DNA from: Aliivibrio fischeri ES114 | GTDB taxonomy: Bacteria; Pseudomonadota; Gammaproteobacteria; Enterobacterales; Vibrionaceae | DNA length: 24,000 bases | Assembly: GCF_000011805.1 (NCBI RefSeq) | Contig: NC_006841.2 | Reading direction: 5' to 3' (one strand) | In this document: in pieces, positions 1-24,000 of the stretch | How the letters are laid out: each line of letters starts with the position of its first letter | Numbering within the stretch: the first letter of the stretch is position 1 | Translations under genes and position numbers: made by a program | The notes under the pieces: generated by a model | The model's input: the letters and a program-made list of their open reading frames with translations, nothing else | Databases searched by the model: none | Told to the model about the DNA's origin: nothing

Positions 1-351
1 ATGACCAAAATTAATGATCTTGGGGGAGGTGTTTCTACTCAACAATTAAAGAAGTTAGTAGAAACATTGAACGAAAGTGTGCAGGAAAGAAAGAGAATTA
101 ACAAATTGTGCAATGAATACACTGACACCTATAATGACAGTTTCAATATTCAACAGAGCCTATTTGATTTCATTAAGCAAAATTTAAACTCTGATTTTGA
201 AGTAAATAATGATATCGGATCATGTATTTATGAGATAAGGAACAAGTCTTTTCACGAATTTAGAACGTTACGTAATGCCACAAAATTATCATCAATAACA
301 CCGCATGTTTTCGATTATATTCTGCACTTAATTACTAGCTACAAACATTAA
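1..351 (+). CDS. Hypothetical protein with HEPN-like R-N-x3-H motif; reverse-oriented within its cassette; true 5' end may lie outside the window
   Basis: 116-codon ORF starting at base 1. It contains IYEIRNKSFHEF, which fits the Rx4-6H HEPN signature with the typical polar residue (N) after R. A stem-loop follows at 357-388. No other family assignment is possible by eye. Confidence 0.45.
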   Translation: MTKINDLGGGVSTQQLKKLVETLNESVQERKRINKLCNEYTDTYNDSFNIQQSLFDFIKQNLNSDFEVNNDIGSCIYEIRNKSFHEFRTLRNATKLSSITPHVFDYILHLITSYKH

Positions 352-356
352 AAACT

Positions 357-388
357 AAATGCCACATTATCGAAAATATGTGGCATTT
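357..388 (+). terminator. Stem-loop immediately 3' of the 1-351 ORF, abutting an attC
   Basis: AAATGCCACAT (357-367) pairs perfectly with ATGTGGCATTT (378-388) around a 10-nt loop. The U-tract is only the TTT at the stem end, so terminator activity is uncertain. Confidence 0.35.
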
Positions 389-509
389 AACGCCTGCATA
401 ACACGTTTATTACTATGACGACTTAGCAGAATTTTACTGCCTTAAACATCAAACTCAAAGACAAACCTACAATGCCGAATGTAATAAATCGTGTTGATTG
501 CTTTGTTAA
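387..509 (-). repeat. Integron attC site (cassette 13)
   Basis: The plus strand reads TTAACGCCTGCATAACACGTTTATTAC...GTAATAAATCGTGTTGATTGCTTTGTTAA. It is 123 bp, belongs to the same family as the other 12 repeats, and its ends form an imperfect inverted repeat. Confidence 0.88.
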
Positions 510-516
510 ATGCGAT

Positions 517-969
517 TTAAAGTAATCTACAAACTAACCGCAACATATCTTTATGCTGAATACCATTTTCATAGATGTCTTCATCATAATTATCGAGAAA
601 GAAATCTTTTACGATTGAGTCAACTCGAAACCCATGCCGTTGATAAAACGACAATTGATAGCCAAAAGTTCCCGTTCCTAGCTCTACGTTACTGTAGCCA
701 TTCAAAGCTAATTCGTTTAATACAAATTTGAGGAGATTTGAGCCAATACCTTTTTGCTGATATTCCGGAGCTATCGCAATATTGTAGATTTCGGCCACAG
801 AAGAACTAAGCTGCTTACTAATACAAATACCGACTATTTCATGATTTTTAAAAGCACCGAAACAGTCAGAACCATTCAGATACTTATTAATGCATTCTTG
901 AGATGGATCTGCTTCAAGTAATAATTTCATTGGGGCTAAATCTGATGATATTTTTTTAAACTCAATCAA
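517..969 (-). CDS. GNAT family N-acetyltransferase (B. subtilis YvbK-like)
   Basis: 150 aa. It has the acetyl-CoA motif QQKGIGSNLL and the blocks LLLEADPS, GTGTFGYQLSFYQRHGFR and DFFLDNYDEDIYENGIQHKDMLRL, typical of YvbK-type GNATs as I recall them. TTG start with AGAGGA 7 nt upstream. Confidence 0.85.
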   Translation of the reverse strand: MIEFKKISSDLAPMKLLLEADPSQECINKYLNGSDCFGAFKNHEIVGICISKQLSSSVAEIYNIAIAPEYQQKGIGSNLLKFVLNELALNGYSNVELGTGTFGYQLSFYQRHGFRVDSIVKDFFLDNYDEDIYENGIQHKDMLRLVCRLL

Positions 970-999
970 ACCATTTTCCTCTCAAAGTCTTTGAAGCAT

Positions 1000-1122
1000 T
1001 TAACGCCTGCATAACACGTTTGCTACTATGCAGACCTAGCTGAATTTTACTGCCTTAATCACTGAAACTAAAGGCAAACCGACAACGCCGAATGTAGCAA
1101 ATCGTGTTTATGCATTTGTTAT
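1000..1122 (-). repeat. Integron attC site (cassette 12)
   Basis: TTAACGCCTGCATAACACGTTTGCTAC...GTAGCAAATCGTGTTTATGCATTTGTTAT, 123 bp. The TAA stop of the 1119 ORF lies inside its terminal core. Confidence 0.9.
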
Positions 1123-1610
1123 GTGCATTTCTCAAGTGAAGTCAGTTGTAAATAAGAACATTCTAATTTTTCAACAAAGGATTCGCTTATATCAGGAAAT
1201 CCTTTAGTAAACTTCTCAACATATGACACTTTAAAAAGATCATATAAAAAGCTACTTTCTATTTTCGCAACATGAATTGGGGAATAAGGTCTAAAAGAAA
1301 TAATAAAATCATCAAGCTCATCGTCATCAATTAAGTTATATTGATCTCCAGTAATATCAATTACCATCCCCTCAATTTCTATCCAATAATGCGTTATAGA
1401 ACAATTATCAGGACGAGCTCCTCCGACACCTATAATTTCAATATCAGGATAAAGTTTAAGAAAATGATACACAAGAATCATTGATGTCAATTTGCAGCTC
1501 ATTACTGGAAAATCGTCTATTACCAACTCTGTTGCTTCAGGATCACATGATTGAATCAGTTTTCTAAACCTAATAGCTTCATTCAGTATTACATTCCGCT
1601 CTATACTCAC
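1119..1610 (-). CDS. Hypothetical cassette protein (163 aa from GTG; ordered Cys...His...Asp residues)
   Basis: The ORF track gives 1119-1628 with an ATG formed by the attC junction (GTTATG). A strong AAGGAGG lies 4 nt before an in-frame GTG at 1610, so 1610 is the preferred start. No family recognised. FPVMSCKLTS ... SITHYWIEIEG ... IDITGDQ resembles a papain/transglutaminase-like Cys-His-Asp order (inference only). Confidence 0.6.
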   Translation of the reverse strand: MSIERNVILNEAIRFRKLIQSCDPEATELVIDDFPVMSCKLTSMILVYHFLKLYPDIEIIGVGGARPDNCSITHYWIEIEGMVIDITGDQYNLIDDDELDDFIISFRPYSPIHVAKIESSFLYDLFKVSYVEKFTKGFPDISESFVEKLECSYLQLTSLEKCT

Positions 1611-1626
1611 ATTGCCTCCTTTGCAC

Positions 1627-1749
1627 ATAACGCCTGCATAACACGTTTGCTACGATACAGACTTACCTGAATTTTACTGCCTTAATCACTGAAACTAAAG
1701 GCAAACTGACAACGCCGAGTGTAGCAAATCGTGTTGATGCATTTGTTAT
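1627..1749 (-). repeat. Integron attC site (cassette 11)
   Basis: ATAACGCCTGCATAACACGTTTGCTAC...GTAGCAAATCGTGTTGATGCATTTGTTAT, 123 bp. The stop of the 1746 ORF lies inside its terminal core. Confidence 0.9.
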
Positions 1750-2633
1750 ATTGCTGGTCTATGGTCTTCTTTGTTAGGAGGGATCATTGCTGATGTCCAT
1801 TTTAATATTACTGATAATCCATTCCAATTTCGCAGTCTTTCTTGATAAAGAAGTTCAGTAACATAATTACTTAATTTTTCGTCATCAAGCTCAGGGTTAA
1901 GATTATTTTCTTTAATAACATGAAATAATGCTGTCGCTCTTTTTTTACGAAACTTAACATCAGATTTATGAGAAAAAAGAGAAACCGCAGGCATAATAAA
2001 CATACCTGTAACCACAACTACAATAAGAACAAAACTAAGCATAAACAACACTAACCAAGAAGTAGTTTTAATTGAATCTCGACTACTTGAAGGACTATTA
2101 TCTATGTCATATTCTCTAGTATCAATACCAATTGCAGACACTTTTACTTTGGGTTCTTCTGTTCCTTCAAAAAGAAGCCGCAATTGTAATCCCGGTTCAG
2201 GTCCATCAACTCGATTAATTGCTTGAGCAATAAAATTGAAATAGTATTTGTTACCATCAAATACCATTTTCTTTGTTTGTATAACAGAGTCTGTCGTTTC
2301 GTGCTCACCTACTACCGCATGTGCTAATACCTTAAATTCTTTTACATTTTCTGGCTCTATAATTATAGTCACTGGCAGGTCAAGTAAATCTTTAGTCGAA
2401 AAGTTAACCAACGATACATACATGATGCCAATCTTTTCTTTTTCTGCATTATTAACGATTAGTCTTATTTCATCATCAGGAAACTTAGGCTTTGAGAAAT
2501 AATTACTTTCAAATTTCTTATGGATATCTAATTTTGGAACTTTAACTTGCTCCAAATATAGTAAATAACCAATCACCGCAGTAAAAATTGCAGTTAAAGT
2601 ACAAGAGAAAACGACTCTCCATATTCCATTCAT
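1746..2633 (-). CDS. Hypothetical two-pass membrane protein (295 aa)
   Basis: It fills its cassette. N-terminal TM (VVFSCTLTAIFTAVIGYLLYL), a ~160-aa beta-rich middle domain, a second TM (WLVLFMLSFVLIVVVVTGMFIMPAV) and a ~80-aa helical C-terminal tail. AAGGAG lies 10 nt upstream of the ATG. No recognisable family. Confidence 0.7.
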   Translation of the reverse strand: MNGIWRVVFSCTLTAIFTAVIGYLLYLEQVKVPKLDIHKKFESNYFSKPKFPDDEIRLIVNNAEKEKIGIMYVSLVNFSTKDLLDLPVTIIIEPENVKEFKVLAHAVVGEHETTDSVIQTKKMVFDGNKYYFNFIAQAINRVDGPEPGLQLRLLFEGTEEPKVKVSAIGIDTREYDIDNSPSSSRDSIKTTSWLVLFMLSFVLIVVVVTGMFIMPAVSLFSHKSDVKFRKKRATALFHVIKENNLNPELDDEKLSNYVTELLYQERLRNWNGLSVILKWTSAMIPPNKEDHRPAI

Positions 2634-2668
2634 CGATTTTAAACTCCTTCTATAATCTCAAGAGCAAT

Positions 2669-2771
2669 ATAACGCCACAATAACACGTGCGAAAGACTGA
2701 CTTACAAAACCAATTATACTCCAAACCGCGAATGCCGAATGTAAATAGCATCGTGTTGATTGCTTTGTTAT
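2669..2771 (-). repeat. Integron attC site, short 103-bp subtype (cassette 10)
   Basis: ATAACGCCACAATAACACGTGCGAAAG...GTAAATAGCATCGTGTTGATTGCTTTGTTAT. It has the same terminal cores as the other attC sites but a shorter, different centre. Its closest relative is the attC at 5608-5710. Confidence 0.85.
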
Positions 2772-3230
2772 ACGAGCCTTGCTTTCGCTCCAATTAACTT
2801 GGTAAAGAACTGATTTACCAAGATTTGCTGTAAACTGAGTTTAATTAGACTGGCTCAATTAAGCGAGCAAAATATCCAACCAACAACAATAATTGTGAAA
2901 CGAAACAATCCCTTTTTCTTACACTATTTGTACGATTTGGTTTCATCAACTTCTGAGCTAATAAACCAAATATCCTAACCACAATTGGGATTGAAAATGC
3001 TGCGAGGAAAACACTGATGCAGGCTAAAATGAGGCAAAACCATGAACAATTGAAGCGTAAATTAGTTTCTGAAACGCCTGAATTTGGGGCAATAATAGTT
3101 CAATGCCGAACCTGATGAAACGAACACTAAAAGGCAACAAAGAAAAAGGAAAACCACCTTACTTTCACACCTAAAAAACTAATGGTTCAATCGCTGAACT
3201 GAACCAAAAAACTGCATTCTCAGAGTTCGT
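2772..3230 (-). other. ORF-less integron cassette, paralog A (candidate structured non-coding element)
   Basis: 459 bp between two attC sites with no track ORF. It is alignable along its length to 5711-6168, with substitutions and indels. Conserved hairpins at 2798-2822, 2935-2971 and 3184-3205. Confidence 0.6.
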
Positions 3231-3351
3231 ATAACGCCTGCATAACACGTTTGCTACCGTGCAGATTAAGATCAAATTTACCACTTAAAACAGTAAACTC
3301 AAAGAAACCTAGAATGCCGAGTGTAGCAAATCGTGTTGATGCATTTGTTAT
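3231..3351 (-). repeat. Integron attC site (cassette 9)
   Basis: ATAACGCCTGCATAACACGTTTGCTAC...GTAGCAAATCGTGTTGATGCATTTGTTAT, 121 bp. Confidence 0.9.
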
Positions 3352-3359
3352 GCCTTAAC

Positions 3360-3884
3360 TCAGTAAAGTTTCAATTCTCTTAACAACTTAACTGCTGCAT
3401 CTTTCGGCTGTATATCACTCGTATCTACTGACGCATCGTATTTTATGAAATTATGAACCAATGGATACTCCGATTCAGCTAATCCGATTGCACGATCACC
3501 ACGCGCTAATTCTCGTGCAATACAGACATCTAATCTACACATTACCTTGACTCGAACTACGTTAAATCCACTCAAAGACTTTTCTAGTGCATTAATTTCG
3601 TCTTCATTTATCCAAGCATTATCAATAATAAGTCTACAACCAGCTTCTAATAGTCCTTTAACACAATTATGGTAACCTTCGGTTAATTGCCCATAATCAT
3701 ACCCAGAACGACTTATTGGATCCCCTGCTATCATTCTCCTGAGGTCTGTTGGAGGTAAAGCATATAAAACACTATCAATACTAAAATTTAGATATTGTAT
3801 TGATAATAATTCTTGTAACTCTTTAGCTAAGCTAGTTTTTCCAGAACTTCCTGTTCCATTAAGCAAGATTATATCTGGGTACAT
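3360..3884 (-). CDS. Chloramphenicol phosphotransferase-like (CPT family) P-loop kinase
   Basis: 174 aa. It has the N-terminal Walker A ILLNGTGSSGKTS, plus FSIDS, LIIDNAW and ARELARGDRAIGLAE blocks that mirror the Streptomyces CPT layout as I recall it. AAGGA RBS 8 nt upstream. Confidence 0.82.
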   Translation of the reverse strand: MYPDIILLNGTGSSGKTSLAKELQELLSIQYLNFSIDSVLYALPPTDLRRMIAGDPISRSGYDYGQLTEGYHNCVKGLLEAGCRLIIDNAWINEDEINALEKSLSGFNVVRVKVMCRLDVCIARELARGDRAIGLAESEYPLVHNFIKYDASVDTSDIQPKDAAVKLLRELKLY

Positions 3885-3910
3885 TGTAAGATTCCTTTCT
3901 CAAAAGAGGC

Positions 3911-4033
3911 ATAACGCCGCAATAACACGTTTATTACTACGACAACTTAGCTAAATTTTACTGCCTTAAACACTGAAACCAAAGAGAAACCTACAACGCC
4001 GAATGTAATAAATCGTGTTGATTACTTTGTTAT
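3911..4033 (-). repeat. Integron attC site (cassette 8)
   Basis: ATAACGCCGCAATAACACGTTTATTAC...GTAATAAATCGTGTTGATTACTTTGTTAT, 123 bp. Confidence 0.9.
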
Positions 4034-4138
4034 GCGGCACAAATAAAATTAATTGTGTGGAACCAAGATACTACCCGCAGTTACATTAACCAAAAACGGT
4101 TACGATACTTAAAATTTGCACAAAACTAAGAGAACAGA
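4034..4138 (+). promoter_or_regulatory. Conserved upstream region (putative own promoter/5' UTR) of the reverse-oriented membrane-protein gene
   Basis: This 105 bp differs at only 5 positions from its paralog at 6292-6396. It contains TTAACC-N18-TAAAAT and TTACAT-N18-ATACTT sigma70-like combinations. A gene antisense to the cassette direction cannot use Pc. Confidence 0.35.
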
Positions 4139-4441
4139 ATGGATGCTATTGCTCATTTAATTATCATTTTAGGGAATCCATTTGTATATAAAATTGGACA
4201 TCTAATTATTTCAATTTTAAGCATTGGTAAATTGTCCATTCAACCATTACCAACTAAATTTTCCGCTAATTTTGTGCAAGCGTTTGACGAAGATAAAATC
4301 GTAGAAAGTCAAAATAAACAAAACTACTCAATCTCATATGTAATTGCCCTTACCATTGGTTACGCTGTAACTATAGCTATCTTTGGAACCCTATTATTTT
4401 ATAATATCGATAGTTTTATTGAAGCTCAATCATCGAACTAA
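4139..4441 (+). CDS. Small two-TM membrane protein (100 aa), reverse-oriented in cassette, copy 1
   Basis: Two hydrophobic segments (AHLIIILGNPFVYKIGHLIISILSI and YVIALTIGYAVTIAIFGTLLFY). Compared with the paralog at 6397-6699 there is no indel, 9 silent codon changes and 11 replacements (hand count), consistent with purifying selection. Confidence 0.72.
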   Translation: MDAIAHLIIILGNPFVYKIGHLIISILSIGKLSIQPLPTKFSANFVQAFDEDKIVESQNKQNYSISYVIALTIGYAVTIAIFGTLLFYNIDSFIEAQSSN

Positions 4442-4449
4442 AAACCCGC

Positions 4450-4572
4450 ATAACGCCGCAATAACACGTTTATTACTACGACGACTTAGCTGAATTTTAC
4501 CGCCTTAAACACCTAAACCAAAGACAAACCTACAACGCCGAATGTAATAAATCGTGTTGATTGCTTTGTTAT
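4450..4572 (-). repeat. Integron attC site (cassette 7)
   Basis: ATAACGCCGCAATAACACGTTTATTAC...GTAATAAATCGTGTTGATTGCTTTGTTAT. Positions 4451-4572 are base-for-base identical to 6170-6291. Confidence 0.9.
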
Positions 4573-4632
4573 ATTGCCTATTGATAAACGACATGAAATC
4601 GTTCCAATACAAGAACCATGTCCTCACTAGGC

Positions 4633-5043
4633 TTAATAATTTAACTCTGAACATTCAGCAGCAAAGAAACGCCAATGAGCTTCACGCCACCATTTTAATG
4701 AACAGTCGCCCTCGCCTTCTACATGAGCAAACTCAGCCGTAACTTCGTTATATTTACACGTTTCAACTGAATCAATTTCAATGATACAAATTGGTTTCCC
4801 ATTCCAATCAACGACTACTTGTAAATGACCAACGGTTGGCATTGGTTCTTCACCAGATTCATACCAAACATTTAAGCTACAAGTTGCTGTCTTTTGACCA
4901 ATTCGGATTAATTCTGCGCATAAATTGGCATTATGCTCATCAGCACAGAAATAGTCTGAACTGAATGATTGATACTTTTCACGTTTAATTTCAGAAAGTG
5001 AGCTTAGATACTGATCCAAGTAGATTTGAGACTGTTCTTCCAT
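4633..5043 (-). CDS. ASCH domain protein (YhfF-like, PUA-like fold)
   Basis: 136 aa. Pattern FCADEHNANLCAELIRIGQKTATCSL ... VTAEFAHVEGEGDCSLKWWREAHWRFF is typical of ASCH/YhfF proteins. AGAGGA RBS 4-5 nt upstream. Confidence 0.82.
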   Translation of the reverse strand: MEEQSQIYLDQYLSSLSEIKREKYQSFSSDYFCADEHNANLCAELIRIGQKTATCSLNVWYESGEEPMPTVGHLQVVVDWNGKPICIIEIDSVETCKYNEVTAEFAHVEGEGDCSLKWWREAHWRFFAAECSELNY

Positions 5044-5069
5044 GAAATCCTCTTAACTATTTTCGCAAT

Positions 5070-5190
5070 ATAACACCTGCATAACACGTTTGCTACCATG
5101 CAGATTAAGCTTAAATTTACCACTTAACGCGGCAAACCCAAAGAAATCTAGAATGCCGAATGTAGCAAATCGTGTTGATGCATTTGTTAT
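5070..5190 (-). repeat. Integron attC site (cassette 6)
   Basis: ATAACACCTGCATAACACGTTTGCTAC...GTAGCAAATCGTGTTGATGCATTTGTTAT, 121 bp. Confidence 0.9.
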
Positions 5191-5280
5191 ACGTGTCTAC
5201 TTTAGTTTGAATAAGCATATATACAAAACTTAATATAAATTACATCTTATCACAGCTAAAACAACACAAGAGATATGAAT

Positions 5281-5312
5281 AAAAAAAGGGCTCGATGACT
5301 GGAATCGAACCC
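5281..5312 (-). terminator. Rho-independent terminator (module 1)
   Basis: The minus strand reads GGGTTCGA-ttccagtca-TCGAGCCC followed by TTTTTTT. The 8-bp stem includes a U-G wobble that would be a C-A mismatch if transcribed from the plus strand. Confidence 0.78.
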
Positions 5313-5436
5313 TGAACGTGAAATGCCTGTCTACAGCAGCACAAAAATTATGAGGAGCTCCAGTTTATTACTGGAATCACTCTTAACCAACTGTAAAATA
5401 AGACAGGTTTGTTTTTAACGCTACCCCCCTCGGCAC
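5281..5436 (-). ncRNA. Candidate small RNA module 1 (5' end undefined)
   Basis: No credible ORF. It shares conserved blocks with module 2 (ATTTTACAGTT, GTAATAAA, GTGYTGCTGTAGACARGCATTTCAYGT) and ends in its own terminator. Confidence 0.4.
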
Positions 5437-5471
5437 AAAAAAAAGGGACTCATTGGCTAAAATTGAGTCCC
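5437..5471 (-). terminator. Rho-independent terminator (module 2)
   Basis: The minus strand reads GGGACTCA-attttagccaa-TGAGTCCC followed by TTTTTTTT. The 8-bp stem is perfect. Confidence 0.82.
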
Positions 5472-5607
5472 AGACATGAAATGCTTGTCTACAGCAACAC
5501 ATAAGTAAGGAGTGACTACGATTTTATTACATTGACACTGCCTTACTAACTGTAAAATCAGGTAGGTTACTATTAAATATTTATAATTTGGACGTCATTG
5601 ATTTCGT
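5437..5607 (-). ncRNA. Candidate small RNA module 2 (5' end undefined)
   Basis: Tandem paralog of module 1 with the same conserved blocks but a completely different terminator stem sequence. No credible ORF. Confidence 0.4.
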
Positions 5608-5710
5608 ATAACGCCGCAATAACACGTGCGAACGACTTACTTTCCAAACCAATTATACTTCAAACCACAAACGCCGAGTGTAATTAGCATCGTGTTGATT
5701 GCTTTGTTAC
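5608..5710 (-). repeat. Integron attC site, short 103-bp subtype (cassette 5)
   Basis: ATAACGCCGCAATAACACGTGCGAACG...GTAATTAGCATCGTGTTGATTGCTTTGTTAC. Paralog of the attC at 2669-2771. Confidence 0.85.
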
Positions 5711-6168
5711 ACGATCTTTGTCAACGCTTCGCTTTAATTGGTAAAGAACTGATTTACCAATAATATTTAGAAACCAATTCTAAATTACAAAAGCTAATTT
5801 AGCGAACAAAAGAACCGTTCAACTACAAAAACTGCGAAACGAAACAATCCTTTTTCTAGCACCATTTGTACGATTTAGTATCAGCAAGTTTGGAGCTGAT
5901 AAATCAAATATCTTTGCCACAATTGGGATTGATAATGTTGTGAGGAAAACACTGATGCAGGATAAAATGAGGCATAACCAAAGAACAATTGAAGCGTAAA
6001 AATATCTCTGAAACGCCTGAACTTAGATCGACAATAGTCAATTGCCGAACCAAATGAAATGAAAGCTAAAAGGAAACAAAGAAGAAGGAAAACTACCCTA
6101 CTTTAACATCTAAAAATCGAATGGTTCTATCGCTGAACTGAGCCAAAAAACTGCAATCTTTAGTTCGT
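5711..6168 (-). other. ORF-less integron cassette, paralog B (candidate structured non-coding element)
   Basis: 458 bp with no track ORF, alignable to 2772-3230. Hairpins at 5737-5761, 5879-5901 (extendable to 5873-5909) and 6123-6144. Confidence 0.6.
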
Positions 6169-6291
6169 GTAACGCCGCAATAACACGTTTATTACTACGA
6201 CGACTTAGCTGAATTTTACCGCCTTAAACACCTAAACCAAAGACAAACCTACAACGCCGAATGTAATAAATCGTGTTGATTGCTTTGTTAT
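6169..6291 (-). repeat. Integron attC site (cassette 4)
   Basis: GTAACGCCGCAATAACACGTTTATTAC...GTAATAAATCGTGTTGATTGCTTTGTTAT. Positions 6170-6291 are identical to 4451-4572. Confidence 0.9.
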
Positions 6292-6396
6292 GCGGCACAA
6301 ATAAAATTAATAGTGTGGAACCAAGGTACTACCCACAGTTACATTAACCAAAAATGGTTACGATACTTAAAACTTGCACAAAACTAAGAGAACAGA
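6292..6396 (+). promoter_or_regulatory. Conserved upstream region of the reverse-oriented membrane-protein gene, copy 2
   Basis: Paralog of 4034-4138 with 5 differences in 105 bp. This non-coding stretch is at least as conserved as the coding region that follows it. Confidence 0.35.
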
Positions 6397-6699
6397 ATGG
6401 ATGCTATTGCTCATTTAATTATCATTTTAGGGAATCCATTTGCATATAAAATTGGACACCTAATTATTTCAATTTTAAGTCTTGGTAAATTGTCCATTCA
6501 ACCATTACCAACTAAATTTTCTGCTAATTTCGTGCAAGCCTTTGACGAAGATAAGGTCGTAGAAAACCAAAATAAACAAAACTACTCAATATCATATGGA
6601 GTTACCCTTTCCATTGGTTACGCTGTAACTATAGCTATCCTTGGAACCCTATTATTTTATAATATTGATAGTTTTATTGAAGCTCAAACATCAGAATAA
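6397..6699 (+). CDS. Small two-TM membrane protein (100 aa), reverse-oriented in cassette, copy 2
   Basis: Paralog of 4139-4441. Same length and same TM layout. Confidence 0.72.
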   Translation: MDAIAHLIIILGNPFAYKIGHLIISILSLGKLSIQPLPTKFSANFVQAFDEDKVVENQNKQNYSISYGVTLSIGYAVTIAILGTLLFYNIDSFIEAQTSE

Positions 6700-6708
6700 A
6701 ACACCCGC

Positions 6709-6829
6709 ATAACGCCTGCATAACACGTTTGCTACCATGTAGATTAAGTCCAAATTTACCACTAAACACGGTAAACCCAAAGAAACCTAGAATGCCGAAT
6801 GTAGCAAATCGTGTTGATGCATTTGTTAT
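6709..6829 (-). repeat. Integron attC site (cassette 3)
   Basis: ATAACGCCTGCATAACACGTTTGCTAC...GTAGCAAATCGTGTTGATGCATTTGTTAT, 121 bp. Confidence 0.9.
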
Positions 6830-6840
6830 GTGCGATATTT

Positions 6841-7239
6841 CTACGCATTCCATTCTTTGTTTTGAAGCACAATTCTATAACCATCAATATCTTCAAATGT
6901 TTTACCAACAATATCCCAATATTTATTATAAGAAGAAACTATTTCAAAACCGGCTATCACCATTCTTTCACAGCATTCCACCCAAATATCATTATCAGAA
7001 AAATAGAATACAAGTAGATTATCTTGAGTTGGAGCTTTACCTACCATTTTCCCTTTATGGTGAGTAAACTCTAAGTGATAATTATGCTTTTCATGACCAA
7101 TTATTGAGCCATCAAAACCATTGTGATCTTCAAAAGTTCCTAATAACTGAAATCCCAAACCATTCACATACATCTCTGTAATTTTATGAAGATTATCAGT
7201 TGGTCGAGCAACTCTCATTTTTGAAGTTTGAGGTATCAT
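6841..7239 (-). CDS. VOC / glyoxalase-bleomycin resistance fold protein (YycE-like)
   Basis: The MRVARPTDNL...GLGF...HLEFTHH...FEDIDGYRIVL pattern indicates a VOC fold. The track ORF starts at 7266 with an ATG created by the attC junction. The ATG at 7239 has AAGGAAA 5 nt upstream and is preferred; 7218 is another possible start. Confidence 0.82.
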   Translation of the reverse strand: MIPQTSKMRVARPTDNLHKITEMYVNGLGFQLLGTFEDHNGFDGSIIGHEKHNYHLEFTHHKGKMVGKAPTQDNLLVFYFSDNDIWVECCERMVIAGFEIVSSYNKYWDIVGKTFEDIDGYRIVLQNKEWNA

Positions 7240-7264
7240 GAAATTTCCTTTTCCTTTTTTGCAC

Positions 7265-7386
7265 ATAACGCCTGCATAACACGTTTGCTACTATGCAATT
7301 ATACTTAATATTGACGCCTTAAAACGAGAAACACCCGGCAAACTGAGATTGCCGAGTGTAGTAAATCGTGTTGATGCATTTGTTAT
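7265..7386 (-). repeat. Integron attC site (cassette 2)
   Basis: ATAACGCCTGCATAACACGTTTGCTAC...GTAGTAAATCGTGTTGATGCATTTGTTAT, 122 bp. Confidence 0.9.
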
Positions 7387-7509
7387 AACGCTGCCAATAC
7401 TTTTCACCCATCCTATTAGGCATTGAGTATAAAGGATAATATCTATCACTATGCGACTTGAATTTTTTAAGGCATTCACACTAAATGATAGCTCAAAACT
7501 CTTTACCCT

Positions 7510-7881
7510 TTAGTAAAGTCTTTTTAGCCCTTCATCACAAGCATACATAGATTTTGAGTTGCCTTTATAGCCATAGTTCGTCTTATATTCCCATTTATAA
7601 CCAACATATCCACCATAGCTATTTTTCGCATTGTAACGAATGCAATATCCCTTATTTTCTTCAACTGGTTTCTTCACTGAAGGCTCCCAATATTGAAAGA
7701 TATCAGCAAACTTAGCGCTATCCGGATCTTTTAGTGATGATTTCAAATCATCTAATGCCTTTACAATTTCTATTGGTGGCTTAGACATATCAATCTTTTC
7801 ATATGTAAGGTTTTCACTAGAAGTCGACTTACAACCTAAAAGGGATAAAGTGAACATTACAACTAATATTAATTTCTTCAT
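7510..7881 (-). CDS. Lipoprotein of unknown function (123 aa)
   Basis: Signal peptide with lipobox MKKLILVVMFTLSLLGC. GGAGGA RBS 5 nt upstream. Confidence 0.75.
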   Translation of the reverse strand: MKKLILVVMFTLSLLGCKSTSSENLTYEKIDMSKPPIEIVKALDDLKSSLKDPDSAKFADIFQYWEPSVKKPVEENKGYCIRYNAKNSYGGYVGYKWEYKTNYGYKGNSKSMYACDEGLKRLY

Positions 7882-7961
7882 TGATTCCTCCGCTTAAAAT
7901 ATAAAGTATATGGTACCATATATTTCACTGAAGTCTATTATGCGCTACGACTACATGCGTT

Positions 7962-8082
7962 ATAACGCCTGCATAACACGTTTACTACCAAGCAATTATA
8001 CTTAAAATTGACGCATTAAAACGAGAAACACCCGACAACCTGAGATGCCGAGTGTAGTAAATCGTGTTGATGCAATTGTTAT
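7962..8082 (-). repeat. Integron attC site (cassette 1)
   Basis: ATAACGCCTGCATAACACGTTTACTAC...GTAGTAAATCGTGTTGATGCAATTGTTAT, 121 bp. The stop of the 8079 ORF lies inside its terminal core. Confidence 0.9.
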
Positions 8083-8504
8083 AACTCTTTCACTAAAAAG
8101 TACGTGGTATGCCCTTTCGGTGAATCATTTATTTCACCGTAGACTCTATAACCATTTTTTTCGTAAAACGGTTTCGCTTGAAAGTCTAAAGTTTCAGTTC
8201 GTATTTGTTGAAGTCCTTTTTCTTTTGAAAAAAGTTCAAGTTCAGTCATCAATTTGCTACCAATTCCAGAGCCTCTGGTTTCCTCTGATAGCCATAACAA
8301 CTCTAATACACAGTAACTCCAAACCACGCTAGCTTGAATCCCACCAATTATTTCGTTCTCATCATTTCGAGCAAAAAGAGCAAACCTAAAACCGGCATCA
8401 AACGAATCATCATTTGGAAGAAATTTTTCGTTAAAAGCAGAGATACCATCGCTTATTCTTTTAAGATCAGCATCCAAAGGCGACGTTGCTAATTCTATTT
8501 TCAA
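8079..8504 (-). CDS. GNAT family N-acetyltransferase (first cassette)
   Basis: 141 aa. Acetyl-CoA binding motif RGSGIGSKLM and C-terminal FYEKNGY. TTG start with GGAG 6 nt upstream. Confidence 0.85.
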   Translation of the reverse strand: MKIELATSPLDADLKRISDGISAFNEKFLPNDDSFDAGFRFALFARNDENEIIGGIQASVVWSYCVLELLWLSEETRGSGIGSKLMTELELFSKEKGLQQIRTETLDFQAKPFYEKNGYRVYGEINDSPKGHTTYFLVKEL

Positions 8505-8826
8505 AATTTACTCCATATTAAACTTAAAAAGTTATAACATTTAATTATACCCACCACATTCGTAATCTCTACTGAATATATTTCTGTACGTATAAACTCA
8601 ACATTCTATTTCAAAACCAATAACCTAGCACCTAAAACCACTGAAACTTCAAAAGAATTATACGTAATTGGTTCGTATATCTCACTTTTAGCCTTACATG
8701 CATGTAACTGATTAAATAGACAATTCCATCAAAATTTAATCAAACCTCCAAATATACGAACCCAAATTGAAACTCTAGTGAGGTGACTTACACTCAATAC
8801 ACCATTAACAACCACGAACAAAGCAA
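8505..8826. promoter_or_regulatory. attI recombination site plus divergent intI / cassette promoter region
   Basis: The minus strand AAATG|TTATAAC at 8531-8540 carries the same G|TTAT crossover core as every cassette junction. Four alternating CGTATA/TATACG motifs lie at 8589, 8659, 8674 and 8754. A possible PintI is TTGAAA-N16-TACACT (about 8768-8795). Exact attI limits and Pc were not determined. Confidence 0.6.
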
Positions 8827-9810
8827 ATGGATATCCCATTAGATCTTAAACCAGATTCACAACGCTTCACCGATCAACTTCGAATTTTCATTCGAACACG
8901 TGCGCTAGCCTATAATACAGAGAAACAATACATATATTGGATAAGTTGCTTTATTCGTCATAACAACTACACATCAAAAGACGAAATTAACGCCTTTGAT
9001 ATACCAGCCTACCTTGAGCACTTAGTCGTAAAACAGAACGTATCGCCAAATACCCAAAAAACCGCGTTAAACGCACTCATATTTTTATGTCGCGAATACC
9101 TACAACAATCAGTCGATAACCTTGAATTTAAACGTTCTAAAAAAGCCACTAAATTGCCAACTGTATTTACTCATGGTGAAGCCATCTCCGTTATAAATGA
9201 ACTTAACCACCCCACTAAGCTGATTGCACAACTTATGTATGGGAGCGGTTTACGAATAAACGAAGCATTAAGGCTAAGAGTAGATGACATCGATCTTATC
9301 CATAAAACCATCACCATAAGAAATGGGAAAGGTAATAAAGACAGGACTACTGTACTACCCGAGAGCATCATTCCAGAGCTTAAAACGCAACTCGAGTTTG
9401 TAAAACAACAACATAAAATGGATGCAATAAACGGGGATGATGAAGTTTATCTACCTAATGCCATTGCAAAAAAATACCCTCACAGAGCAAAAAGTTATGG
9501 TTGGCAATATGTGTTTCCTTCAAAACAGATCAGCAAAGATCCACGTTCAGGTCAGCATCGTCGACACCACATGTTAGATAGAAGCGTTCAAAAACAAGTA
9601 ACCAATGCAATAAAAAAACTTGAGATAGATAAGAAAGCCAGCAGCCACACATTTAGGCATAGCTTTGCGACACGAATTTTAGAACGGGGTGGAGATCTAA
9701 GGACAATACAAGAATTATTGGGTCATTCTGATATCAAAACGACCCAAATTTATACTCACGTAATAGGCTTACACTTCTCAGGAACGAAAAGCCCATTAGA
9801 CTTTGATTAA
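8827..9810 (+). CDS. intI: Integron integrase (tyrosine recombinase IntI)
   Basis: 327 aa. Catalytic blocks [25 protein letters not shown] and [15 protein letters not shown] (R-H-R-Y). It also has the IntI-specific additional segment [39 protein letters not shown]. The gene is divergent from the attC array. Confidence 0.95.
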
Positions 9811-9816
9811 CAATAG

Positions 9817-9990
9817 TTACATTTCATATTGGCGATGTTTTAGTGAATAGAAAATAGCTCTAATCGCTTTCGCCAAAAAGAAAACAGCAACAACAACAAA
9901 AAACTTACTAACAATAAAGCCCGGAGTTAAATAAGAAACAATCGCACAAAAAGCGCCAATTAAGGCCGATAACATCCACTCTTTTTGCAT
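9817..9990 (-). CDS. Small membrane protein (57 aa), below the ORF-track cutoff
   Basis: MQKEWMLSALIGAFCAIVSYLTPGFIVSKFFVVVAVFFLAKAIRAIFYSLKHRQYEM has two hydrophobic helices. Its ATG lies 2 nt after the HDOD stop (TAATCATG), suggesting coupling. No clear SD. Confidence 0.4.
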   Translation of the reverse strand: MQKEWMLSALIGAFCAIVSYLTPGFIVSKFFVVVAVFFLAKAIRAIFYSLKHRQYEM

Positions 9991-9992
9991 GA

Positions 9993-10817
9993 TTACACAA
10001 CTAATCGAGCCATTTCGACACCCGAACCTCTTACTTCATCAATGTGCTCAATCACATTCTCATTCACAAATAAAATATCCACTTCAATCTGCTCAGAAAG
10101 CCATACTTTTTTAGCATCACGTGTTTCAAGTTTATCCCATTCACGATTAATCGCATTCGCCAAACGAACCGTTGCTGCCAGTGGAGAATAAATGTTATCA
10201 ACTTTTGGTTCGTATTGTTCAGAAATAGCAAAAACCAACTCTTTAGAGAAACTCCAACTCTCAGCCAATTTAGCACCTAAAACTGCACTATCTGTATTGA
10301 TAGTTGAACGTTGTGCACTAACTTTCGATCTACCCGCTTCCATTTTCTCAAAGATCTCAGGAACTTTATCTGCCATAACAGTATAAATCATCAAATCACC
10401 GATGTTATGCAGCATACCCGCAGTAAAAGCGTCATTAGGGTTAACTGAACAACTTTCACCAATGGCTTTACTTAATACCGCAACTTCAAAAGTTTCTTGC
10501 CAAAAATTTTCTAGATCTATCACTTCAACATAAGGAAAAGCACTGACAAGCGAAGAAGCAATAATCAGAGTTTTAAGCGGTTCAAGACCTAAGCGTACAA
10601 CCGCTTGGTTAACTGATGATACGCTCTTACCACGCGAGAAATGCGCAGAGTTAGCCAAACGTAATACACGACCACTCACCACTTGCTCAAGCGAAATTGT
10701 TTTTGATAAATCTTGCAACTCAACGTCAGGATCATTTACCAATTCCATCATTTCACGGATCACTTTCGGAATTTTTGGTAACTCGTGAGCATGACTTAAA
10801 ATTTCATTTTGTTCCAT
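9993..10817 (-). CDS. HDOD domain-containing signalling protein
   Basis: The pattern LPKIPKVIREMMELVNDPDV...LSKTISLEQVVSGRVLRLANSAHF...LGLEPLKTLI...HNIGDLM is typical of HDOD. The ATG at 10817 has GGAGA 6 nt upstream and is preferred over the track TTG at 10835. Confidence 0.85.
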   Translation of the reverse strand: MEQNEILSHAHELPKIPKVIREMMELVNDPDVELQDLSKTISLEQVVSGRVLRLANSAHFSRGKSVSSVNQAVVRLGLEPLKTLIIASSLVSAFPYVEVIDLENFWQETFEVAVLSKAIGESCSVNPNDAFTAGMLHNIGDLMIYTVMADKVPEIFEKMEAGRSKVSAQRSTINTDSAVLGAKLAESWSFSKELVFAISEQYEPKVDNIYSPLAATVRLANAINREWDKLETRDAKKVWLSEQIEVDILFVNENVIEHIDEVRGSGVEMARLVV

Positions 10818-10839
10818 ATTCTTTCTCCACAACAAGTCG

Positions 10840-11265
10840 CTACTTTTTCTTTTTCATCACAGCCACAGTAAAGCGGCTTGTGCAGACTAAGCGGTCTCGT
10901 TGATCTTTAATATCAATCACCCAAACGTGGGTGGTTGCACCTAAATGTAAAGGCTTGGCCGTGGCGAAAACAGTTCCTTCACGTACAGCTCTAATATGGT
11001 TGGCATTTATCTCTAGACCAACACAATATTTTGATTCATCAACACACCAGTTTGCCGCGATAGAAGCAACAGACTCAGCTAATGCTACTGATGCTCCACC
11101 ATGAAGCATGCCTAATGGTTGGTGAACCGTTGAAGTCACAGGCATAGATGCAGTAATCGAATTATCATCATATGCGCAATATTCAATGCTTAACGCTTCC
11201 ATCAAGGTATTACGAGACGTCGTGTTTAAGACAGTTAAATCCATCTCACGTTTCCAAATACTCAT
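10840..11265 (-). CDS. Hotdog-fold acyl-CoA thioesterase (PaaI/YbdB family)
   Basis: Blocks LGMLHGGASVALAESVAS and HLGATTHVW. The ATG at 11265 (MSIWKRE...) has GGGAG 5 nt upstream. The track start at 11334 is probably an over-extension. Confidence 0.85.
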   Translation of the reverse strand: MSIWKREMDLTVLNTTSRNTLMEALSIEYCAYDDNSITASMPVTSTVHQPLGMLHGGASVALAESVASIAANWCVDESKYCVGLEINANHIRAVREGTVFATAKPLHLGATTHVWVIDIKDQRDRLVCTSRFTVAVMKKKK

Positions 11266-11409
11266 TTTCACTCCCAATGTAACCGTTAATATATATATCG
11301 ACAGTTTACACTCAACCTGTACGTTGAAAAACATATTTTCGCTTGTTGAACGCTTTTACTAACTGATAAACTTCACAAAAATATTTGGTTTAACTCATGT
11401 AGGATAACT

Positions 11410-12114
11410 ATGTTAAATAAAAGCATGATTACTAACTTGATTTCGTTAATCTTGTTAGGTATTGGTTATTACACGCAACAAAACACACTCTATTATATCG
11501 GCCTATTTGCTTTCTCTGGAGCATTAACAAACTGGCTTGCTATTCACATGTTGTTTGAAAAGGTTCCAGGTCTTTATGGTTCAGGGGTTATTCCTGCACG
11601 CTTTGAAGAGTTTAAAGCCAGCATTAAGCGTTTGATGATGGATCAATTTTTCACCAAAGCAAACGTAGATAAGTTTTTATCGAATGAGATGAGCTCTGTC
11701 ACTAACATTAATCTAGAGCCTGTGATTGATAAGATCGACCTTTCACCAGCTTTTGATTCTTTGGTTGAAGTGATCATGAACTCTCAATTTGGTGGCATGC
11801 TTGCGATGTTTGGTGGTCAAGAAGCCATTGATCCAATGCGTGAACCGTTTATTGAAAAAATGAAAGCATCAATTACTGAGATCAGTCAGCAAGAGCAGTT
11901 TAAACAAGCACTAAAAGAAGAGCTTGAAGCGCCAGAAATGATGGAAGACATTCAATCGACGATTGAGGATATTATTGACCAACGCCTAAATGAACTTACC
12001 CCTAAGATGGTGAAAGAAATGGTTCAGGATATGATCAAAAATCACCTAGGGTGGCTTGTAGTTTGGGGTGGTATTTTCGGCGGTGTTATCGGAATGCTTT
12101 CTACGCTAATTTAA
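11410..12114 (+). CDS. DUF445-like membrane protein
   Basis: 234 aa. N-terminal TMs carry TNWLAIHMLFEKVPG and the C-terminal TM carries WLVVWGGIFGGVIGML. AGGA RBS. The family name is from memory of the DUF445 pattern. Confidence 0.7.
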   Translation: MLNKSMITNLISLILLGIGYYTQQNTLYYIGLFAFSGALTNWLAIHMLFEKVPGLYGSGVIPARFEEFKASIKRLMMDQFFTKANVDKFLSNEMSSVTNINLEPVIDKIDLSPAFDSLVEVIMNSQFGGMLAMFGGQEAIDPMREPFIEKMKASITEISQQEQFKQALKEELEAPEMMEDIQSTIEDIIDQRLNELTPKMVKEMVQDMIKNHLGWLVVWGGIFGGVIGMLSTLI

Positions 12115-12166
12115 TCCATGCCAAGCTCTAAGATACCCAGGTTTTAAATACCAATGTCTTAGATAC

Positions 12167-12199
12167 AAAAATGCCAGCATTTATACGCTGGCATTTTTT
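12167..12199. terminator. Bidirectional intrinsic terminator between convergent genes
   Basis: AAAA-ATGCCAGC-atttatac-GCTGGCAT-TTTTT. The 8-bp stem is perfect, flanked by an A-run and a T-run. Confidence 0.75.
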
Positions 12200-12216
12200 A
12201 TGGATTCAATCTCAAA

Positions 12217-12417
12217 TTAATGGATTGGTGCGCTATCGTCAGCACTGAATTTACCAAAGTGCGCTTCAAGCACTTCTGGTGTTAACTCACCCGCTTCTTC
12301 AAGACGTTTTAGCTCAGCAACAATGGCTTTTTGCTCTTCAATTGATGGCAACGCTTCTTCTGGTTTATCAGCTTCTTGTTGAACCATTTCTTGAAGTTCT
12401 TTTTCAAAATCACTCAT
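12217..12417 (-). CDS. Small acidic hypothetical protein (66 aa)
   Basis: The ORF has helical, Glu-rich composition and ends just before the bidirectional terminator. The RBS is weak. Confidence 0.55.
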   Translation of the reverse strand: MSDFEKELQEMVQQEADKPEEALPSIEEQKAIVAELKRLEEAGELTPEVLEAHFGKFSADDSAPIH

Positions 12418-12800
12418 GATTATTTTCTCAATTCATAAAAACAATTAGAGGGATTCTACAAGAGAATAGAAACCAATTGCAATGATTGAGTATAAGTTAA
12501 TGATAATTAAATGATTTATATCAGACACTGAAGTGTGTGTGTATTTATATGCACAATTTATTTTACAATGATTTGAAGCCAATCGGCTTGTTTTGAGGAG
12601 AAGATAGAATAAAAAAAGGGCCGTAAATGTAATCCTTTGGCTCTAACTATCGAAATCGAAAAATGTGACAGCAAGCTTGCAACTAACGAACGTATAAACG
12701 AGATACATCAGTATATAATGCGTAATAGTCTCTTATGCCCCAAAAGTCAAAATAGTAACAACCATTCCAGTTATTGCTAACAGTGCATACATACGAGATT

Positions 12801-12917
12801 ATGCCTAGAATTGTTGGCAATGGGATCTGTAAGGCTGTAGGTATTGCCTCTGGCGTTGTAGCTGGTGGTGTTCGAGACAAGATCCAAAAGTGGCACATCA
12901 TCAGGCGGAAGCCATAA
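12801..12917 (+). CDS. Candidate 38-aa Gly/Ala/Val-rich membrane peptide with basic tail
   Basis: MPRIVGNGICKAVGIASGVVAGGVRDKIQKWHIIRRKP, found by hand translation. It is followed by a hairpin with a T-run at 12969-12996. The RBS is weak. It lies antisense to track ORF 12683-12901, which looks non-biological. Confidence 0.3.
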   Translation: MPRIVGNGICKAVGIASGVVAGGVRDKIQKWHIIRRKP

Positions 12918-12968
12918 CGGAAATAAAAGCTCTACTTCTTGTCTTGGGGCTTGCCACCAATAAAATAT

Positions 12969-12996
12969 AAAAAACCGCCGATAATGGCAGTTTTTT
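12969..12996. terminator. Terminator hairpin downstream of the wHTH gene (also usable from the plus strand)
   Basis: AAAAAACCGCC-gataat-GGCAGTTTTTT has one mismatch in the stem and A/T runs on both sides. It is near-identical to the hairpin at 13445-13470. Confidence 0.6.
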
Positions 12997-13001
12997 GTAT
13001 T

Positions 13002-13343
13002 TTATTTAAACCTTTTATTGAGAATTTCAACTAAATCACGGCCCTTTTCTGTCAGCTCTAAGTATTTAGTTCTATGGTCACTAGGCTCATATACCCAGCA
13101 ACAAATATCGTAACCTTTTCTATTTGGCCCAGCTCTGTCCGTTAGAACGCGGCAATGACGACTAGCGGAGGCTTGGGAAATTCCGAACCTCTCACATAAA
13201 TGATTAGCAGATACGGTAAGCGGCAAAGTAGACATAACTTCTAAAAATGCAACCATTTGCATAGGATGAATTTCATCATGAACCAATTCTCTAAATGCCA
13301 TGATGTTATCTGTAAAGGTTTTTATTTTTGTTCCTGAGATCAT
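13002..13343 (-). CDS. Winged-helix (MarR-like) transcriptional regulator
   Basis: 113 aa. The segment LCERFGISQASASRHCRVLTD fits a helix-turn-helix followed by a wing (KGYDICCWVYEPSDHRTKYLELTEKG). Confidence 0.7.
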   Translation of the reverse strand: MISGTKIKTFTDNIMAFRELVHDEIHPMQMVAFLEVMSTLPLTVSANHLCERFGISQASASRHCRVLTDRAGPNRKGYDICCWVYEPSDHRTKYLELTEKGRDLVEILNKRFK

Positions 13344-13444
13344 TGCCTTAACTCTTTTAAAAACGGATGTTTAAATTCTACATGGTCACTAATGAGAATG
13401 ATAGGCATTAGCAAAGACGAATCACTTACAACTAAACATACGTA

Positions 13445-13470
13445 CAAAAAACCGCCGGTAATGGCGGTTT
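13445..13470 (-). terminator. Rho-independent terminator
   Basis: The minus strand reads AAACCGCC-attacc-GGCGGTTT followed by TTTT. The 8-bp stem is perfect. Confidence 0.7.
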
Positions 13471-13550
13471 AGTCTATAAAACATATATTATTTTGGGATC
13501 ACCGAAAGGCATTAAGATGAAATAATCAACCATGATAGGCATCGCATAAA

Positions 13551-13736
13551 TTACGTGCCGCAAAAACTATAATTTAGAGGTATTATCGAAACAATTGTGA
13601 ATGCTAATAACGAATACCCTACAAACTGCCACTTATACAAATTCACCATTCCGATGAAATAAAGAAACAACGACAAAAGAACTATGAACGCCCAAAAATC
13701 AAAATCAAGCACAGCGTTACTCTGCGGTTTTTGCAT
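13551..13736 (-). CDS. Small two-TM hypothetical protein (61 aa)
   Basis: Two hydrophobic helices. It overlaps the upstream small ORF by 20 nt. No SD was seen. Confidence 0.3.
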   Translation of the reverse strand: MQKPQSNAVLDFDFWAFIVLLSLFLYFIGMVNLYKWQFVGYSLLAFTIVSIIPLNYSFCGT

Positions 13737-13872
13737 TCTGTTTTAACTTATCTAGTGCTTCGCCAACGGTAACAGAAATAAACTCCTTAGAATCATCGGA
13801 CAATGGTTCTTTGGTTTCCATTAATTGATTAATTACAGCCAATTTCGTTTCTATCGATAAATTATTATTCAT
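13717..13872 (-). CDS. Small hypothetical protein (51 aa from MNNNLS)
   Basis: GGGGAG RBS 4 nt before the ATG at 13872. The track start at 13908 lacks an RBS. Confidence 0.45.
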   Translation of the reverse strand: MNNNLSIETKLAVINQLMETKEPLSDDSKEFISVTVGEALDKLKQNAKTAE

Positions 13873-14287
13873 GTCACTCCCCTCTAAATAAGAATCATTC
13901 GTATACATTCACAAAAGCCACGCAAATTTATGTTATATAAAATAAAATTATAAGTGTTATTTATGCGATCAATGATTCCACAATTGATCATTTATATATT
14001 TTCATAACAATGTTACCCGTGCAAACTGGTTACAGTTCATCCTAAAAAAGGATTGTTATAAAAAAAGATTACATATAATGAAATATTATGCTTCGATAAG
14101 TTAAATTAAACACAACATAAAGTACAATTTTTAAATCAAGCCGCATATATGTTACGAAATCCTATAAGAACCCATTTAACTAAAAATACTAGAAACCATG
14201 ATATATCTAATGAAAATATCATCATGTCCACTGTTATTAGGAACAACGCTTATAATTTCAGTCATATTCCTAACCTATATTTAAGCT

Positions 14288-14785
14288 TCATTTCATTTCT
14301 TTTACTTTTTCGTATTGACTATTCAATATCTGCATAAGTTCTTTACTACCGCCAAAATCGGGATGAAATACTTTTGCAAGTAGCTTATACCTTGTACGAA
14401 TATTTTTTTGATTCACTTTACAGTCGAAATCAAAAAAAGAAATACCTAAGCAGCTAGAATCAACCGTTTCATTATGTAGGCGAACAAACTTTGCGGCCCC
14501 ACTTAGCGCTTCTGTCGCATCTTGGGCCATATCTAAAGCCTCTTTACGTTCAAGCGTAAGCGTTTCTATTCTCTTACGTAACTTATATTCATTCCCAGCG
14601 AGTGAACGTATGGTTTCATTTGCTCTATCCAATTCAGCATTAACAAAAGTGAAGTCAGAAAAACTAACACGGCACCGTTTTCGATTCCGAGTTAGCAATA
14701 ACAGAGCTACGGTTACCATTAAGACCACCACATAAAGCACACAACTATGTAAAAGAAAATTAATATATTCATTTGAAACAGTCAT
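14288..14785 (-). CDS. Membrane-anchored J-domain (DnaJ-like, DjlA-type architecture) protein
   Basis: N-terminal TM (CVLYVVVLMVTVALLLL), a coiled-coil middle and a C-terminal J-domain with IRTRYKLLAKVFHPDFGG (HPD motif). GAGGG RBS 8 nt upstream. Confidence 0.8.
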   Translation of the reverse strand: MTVSNEYINFLLHSCVLYVVVLMVTVALLLLTRNRKRCRVSFSDFTFVNAELDRANETIRSLAGNEYKLRKRIETLTLERKEALDMAQDATEALSGAAKFVRLHNETVDSSCLGISFFDFDCKVNQKNIRTRYKLLAKVFHPDFGGSKELMQILNSQYEKVKEMK

Positions 14786-14796
14786 AGATTAAGCCC

Positions 14797-14925
14797 TCAT
14801 ACCATTAAAATTACACAAATGCTTTCTAGCCTCTTCTTGTATTCTCTTTTTGTAAGAACCTCTATAGTATTCTTTAATACTTCCATAACTCTTCTAGGGA
14901 ACAAATCACATACCTTGCTAAACAT
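14797..14925 (-). CDS. Candidate 42-aa ORF immediately upstream of the J-domain gene
   Basis: MFSKVCDLFPRRVMEVLKNTIEVLTKREYKKRLESICVILMV. AGAGG lies 7 nt upstream, and the ORF ends 11 nt before the J-domain ATG. There is no comparative support. Confidence 0.25.
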   Translation of the reverse strand: MFSKVCDLFPRRVMEVLKNTIEVLTKREYKKRLESICVILMV

Positions 14926-15291
14926 CGTCATACCTCTTTAGATGTTTCTATTTCTTTTCTAATCCATTCAACATTCTCACTCCTTTGAACGTATTGTGTT
15001 ATCAATTCACAAACCTAAATGTATTCACTTTTTAATTTTAGAAAGCTTTGATTTCTTAGCCATATATGATCTATCTCAGTACAATACGTACCTATAAAAT
15101 CATATACAGAGCTTTTAATACTCCTATATCGCACTCTTGATAAAGACCGTACCTAATTCAAATCAGCCACCTAATTTGTACTAAAGTTGTTGGTTATTTG
15201 ATCTACCTTGTTTTTATTGAAAACTATATAGTTCTTTACTATATTTCAATACATACAATAAATCTGCGTAAATACGGGGTCTGTTATTGGT

Positions 15292-15345
15292 GCCACAACG
15301 CCCTTTTTGGGTTGGGCCAGTTGTTCAGGGCGTAGTGGGCTTTTT
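15292..15345. terminator. Long imperfect hairpin abutting the TonB-dependent receptor stop codon
   Basis: GCCACAACGCCC (15292-15303) pairs imperfectly with GGGCGTAGTGGGC (15328-15340). The T-run is on the plus strand only, so its role in terminating the minus-strand operon is uncertain. Confidence 0.3.
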
Positions 15346-15346
15346 C

Positions 15347-17485
15347 TTAGAACTCGTACTGTGCTGATAGCATATAGTTACGGCCCTCGCCGATACTCAT
15401 ACCAGAGTAATCACCACTTGTTTCATACTCTTTATCAAATACGTTGTTAATCTTAGCTCTGAATGAAAGCTCATCACCTGAATCCATAGGCATACGATAA
15501 ATAGCACCTACATCCGCCAAGGTGTAAGCCGATTTCTTTGGCTCATCATTGGCGCTATTACCGTAACGCGAACCAATGTAATAAACACCAGCATTCAGAT
15601 CGATATGGTCTGTTAACTCATAGTTAGCCCATGCGTTAGCCGTCCATTGTGGAACGTCTGCTATTTTCTTACCGTCATACTTCGGCTGGCCCTCATATTC
15701 AGCAATTAAGTACTGCGCACCAGCCTTAACAGTTAATAACTCTGTCACACGACCCGTGATTGTTGTATCAATACCTGTATTAATCTGTTTGCCGCCCTGC
15801 TCTGTTTTCTTGGTGATAGCTGGATTATTTGGATCACGATACTTTCTATCAGTAACTGAAATGTTTTCTTTCACTATCTGGAATAAAGACGTTTCAAATA
15901 TAGCGCTGTTATCCATGAACTCCTGTTTATAACCAATCTCATATAAATGGCCTAGCTCTGGTTCACGTTCCATTCCATCGTTCGCATCGCTTGAACTACT
16001 AATAGGCGTTTGAGGAACAAACGATTGTGAGTAACTAGCGTATATTGTTGAGTCAGCGGATGGATGGAACATAACCGCAGCACTTGGCAAGACGTTGAAA
16101 TATTCAGTATCTTCGCCTTTGCCGTCTCTCTTATCATTCTTAGAACGATATTTGATGTAGTAATCGGCACGAGCACCAGCTAGAACTTGCCAGTAGTCAT
16201 TAAACGTTATCAAATCTTGTACATATAAGCCTGTTTGGAAATTAGAATAAACGTTAGAACTTGGCTTACCTGATTTACTTGGATCAAATCCGTAAATTGG
16301 TGTCGCAGGGTTAGTACTTGCGGCCTGCTTAACACCACCGTATAAACTGTTACGTGAATACTCATGATCTACAAAGTTGGTGCCAACAAGCAACTTATGC
16401 TCAATTGAACCTGTATTAAAGTCACCCGTTAGATCCATAGTACCTGTATGAACATCATAACTATTATCACGCTTACCAGTATTAAACTCGTACTTACCTG
16501 TTTGAGCACTATCTTTCATTGGTCTAATGCTTGAAGTCTTAGCAGTATTAACCATATTCAACTTGTGATAGCTTGCCGTTAACTTCCAGTCATTATCAAA
16601 GTGGTGCGTTAGCTTAACGCCAATGCTTTCCTCTTCTTTCTCATTGGTTGACCAAGGTGTATTAAGAATTAAATCACGGTCGCCAATAATGTTGCCGTCT
16701 TCATCAAAGTAAGCGCCACTATCTTGGTGCCCTTTTTGCGTCTTGTAATCATAAGATAGCGATAACATCGTGTCGTCTGTCAGATCATAATCAAGCATGA
16801 TTGCCAATAAATCACGGCGTGTAGTTGGATGAACGCCATTAACGTAGTGTCTAAAGTTATCTTTTGATTGTTTTGAGGCAATTACACGATAACGTAAATC
16901 GTCCGTTGCGGAACCTGTAGTATCCACCACTGAACGCGAAAAGTTATTACTACCAACATCTTGAGAAATCATAGTGCGGCGCTGGTATTCAGGCTCTTTT
17001 GTTACCATGTTCACCAATCCTGCTGGTGAACCTTTACCATAAAGAAGACCTGACGGGCCTTTTAGCACTTCAATTCGCTCATACATTTCTACAGGTTCTT
17101 GAATAAGGGAATATTTCTGCTCACCATTACGCAAATAACCATCGTTAGTAGTTAACTGGAAACCGCGAATATAAAAGTTTTCGTGTCCGTCGCTTTCATA
17201 AGTAGAAACGGTTGAGGCATCGTTCTTAAGCGCTTTATCAAGTGAGGTCGCCTGTAAATCATCAAGTAACTTTCTATCAATGCTATTTACAGAACGTGGG
17301 TTCTCAAGCGGTGCAATATCCATTTTAGTCGCAGTGCTTACGGATTCAGTTTTATAATCTGGGCGTGTACCTACAACCTCAATGGCTTCAAACGTAGAAA
17401 CATTATCTGTATCAGCAAAAGATTTAACGGGCGATAATGACGCAGCAATAGCAATAGCAAGAGTGGTTAATTTAGTTTTGGTCAT
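15347..17485 (-). CDS. TonB-dependent (siderophore-type) outer membrane receptor
   Basis: 712 aa. Signal peptide ...SPVKSFA|D, a TonB-box-like STFEAIEVVG, plug motifs (IEVLKGPSGLLYG) and a C-terminal barrel ending NNVFDKEYE...YMLSAQYEF. Confidence 0.95.
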   Translation of the reverse strand: MTKTKLTTLAIAIAASLSPVKSFADTDNVSTFEAIEVVGTRPDYKTESVSTATKMDIAPLENPRSVNSIDRKLLDDLQATSLDKALKNDASTVSTYESDGHENFYIRGFQLTTNDGYLRNGEQKYSLIQEPVEMYERIEVLKGPSGLLYGKGSPAGLVNMVTKEPEYQRRTMISQDVGSNNFSRSVVDTTGSATDDLRYRVIASKQSKDNFRHYVNGVHPTTRRDLLAIMLDYDLTDDTMLSLSYDYKTQKGHQDSGAYFDEDGNIIGDRDLILNTPWSTNEKEEESIGVKLTHHFDNDWKLTASYHKLNMVNTAKTSSIRPMKDSAQTGKYEFNTGKRDNSYDVHTGTMDLTGDFNTGSIEHKLLVGTNFVDHEYSRNSLYGGVKQAASTNPATPIYGFDPSKSGKPSSNVYSNFQTGLYVQDLITFNDYWQVLAGARADYYIKYRSKNDKRDGKGEDTEYFNVLPSAAVMFHPSADSTIYASYSQSFVPQTPISSSSDANDGMEREPELGHLYEIGYKQEFMDNSAIFETSLFQIVKENISVTDRKYRDPNNPAITKKTEQGGKQINTGIDTTITGRVTELLTVKAGAQYLIAEYEGQPKYDGKKIADVPQWTANAWANYELTDHIDLNAGVYYIGSRYGNSANDEPKKSAYTLADVGAIYRMPMDSGDELSFRAKINNVFDKEYETSGDYSGMSIGEGRNYMLSAQYEF

Positions 17486-18501
17486 ATTTTTTTGCCTTTT
17501 AAGGTTAAATTCGAGTTTTCTTCTAAAGAGAAAATTTCTATTTGCATTTCAAAAGCGCGTAGGCGCTTGTAAATTGACATTAACTCGACACAGCTCGACC
17601 ATCGGCGGATTAGGAACCTTAAGGAACTCTCAACCTTTGAGTATGATGAAGTGATTTGCTTCAACACTCCCAAGGTAATCGCCGCTTGTAATATTGTTGG
17701 ACTCATAAAAATGTAAACGGTAAGTTCCGAATACTTGCTATATGCACTTGAACAGCTATCAAACCAAAGATAAGCACGATACATACTAAAATAGTTGTGG
17801 CGCACATCATCAAACAGTTCTTTTAAGCCTTTCGGTGTAGCTCGGCTTTCATCATCTTCCCCTAAAACTAATTCTTTCCTGAATGCCGCCTCTACTTTTT
17901 GGTTGTTGTATTCATAAGCTGGTAATTTCCTACCAATGAACATTAAAAACGCGATTCCACCGAATGAGGAAACAACGGCAACGATAACCATTGAATGTTC
18001 AACCCCACCAAAGAACGGGATCACCTTTACGTGCTTGGATAGTTCCCACAACAACGGGATAAACGTCGCTAGTGTCATGAAATTCCTAAGAATGCTTATT
18101 CCTAAGTCTTCAACCAGCTTTGCAAACCTCATTGTGTCTTCTTGTATCCTCTGACTTGCTCCTTCGATTTGACGAATTAAAGGCCAGTGCTTTGTATAGT
18201 GCTCGTTCATGGCGCAACGCCACCTAAAGATCCAGTGCCTTACGAAGTAATCAACCACCACAGAAATAACGACGTACATAGTTGTGATCTTAAAAAAATC
18301 AAAAATAACATTTCTAAAATCAACAAACTTGACGGCATTGGGAGAAACTAACGCCTCTTGGATAAGATCATAAAAATGACCGTTCCAGTAGTTAAGTTCC
18401 ACATCAATACCGACTCTGAACCAATTAACAGCAACCACCGCAGTAGTGCCGTAAATTGACCAAAAGAACCATTTTCTATTTAAAAAGAAACAACGAAACA
18501 T
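17482..18501 (-). CDS. SbmA/BacA family inner-membrane peptide transporter (TMD-only, no ATPase domain)
   Basis: Colinear with E. coli SbmA as I recall it: YWNGHFYDLIQEAL, HWIFRWRCAMNEHY, IEGASQRIQEDTMRFA, NQKVEAAFRKELVLGEDDESRATP and CVELMSIYKRLRAFE. The ATG at 18501 (MFRCFF, GAGG 9 nt upstream) is preferred over the TTG at 18516. Its stop overlaps the receptor start (ATGA). Confidence 0.88.
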   Translation of the reverse strand: MFRCFFLNRKWFFWSIYGTTAVVAVNWFRVGIDVELNYWNGHFYDLIQEALVSPNAVKFVDFRNVIFDFFKITTMYVVISVVVDYFVRHWIFRWRCAMNEHYTKHWPLIRQIEGASQRIQEDTMRFAKLVEDLGISILRNFMTLATFIPLLWELSKHVKVIPFFGGVEHSMVIVAVVSSFGGIAFLMFIGRKLPAYEYNNQKVEAAFRKELVLGEDDESRATPKGLKELFDDVRHNYFSMYRAYLWFDSCSSAYSKYSELTVYIFMSPTILQAAITLGVLKQITSSYSKVESSLRFLIRRWSSCVELMSIYKRLRAFEMQIEIFSLEENSNLTLKGKKI

Positions 18502-18544
18502 AAGCGATAACCTCAATTAATAAAGTTACCTTTTATTGCTTTTA

Positions 18545-18688
18545 TTAGTTTTTAATAATCACTGGTTCCATACGAAATAAACGATTATCCCATTGCTGGT
18601 AATCACTGACCTTTGAATCAGACGTATAAGCCACCGCACAACTGAGCAAGGCCAATGTCATAAGAGCTATAATTAAGGCAACTTTCAT
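18545..18688 (-). CDS. Mini-lipoprotein (47 aa), below the ORF-track cutoff
   Basis: MKVALIIALMTLALLSCAVAYTSDSKVSDYQQWDNRLFRMEPVIIKN has a signal peptide with an LLSC lipobox. GGAG lies 8 nt upstream. It fills the gap between the OMP and SbmA-like genes. Confidence 0.5.
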   Translation of the reverse strand: MKVALIIALMTLALLSCAVAYTSDSKVSDYQQWDNRLFRMEPVIIKN

Positions 18689-18733
18689 TTTAAAAACTCC
18701 GTGTATATAAATTGATAGTAAAGATTTATGGAC

Positions 18734-19288
18734 TTAGAACTTAACGCCAAGCATTAAGCTGGAAATAGTAGAATCAACGTAGTAATCATCTGCTATTTCT
18801 ATATCAGCTCTCTTAATATCAATAGAAAGAGTCACTTTATCGTTAAACTCGGCACGGATACCAAGCCCTTTAGCGAAGCTGATAACTGAAAAATCGTGAC
18901 GCTGCCAATAATCTGTATAACCAAGAATATTATTCTCAATACCAACCATTACATACGGCTTTACGCTTACAGCATTGTTAAGGTCAAATCTATAACCAAA
19001 CTCAGGATAAGCGCCAAAGGTGCCAATCTCGCCAGTAACACCCGTCGCCAGCAATTCGTGACGAGCATAACGTGCAGAGATCCCCACTATCTTATTTATC
19101 TCTTTATGAACACCGATAGCGAAACCATTGCCATTAGCACTAGCGTCGTCATGAGACGAAAATCCCACACGGCCCACCATAACAGTAACGTCGTTTCGTG
19201 TAGCTGGTTCTTCCTCAGCTGAAAATGCTGGTGAAGATACGAATAATGCTAACGCCAACGGCGCTAATTTAGATTTGTACATGGTCAT
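18734..19288 (-). CDS. Small outer-membrane beta-barrel protein (OmpX/OmpW-size)
   Basis: 184 aa. Signal peptide ...SSPAFSA|E, alternating hydrophobic beta-strand pattern and a terminal aromatic residue (GVKF). Confidence 0.78.
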   Translation of the reverse strand: MTMYKSKLAPLALALFVSSPAFSAEEEPATRNDVTVMVGRVGFSSHDDASANGNGFAIGVHKEINKIVGISARYARHELLATGVTGEIGTFGAYPEFGYRFDLNNAVSVKPYVMVGIENNILGYTDYWQRHDFSVISFAKGLGIRAEFNDKVTLSIDIKRADIEIADDYYVDSTISSLMLGVKF

Positions 19289-19527
19289 ACCTTATTACTT
19301 TTTGACTCTTGTCCATCAAGTATCATCAATTTAGTTGTGTACTTGTGGGTTAGTGTTGCTCTAATGAGTGCGGAGATCATTTGCCTGTCTCTAATCCACC
19401 ACTTATTTAATAAATCACGGCTATAGCGAGACTTTTCAGCTAAGTCAGATATAGACAAATCAAGTTTCTTAAGATGATTAGCTAAACTAACTTTCTTAAA
19501 AGTCGTTACCTCATAGCTGTTATCCAT
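19285..19527 (-). CDS. Small putative HTH DNA-binding protein (80 aa)
   Basis: The segment LSISDLAEKSRYSRDLLNKWW looks like a helix-turn-helix. Its stop overlaps the OMP start (ATGA). It is the first gene of the minus-strand operon. Confidence 0.5.
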   Translation of the reverse strand: MDNSYEVTTFKKVSLANHLKKLDLSISDLAEKSRYSRDLLNKWWIRDRQMISALIRATLTHKYTTKLMILDGQESKSNKV

Positions 19528-20294
19528 CGCACATCATTAACCCGAACAGTGCGAATACTATTGCCAAATGACACGAATAGCAACAACAAACTCAAATTAG
19601 AACAAAAAAGGAGCGCAATCGACACATGAAAGACAAAATAAGCATCGATAGAGTCATTACTGTGAGGTATAAGAAAATCCATTACGAAATGCTATTTACT
19701 TTAAATTCAAAAGATAATTGTTGCGGATAGTGTCCATCATCCTGTTAATCGCCCCCCCCATTTCGTACGGCAATAACCCTTAATACAAATTCATGACATA
19801 GTTGAGCCTCAATGATAAGGCAAGCTCCGCCCTTGCTTGTAAATGCTACTTTACATAGGCTCAGTGAAGTATAGCGATTTGTAACCAAGCACATCACGGT
19901 AAAGAATTTCTACGGTATCGAGTAAAATTTCTATTTTTGTACTTCCCTTCACTATACTTTTTAGTTATGAGCACCGTGCAAGAAAGCCGATTTCCAGAGG
20001 ACAGAAATTTCTTTTCGATTTTGTGCCACATAAAAAAGCACAAACTAAATAGATGATCTTTACTATCCATCAAAAATTTACTCAACTGAAAAATAAAATG
20101 GCTACTTCAGAGCAAAAATCACTGTTCAGATCACTAAATGATGATAATAAATTATCTGGGTTATGTGTTTATGAACAGAACGATTAGAAATGACACGATT
20201 GATTCAGTGTCCTGTTTGATGATGCAAGTAGATGCTGTAGAATTAGGCAGTAAAACAAGACAAAAATTTTAATAAAACTGTATAAGGTTCGACC

Positions 20295-20945
20295 ATGAAG
20301 CAAAAGTCTATACTCGCTCGTAATATCGAACAGCGAAAATATGATCTAGGGATCACTACTAACATTGAAGTAGCACGTAAATCAGGTGTTAGCCGAGCGG
20401 TCATTACAAATATTGGACTACACCCAAATAAAAGTATCATGTTGGACAGTGCTGTACTTCTAGCTAAGGCTCTTGATTGTCGGCTTGAATGGTTAGCAAC
20501 TGGTGAGGGGCCTATTAACCTTGATGATGTAGAAAGATACAACCGTTTACGTTACGGGGCCGTTGTAATTCGTACGTCAGAACTTGAATCATTGACACCA
20601 GAAGAACTTTTAAAGGAACTTTACGACGATCAAAGCCGTGAACGAGTTCCGTGCCCTGCTGGTAATAGTTTTACAACATTCATCGTTAGATTGAATCAAG
20701 ATCTTGGAAAATATGCTGCAGGTGGAATGATGTATTTCGACTATGAAAAGACACCAATAACAGGATCTATTGTTCTGGCTAAAACTGCGAAAGATGCAGC
20801 ACCAGAAATCATGGAATACACAAAGGCACACAATAGATCGTTCTTAAAATCGTTAAGTGAAGATTTACCAGCGGAATTAAAATTTATAGAAATTACAGAA
20901 GAAATGGCAATCATTTCAACTTTAACGGCTTACGCTATCACTTAA
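20295..20945 (+). CDS. CI/LexA-like repressor (XRE HTH + S24 peptidase-like C-terminal domain)
   Basis: The N-terminal part has ARKSGVSRAVITNI and LEWLATGEGP, typical of phage CI-like repressors. The C-terminal part has AGNSF (compare lambda CI GNSM), GSIVLAK and a downstream Lys (EYTK). Confidence 0.82.
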   Translation: MKQKSILARNIEQRKYDLGITTNIEVARKSGVSRAVITNIGLHPNKSIMLDSAVLLAKALDCRLEWLATGEGPINLDDVERYNRLRYGAVVIRTSELESLTPEELLKELYDDQSRERVPCPAGNSFTTFIVRLNQDLGKYAAGGMMYFDYEKTPITGSIVLAKTAKDAAPEIMEYTKAHNRSFLKSLSEDLPAELKFIEITEEMAIISTLTAYAIT

Positions 20946-20971
20946 TAAGCATACAAAAGTTTAGCCACCAC

Positions 20972-21000
20972 AAAGCCCCGTTTCTAAGGGGCCTTCTTTT
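20972..21000 (+). terminator. Weak intrinsic terminator after the repressor gene
   Basis: GCCCC-gtttctaa-GGGGC followed by CTTCTTTTTT. Confidence 0.45.
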
Positions 21001-21195
21001 TTATCTCATGGAACTGAAACTGATAAAAAATCTTTTTTAATATTGCATGTAGTTCACTTTATTGCACTGAACTATTATCGCATGCTCCGTTCAGATTAAA
21101 ACCGTACAAATGAATTTAAAAAAACGTAATCTTTAAAATGCTTATGGATTAGTATGAACAATATGAAAAATGAATACTGCAAGTAAAACTGTTTC

Positions 21196-21216
21196 GGGGT
21201 TCCACAAGAGAACCCC
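21196..21216 (-). terminator. Hairpin downstream of the MCP gene
   Basis: GGGGTTC-cacaaga-GAACCCC forms a 7-bp stem 27 nt after the MCP stop. On the minus strand the T-run (TTTT) is set 7 nt away, so this is a moderate call. Confidence 0.4.
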
Positions 21217-21242
21217 TCAAAAGGTAAACCTAAAGCCGTCAG

Positions 21243-23156
21243 TTAGACTTTAAAAGCACCAACTAATTGATCCAATCGCTGTGAAAGTGCATTCAATTGC
21301 TGACTTGAATCAGCAAGCTCTTGTGCTGTGGCGGTGGTTAACTCATTAATACCATTAATCTCTTCGATATTTTGGTTAATCGTATAAACCACAGTAGATT
21401 GCTCTTCTGTTGCCGTTGCCACTTGCGTATTCATATCAGAAATATCTGTGATACTTTTTGCAATACCCGCTAACACTTGTGTTGCACTGTCTGCGGATTC
21501 AACACCACGAGCCGTTACACTGTGACTTGCTTCCATCGCATCCACCGCATTTTTCGCTTCGTTTTGCAGTTGATCAATCATCTTCTGGATTTCATCCGTT
21601 GATTCTGATGTACGGCTTGCTAATTGACGAACTTCATCTGCAACCACAGCAAAACCACGACCATGATCACCAGCACGAGCGGCTTCAATGGCTGCATTTA
21701 ACGCAAGTAAATTGGTTTGCTCTGAAATACCACGAATAACGTCAAGGATAGAGCCAATGTCTTGTGTTGTACCCGCTAATTGCTCCACCACATGGCTCAC
21801 TTGAACTAAATCACCTTCAAGTTGGGTAATTGCGTCACGAGAGTCAATCACAGTTTGACGACCATCTTGAGTACTTGCTTCAGCTTTACTTGCTGATTGT
21901 GCTGCATTCGCCGCATTGGATGCAATTTCGTTAATCGTACTACCCATTTGGTTAATAGCCGTTACGACTTGAAGCGTTTGGTCACGCTGCATTTCACTGT
22001 TATCACGTGTTGATGTTGCTTTTAACGCTACATTTTCAGCCGTAGTGTGTAATACATGGCCAGTTTCAACCACTTCAGAAACCGTATTGTGAATTTTCTC
22101 GACAAAACTATTAAAGCCTTTTGAAAGTTCCGTAATTTCATCATTACCTTTCACTTCGATACGATGCGTTAAGTCACCTTCCCCCTCACCTAGCTCTTTA
22201 AAGCGATGTGCAAGTTCGTTCAGTTTATTAGTGATTGAGCCTGCGCCCCAAATAGCTAAAGAGACAAATACCGCAATAATAACCACAATCCACATAATGA
22301 TGTCTTGGGTAGAGGCATGCAAACTTTCAAACACTTCAGAAACCGGTACTTCAGCAACAATAAACCACTCCATTGAAGGAATGTAATGCGAAGCGATAAA
22401 GATCTCTTGGCCACCTTTTTCCATGCGGCTTAGATTGAAGTTTTTCTTTGTCAGTAATACCGATGCTTCAGCAGAACCAACCACATCTTTAATGGTTTGC
22501 TTGCCCATAATCGCTTTGTTTTTATGGATTTTGATATTACCGTCACCATCCATTAAATAAACAAAACCCGTTTGTTCAATTCTAAATCCATTTAACAAAG
22601 CAACCATATCATCTAATGATTTAGATAAACCGGCCATTGAAACGCCATTTAGCTGTTGGAAATTAACAAACAGTTTTACTTCACCGTTTTGCTCAGTAAA
22701 TACATTCAACATACGCTCAGGGCCACTTTGTGTGAACCCAAAAAACCAACCGTCTTGTTGTTTGTTTAGTTGACGTAAAAAGCCATCCTGATTCCAATAA
22801 TTTGCTGTTTGACGGTTAGCAACGGATGCATCATTCAGATTATGTTGTTGTTTTAGTTTATTTAATTGACCAATAAGAACATTTTGGTCTTCAGGAGAGG
22901 TGTAAGAATCAGAAATAGCATCGATAATGAAAGGGTTATTAGACATTTGCTCAGCAGCAGCAGAAAGTACTGCCACCTCTTTATCTACTTCTCCACCAAT
23001 TCGGTCAAGAATAGTAGGAAGCTCAAGCGTGGTTAGCCTTTCATCTAAAGTTTCATACGCTTTTTTTTGGGCGACAATACCCACAAGAGAAGTTGAAGCA
23101 ATGATAGCGATAACGATACCGGCGACGAGTTTCTGTTTTATTGTTAGATTAATCAT
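21243..23156 (-). CDS. Methyl-accepting chemotaxis protein (periplasmic Cache-like sensor, HAMP, MA domain)
   Basis: 637 aa. Two TMs flank a ~270-aa sensor domain. A HAMP region follows, then the highly conserved signalling hairpin [35 protein letters not shown]. Confidence 0.95.
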
Positions 23157-23348
23157 AATTTTTCCACAGCTAAAATAGACCCTTCATATAACGACCGCAC
23201 ATTTCATAACTTTAATAAATAATTAGAAAAACATTCATTAATTAAATAGTTGAATAATTTCGAACTAAACCCAATCTTATTAGGAACTAATGTGGCTTTA
23301 TTGAGTCACAGACAATAATTACTAAACAATCCAGACATTGGGTGAACT

Positions 23349-24000
23349 ATGCTAGCGTTAAAAATTCAACAATTACAAACTTACCTTGAATCTCAAGTCA
23401 TTGGTCAACCAGATTTAGTAAAGCAGTTATTAATTGCCCTACTTGCAGATGGTCATATTTTAGTTGAAGGTCCTCCGGGTCTTGCAAAAACGCGTGCAGT
23501 TAAAATTTTGGCAGACTCTATTGAGGGAGATTTCCACCGTATTCAATTCACTCCTGACTTATTGCCATCAGACTTAACCGGTACCGATATTTACCGTCAA
23601 GAGACCGGTGAATTTACGTTCCAACCGGGCCCTATTTTCAACTCATTAGTATTGGCTGATGAAATCAACCGTGCGCCAGCCAAAGTCCAAGCGGCGATGT
23701 TAGAAGCCATGGCTGAAAAACAAATCACAGCGGGTCGAAATACCTATCAACTGCCTGAGCTATTCTTAGTAATGGCAACGCAAAACCCGATTGAACAAGA
23801 AGGGACTTACCCACTACCAGAAGCGCAGCTTGACCGTTTCTTAATGCATTTGGATGTGGATTACCCTGGCGCACAAGACGAACTAGCCATTCTGCGTTTA
23901 AATCGTGGTGAAGCCTTGGGTGAGCAAGCACAAAGACCACAACCATTAGCACAAAGTGAGATTTTCAGTGCTCGTAAAGAAGTGTTATCCATTTACATGG
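23349..24000 (+). CDS. MoxR-like AAA+ ATPase (3' end outside window; absent from the ORF track)
   Basis: Hand translation gives [48 protein letters not shown] (Walker A) ... [22 protein letters not shown] (Walker B) ... [25 protein letters not shown]. The frame is open to the window end. Confidence 0.9.

Follow-up and report, generated by a model that had tools for sequence, protein, structure and literature searches.

A gene-less cassette in the integron of Aliivibrio fischeri ES114

The window, a stretch of 24,000 nt of A. fischeri ES114 (G000:C2:726192-750191), carries an integrase gene, intI, at 8827-9810 on the plus strand (domains Phage_integrase and SAM_4), together with thirteen attC sites of one family lying in a single orientation from 490 to 8082. 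As the orientation of these sites is uniform, the cassettes have the minus strand as their reading strand and point away from intI. The cassette under study, copy A, is the tenth from attI when counted by attC sites. Its limits were set from the G|TT crossover points, and the interval 2772-3230 of the preliminary description is its non-attC content. An array adjoining intI, uniformly oriented attC sites, G|TTRRRY core sites and a 3' attC with R''/R' and L''/L' boxes were all identified, in keeping with an integron cassette. The features discussed below are the following.

2673-3234, minus strand: whole cassette copy A (F2), 562 nt, starting at TTAT... just past the G|TT crossover upstream of it and reaching as far as the G in its own R' core
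2669-2771, minus strand: short attC of copy A, with R'' ATAAC at 2767-2771 and R' GTTAT at 2669-2673; the plus strand is the bottom strand
2799-2819, minus strand: GGTAAAT followed by CAGTTCTTTACCAA, a second, subfamily-specific -10-like element and a box conserved across subfamilies
2838-2843, minus strand: -10-like hexamer TAAACT (sense 392-397), proposed core of the sense promoter
2890-3150, minus strand: conserved core of the Aliivibrio family (sense 85-345), from per-column conservation in the alignment
3000-3150, minus strand: module of ~150 nt common to other Vibrionaceae genera, with the motifs TTCTTTG, TTCGTT, TCGGCAAT, AAGTTC, GCTTCAA and TTGCCTCATT; models R1 and R2
3033-3037, minus strand: TTGCC, right arm of a covarying pairing, inside TTGCCTCATT at 3028-3037
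3104-3108, minus strand: left arm of the same pairing, GGCAT in copy A and GGCAA in most copies; overlaps TGCCGAA (3104-3110)
3073-3080, minus strand: CAGGCGTT, an 8-mer shared with the R' end of attC (k-mer comparison; no excess over shuffles)
3115-3174, plus strand: antisense ORF of 19 aa, MKRTLKGNKEKGKPPYFHT, not conserved
3173-3206, minus strand: terminator-like hairpin TGGTTCAGTTCAGCGATTGAACCA followed by TTAGTTTTTT, near the cassette's 5' end; subfamily-specific
5611-6172, minus strand: copy B, a paralog of another subfamily, with the -10-like hexamer TAGAAT at 5777-5782; followed directly by F1

The contents of copies A and B are ~81% identical, and six copies of the family were identified in the ES114 genome, none of the others being >95% identical to copy A. 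The first bases of these cassettes covary with their own R'' box across subfamilies (TTATACG/CGTATAA, TTACACG/CGTGTAA and TTGTGCG/CGCACAA).

Copy A corresponds to a cassette that has already been assayed. From TTATACGAACTCTGAGAATGCAG to the attC its sequence is that of F2 in Supplementary Table S1 of Blanco et al. 2024 (PMC11014356), barring machine-reading errors in the supplement text, while the printed sequence differs from copy B. In that paper, F2 is located between VF_A0655 and VF_A0656 of V. fischeri ES114 and is called a 'promoter cassette'. F3 of the same study is also a family member, being a diverged paralog of F2 (78% identity) from another subfamily. F1 is the cassette at 5191-5610 (minus strand), which has promoters on both strands and lies directly downstream of copy B, such that two gene-less cassettes adjoin. 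Using a plasmid reporter in V. cholerae, sense GFP signals of 27- to 101-fold were described for all three ES114 cassettes; F2 and F3 were among the four cassettes exceeding PcW, both falling between PcW and PcS, and were the two strongest ES114 promoters (PMC11014356). Significant antisense activity was described for F1 only among these three, and no signal was obtained from lacZ fragments of equal size (PMC11014356). Copy A fits the published definition of a promoter cassette in that it has no annotated gene and no ORF of at least 70 codons, its activity following from its identity with the assayed F2 fragment. The paralogy of F2 and F3, the six genomic copies, a -10 hexamer conserved throughout the family and a 5' module common to many of the Vibrio cassettes of that study are not reported in the available parts of the paper (PMC11014356).

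The attC sites following copies A and B had been described as unusually short. They measure 101 nt from TAAC to GTTA (103 nt with the end points used earlier) and are indeed ~18-20 nt shorter than the other eleven attC sites of the window (119-121 nt). Across 20 arrays and contigs, attC lengths are bimodal, at 100-102 and 118-121 nt. As single-stranded DNA the short attC is predicted to form the usual R and L stems, a G of the plus strand being extrahelical; the z-scores of this fold are weak (-0.6 and -1.5). The further suggestion that the cassette possesses its own attC lineage holds as an enrichment, the short attC being found on 75 of 164 family cassettes and 19 of 491 others, but not as an exclusive association. 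The long attC occurs on 89 family cassettes and the short one on 19 unrelated gene cassettes, and the type of attC depends on the subfamily (48 short and 29 long in cluster 5; 7 short and 37 long in cluster 1). As the short attC is thus non-exclusive in both directions and subfamily-dependent, a lineage of its own is an overstatement; content and attC have been reassorted within the family. A promoter-like match (TTCGCA-16-TATATT; 2666-2693, minus strand) was also noted where the short attC ends (3' side) and the following cassette begins, its -10-like hexamer being created by the cassette junction itself.

It had also been suggested that the interior of the cassette holds the relic of a collapsed attC. 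The motifs behind this suggestion are present (AACGCCTG at 3073-3080 and TGCCGAA at 3104-3110), with the same pair occurring in copy B. The corresponding explanation, in which the cassette is a fusion of two older cassettes, draws on a 9-mer (TTCGGCATT) and the 8-mer CAGGCGTT, both common with attC and ~22 nt apart. However, the interior aligns to the short and long attC no better than dinucleotide shuffles do, and the sole borderline score (17 against 12.5 +/- 2.0, with 15 of 300 shuffles as high) falls elsewhere, at sense 236-282. Four other 8-mers are shared with attC at other places, by chance, and an R''-like or L-box partner is absent. Furthermore, Vibrio homologs and several Aliivibrio subtypes lack CAGGCGTT, CATGGATT or TTGAAT taking its place in other subfamilies and genera. 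The other half of the putative relic, TCGGCA, is part of the module conserved across non-coding cassettes of Vibrionaceae. The relic is accordingly rejected, and an origin of the cassette by such a fusion is barely credible.

Family size, dispersal and coding potential

The family was identified in all 13 same-genus genomes searched. A survey of the arrays of five complete relatives and of draft contigs, in which 655 cassettes were delimited by their attC ends, assigned 164 cassettes (25%) to the family; this is an upper estimate, as the draft contigs were picked for having hits, and the share per array ranges from 14 to 35% among six complete arrays. Content length is ~460 nt in 149 of the 164 family cassettes. 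There are 146 unique contents with a mean pairwise divergence of 21%, and the copies are mosaic, consisting of a conserved core (~90%) placed between alternative 5' and 3' modules. In the arrays surveyed, 18 adjacent family pairs were counted against 24.6 +/- 3.7 expected, a borderline result; the family is dispersed, showing no tandem clustering and no clear regularity of spacing. Cassettes with a sense ORF are not enriched downstream of family members (115 of 125, against 312 of 356 elsewhere; p = 0.25).

Near-identical copies of the Aliivibrio type, one or two in each, were found in four other genera (loci L083, L088, L089, L090 and L091), which suggests transfer of the cassette between genera. 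The copy at L091 retains the short attC, with an internal deletion. A further family copy (G002:C2:618205-618663) lies ~160 kb away from the main array of its genome and on the opposite strand.

The preliminary description had held that the coding potential of copy A is not conserved, and this conclusion is strengthened by the 146 unique family copies. The frame of 20 codons at 3115-3174 (ATG at 3115-3117), which encodes the antisense peptide, is stopped in copy B by a TGA at codon 3 (6060-6062), and the 32-codon frame MQAKMRQNHEQL is broken there by an indel of 1 nt. No ORF of at least 50 aa is present within 2772-3230. Stops were found in every one of the six frames among the family copies, variation along the core shows no 3-nt periodicity (146 unique copies, p about 0.5), and pN/pS lies between 0.5 and 0.8 in all six frames of all three regions (Nei-Gojobori, 71 disjoint pairs), such that no frame bears the mark of purifying selection.

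A small protein, for instance the 19-aa peptide of the antisense strand or the product of a short ORF on the sense strand, was considered as an alternative cargo, as was a decayed protein gene. In its favour, ORFs of 50-128 codons are found in many copies, an ORF ends at the stop columns of the antisense peptide in 82 of 146 copies, and some other gene-less cassettes have been described as decayed genes (PMC11014356). The longest of the family ORFs nevertheless have TTG or GTG as start codon, encode a high proportion of F, L, C and S, and occupy one or the other of two sense frames depending on the copy, traits that are expected from a T-rich conserved non-coding strand. Seven of the longest returned no Pfam match at E <= 1, and distant homologs possess no common reading frame on either strand. 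With these frame tests and two published BLASTX/BLASTP surveys the coding question is settled, and a protein product or a decayed gene is very improbable.

The proposed sense promoter

The hexamer at 2838-2843 is TAAACT in 64 copies, TAGAAT in 54 and TAAAAT in 27, with a single exception among the 146 unique copies (TAnnnT in 145). Across all alignment columns, this is the only sense column with TAnnnT in at least 80% of copies. Positions T-12, A-11 and T-7 of a -10 element are key to recognition by sigma-70, and their invariance here, where the other positions vary, is the pattern expected of a selected -10 element. As a -35 element, 126 of 146 copies have TCGCTT at a spacing of 17 nt, which is a weak match. 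Among the distant Vibrio homologs, TAnnnT was found ~44 nt ahead of the attC in 11 of 15 tails, a small set. A scan with consensus sigma-70 elements missed the TAAACT site of copy A and flagged two other matches of 9/12; for copy B, consensus sigma-70 and terminator scans returned nothing.

The 5' ends of F2 transcripts determined by 5'RACE were numbered 239, 408, 430, 440, 455, 466, 474, 490 and 510, most of them falling in the last ~60 nt and the attC (PMC11014356). The RACE numbering could be tied to the sequence within about +/-4 nt (offset ~3 nt), which places end '408' 7-11 nt downstream of TAAACT. Ends '430' and '440' fall within 2799-2819, after GTAAAT; this second element is present in 89 of 146 copies, whereas the box to its right is nearly invariant and is also found in some Vibrio homologs. 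The ends were described by Blanco et al. as dispersed and of equal frequencies, possibly reflecting spurious initiation in AT-rich DNA (PMC11014356).

It is proposed that an internal sense-strand promoter of F2 serves the array. Sigma-70 RNA polymerase would use the TAAACT -10 element at 2838-2843 with its weak -35 element, this being the hexamer probably chosen in the native host, and secondary starts may arise just downstream of it in the F2 subfamily. Transcription would then start within the final ~60 nt of F2, cross the short attC and enter the next cassette (295-aa ORF, 1746-2633). This mechanism was adopted because a single -10 element is conserved throughout the family and published 5' ends of F2 lie nearby.

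Two other elements of the cassette were noted. An antisense TAAAAT within CTAAAATGAGGCAA (~3025-3040, plus strand) is found in 126 of 146 Aliivibrio copies and is not retained by Vibrio homologs. Clusters 5 and 3 have the terminator-like hairpin at 3173-3206 in 78 of their 88 copies, clusters 1 and 2 in 1 of 55, and one stem pair shows C-G/T-A alternation. The hairpin falls short of an intrinsic terminator, having just 3 G-C pairs and a T-run that begins 4 nt past the stem, and as it is nearly absent from clusters 1 and 2 it has no family-wide function.

The conserved module and the role of the cassette

The core of the family was searched for in other genomes using a sequence-only model (R1) and, for the ~150-nt module at 3000-3150, a second model (R2). 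Matches to R1 are of two kinds, near-identical single copies in the four other genera and weak matches of many copies in Vibrio-type genomes, the latter being ORF-less cassettes of ~460 nt as well. R2 identified the module in non-coding cassettes of 42 of the 150 Vibrionaceae genomes searched, representing 5 of 13 genera, often with at least 20 copies per genome. TTGCCTCATT occurs 12 times among the fragments of the table of Blanco et al., one of these being in V. cholerae C2 (PMC11014356). C2 is a distant member that bears the motifs of the module, and native RNA-seq shows transcription rising inside it (PMC11014356). The fragment P1 of V. parahaemolyticus resembles the distant Vibrio members.

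Among 136 unique modules, a single helix reaches both 4 bp or more in length and 85% or more in pairing, namely GGCAA/TTGCC, with arms ~63 nt apart. Two of its pairs covary: the outer pair is GC in 100 modules and AT in 34, while the inner pair is AT in 89, TA in 26 and AA in 18, copy A having T-T at the latter. This covariation amounts to about two independent switches on the tree, and the pairing is suggestive but thin. Two C2-like gene-less cassettes in other genera (L162, ~1330-1640, minus strand; L161, ~1108-1415) contain a tandem internal duplication. The unit that is repeated begins with TCGGCAAT, ends with TTGCCTCATTGA and coincides with the interval that the covarying arms enclose.

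Several other candidate structures were rejected. Global folding of the whole cassette with RNAalifold gave unconvincing folds on both strands, and a helix scan of 98 full cassettes returned short helices only, each backed by one double change or two. In the best local stem (TTTGGTTT/AAACCAAA) disruptions and compensations are equally numerous, a 3' palindrome (TTGGTAAA..TTTACCAA) considered as a conserved hairpin has its left arm changed to GGCAGGG without compensation, and a local hairpin (CGGCAAT-N5-ATTGTCG) has no covariation support. No match to Rfam was obtained in a gathering-threshold scan of the window or in an E-value scan of five distant loci.

Taken together, copy A is best explained as a non-coding cassette of a large mosaic paralogous family that supplies an internal sense promoter to the array, a reading to which a probability of roughly 0.7 is assigned. 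It could instead be a selfish or neutral cassette, amplified because its attC recombines well, homogenised by gene conversion and active as a promoter only through incidental AT-rich initiation. This option was raised by Boucher et al. (PMC1382264) and is consistent with the abundance of the family (~21-25% of cassettes), its mosaic modules, the single near-identical copies in four other genera, the scatter of the F2 5' ends and the lack of bias among downstream cassettes. It is, however, at odds with critical -10 positions that stay invariant while others vary, with the strongest ES114 promoters being the 78%-identical paralogs F2 and F3, and with the silence of lacZ fragments of the same size (PMC11014356). 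In addition, a cross-genus module at 60-70% identity is too old for homogenisation alone, and this explanation is considered unlikely.

The promoter requires ~50 nt, and so leaves ~260 nt upstream at ~90% identity and the cross-genus module unexplained. It is conceivable, though doubtful, that the module is itself a functional nucleic-acid element, either an RNA domain acting in cis on array transcripts or a platform to which a protein of the host or the integron binds, and the true reason why these cassettes are kept, the promoter being one part of it. A more specific version, in which the main cargo is a structured RNA or folded single-stranded DNA closed by GGCAA/TTGCC, acting in cis or as a protein platform with the promoter secondary, is quite unlikely. 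It gains from the survival of a single helix with two covarying pairs, from a G-to-A variant that breaks the local hairpin yet is compensated in the long-range pairing, from the tandem duplication of the arm-bounded unit in two genomes and from the retention of the module in 5 of 13 genera. Against this, the helix is just 5 bp long and closes ~63 nt in which inner helices are unsupported, its covariation goes back to about two switches, and 18 modules (AA) as well as copy A (T-T) are mismatched at one pair. An Rfam match is absent, the energies from RNAalifold are weak and do not differ between the strands, and symmetric half-sites for a protein would give the same signature. The cassette is thus real, under selection and largely explained, with the sense promoter as the preferred account of its role.

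Where a large array is expressed, and where it is not, is decided by internal promoters that mobile cassettes carry, and hence how quickly a host can draw on its stored genes; the F2 cassette already serves as an experimental example of this. What is added here is a defined -10 element that lends itself to testing and is retained by 145 of 146 copies, the recognition that the two strongest promoter cassettes of V. fischeri are paralogs of one family that accounts for roughly one fifth to one quarter of the cassettes in Aliivibrio, and a link to other non-coding cassettes of Vibrionaceae through a conserved module and one covarying pairing. These details are modest and do not overturn the current understanding.

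The proposed promoter resembles PcS of class 1 integrons (TTGACA-N17-TAAACT), which has the same -10 element, TAAACT, as F2 (PcS is given as TCGTAAACT in Supplementary Table S4, PMC11014356). The role of Pc, driving promoterless cassettes, also matches that proposed for F2. Pc differs in being located in the integron platform, inside intI, with a consensus -35 element, whereas the F2 hexamer is on a mobile cassette and has a weak one. ORF-less cassettes with measured promoter activity have reportedly been found in integrons of oral Treponema (Tansirichaiya et al. 2019, Sci Rep). These are gene-less like F2, but as described their host is unrelated, their integron has an atypical layout and their sequences belong to a different family.

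A further precedent is the work of Boucher et al. 2006 (PMC1382264), in which Vibrio non-coding cassettes were described as paralogs that are shared and conserved among species, are not pseudogenes and lack a synonymous-site pattern; selfish, promoter and regulatory RNA hypotheses were put forward for them. The family of copy A shows the same characters, being multi-copy and conserved over its full length, with close homologs in other species and no protein matches. Seven non-coding cassettes were counted in ES114 in that study, a number that the six family copies identified here and F1 fit (PMC1382264). Homologs were described there as either >80% identical or absent, whereas the profile searches used here link the Aliivibrio and Vibrio families via the ~150-nt module at ~60-70% identity. 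Since copy A is F2, and its type of family was described in 2006 (PMC1382264), the element counts as known: its DNA is that of the published F2, gene-less and with the same promoter activity and 5' ends, and the element itself shows no difference (PMC11014356).

Follow-up and report, generated by a model that had tools for sequence, protein, structure and literature searches.

What can an integron cassette that lacks a recognisable gene contribute to the array in which it resides? A large chromosomal integron may comprise hundreds of cassettes, the expression of which is only partly understood. The question is posed here by the cassette at position 6 of an array lying within a 24,000-nt stretch of DNA from Vibrio (Aliivibrio) fischeri ES114, referred to below as the window. 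An earlier note on this DNA had described the cassette as two diverged tandem units, each closed by an intrinsic terminator, and had offered it either as a pair of small-RNA genes or as a transcriptional insulator. That observation proved largely real as regards the units, their conserved blocks, and the terminators, but its limit on open reading frames was wrong.

Alignment of the attC family together with the repeat families delimits a whole integron cassette at 5074–5611 on the minus strand, bounded at 5611 by the TT of the GTTATAC core upstream and at 5074 by the G of the cassette's own GTTATAT core. The cassette body ends at approximately 5191 and is followed by the attC site of the cassette (5074–5190, minus strand). 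The starting point of the array is intI (8827–9810, plus strand), the product of which gives Phage_integrase and SAM-like domain matches; from there the cassettes follow one another leftwards on the minus strand, and 13 attC sites align with invariant ends. The segment 5611–5074 has the G|TT cores, the 3′ attC of its own, and the adjoining integrase that characterise an integron cassette. An ASCH cassette lies downstream of it (4633–5043).

Judged by its sequence, cassette 6 is the published F1 cassette of V. fischeri ES114 (VF_A0658–VF_A0659; Blanco et al. 2024, NAR 52:2961, PMC11014356). The cassette matches the F1 supplement entry of that paper over the full length, with five single-base indels, all in homopolymer runs; the indels lie in the entry, which is a machine-read PDF, and the published position numbering fits the window without shifts. 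The window is also 100% identical to assembly GCA_001029395.1 across 13.6 kb. The longest open reading frames of the F1 body (minus strand, 39 and 34 aa; plus strand, 47 aa) agree with the limit of 70 aa below which a cassette is counted as gene-less in the literature. The 47-aa plus-strand frame extends into attC.

Gene-less cassettes have recently been shown to supply promoters, and F1 is one of them (PMC11014356). Its promoter activity on both strands was documented by GFP and mCherry reporters, RT-qPCR, and 5′ RACE, the host being V. cholerae with a multicopy plasmid rather than V. fischeri. Sense GFP expression was robust (27- to 101-fold for three V. fischeri cassettes), and antisense mCherry expression was 14-fold, the highest among the 30 cassettes tested. 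When F1 was cloned downstream of dfrB9, trimethoprim resistance was abolished: antisense transcription exits F1 at its 5′ side and silences the upstream cassette, while sense transcription gets to the downstream cassettes (PMC11014356). The same paper treats this DNA as a gene-less promoter carrier that is active on both strands, with no mention of duplication, terminators, hairpins or other RNA structure, or a second copy. What is new here is the anatomy of F1, namely its tandem units, terminators, and RNA structure; the cassette itself is already published. The statement in the earlier note that no described family exists could not be upheld, since F1 had already been cloned, assayed, and RACE-mapped, and both ORF-less promoter cassettes and the integron-borne sRNA-Xcc1 are known categories.

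As had been noted before, the F1 body bears two diverged tandem units; their period is about 158 bp, and they are 69% identical. The predicted sense RNA of unit A (5437–5577, minus strand, about 141 nt) has a minimum free energy of −37.7 kcal/mol (z −4.8), and that of unit B (5281–5421, minus strand, about 135–141 nt, delimited by unit alignment) has one of −42.3 kcal/mol (z −4.7). Both units share three conserved blocks on the minus strand. Unit A contains block 1, AUUUUACAGUU (5558–5548); the P2 hairpin with an apical GUAAUAAA (5547–5504), which alone gives z −6.4; and block 3 with a small hairpin UGCU-GUAGACA-AGCA (5500–5474). In unit B, block 1 lies at 5399–5389, P2 at 5388–5346, and block 3 at 5342–5316. 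The blocks recognised earlier are real; two copies of the block-3 20-mer are present in the window, where the expected number is 0.00.

Each sense RNA is predicted to end in an intrinsic terminator on the minus strand, at the places and in the orientation originally claimed. Terminator A (5437–5471) consists of GGGACUCA-N11-UGAGUCCC followed by U8 (ΔG −12.7 kcal/mol, z −4.0), and terminator B (5281–5313) of AGGGUUCGAU-N7-AUCGAGCCCU followed by U7 (ΔG −14.3 kcal/mol, z −5.8). Written with its flanks, terminator B reads (A)GGGUUCGA(U)-N7-(A)UCGAGCCC(U)-U7 from 5313 to 5281. Stems of 8 and 10 bp with U8 and U7 tails conform to the sequence requirements of intrinsic terminators, so that termination is predicted at both. 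The two stems are three compensatory pairs apart, and the U·G pair pointed out earlier in terminator B is real, being replaced by C-G in the paralogous unit D. Comparable terminator sites are few elsewhere in the array, where most terminator-like matches are attC hairpins. A tRNA- or tmRNA-like reading of terminator B, in which GGTTCGATTCC resembles a T-loop, was rejected: ARAGORN was negative, and the Rfam tmRNA fragment scored only 7 bits.

A second, paralogous cassette, F1′, was reached via a 169-aa cassette protein and lies about 12 kb further along the same array, where it adjoins a different downstream gene, APH. F1 and F1′ differ at 2/141 and 9/141 nt in the units, at 8/90 in the tail, and at about 20% in attC; within the body, conservation is lowest in the tail. 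All four units of F1 and F1′ share one fold, with z values from −3.5 to −5.8. The long hairpin and the terminators show seven compensatory pairs across the four units, with 97.8% of cells paired, in a deep comparison that amounts to two unit types from one genome and with a structure derived from the same sequences used to test it. Pairs changed on both sides number seven as observed against none in any of six slid controls. The minus strand is favoured by G·U pairs and lower energies, and the substitutions between recent paralogues are neutral to the structure (C to U in a bulge, G-C to G·U, A-U to G-C, and U·G to C-G in the terminator).

How the published 5′ ends fall on this anatomy can be judged from Table S3 of PMC11014356, in which position 1 corresponds to 5611, a mapping that holds without exception for the 10 ends listed there, sense and antisense alike. 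The sense end at position 35 maps to 5577, the start of unit A, and those at positions 191, 194, and 197 map to 5421, 5418, and 5415, the start of unit B; 5577 and 5421–5415 are homologous starts of the two units. In front of unit A, a plausible candidate sense promoter is found on the minus strand (5583–5611), with a −35 element TTATAC (5611–5606), a 17-nt spacer, and a −10 element AATTAT (5588–5583). The sequence preceding the unit B ends, GAGGGGGG, bears no σ70-like −10 element, and for this reason these ends may be processing sites. Since the kit uses dC-tailing, mispriming of the anchor primer on a G6 run was considered as another origin for them, but they fall 3–9 nt beyond that run. The RACE protocol did not discriminate primary from processed ends (PMC11014356). 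Because the RT primer sat in attC, every published sense end belongs to a read-through transcript; as attC-primed cDNAs reach 5577, both terminators must be read through at least sometimes.

On the opposite strand, each unit has a putative antisense promoter. That of unit A (5453–5490, plus strand) combines a −35 element TTGGCT (5453–5458) inside the terminator loop, an 18-nt spacer, and a −10 element TGAAAT (5477–5482), which is the complement of the conserved GCAUUUCA; 8 nt after TGAAAT, at 5490, lies the antisense start published as 122(as). That of unit B (5295–5329, plus strand) has a −35 element ATGACT (5295–5300), also in the terminator loop, the same 18-nt spacer, and a −10 element TGAAAT (5319–5324), with the published start 283(as) at 5329, 5 nt after TGAAAT. 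One more antisense start from the published list, 240(as), falls at 5372. The pattern TGRCT-N18-TGAAAT occurs at only two sites in the window, in homologous positions, against 0.01 expected, and the conserved TGAAAT sits in the most conserved block of each unit. The −10 and −35 boxes listed in PMC11014356 are fixed-offset windows, unlike these TGAAAT and TGRCT elements.

Downstream of both terminators, the 3′ tail (5191–5280, minus strand) bears a putative outward sense promoter with an extended −10 element, TGaTAAGAT (5252–5244), which is altered in F1′. Two published sense starts, 375 and 364, map there, to 5237 and 5248. Another candidate promoter, TTTACA...GTAATAAA, was discarded: its spacing is 20–21 nt, none of the RACE ends is found downstream, and GUAAUAAA lies in the apex of a covarying hairpin.

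Taken as a whole, F1 is probably a bidirectional transcription-control cassette composed of two diverged sense/antisense RNA modules of about 158 bp and a short tail with an outward promoter. Each module would specify a sense RNA of about 140 nt folded into a short P1 closing helix, a P2 hairpin of 16–19 bp carrying the conserved apical GUAAUAAA, a small P3 hairpin, and a strong terminator. The same module would hold a convergent antisense promoter, its −35 element placed in the terminator loop and its −10 element being TGAAAT; the most conserved block would consist of this −10 element and the first transcribed bases. Sense transcripts that begin in the units or come in from outside may for the most part halt at the two terminators and free discrete RNAs of about 140 nt, downstream expression being re-initiated mainly at the tail promoter; between the sense RNAs and the antisense RNAs, which are complementary to them throughout, there may be an interaction in cis. 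On this reading, the F1 promoters belong to an RNA module that is duplicated, conserved in structure, and supplied with its own terminators; they are not scattered AT-rich accidents. In this way, the strongest antisense “silencer” of the published set gains an anatomy, and a black-box reporter result is turned into specific testable elements: TGAAAT, the terminator loop, and P2. Cassettes without ORFs from oral Treponema (Tansirichaiya et al. 2019; PMC6557892) are likewise protein-less, bounded by attC, and equipped with sense and antisense promoters for their neighbours, but they are unrelated to F1 in sequence, and RNA units bounded by terminators are not described for them.

Among the other explanations, the suggestion of a pair of small-RNA genes fares best. 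Its anatomical part stands, given the common fold, the compensatory changes, and the 5′ ends at unit starts, while the function it implies is unproven. In its full form, this explanation takes the cargo of F1 to be two paralogous genes for trans-acting sRNAs of the Hfq type, the promoter and silencing effects on neighbours being incidental, which we consider doubtful though credible. The hairpin with its U7–8 tail follows a U-rich AUUUCAYGU, each unit has a defined 5′ end, the single-stranded loops GUAGACA and UAAUAAA are conserved along with the structure, and the cassette is maintained as two copies within one array. Precedents exist both for tandem paralogous sRNAs and for an integron-borne one. 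As in OmrA/OmrB and PrrF1/PrrF2, there are two diverged head-to-tail copies with their own terminators, conserved blocks, and variable spacers; those pairs, however, are core-genome, widely conserved, Hfq-dependent, and under known regulators, whereas the F1 pair resides in a mobile cassette of one array. According to PMC8876359, which cites Chen et al. 2011, sRNA-Xcc1 of Xanthomonas campestris is an integron-encoded trans-acting sRNA, a single unit with a demonstrated regulon link. F1 shares with it the cassette-borne small RNA, predicted in the case of F1, but is unrelated in sequence and has no match in Rfam.

What speaks against two sRNA genes is, first, that homologues were found only within one array by the genome, metagenome, viral, and array searches. 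The exact block-3 pattern, a 19-mer that homologues with a single mismatch would escape, gave nine matches in 185,579 GTDB species genomes, JGI metagenomes, and IMG/VR, all of them with unrelated flanks, and a plasmid BLAST gave no match. A covariance model found no further units in the arrays of other strains (about 90 kb from six assemblies, reached via a CPT cassette protein), and only the four units of one array across about 180 kb of related arrays. Rfam had no matches in the window at the gathering score, and the best sub-threshold ones up to an E-value of 10 were noise. Second, the conservation of the antisense −35 and −10 elements in the terminator loop and block 3 is left unexplained by the sRNA genes and finds a place in the bidirectional control cassette favoured here.

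Contrary to the earlier statement that no ORF exceeds 22 codons, the minus strand carries a 39-codon frame with an ATG start, MCCCRQAFHVWDSILANESLFFVPRGVALKTNLSYFTVG (5383–5502), and a 34-codon frame with a TTG start, MCCCRQAFHVQGSIPVIEPFFYSYLLCCFSCDKM (5240–5344), both of which begin with MCCCRQAFHV. They could be read as genes for cysteine-rich proteins, possibly tandem type I toxins with antisense RNA antitoxins, a very unlikely reading in our judgement. Type I loci are often tandem repeats, and integron arrays are rich in toxin–antitoxin cassettes. Paralogous frames are present in all four units; in codons 2–10, units A and B differ by four substitutions, every one a transition at the third position, and the four B-to-D changes preceding the last two codons are also synonymous. 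The coding reading also fits the four block-3 substitutions between A and B, which all share a single codon phase (by our own reckoning, a 1/27 chance); yet the same substitutions are neutral in P3 (U-A to U·G and G·U to G-C). The region of the start codon is overlapped by antisense RNAs, the published starts at 5490 and 5329 falling within codons 4–6 of the frames and the transcripts extending upstream across the codons.

Against a toxin, neither frame has a Shine–Dalgarno sequence, and units B and D start with TTG. The 39-codon frame crosses terminator A and the 34-codon frame terminator B, so that terminated transcripts would have no stop codon. The lengths are not conserved across the four units (39, 23, 34, and 34 within 79 aa, the F1′ paralogue of the 39-aa frame being cut to 23). 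Past residue 10, the unit types are unrelated save where the hairpin sets the sequence, and the peptides have no clean transmembrane helix. No record of the exact 39-aa product was found, and the 46-aa stop-to-stop translation had no homologue among 5.8 billion clusters, none of which shared three five-residue words with it. The two frames are therefore probably not genes. In layout, F1 seems to resemble Ibs/Sib, Ldr/Rdl, and antisense-controlled plasmid and IS systems: F1 and Ibs/Sib-type loci have in common tandem diverged units, a structured sense RNA with a nested antisense promoter, and sequence conservation that peaks at the antisense 5′ end. F1 departs from Ibs/Sib and Ldr/Rdl in that its toxin ORF is not credible.

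It is also very unlikely, if anything slightly more so, that F1 is functionless AT-rich filler, i.e., a decayed or fused cassette remnant with spurious promoters. Spurious transcription of AT-rich cassettes has been discussed by Blanco et al. (PMC11014356), the family is found in one array, and in unit A the P2 apex has a weak similarity to an attC arm in inverted orientation (z 2.5; the score was equalled by 5 of 200 shuffles). As this similarity is weak and is lacking in units B and D, derivation from attC is not claimed. A remnant, however, would not be expected to retain, at 69% identity between units, three blocks, two hairpins with seven compensatory pairs, and the spacing of the antisense promoter, nor to have units better conserved than tail and attC between F1 and F1′.

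The proposal of a one-way insulator, in which two terminators would stop Pc-driven transcription and silence the cassettes past position 6, has in its favour two strong sense-oriented intrinsic terminators and the scarcity of comparable sites elsewhere in the array. It is contradicted by the strong read-out of cloned F1 into gfp (PMC11014356), by the sense 5′ ends beyond terminator B, and by the read-through already mentioned; moreover, the silencing that was demonstrated hits the upstream gene via the antisense promoters (PMC11014356). The insulator is thus highly improbable and already largely refuted by published reporter data. Tandem riboswitches or attenuators gating transcription into the downstream ASCH cassette are less credible still, since the tandem layout and an “aptamer-like” 5′ part conserved in sequence before a terminator conserved in structure alone are set against an Rfam search empty even at an E-value of 10, the failure to find a conserved antiterminator by hand (4 bp in unit A; in unit B 6 bp, including two wobbles), a regulated gene that would sit in a separate, independently mobile cassette, the different gene, APH, behind F1′, and a promoter between terminator B and the next cassette.

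Going further than the bidirectional control cassette, one may ask whether integrons mobilise RNA-only regulatory devices, a possibility tempered by the facts that F1 is already published, that its family is known from one array, and that its RNAs are predicted. F1 and F1′ might harbour a sense/antisense RNA switch, borne by the cassette and of a kind not recognised before, or RNAs acting in trans on attC transcripts, which we hold to be improbable. As a switch, stable terminated sense RNAs of about 140 nt would titrate, or be titrated by, the nested antisense RNAs, and the RNA balance would decide between silencing the upstream array and feeding neighbour cassettes in reverse orientation. Alternatively, given the match of the GUAAUAAA loop to an attC arm, the RNAs would act through this loop in trans on attC-containing transcripts. 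Either form would amount to a mobile RNA-only regulatory device for integron arrays. A k-mer complementarity scan for targets returned this attC-arm match and, apart from it, only self matches.

The DNA in question corresponds, as an object, to the published gene-less cassette F1 (VF_A0658-VF_A0659 of V. fischeri ES114), given in the supplement of Blanco et al. (Nucleic Acids Res 2024; PMC11014356). The supplementary sequence differs from the window only by five indels of one base each, in homopolymer runs of the PDF as read by machine, and the published position numbers match the window without a shift. The feature is real, was partly mis-described in the earlier note, and is already partly characterised by experiment; the anatomy of its units adds a modest but testable new layer to the published cassette. 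The match to the ES114 cassette identifies the species as Aliivibrio (Vibrio) fischeri, and the window represents a section of its chromosomal integron, with the integron integrase (Phage_integrase and SAM-like domains) at 8827-9810 on the plus strand and the cassette array running leftward from it on the minus strand, the spacers being an attC family of ~110-135 nt with invariant ends. Counting from attI, the cassettes carry a GNAT acetyltransferase, a 123-aa protein, a YycE/glyoxalase-like protein, and a reverse-oriented 100-aa ORF, followed by a gene-less cassette (6152-5612), F1 (5611-5074), and an ASCH-domain cassette. Since this order puts F1 sixth, the position and the cassette body (5191-5607) assigned to it earlier are essentially right.

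In the published work, F1 and its attC were inserted between divergently oriented mCherry and gfp genes, with assays carried out in V. cholerae (PMC11014356). Each of the three V. fischeri cassettes showed significant sense promoter activity (27- to 101-fold), that of F1 being termed “robust”, and the 14-fold antisense activity of F1 was the highest among the 30 cassettes tested; confirmation came from RT-qPCR. Placed downstream of a dfrB9 cassette, F1 brought trimethoprim resistance down to that of a silent gene. The paper mentions neither a tandem repeat nor hairpins, terminators, or RNA structure.

The two tandem units, A and B, proposed from the sequence are confirmed, with a period of ~158 bp, 69% overall identity, and three conserved blocks that are completely or nearly completely identical between them; two copies of the 20-mer TGCTGTAGACARGCATTTCA are present in the window versus 0.00 expected. 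Both terminators also lie on the minus strand where they had been placed. Terminator A (5471-5437) has an 8-bp stem, an 11-nt loop, and U8 (-12.7 kcal/mol, z -4.0), and terminator B (5313-5281) a 10-bp stem, a 7-nt loop, and U7 (-14.3 kcal/mol, z -5.8); their stems differ by three fully compensatory pairs and one C-G to U.G change. Together with units C and D of a paralogous cassette, F1′ (see below), A and B are predicted to fold on the minus strand into one common architecture comprising a short closing helix P1 (ACA/UGU), an imperfect hairpin P2 of 16-19 bp whose stem sequence differs by unit type but whose apex GUAAUAAA is conserved, a small hairpin P3 (UGCU-GUAGACA-RGCA), and the terminator. 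Folding z-scores range from -3.5 to -5.8 for the four whole units and are -6.4, -3.6, and -4.6 for P2 alone. In the four-unit alignment, 97.8% of the cells of a 23-pair consensus are paired and seven pairs are changed on both sides, with no such pair in any of six slid controls; as the structure was derived from these same four sequences, this covariation supports it but does not prove it. The changes that separate the recent paralogues leave the structure intact (bulged C to U, G-C to G.U, A-U to G-C, terminator U.G to C-G). The minus strand is favoured both by G.U pairs and by energy (-33.2 and -34.6 kcal/mol versus -30.0 and -28.7 for the complement).

Mapping of the published 5′ ends onto the units, with published position 1 at 5611, left all ten Table S3 entries self-consistent, the “-10 box” of that table being just the six bases at -15 to -10 for sense ends or at -16 to -11 for antisense ends. 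Sense ends fall at the start of unit A (35, at 5577), at the start of unit B (191, 194, and 197, at 5421, 5418, and 5415), within terminator B (317, at 5295), and past it in the tail (364 and 375, at 5248 and 5237). Those at 5577 and 5421-5415 occupy homologous positions, where the TTAAnAnnAACCT stretch begins, ~25 nt ahead of block 1. A plausible promoter for unit A consists of TTATAC (5611-5606) and AATTAT (5588-5583) with a 17-nt spacer. No recognisable -10 precedes the unit B ends, where the upstream sequence is GAGGGGGG, so these may be processing sites; the dC-tailing RACE kit does not discriminate primary from processed ends, and the promoter and RACE data come from a plasmid in V. cholerae (PMC11014356). 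The sense end at 5237 lies 7 nt past an extended -10, TGaTAAGAT (5252-5244). Antisense ends map to block 3 of unit A (122, at 5490), the P2 loop of unit B (240, at 5372), and block 3 of unit B (283, at 5329). TGAAAT (5477-5482 and 5319-5324), which is complementary to the conserved GCAUUUCA in block 3, precedes the ends at 5490 and 5329 by 8 and 5 nt, and in both units a hexamer, TTGGCT or ATGACT, is found 18 nt further upstream, inside the terminator loop. Nowhere else in the window does the TGRCT-N18-TGAAAT combination occur (0.01 expected). The antisense TGRCT element accounts for the AG(C/U)CA shared by the terminator loops despite their differing stems, and the antisense TGAAAT accounts in part for the strong conservation of block 3.

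F1′ was found with an nhmmer profile of units A and B over loci fetched by walking the array via neighbouring cassette proteins. It lies in the same array, ~12 kb further from intI, at 12281-12846 of locus L016 (contig LCYF01000007.1), with units C (12313-12454; E-value 1e-39) and D (12495-12637; 1e-37). Units A and C differ at 2 of 141 positions (98% identical) and B and D at 9 of 141 (94%), versus 8 of 90 in the tail, its -10 included, about 20% in attC, and a replaced inter-unit spacer, which makes the units the best-conserved part. The C-D spacer (12458-12490) carries, in place of CCGAGGGGGG of F1, an insert of ~33 nt that has an inverted repeat of its own, TGAAATATCAAG / CTTGATTTCA. An upstream in-frame ATG gives F1′ a 79-aa ORF, above the 70-aa cut-off of the published survey, which is probably why it is missing from the gene-less list. 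When the four units were made into a covariance model, it retrieved only these units from ~180 kb, comprising the window and the arrays in which six other assemblies carry the CPT cassette protein (L018-L024), and the exact block-3 pattern gave only chance matches in 185,579 species genomes, JGI metagenomes, and IMG/VR. As far as could be seen, the F1-type family is private to this array.

Most likely, F1 controls transcription in both directions and is composed of two sense/antisense RNA modules. Antisense transcription begins in both units, exits through the 5′ boundary of F1, and silences an upstream gene (PMC11014356); its promoters would be conserved, nested elements. Most sense transcription would end at the two terminators to yield ~140-nt structured RNAs, and downstream expression would re-begin mainly at the tail promoter. 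These sense RNAs may act in trans, or may be no more than partners or decoys for the antisense RNAs. Sense transcription from F1 does reach a downstream reporter (PMC11014356), and the sense RT primer of the RACE sits in attC (about 5129-5150); therefore, each reported sense end belongs to a transcript reading through one or both terminators. The RACE proves some read-through and does not address the abundance of terminated RNAs. The “pair of small-RNA genes” proposed in the earlier note thus describes the anatomy fairly, though not yet the function, and an insulator silencing all distal cassettes is contradicted, since sense read-out continues downstream and the demonstrated silencing hits the upstream gene. 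In its mode of action F1 most resembles nested sense/antisense RNA loci; it failed the defining tests of a type I toxin-antitoxin system, a riboswitch, an Rfam family, and a conserved Hfq-type sRNA. No description was found of this combination, in which two structured RNAs are each bounded by a terminator and antisense promoters nest within the terminator loop and the conserved block: the module architecture is absent from the F1 paper and from a review of cassette expression published in 2022, which does record promoter cassettes without an ORF as well as sRNA-Xcc1 (PMC8876359), and a literature search for an integron sRNA in fischeri ES114 found no paper.

The body had been thought to hold no ORF over 22 codons, which is wrong: minus-strand ORFs of 39 aa (5383-5502, ATG start) and 34 aa (5240-5344, TTG start) both begin MCCCRQAFHV. 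In favour of coding, all four block-3 substitutions between A and B fall at third codon positions (a common phase by chance 1/27, by our own calculation), and the B-to-D changes ahead of the last two codons are also synonymous, yet two of the four block-3 changes are also wobble-neutral in P3 and the flanking GUG/CAY helix. Translation is unlikely, given that all these ORFs lack a Shine-Dalgarno sequence, two have TTG as start codon, each extends across the terminator of its unit, their lengths vary (39, 23, 34, and 34 within 79 aa), past residue 10 the two types share just hairpin-dictated sequence, and among 5.8 billion clusters no protein shares three 5-residue words with the query.

Two further observations concern the RNA. 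AGACA of the P3 loop has a perfectly complementary partner in every unit, UGUCU just downstream in A and C (A: 5490-5486 with 5476-5472) and CCUGUCU far upstream in B and D, forming 7 bp with AGACAGG (B: 5332-5326 with 5407-5401); the pairing may represent a pseudoknot in which the partner has been swapped, or a coincidence. In one attC subfamily the 5′ arm (AATGTAAT-AAATCGTG; e.g., 3997-4013 (+)) has a reverse complement that matches the P2 apex of unit A (5533-5517, AATGTAATAAAATCGT), and AGTAATAAAC is common to units B and D and the attC 3′ arm. The apex match is statistically weak (z 2.5, its score reached by 5 of 200 shuffles) and could reflect an attC origin, pairing with attC-containing transcripts, or chance.

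As for the neighbours, the cassette directly upstream of F1 (5612-6152, minus) has no ORF of at least 50 aa and is an 81-86% paralogue of published cassette F2 (2667-3226, minus). F2 bears a terminator-like hairpin near its start (TGGTTCAGTTCAGCGATTGAACCA then TTAGTTTTTT, 3206-3183); the terminator scan listed no such site in 5612-6152. Two reverse-oriented 100-aa ORFs, 95% identical, lie at 4139-4441 (+) and 6397-6699 (+), and a reverse-oriented 122-aa gene (L016 11737-12105, minus) directly precedes F1′. Antisense transcripts of F1-type cassettes are co-directional with such ORFs, so their promoters could feed these neighbours, which is only an idea. Assembly GCA_001029395.1 is 100% identical to the window across 13.6 kb, and its contig LCYF01000007.1 (loci L014 and L016) differs from window 14-5800 by a single 9-nt indel. 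The 150-aa GNAT product of the window (517-969, TTG start) is not recorded as a called gene, whereas that contig has a 150-aa call at the site. Finally, the 174-aa chloramphenicol-phosphotransferase-like CPT protein (3360-3884) recurs as an identical copy in the otherwise different arrays of the six other assemblies, illustrating cassette shuffling.

Follow-up and report, generated by a model that had tools for sequence, protein, structure and literature searches.

Copies A and B, two cassette bodies in the integron of Aliivibrio fischeri ES114, are members of an abundant, orientation-locked non-coding family of the sedentary chromosomal integrons of Aliivibrio, a family that probably (at roughly 0.7) acts at the DNA and transcription level as a 'promoter cassette'. 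Both lie in the window, by which we mean the whole stretch of 24 000 nucleotides that was analysed (contig NC_006841.2). The element is largely explained by published work, and one copy is literally an assayed cassette: the sequence of copy A is that of cassette F2 of V. fischeri ES114 as given in Table S1 of Blanco et al. (2024, Nucleic Acids Res, PMC11014356). The finding mostly rediscovers published biology, and its novelty is incremental: how large and how constrained the family is, the hairpins found throughout it (H4 and H5 among them), a terminator-like 5' hairpin and the paralogous copy B.

Large chromosomal integrons hold hundreds of cassettes beyond the reach of Pc. Gene-less promoter cassettes are the current explanation for the expression of distant cassettes and, if mobilised, can switch on resistance cassettes. 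What is added here is that one type of promoter cassette forms a large family under strong constraint, present dozens of times in an Aliivibrio genome, and that its hairpins are reproducible and its long invariant core is unstructured. Were hairpins or core functional, as a terminator, a stabiliser or a binding site, the cassette would represent engineered-looking transcription punctuation and not accidental AT-rich promoters. Non-coding cassettes of Vibrio have been described as highly paralogous, with conservation that spans the whole cassette both inside a species and across species, as restricted to vibrios and as devoid of a synonymous-site pattern; seven were counted in V. fischeri ES114, and selfish elements, promoters or regulatory RNAs were proposed as explanations (Boucher et al., 2006, BMC Evol Biol, PMC1382264). 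A search of the literature on small RNAs and on the locus tags of the region returned nothing beyond Blanco et al. (2024) and Boucher et al. (2006).

Cassettes A and B and the published promoter activity

The integrase gene of the window has 99% identity to the Aliivibrio fischeri integron integrase IntI in a sequence search. Between 375 and 8095, upstream of intI, repeat mapping located no fewer than 11 repeats of attC type, each about 125 bp long. The array and intI diverge, which makes the minus strand the Pc-driven 'sense' strand, and the majority of the cassette ORFs in the window lie on it. Two 100-aa plus-strand ORFs in the window are exactly VF_A0657 and VF_A0659 of ES114; the window is therefore the chromosome II integron of that strain. 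GTT/AAC triplets border both copies, so that each is an attC-bounded integron gene cassette in an array beside intI, with its attC at the low-coordinate end. The features of this part of the window are as follows.

8827-9810, plus strand: integron integrase intI, with Phage_integrase and SAM-like domains
2673-3235, minus strand: whole cassette A (body and own attC), identical to F2, VF_A0655-VF_A0656 (tables of Blanco et al., 2024)
2772-3230, minus strand: body of copy A (alignment and nhmmer)
5612-6172, minus strand: whole cassette B (body and own attC), from attC core triplets, attC repeat mapping and the orientation of intI
5711-6168, minus strand: body of copy B, 79% identical to A (nhmmer 9.8e-152)
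5612-5710, minus strand: attC of cassette B, aligning to the attC of A

As the sequence-only reading had it, A and B can be aligned over the full length of their bodies. The alignment contains 96 substitutions over 459 nt (79% identity; transitions to transversions 47:49) and three indels of one nucleotide each; the nhmmer E-values of both are about 1e-150. A repeat shared by 2668-2844 and 5607-5783 (81% identity) covers the attC plus about 70 nt of the cassette body. The same reading had found no shared ORF, and we agree: the ORFs of A and B are all 49 aa or shorter and none is common to both. Blanco et al. (2024) define a gene-less cassette by the lack of an annotated gene and of any ORF above 210 bp. 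Both copies fit that definition, their longest ORFs measuring 45 aa (A) and 49 aa (B). On the array strand, A is followed downstream by VF_A0655 (1746-2633), in agreement with the published site of F2 between VF_A0655 and VF_A0656, and B by F1 (5190-5603), which adjoins it, and then by VF_A0658 (4633-5043); copy B lies between F1 and VF_A0659. The ES114 tables of Blanco et al. (2024) list three gene-less cassettes, F1, F2 and F3, all of them assayed, and copy B is not among these. Sequence comparison identified F3 as a third, more divergent homolog of the A/B family.

In the sections of that paper on V. fischeri, cassettes F1-F3 raised sense-strand GFP 27- to 101-fold, F2 and F3 falling in strength between PcW (19-fold) and PcS (525-fold), and lacZ control fragments of matched size gave no promoter signal. 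F2 was validated by RT-qPCR and was one of two cassettes chosen for antisense activity; both of its strands were transcribed in the reporter. Start sites obtained by 5'RACE lie at cassette positions 239, 408, 430, 440, 455, 466, 474, 490 and 510, a scatter that the authors suspect to be in part spurious, AT-driven initiation. They also showed consensus promoter predictions to be unreliable and stated that small RNAs were not excluded (Blanco et al., 2024). We mapped the published start sites to window coordinates within about ±7 nt, the published -10 and -35 boxes standing at inconsistent distances. Hairpin 1 of A corresponds to cassette positions 414-438 and is bracketed by the start cluster at 408-474, while sites 490 and 510 fall in attC. 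Copy B shares the -35-like TTGGTA in the left arm of hairpin 1, and its -10-like hexamer differs from that of A. Our own consensus promoter scans called no site in B and three weak sites in A, no more than in shuffled sequences. A sigma-54 reading of TGGCAG…TTCTT in copies of the F3 type was rejected on the missing GC at -12.

Size, distribution and constraint of the family

The sequence-only reading had proposed that homologs be collected from other integron arrays, and these proved abundant. With one genome per species, a 22-base core pattern recovered 104 loci, in which an A+B profile (nhmmer) detected at least 234 copies, largely from Aliivibrio, 164 of them unique and near full-length. 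The hosts are nine Aliivibrio genomes, one Aliivibrio MAG, one Vibrio genome and one Photobacterium genome. Nearly all loci belong to Aliivibrio, including A. fischeri, A. sifiae, A. logei and A. finisterrensis, and those outside the genus are one of Vibrio sp. F13 and one of Photobacterium lutimaris. The isolate genomes carry at least 44, 39, 34, 34, 28, 17, 14, 9 and 8 copies, and the Aliivibrio MAG at least two. No copy was found in viral contigs or in PLSDB plasmids. At none of the 104 loci do copies occur on both strands, so that the orientation in the array is fixed; A and B are both on the minus strand.

Pairwise identity within the family ranges from 65 to 96% (median 80%). Directly adjacent copies, with only an attC between them, account for 55 of 130 consecutive pairs, and tandem runs reach six. 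The alignment is a mosaic of sub-family blocks, in which 5' ends of the A, B or F3 type are joined to 3' ends that match or are mixed, a pattern suggesting that copies recombine.

Substitution is very unevenly distributed along the body. By parsimony, the family alignment shows a mean of 7.5 changes per column with a variance/mean ratio of 11.6, and 69 columns show zero changes where 0.2 would be expected; at most 22 of these are attributable to the search pattern. Such extreme rate heterogeneity indicates position-specific selection on the sequence, for which gene conversion alone is insufficient, and the family is under position-specific purifying selection. The most constrained stretch is a core of about 115 nt, at 2972-3085 in A and at the following position in B.

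5910-6024, minus strand: unstructured conserved core in B (…TTCAGGCGTTTCAGA…TACGCTTCAATTGT…GCCTCATTTT…CATCAGTGTTTT…TCAATCCCAATTGTGG), from conservation and a folding z of about 0

The region of hairpin 1 is also under strong constraint. The unpaired blocks that had been singled out as conserved from A and B alone do rank among the most conserved columns of the 164-copy family. An IHF or H-NS consensus gave no fit to the core by eye.

Related sequence may extend further. The V. parahaemolyticus cassette P1 matches the profile weakly (E = 7e-4) and P4 is borderline, in sequences typed from a machine-read PDF that may carry errors; a 22-nt block is identical to part of P4. The P4 block and the P1 match hint that a module may be shared across the Vibrionaceae. 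A superfamily with the gene-less cassettes of V. cholerae and V. vulnificus was rejected, the remaining matches of these likewise typed and possibly faulty sequences being at the level of shuffles.

Hairpins H1-H5

Five hairpins, H1 to H5, are considered here, at the following positions.

2798-2822, minus strand: H1 in A, followed by a -10-like GTTAAT/TAATTG at 2790-2797 (pairing and start-site mapping)
5737-5761, minus strand: H1 in B (ATTGGTAAA / TTTACCAAT), overlapping the -35-like TTGGTA (pairing and folding)
5780-5802, minus strand: H5 in B (CTAAATTA / TAATTTAG), 8 bp, missed by the sequence-only reading (consensus fold)
2935-2971, minus strand: H2 in A, outer stem ATTTGGTTT / AAACCAAAT (pair counts)
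5873-5909, minus strand: H2 region in B, inner TATCAGC/GCTGATA kept and outer stem degraded (pair counts and folding)
6026-6052, minus strand: H4 in B (TCGGCAAT / ATTGTCGA), with one array-strand G.U (folding z -1.3, sense)
3172-3207, minus strand: H3 and T-run in A, terminator-like (TGGTTCAGTTCAGCGATTGAACCA TTAGTTTTTT) (terminator scan)
6111-6146, minus strand: H3 in B, degenerate, T-run shortened and no terminator-like call (terminator scan)

H1, H2 and H3 had been recognised from A and B alone; all three are present in both copies at the positions then reported, and they are real, family-wide features. On either strand, H1, H2 and H3 are more stably folded than shuffled sequence (mean z -2.2 to -3.1; 38-116 unique variants), H4 is intermediate, and four control regions, the conserved core among them, give z of -0.5 to +0.3. 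Whole-body z values range from -1.9 to -3.3 with no consistent strand, and the RNAalifold consensus on both strands consists of local hairpins only, with no clear strand preference.

The accompanying claim that the stems are maintained by compensatory change was not borne out in that form. Over H1-H3 in 148 sequences, the covariation score equals that of shuffles, and six pairs are changed on both sides where shuffles give 5.6. For the RNAalifold consensus, measures based on cells are higher than in shuffles, and the two that are robust to relatedness, namely two-sided changes and extra pair types, are not (18 versus 20.2; 89 versus 91.6). The supposedly compensated closing pair of H1 is C-G in 101 of 148 sequences and A-U in 13, and a mismatched C..T, found in 33, outnumbers the swap; what looked like a 'double swap' between the two copies thus amounts to a difference of haplotype, one easily broken up by recombination. 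Copies of the F3 type have CAGGG in place of TAAAT in the left arm of H1 and an invariant right arm, so that pairing is through array-strand G.U only. For H2, the count of eight differences across a 41-nt stretch was correct and the shift of register was not: the consensus contains an outer 9-bp and an inner 4-5-bp stem, of which A has lost the inner and B most of the outer. The whole is a nested hairpin of 13 pairs with 93.9% of cells paired (148 sequences), partly degraded in each of A and B. A genuine alternative pair does exist in H3 (U-A in 48, C-G in 27), but the pairing claimed for copy B is an uncompensated C.A intermediate on the array (minus) strand. The pairs 396/404 and 397/403 of H5 show G-C/A-U/G-U and A-U/C-G alternatives, respectively.

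H3 lies at the cassette's 5' end on the array strand. Its stem in A is weak, with 10 pairs of which three are G-C, and is followed directly by TTAGTTTTTT on that strand. The stem-loop plus U-run of an intrinsic terminator is therefore present in A (3206-3183 plus TTAGTTTTTT) and absent from B. The U-run is conserved in the 110 copies that lack the F3-type 5' end; the latter is non-homologous, and there the conserved GGTTC arm takes part in a different hairpin, one that has no U-run.

Searches against known RNAs were negative: with Rfam 15 nothing in the window reached the gathering score and nothing in 2600-6400 matched at E <= 1, and ARAGORN found nothing. A hammerhead-like CTGATGA…GAAAC on the plus strand was rejected, having no stem II and no Rfam match. 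The sequence-only reading had concluded that the pattern fits a structured RNA or a DNA-level element and not decaying junk. The element is indeed not junk, and a DNA-level function is published for A; the part that is not supported is an RNA argued from compensatory change, and the hairpins, as real features of the family, may still have a structural role.

The promoter reading, its alternatives and known systems

In the promoter-cassette reading, RNA polymerase would start inside the cassette, mostly in its 3' part around H1 and into attC, and transcription would run on along the array strand into the next cassette, re-activating cassettes too far from Pc. Judging from its sequence, we infer that copy B acts like copy A. 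The cassette is possibly also a terminator-plus-restart module: the 5' hairpin with its U-run, intact in A and degraded in B, may stop incoming transcripts, so that the cassette would 'reset' transcription, and H1, at or near the 5' end of some F2 transcripts, may stabilise them.

Some observations run against the promoter reading. A promoter has no obvious need for a near-invariant core of about 115 nt or for three to five hairpins. The frequent direct adjacency of copies would be wasteful for promoters and also fits selfish amplification. Finally, the start sites described for F2 are scattered (Blanco et al., 2024), and no sigma-70-like site was called in B.

A structured non-coding RNA of the array (minus) strand, either a cis-acting leader or a trans-acting sRNA with H1-H5 selected for pairing, would account for the promoter activity as the RNA's own promoter. 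Such an RNA is possible, and we consider it unlikely. It draws on the folding of H1-H3 beyond shuffles where control regions do not, on the true pair alternatives in H3 and H5, on the non-homologous F3-type 5' end that still forms a hairpin on the conserved GGTTC arm, and on the reporter transcription of both F2 strands described by Blanco et al. (2024). Stem columns are moreover enriched for A>G and C>T relative to non-stem columns, and the array strand has more G.U than C.A variants (paired in sense versus antisense: H2, 94% versus 86%; H3, 95% versus 75%). These patterns suggest selection for pairing. However, at the level of columns the G.U asymmetry (17:11 in stems versus 59:67 elsewhere, raw counts only) does not look significant, three sub-family haplotypes account for the surplus in cell counts, both-side changes and extra pair types are no higher than in shuffles, and the closing pair of H1 is often mismatched. 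The best-conserved part of the body, the core, is unstructured, the whole-body z is weak and inconsistent in strand, and Rfam gives no match even at E = 1. A related proposal, to which we likewise give a low probability, sees in the family an RNA-level 'transcription reset' element of modular build, or else a regulatory RNA present in many copies, in the integrons of Aliivibrio. Here the 5' terminator hairpin would end incoming transcripts and an internal promoter would restart transcription; H1, H2, H4 and H5 would give the new transcript its shape or stability, or make up a trans-acting sRNA, and the 115-nt core would serve a host or integron factor as binding platform.

The conservation might also reflect amplification or coding. 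As a selfish or neutral cassette amplified by attC recombination, duplication and gene conversion, the element would have hairpins and a promoter only as by-products of AT-richness, an account that we hold to be rather improbable. In its favour are the high copy number, the tandem runs of up to six and the mosaic arrangement of the sub-family blocks, a sign that copies have recombined, as well as the possibility, raised by Blanco et al. (2024), that the scattered start sites are spurious; selfish elements were also one of the options of Boucher et al. (2006). Mobility requires only the attC, yet the body is strongly conserved by site, as the excess of invariant columns shows, across species and across copies that are only 65-96% identical, and size-matched lacZ fragments lack a promoter signal (Blanco et al., 2024). 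Least credible is a decayed coding cassette, whether for a small membrane protein of about 107 aa read from the array strand or for a conserved micro-ORF read from the other. In 51 of 164 copies the array strand has a stretch that stays free of stops for 90 codons or more, and 19 Aliivibrio database proteins match it, some of them 107 aa long and named 'hypothetical' or 'membrane protein'. However, the long stretches use three different frames with differing stops and GTG or TTG starts, the array strand is 38% T, so that stop codons are rare by composition, and no homolog outside the family was found among 5.8 billion clusters. A small membrane protein pseudogene was accordingly rejected, its 98-aa open frame matching only those 19 proteins, which derive from the same cassette. 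Codon structure is absent both within the family and between A and B: five ungapped blocks show no 3-periodicity of column variability (p = 0.47-0.97), and the A/B substitutions fall without phase (17/12/15, 6/8/5 and 12/12/8). Bodies 458, 459, 460 or 461 nt long are each common, and no ORF shared by all copies was found. Seven small ORFs of 32-49 aa (four from B and three from A) matched no annotated protein among about 15 billion, and Pfam returned nothing meaningful for candidate peptides on either strand. A conserved translated micro-ORF, which the sequence-only reading had named as an outcome that would overturn it, was sought, and none explains the conserved blocks. The one candidate, a plus-strand 14-aa ORF (MQTKMRHNQRTIEA), stops at an identical alignment column in 128 of 164 copies (78%); it was rejected as the cause of conservation on its Shine-Dalgarno-like GAGG at variable position, non-synonymous changes at its variable codon sites and a shifted frame in 22% of copies.

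The promoter-cassette reading can be set beside several known systems. The sRNA-Xcc1 of Xanthomonas campestris is a trans-acting regulatory RNA from an ORF-less integron cassette. The Aliivibrio family also consists of ORF-less integron cassettes and is not known to yield a discrete RNA. ORF-less integron cassettes of Treponema and oral metagenomes are said, in work by Tansirichaiya and co-workers that appeared in Sci Rep in 2019, to have promoter activity. These are likewise gene-less and drive neighbouring cassettes, and their sequences are unrelated to the Aliivibrio family. Rho-independent terminators share the layout of stem and U-run with H3 of A, a putative terminator whose stem is A+T-rich and which is degraded in B. 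The study of Boucher et al. (2006) is older than the Aliivibrio genomes used here and contains neither structure analysis nor experiments. The closest system is F2 and the promoter cassettes of Vibrionaceae superintegrons, copy A, free of annotated genes and of ORFs above 70 aa, being the same cassette of the same genome. The passages of Blanco et al. (2024) on these cassettes treat neither a family nor its copy number, conserved core or hairpins, all of which are described here.

Cassettes adjoining copy B

The neighbour of copy B, one of the two paralogous copies of the non-coding cassette family in the ES114 array, is the gene-less cassette published as F1. Within it lie two units that resemble each other, both about 150 nt long; at the end of each is a G+C-rich hairpin, after which the array strand carries 7-8 consecutive T.

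5190-5603, minus strand: gene-less cassette F1
5445-5471, minus strand: unit-end hairpin of F1
5287-5313, minus strand: unit-end hairpin of F1

One of these two hairpins was called terminator-like, and the second is GGGACTCA…TGAGTCCC. F1 has the appearance of a pair of small, terminated transcription units. A tRNA T-arm-like GGTTCGATTCC lies in one of the hairpins, but ARAGORN detected no tRNA.

Another cassette is also present twice (3912-4211 and 6170-6469; 95% identity across 300 nt); in the order of the array, one copy immediately precedes copy B. The 100-amino-acid ORFs of this pair, VF_A0657 and VF_A0659, lie antisense to the array (plus strand), and neither has a match in Pfam.

Three gene-less cassettes of ES114 are listed by Blanco et al. 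(PMC11014356), where F1 is labelled 'VF_A0658-VF_A0659'; this interval holds two gene-less cassettes, F1 and that of copy B (5612-6172). Boucher et al. (PMC1382264) give seven non-coding cassettes for the ES114 array.

Annotated proteins and a palindromic motif within the family

In some genomes of Aliivibrio spp., 'hypothetical' or 'membrane' proteins of 60-130 amino acids (P0136-P0154) are annotated inside the non-coding family, for example at the following loci.

L001:3399-3858: family copy with an annotated protein
L033:582-1041: family copy with an annotated protein

Because their reading frames vary from copy to copy and the underlying family copies carry no codon signature, these proteins are probably annotation artefacts of the T-rich strand.

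By eye, the short palindrome YYAATTGW (CAATTG/TAATTG) occurs four times in conserved blocks of the family alignment (columns 138, 193, 260 and 390, corresponding to about 3105, 3050, 2985 and 2860 in copy A). These may be repeated sites for protein binding or no more than AT-rich palindromes.

Relationship to Vibrio parahaemolyticus cassettes

The 22-base search pattern taken from the conserved core also matched L074, a gammaproteobacterial MAG locus, where the family profile gave no hit; that match probably arose by chance or from a fragment. Hairpin 4 in copies of the F3 type is formed by the 22-mer TCGGCAATTAAGCATTGTCGGC, which was found at six loci.

L012:248-269: 22-mer
L022:7109-7130: 22-mer
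L032:2304-2325: 22-mer
L064:6363-6384: 22-mer
L077:303-324: 22-mer
L098:324-345: 22-mer

Since this 22-mer is identical to a block of the V. parahaemolyticus gene-less cassette P4, and cassette P1 of the same species is matched collinearly by the family profile (E = 7e-4), a wider relationship of the family across Vibrionaceae is hinted at.

Follow-up and report, generated by a model that had tools for sequence, protein, structure and literature searches.

The conserved unit in this region is a mobile cassette of two genes rather than five, encoding a short SbmA/BacA-like permease and a TonB-dependent receptor (TBDR), and it lies in an island left by large deletions from a prophage, of which another Aliivibrio fischeri strain has an intact copy, the sister prophage. 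In our best reading, to which we assign a probability of about 0.6, the cassette imports its ligand without a binding protein, using TonB energy and the proton gradient; the ligand is most likely an iron chelate, and the cassette was carried as phage cargo. Positions refer to the window, the whole 24,000-nucleotide stretch of A. fischeri ES114 DNA that was analysed (Table 1).

Table 1. Positions of the features discussed, with the evidence for each
Feature	Position	Strand	Evidence
Left 17-bp direct repeat (att-like), island boundary	12450..12466		15/17 match to 21196-21212
8.7-kb strain-specific island, deleted prophage remnant	12467..21195		congener comparison, prophage collinearity
MarR-like winged-helix regulator gene in island	13002..13343	-	MarR_2 sub-threshold; phrog_9665 (transcriptional regulator) 4e-11
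165-aa phage backbone gene	14288..14785	-	82% protein identity to 165-aa gene of intact prophage
TBDR, siderophore-receptor type, 712 aa, cassette gene 2	15347..17485	-	TIGR01783, Plug and barrel domains
Short SbmA/BacA-like permease, 339 aa, cassette gene 1, without ATPase or TM0 region	17482..18501	-	PF05992
47-aa ORF, signal peptide and ~26-aa mature peptide (phage backbone)	18545..18688	-	signal peptide, sister-prophage orthologue
Small outer-membrane beta-barrel protein, 182-184 aa (phage backbone)	18734..19288	-	PF13505
80-aa protein, possibly Cro/C1-type HTH (phage backbone)	19285..19527	-	homology searches
Remnant of 174-aa phage gene and deletion junction to repressor-proximal region	19770..19929	-	L097 matches
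CI-like phage repressor, 216 aa	20295..20945	+	Phage_CI_repr 2e-5, phrog_4 5e-9
Right 17-bp direct repeat	21196..21212		15/17 match to left copy

Gene models and domain content

The initial annotation described a five-gene minus-strand import operon. All five ORFs are in the ORF list (that of the permease as 17482-18516), and the two 4-nt ATGA overlaps it described, between the 80-aa and barrel genes and between the permease and TBDR genes, are borne out by coordinates and sequence. We place the permease start at the ATG at 18501, not 18516, exactly where homology with four other loci begins; in databases, the barrel protein begins at the second ATG, 6 nt downstream, giving 182 aa.

The permease was rightly called SbmA/BacA-like (Pfam SbmA_BacA, PF05992, 6e-154), and it is the sole PF05992 gene of the genome. 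It scores 475 against the NCBIfam model NF009036 (cut-off 385) and 402 against the SbmA equivalog model, under the cut-off of 492. It aligns without gaps to residues 77-400 of E. coli SbmA at ~50% identity and lacks the first 72 residues of SbmA, which presumably correspond to the TM0 domain (peripheral helices TM0a/TM0b). It shares with SbmA the glutamate-ladder residues E193, E203 and E287, and we found no nucleotide-binding (ATPase) domain in it; domain searches of the island likewise detected no ATPase or periplasmic binding protein, as first reported. E203 and E287 separate proton-driven SbmA-like transporters from YddA-type ABC transporters, which lack them (PMC13316013). With both residues kept and no ATPase, the protein sequence is consistent with the earlier suggestion of proton-driven, non-ABC import. 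A weak Pfam match to ABC_membrane_2, and the existence of split YddA-type systems (PMC13316013), could be taken to mean that the permease is the membrane half of an ABC transporter whose ATPase is encoded elsewhere. We give this almost no weight, since the end of the permease gene overlaps the receptor start, the whole NF009036 family (~326 aa) is free of nucleotide-binding domains, the two glutamates missing from YddA are conserved, and the island has no other PF05992 gene or partner gene.

The TBDR label also holds: the product contains Pfam Plug and TonB_dep_Rec_b-barrel domains, a signal peptide and a TonB-box-like motif, and exceeds the cut-off of the NCBIfam model TIGR01783 (298 bits versus 223.5). 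Its closest solved structures are the siderophore/metallophore receptors FpvA, FetA, FauA, CntO, FoxA and FhuE. We did not find an N-terminal signalling domain, and the TBDR falls far under every cut-off of the substrate-specific NCBIfam models. Compared with the copies in a sister prophage of the same species, dN/dS is 0.04 for the permease and 0.09 for the TBDR, indicating purifying selection.

The three small genes upstream gave a different picture from that first drawn for two of them. The 80-aa product, annotated as an HTH protein, had zero matches to Pfam, NCBIfam or PHROG families and showed only sub-threshold Cro/C1-type hints (HTH_3, E=0.1; HTH_26, E=0.016 in one homologue); an exhaustive HMMER search returned just three small homologues, and dN/dS against the sister prophage is 0.54. 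The beta-barrel assignment is secure (Pfam OMP_b-brl, PF13505, 1e-29), and a search of 5.8 billion proteins gave one homologue other than the protein itself, the sister prophage copy, 88% identical (dS 0.30, dN/dS 0.20). The 47-aa protein matched no Pfam, NCBIfam or PHROG family; the ORF is coding, since it is retained in the sister prophage (46 aa, dN/dS 0.23). Its designation as a lipoprotein is doubtful. A signal peptide is present, but the only orthologue has Leu in place of the Cys, whereas a signal-peptidase-I site between Ala-Val-Ala and Tyr is conserved in both, so the product is more likely a small secreted peptide.

A two-gene cassette in a prophage remnant

At least six replicons besides this one have the permease-TBDR pair, always permease first, and they include chromosomes of other Vibrionaceae and relatives. 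The pair is present in Vibrio sp. LaRot3, Photobacterium kishitanii, G024 (same order) and GCA_001557935.1, on a Photobacterium damselae plasmid and in the sister prophage. Identity across these copies is 79-99% for the permease and 62-98% for the receptor, the more distant copies giving 79-90% and 62-74%. Homology begins exactly at the permease ATG and stops at the receptor stop codon. The other 78 permease-family loci are at most 54% identical and have no such receptor. The P. kishitanii cassette has an iron-linked neighbour, a Peripla_BP_2 gene. No phage genes were found near the chromosomal and plasmid copies, and we found no bona fide sequenced phage that carries the cassette.

It is this translationally coupled pair, kept in at least six other replicons, that survives from the proposed five-gene operon; the three small genes accompany it only in the one sister prophage. 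The idea that all five genes form one dedicated import machine, with the small proteins as working partners, draws on their shared strand, gaps of 0-45 bp, two start/stop overlaps and the lack of a convincing terminator between them, and on the fact that two diverged prophages keep all five intact, with purifying selection acting on them. Because the five stay together and intact in both, some role for the small genes is conceivable. We nevertheless consider a five-gene machine unlikely: the small genes are beside the pair in none of the six other cassette-bearing replicons and 0 of 80 other family loci, and the barrel and 80-aa proteins are near-orphans. Moreover, the small genes diverge from the sister prophage by ~10%, like the phage backbone, versus ~2% for the cassette, and this divergence breaks sharply at the stop of the 47-aa ORF. 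The cassette has dS values of 0.07-0.10; those of the three small genes, the 165-aa gene and the repressor are 0.3-0.6.

The prophage setting of the cluster had been overlooked throughout. In 13 of 13 same-genus genomes the island is missing and window 8800-12466 directly adjoins 21196-24000, and the repeat that flanks the island is present as one copy at the uninterrupted site of a 97%-identical congener. The region was thus correctly called accessory; the operon is not AT-rich, since it has 39.7% G+C versus 36.8% for the window. Segments of the island, 81-95% identical to the intact prophage of the other A. fischeri strain, follow the order of that prophage but are broken up by large deletions (window 14154-15155, for instance, matches at 84%), and the CI-like repressor is 94% identical (dN/dS 0.07). 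The intact prophage occupies the same chromosomal site, its integrase beside the same chemoreceptor gene, and contains all five genes of the cluster as well as CI, a replication gene, a P22-type portal, a capsid gene, an SU10 adaptor and tail genes. At the deletion junction, window 19770-19929 corresponds to L097 9051-9293 and window 19922-21095 to L097 4117-5306, from which we calculate that ~3.7 kb of early phage genes are missing in the remnant. A deletion has moved the cluster close to the divergent promoter region under repressor control, so that it now lies ~400 bp downstream.

Integrase, replication and structural genes have been lost while the CI-like repressor and the five-gene cluster were kept intact, suggesting that the cluster is retained as domesticated cargo that would benefit the host. 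Alternatively, the cluster may serve the phage rather than host nutrition, by excluding superinfecting phages or remodelling receptors; parallels would be small FhuA-blocking phage lipoproteins and the lambda lom/bor outer-membrane cargo. Its location inside a prophage would fit, and the small barrel protein and exported peptide may resemble classic phage outer-membrane cargo. We regard this as highly improbable, because the pair also occurs on chromosomes and a plasmid without nearby phage genes and with Fur control, because exclusion needs no full receptor and inner-membrane importer, and because, in a remnant no longer able to make phage, nothing is better conserved than the pair.

Fur boxes, probable substrate and proposed mechanism

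Three chromosomal loci have, 25-55 bp upstream of the cassette, a Fur box that departs from the 19-mer consensus at 2 positions; none of 20,000 shuffled 300-bp control stretches matched this score. No Fur box was found at 77 SbmA-like genes without an adjacent siderophore-type TBDR, all of which have at least 5 mismatches. That these chromosomal cassettes are preceded by near-consensus Fur boxes makes an iron chelate the most likely ligand. Iron control is not universal, since the search for a Fur box upstream of the cluster that had been suggested found none in the window, the sister prophage also lacks one, and the best site of the P. damselae plasmid copy has 5 mismatches. Fur cannot directly control expression of the cluster in this genome. 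Upstream of the MarR-like gene, at 13394-13412, is a sequence that resembles a Fur box, with 4 mismatches.

A peptide importer is the other substrate class to consider. The cassette might take up host or competitor antimicrobial peptides or peptide nutrients instead of iron chelates, echoing the role of BacA in chronic host association, with the TBDR as outer-membrane gate, like FhuA for microcin J25. The permease is ~50% identical to E. coli SbmA over the whole core, A. fischeri is a symbiont, and the characterised SbmA/BacA substrates are all peptides or peptide-like drugs, with no siderophores among them (PMC13316013). Against this, the receptor belongs to the siderophore-receptor subfamily, and the Fur boxes on chromosomal copies are limited to the TBDR-linked subclade. 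We therefore see peptide import as possible but rather unlikely. With a peptide siderophore as ligand, the peptide and iron-chelate readings would overlap.

For iron-chelate import, we propose that the siderophore-type TBDR would move the ligand, most likely a xenosiderophore or peptide-like metallophore, across the outer membrane with TonB energy. The short permease, presumably a homodimer of the six-helix core without TM0 helices or ATPase, would then carry it across the inner membrane using the proton gradient, and a periplasmic binding protein would play no part. The two genes are probably co-transcribed. In A. fischeri, a temperate P22/SU10-like phage picked up the cassette, which was inserted downstream of three phage-backbone genes, those for the 80-aa protein, the small barrel and the small secreted peptide. 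The iron-regulated relatives suggest a class of natural substrates for SbmA-type transporters.

Comparison with known systems

Like E. coli SbmA and Sinorhizobium BacA (PDB 7P34, 9G3D), the permease is free of a nucleotide-binding domain and has the glutamate ladder. It differs from them in lacking the first 72 residues, in scoring under the SbmA equivalog cut-off but above that of the uncharacterised NF009036, in its translational coupling to a TBDR, and in the Fur box that precedes it in relatives. The FhuA-SbmA route of microcin J25 likewise runs through a siderophore-type TBDR and then an SbmA-type permease with no binding protein. In E. coli, however, sbmA is not adjacent to fhuA, and the unlinked pair is exploited by a toxin; here both genes form one conserved mobile cassette, implying a selected, shared natural substrate.

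The parallel with E. coli yddA-yddB drawn in the initial annotation is apt. Three other family loci have a short SbmA-like gene together with genes for an M16 peptidase and a receptor with a Plug domain. The yddA-yddB-pqqL locus likewise links a TBDR genetically to a same-superfamily inner-membrane transporter, but that transporter has an ATPase domain; ATPase and M16 protease are both absent from the cassette. A similar layout is seen in the Fur-controlled siderophore routes FptA/FptX, FoxA/FoxB, RhtA/RhtX and LbtU/LbtC, in which a TBDR works with one non-ABC permease and no binding protein; their permeases have unrelated folds (MFS/AmpG-like or PepSY-type) and are not SbmA-like. Finally, the lambda lom/bor morons are likewise host-type envelope genes in a temperate phage, but the cargo described here is a complete two-membrane import route of ~3.2 kb, retained in a decaying prophage.

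Composition and layout of the cluster

As the initial annotation had it, the cluster consists of five minus-strand ORFs (see table), and both of its 4-nt start/stop overlaps are real. This layout is compatible with a single transcript spanning all five genes. The cluster cannot be described as AT-rich, since its G+C content of 39.7% exceeds the 36.8% of the window. Pfam searches bore out the assignments of the outer-membrane barrel protein (OMP_b-brl, 1e-29), the SbmA/BacA-type transporter (SbmA_BacA, PF05992, 6e-154, matched over its full length at profile positions 1–315 of 315) and the TonB-dependent receptor (Plug, 3e-18; barrel, 2e-48). For the 80-aa protein we found no match in Pfam, NCBIfam or PHROG, only sub-threshold helix-turn-helix matches; a search of 1.8 billion representative proteins gave just three homologues, all of them small. 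AlphaFold returned one long helix, with the five models in disagreement (pLDDT 49 to 86). Searches of PDB sequences with this protein and with the barrel protein gave nothing significant. The 47-aa ORF is coding, because it is retained in a sister prophage (see below) with a dN/dS of 0.23. It had been called a lipoprotein on the strength of a Leu-Leu-Ser-Cys lipobox, which reads Leu-Leu-Ser-Leu in its only orthologue. Because the Cys is replaced by Leu while an Ala-Val-Ala/Tyr cleavage site is kept in both sequences, the predicted product looks like a small exported peptide and not a lipoprotein. No riboswitch or other RNA family was detected within the window, and control by a cobalamin or thiamine riboswitch was dropped on this ground.

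Coordinates of features in the window and in compared loci
Feature	Sequence	Coordinates	Strand
Chromosomal integron	window	1-9810	
Integron integrase gene	window	8827-9810	+
Island (prophage remnant)	window	12467-21195	
Left part of island	window	12467-14154	
MarR-like gene	window	13002-13343	
Fur-box-like site	window	13394-13412	
165-aa membrane protein gene	window	14288-14785	
TonB-dependent receptor gene (712 aa)	window	15347-17485	-
Permease gene (339 aa)	window	17482-18501	-
47-aa ORF	window	18545-18688	-
Barrel gene	window	18734-19288	-
80-aa ORF	window	19285-19527	-
CI-like repressor gene	window	20295-20945	
Permease-receptor cassette	P. damselae plasmid CP021153.1 (L103)	6989-10121	
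About 147-aa third gene	locus L002	9193-9630	
About 147-aa third gene	P. damselae plasmid (L103)	10164-10607	
About 147-aa third gene	plasmid-like contig L104	6499-6945	
About 147-aa third gene	locus L082	4681-5127	

The start codon of the permease is the ATG at 18501 and not an upstream TTG; in four other loci homology begins exactly at this ATG. It aligns without gaps to residues 77–400 of E. coli SbmA, at about 50% identity, and lacks the first 72 residues of SbmA: the alignment begins at SbmA 73–77, with only five further open codons upstream. Peripheral N-terminal helices TM0a and TM0b, in protomers of eight helices, have been described for SbmA and BacA (PMC13316013), and the residues missing from the permease probably correspond to them. 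Equivalents of SbmA E193, E203 and E287 are retained, the last two as E131 and E215 in the gapless alignment. Following the glutamate criterion of the same study for SbmA/BacA-like transporters (SLiPTs), E203 and E287 tell proton-coupled SbmA-like transporters from YddA-type ABC transporters, which lack them (PMC13316013). The permease passes the cut-off of NCBIfam NF009036 (475 versus 385 bits), whose uncharacterised members, named "putative transporter", are about 326 aa long, and fails the curated cut-off of the SbmA equivalog NF008306 (402 versus 492 bits). It has no ABC_tran match. We considered whether it might be the membrane part of a split ABC transporter with an ATPase encoded elsewhere; this is unlikely, because the permease has no ATPase domain and its end overlaps the receptor start. 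The genome, which the names of identical and near-identical proteins assign to Aliivibrio fischeri, has no other PF05992 gene, and among the genomes of the genus searched no other carries a short permease of this kind; two congeners carry ABC-type relatives of about 569 aa.

Conservation of the permease-receptor pair

One scan of species genomes identified more than 580 loci of the permease family. A receptor of the same type lies directly downstream in two of the 80 best loci, and none of these 80 carries the barrel protein, the 47-aa ORF or the 80-aa ORF. Genes next to the permease in the other loci vary by lineage, and most have no link to transport; receptor coupling as a general trait of the family was rejected on this ground. 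A search started from the receptor yielded a small orthologue group, all of whose members with at least 62% identity have the permease immediately upstream; a P. angustum receptor, 46% identical, has no permease beside it. The cassette occurs in Vibrio sp. LaRot3, P. kishitanii, another genome of the same order (G024), assembly GCA_001557935.1 and a 106-kb plasmid of Photobacterium damselae, where it adjoins Rep3 and ParA genes and an H-NS-like gene. Permeases of this subclade are 79–90% identical to that of the window, and the rest of the family reaches at most 54%. Homology between cassette loci runs from the permease ATG to the receptor stop codon. All five genes occur together in only one other place, a sister prophage of the same species; at six other cassette loci the three small genes are missing. 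As homology begins and ends with the permease and receptor, the comparisons indicate that the conserved unit is a two-gene cassette rather than the five-gene cluster.

A second plasmid-like contig has the same arrangement as the P. damselae plasmid, close to an IS91-family transposase gene. In P. kishitanii, the P. damselae plasmid and G024, the receptor is followed by a third gene of about 147 aa (56–69% identical), which has no Pfam family, no signal peptide and three invariant Cys residues. Its motifs may recall those of small phage HNH/AP2-like DNA-binding proteins. Vibrio sp. LaRot3, GCA_001557935.1, the sister prophage and the window itself lack this gene.

A decayed prophage with two histories

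In 13 of 13 same-genus genomes, sequence corresponding to window positions 8800–12466 directly adjoins that corresponding to 21196–24000, defining an empty site. Alignment of the junctions revealed a 17-bp sequence that is single at the empty site and occurs twice around the 8.7-kb island, once on each flank (15/17 identical). The only homologue of the barrel protein led us to A. fischeri assembly GCA_021394745.1, in which the same five genes lie in a complete prophage with integrase, methyltransferase, CI-like repressor, replication, P22-type portal, capsid, SU10-type adaptor and tail genes. This prophage occupies the same chromosomal site, with its integrase adjoining the same chemoreceptor gene, and the island is collinear with it by blastn. 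The island lacks the integrase block, roughly 3.7 kb of the early genes, a downstream stretch of some 6 kb past the receptor gene and, within the part of the intact prophage compared, the structural genes; through one deletion, the gene that diverges from the repressor keeps just its first few codons, which are fused to the remnant of a gene upstream of the 80-aa ORF. The repressor (94% identical protein) is retained, and so is the five-gene cluster (DNA identity 95%), which lies some 400 bp downstream from the predicted repressor-controlled promoter region. The repressor of this decayed prophage has a dN/dS of 0.07 and is therefore still under selection. The 165-aa membrane protein gene, upstream of putative terminase genes, belongs to the backbone of the same prophage family, with an 82% identical protein in the intact prophage. 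The left 1.7 kb of the island has no match in the parts of the intact prophage compared.

Outside the island, the window contains a chromosomal integron whose integrase has Phage_integrase and SAM-like N-terminal domains; minus-strand cassettes upstream of it encode a CPT-like kinase, an ASCH protein and a YycE/glyoxalase-like protein. A plasmid origin of the island was rejected, as megablast of the island against PLSDB gave no match. Matches to the pair in INPHARED were mislabelled host contigs or short transduced fragments with less than 60% identity, and IMG/VR contained a single 39% match on a 347-kb contig; neither database yielded a genuine sequenced phage carrying the cassette.

Divergence between the two prophage versions is uneven. 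Between 19584 and the stop codon of the 47-aa ORF the two diverge by about 10%, within the permease and receptor genes by about 2%, and beyond the receptor stop codon the difference increases once more. Correspondingly, dS is low in the permease (0.065) and the receptor (0.098) and higher in the barrel gene (0.30), the 47-aa ORF (0.60), the repressor (0.53) and the 165-aa gene (0.29). The 80-aa gene breaks this pattern: its overall dS is 0.16, with a highly diverged 5' part and a nearly identical last 100 bp. Because divergence and dS across the cassette are so low relative to the backbone, we infer that the cassette has a separate and more recent shared history than the genes upstream of it; those small genes behave largely as phage backbone. 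The cassette is under strong purifying selection, with dN/dS values of 0.04 for the permease and 0.09 for the receptor.

Predicted iron control and a candidate import route

Three chromosomal copies of the cassette have a Fur-box site with two mismatches to the 19-bp consensus, 25–55 bp upstream of the permease start. In a control of 20,000 shuffled 300-bp stretches, none reached two mismatches and seven reached three. Among 79 family loci with enough upstream sequence, such a site was found only in the two loci with a receptor of this type, the other 77 having at least five mismatches. The plasmid copy has a five-mismatch site at the same position. A search for a Fur box upstream of the cluster in the window had also been proposed; the best sites in 18481–20300 have six to seven mismatches, which is chance level, and only chance-level sites precede any of the five genes. 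Likewise, no site better than six to seven mismatches was found in 1.8 kb of the sister prophage. Near-consensus boxes are thus present in chromosomal copies and absent from the window and the sister prophage, indicating that predicted Fur control is a property of the chromosomal cassettes that the phage-borne version has lost or never had. The best Fur-like site of the window has four mismatches and lies elsewhere in the island, about 50 bp upstream of the MarR-like gene; 80 of the 20,000 shuffled stretches were equal or better. This site could tie the island to iron.

The receptor scores above the cut-off of TIGR01783, the model for TonB-dependent siderophore receptors with Plug and 22-strand barrel domains (298 versus 223.5 bits), and falls far under the cut-offs of all substrate-specific (equivalog) models. 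Its nearest named relative is PeuA, at 36% identity, and its nearest solved relatives are FpvA, FetA, FauA, CntO, FoxA and FhuE. It has no N-terminal signalling domain; judged by eye, it starts with a signal peptide, seen as a hydrophobic stretch closing on Phe-Ala, after which comes a TonB-box-like Glu-Ala-Ile-Glu-Val-Val-Gly. Based on the Fur boxes and the receptor subfamily, an iron chelate is the most likely ligand of the cassette; this would fit with the peptide substrates known for SbmA and BacA if the chelate were a peptide-like metallophore. The receptor would bind the ligand and deliver it to the periplasm using TonB energy, and the minimal SbmA-like permease would then move it to the cytoplasm using the proton gradient, with no binding protein.

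To our knowledge, only hijacking substrates (such as microcins, Bac7 and bleomycin) are known for SbmA-type transporters. A minimal SbmA-like subclade that is joined to a siderophore-type receptor, apparently Fur-controlled on chromosomes, and mobile on a plasmid and a phage points to a natural, selected substrate, an idea open to direct testing in a tractable laboratory bacterium with a single gene of the family. Our broader reading, to which we assign a probability of only about 0.3, is that a temperate phage spreads a binding-protein-free route for iron-chelate import, comprising a TonB-dependent receptor and a TM0-less SbmA-like permease, among marine Vibrionaceae; that the Fur-controlled, receptor-linked subclade reveals the long-sought natural substrate class of SbmA-type transporters; and that the symbiont domesticated the cargo of a dead prophage to compete for iron. 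The cassette adds a complete predicted two-membrane import pathway to the known cargo of temperate phages, and the cluster offers a clean example of cargo kept during prophage decay.

A partial literature search found no published account of an SbmA-like permease joined to a siderophore-type receptor, Fur-controlled, and mobile on a plasmid and a phage, and nothing relevant on the pairing, the P. damselae plasmid copy or A. fischeri prophages with TonB genes. Every component of the cassette is of a known kind; siderophore permeases of non-ABC type have ample precedent, and so do genes carried as phage cargo. Three permease-family loci, in Aeromonas sp. RU39B (L011), an Enterobacterales MAG (L021) and an Endozoicomonas MAG (L023), encode an M16 peptidase (about 950 aa) with the gene for a short, ATPase-less SbmA-like permease directly 3' of it, alongside a divergent receptor of about 870 aa that has a Plug domain. 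These loci resemble E. coli yddB-pqqL-yddA, but with a secondary transporter in place of the ABC transporter. Import of the YddA/YddB/PqqL type involves an M16 protease and an ABC transporter bearing a nucleotide-binding domain (NBD), neither of which is encoded in the island of the window.
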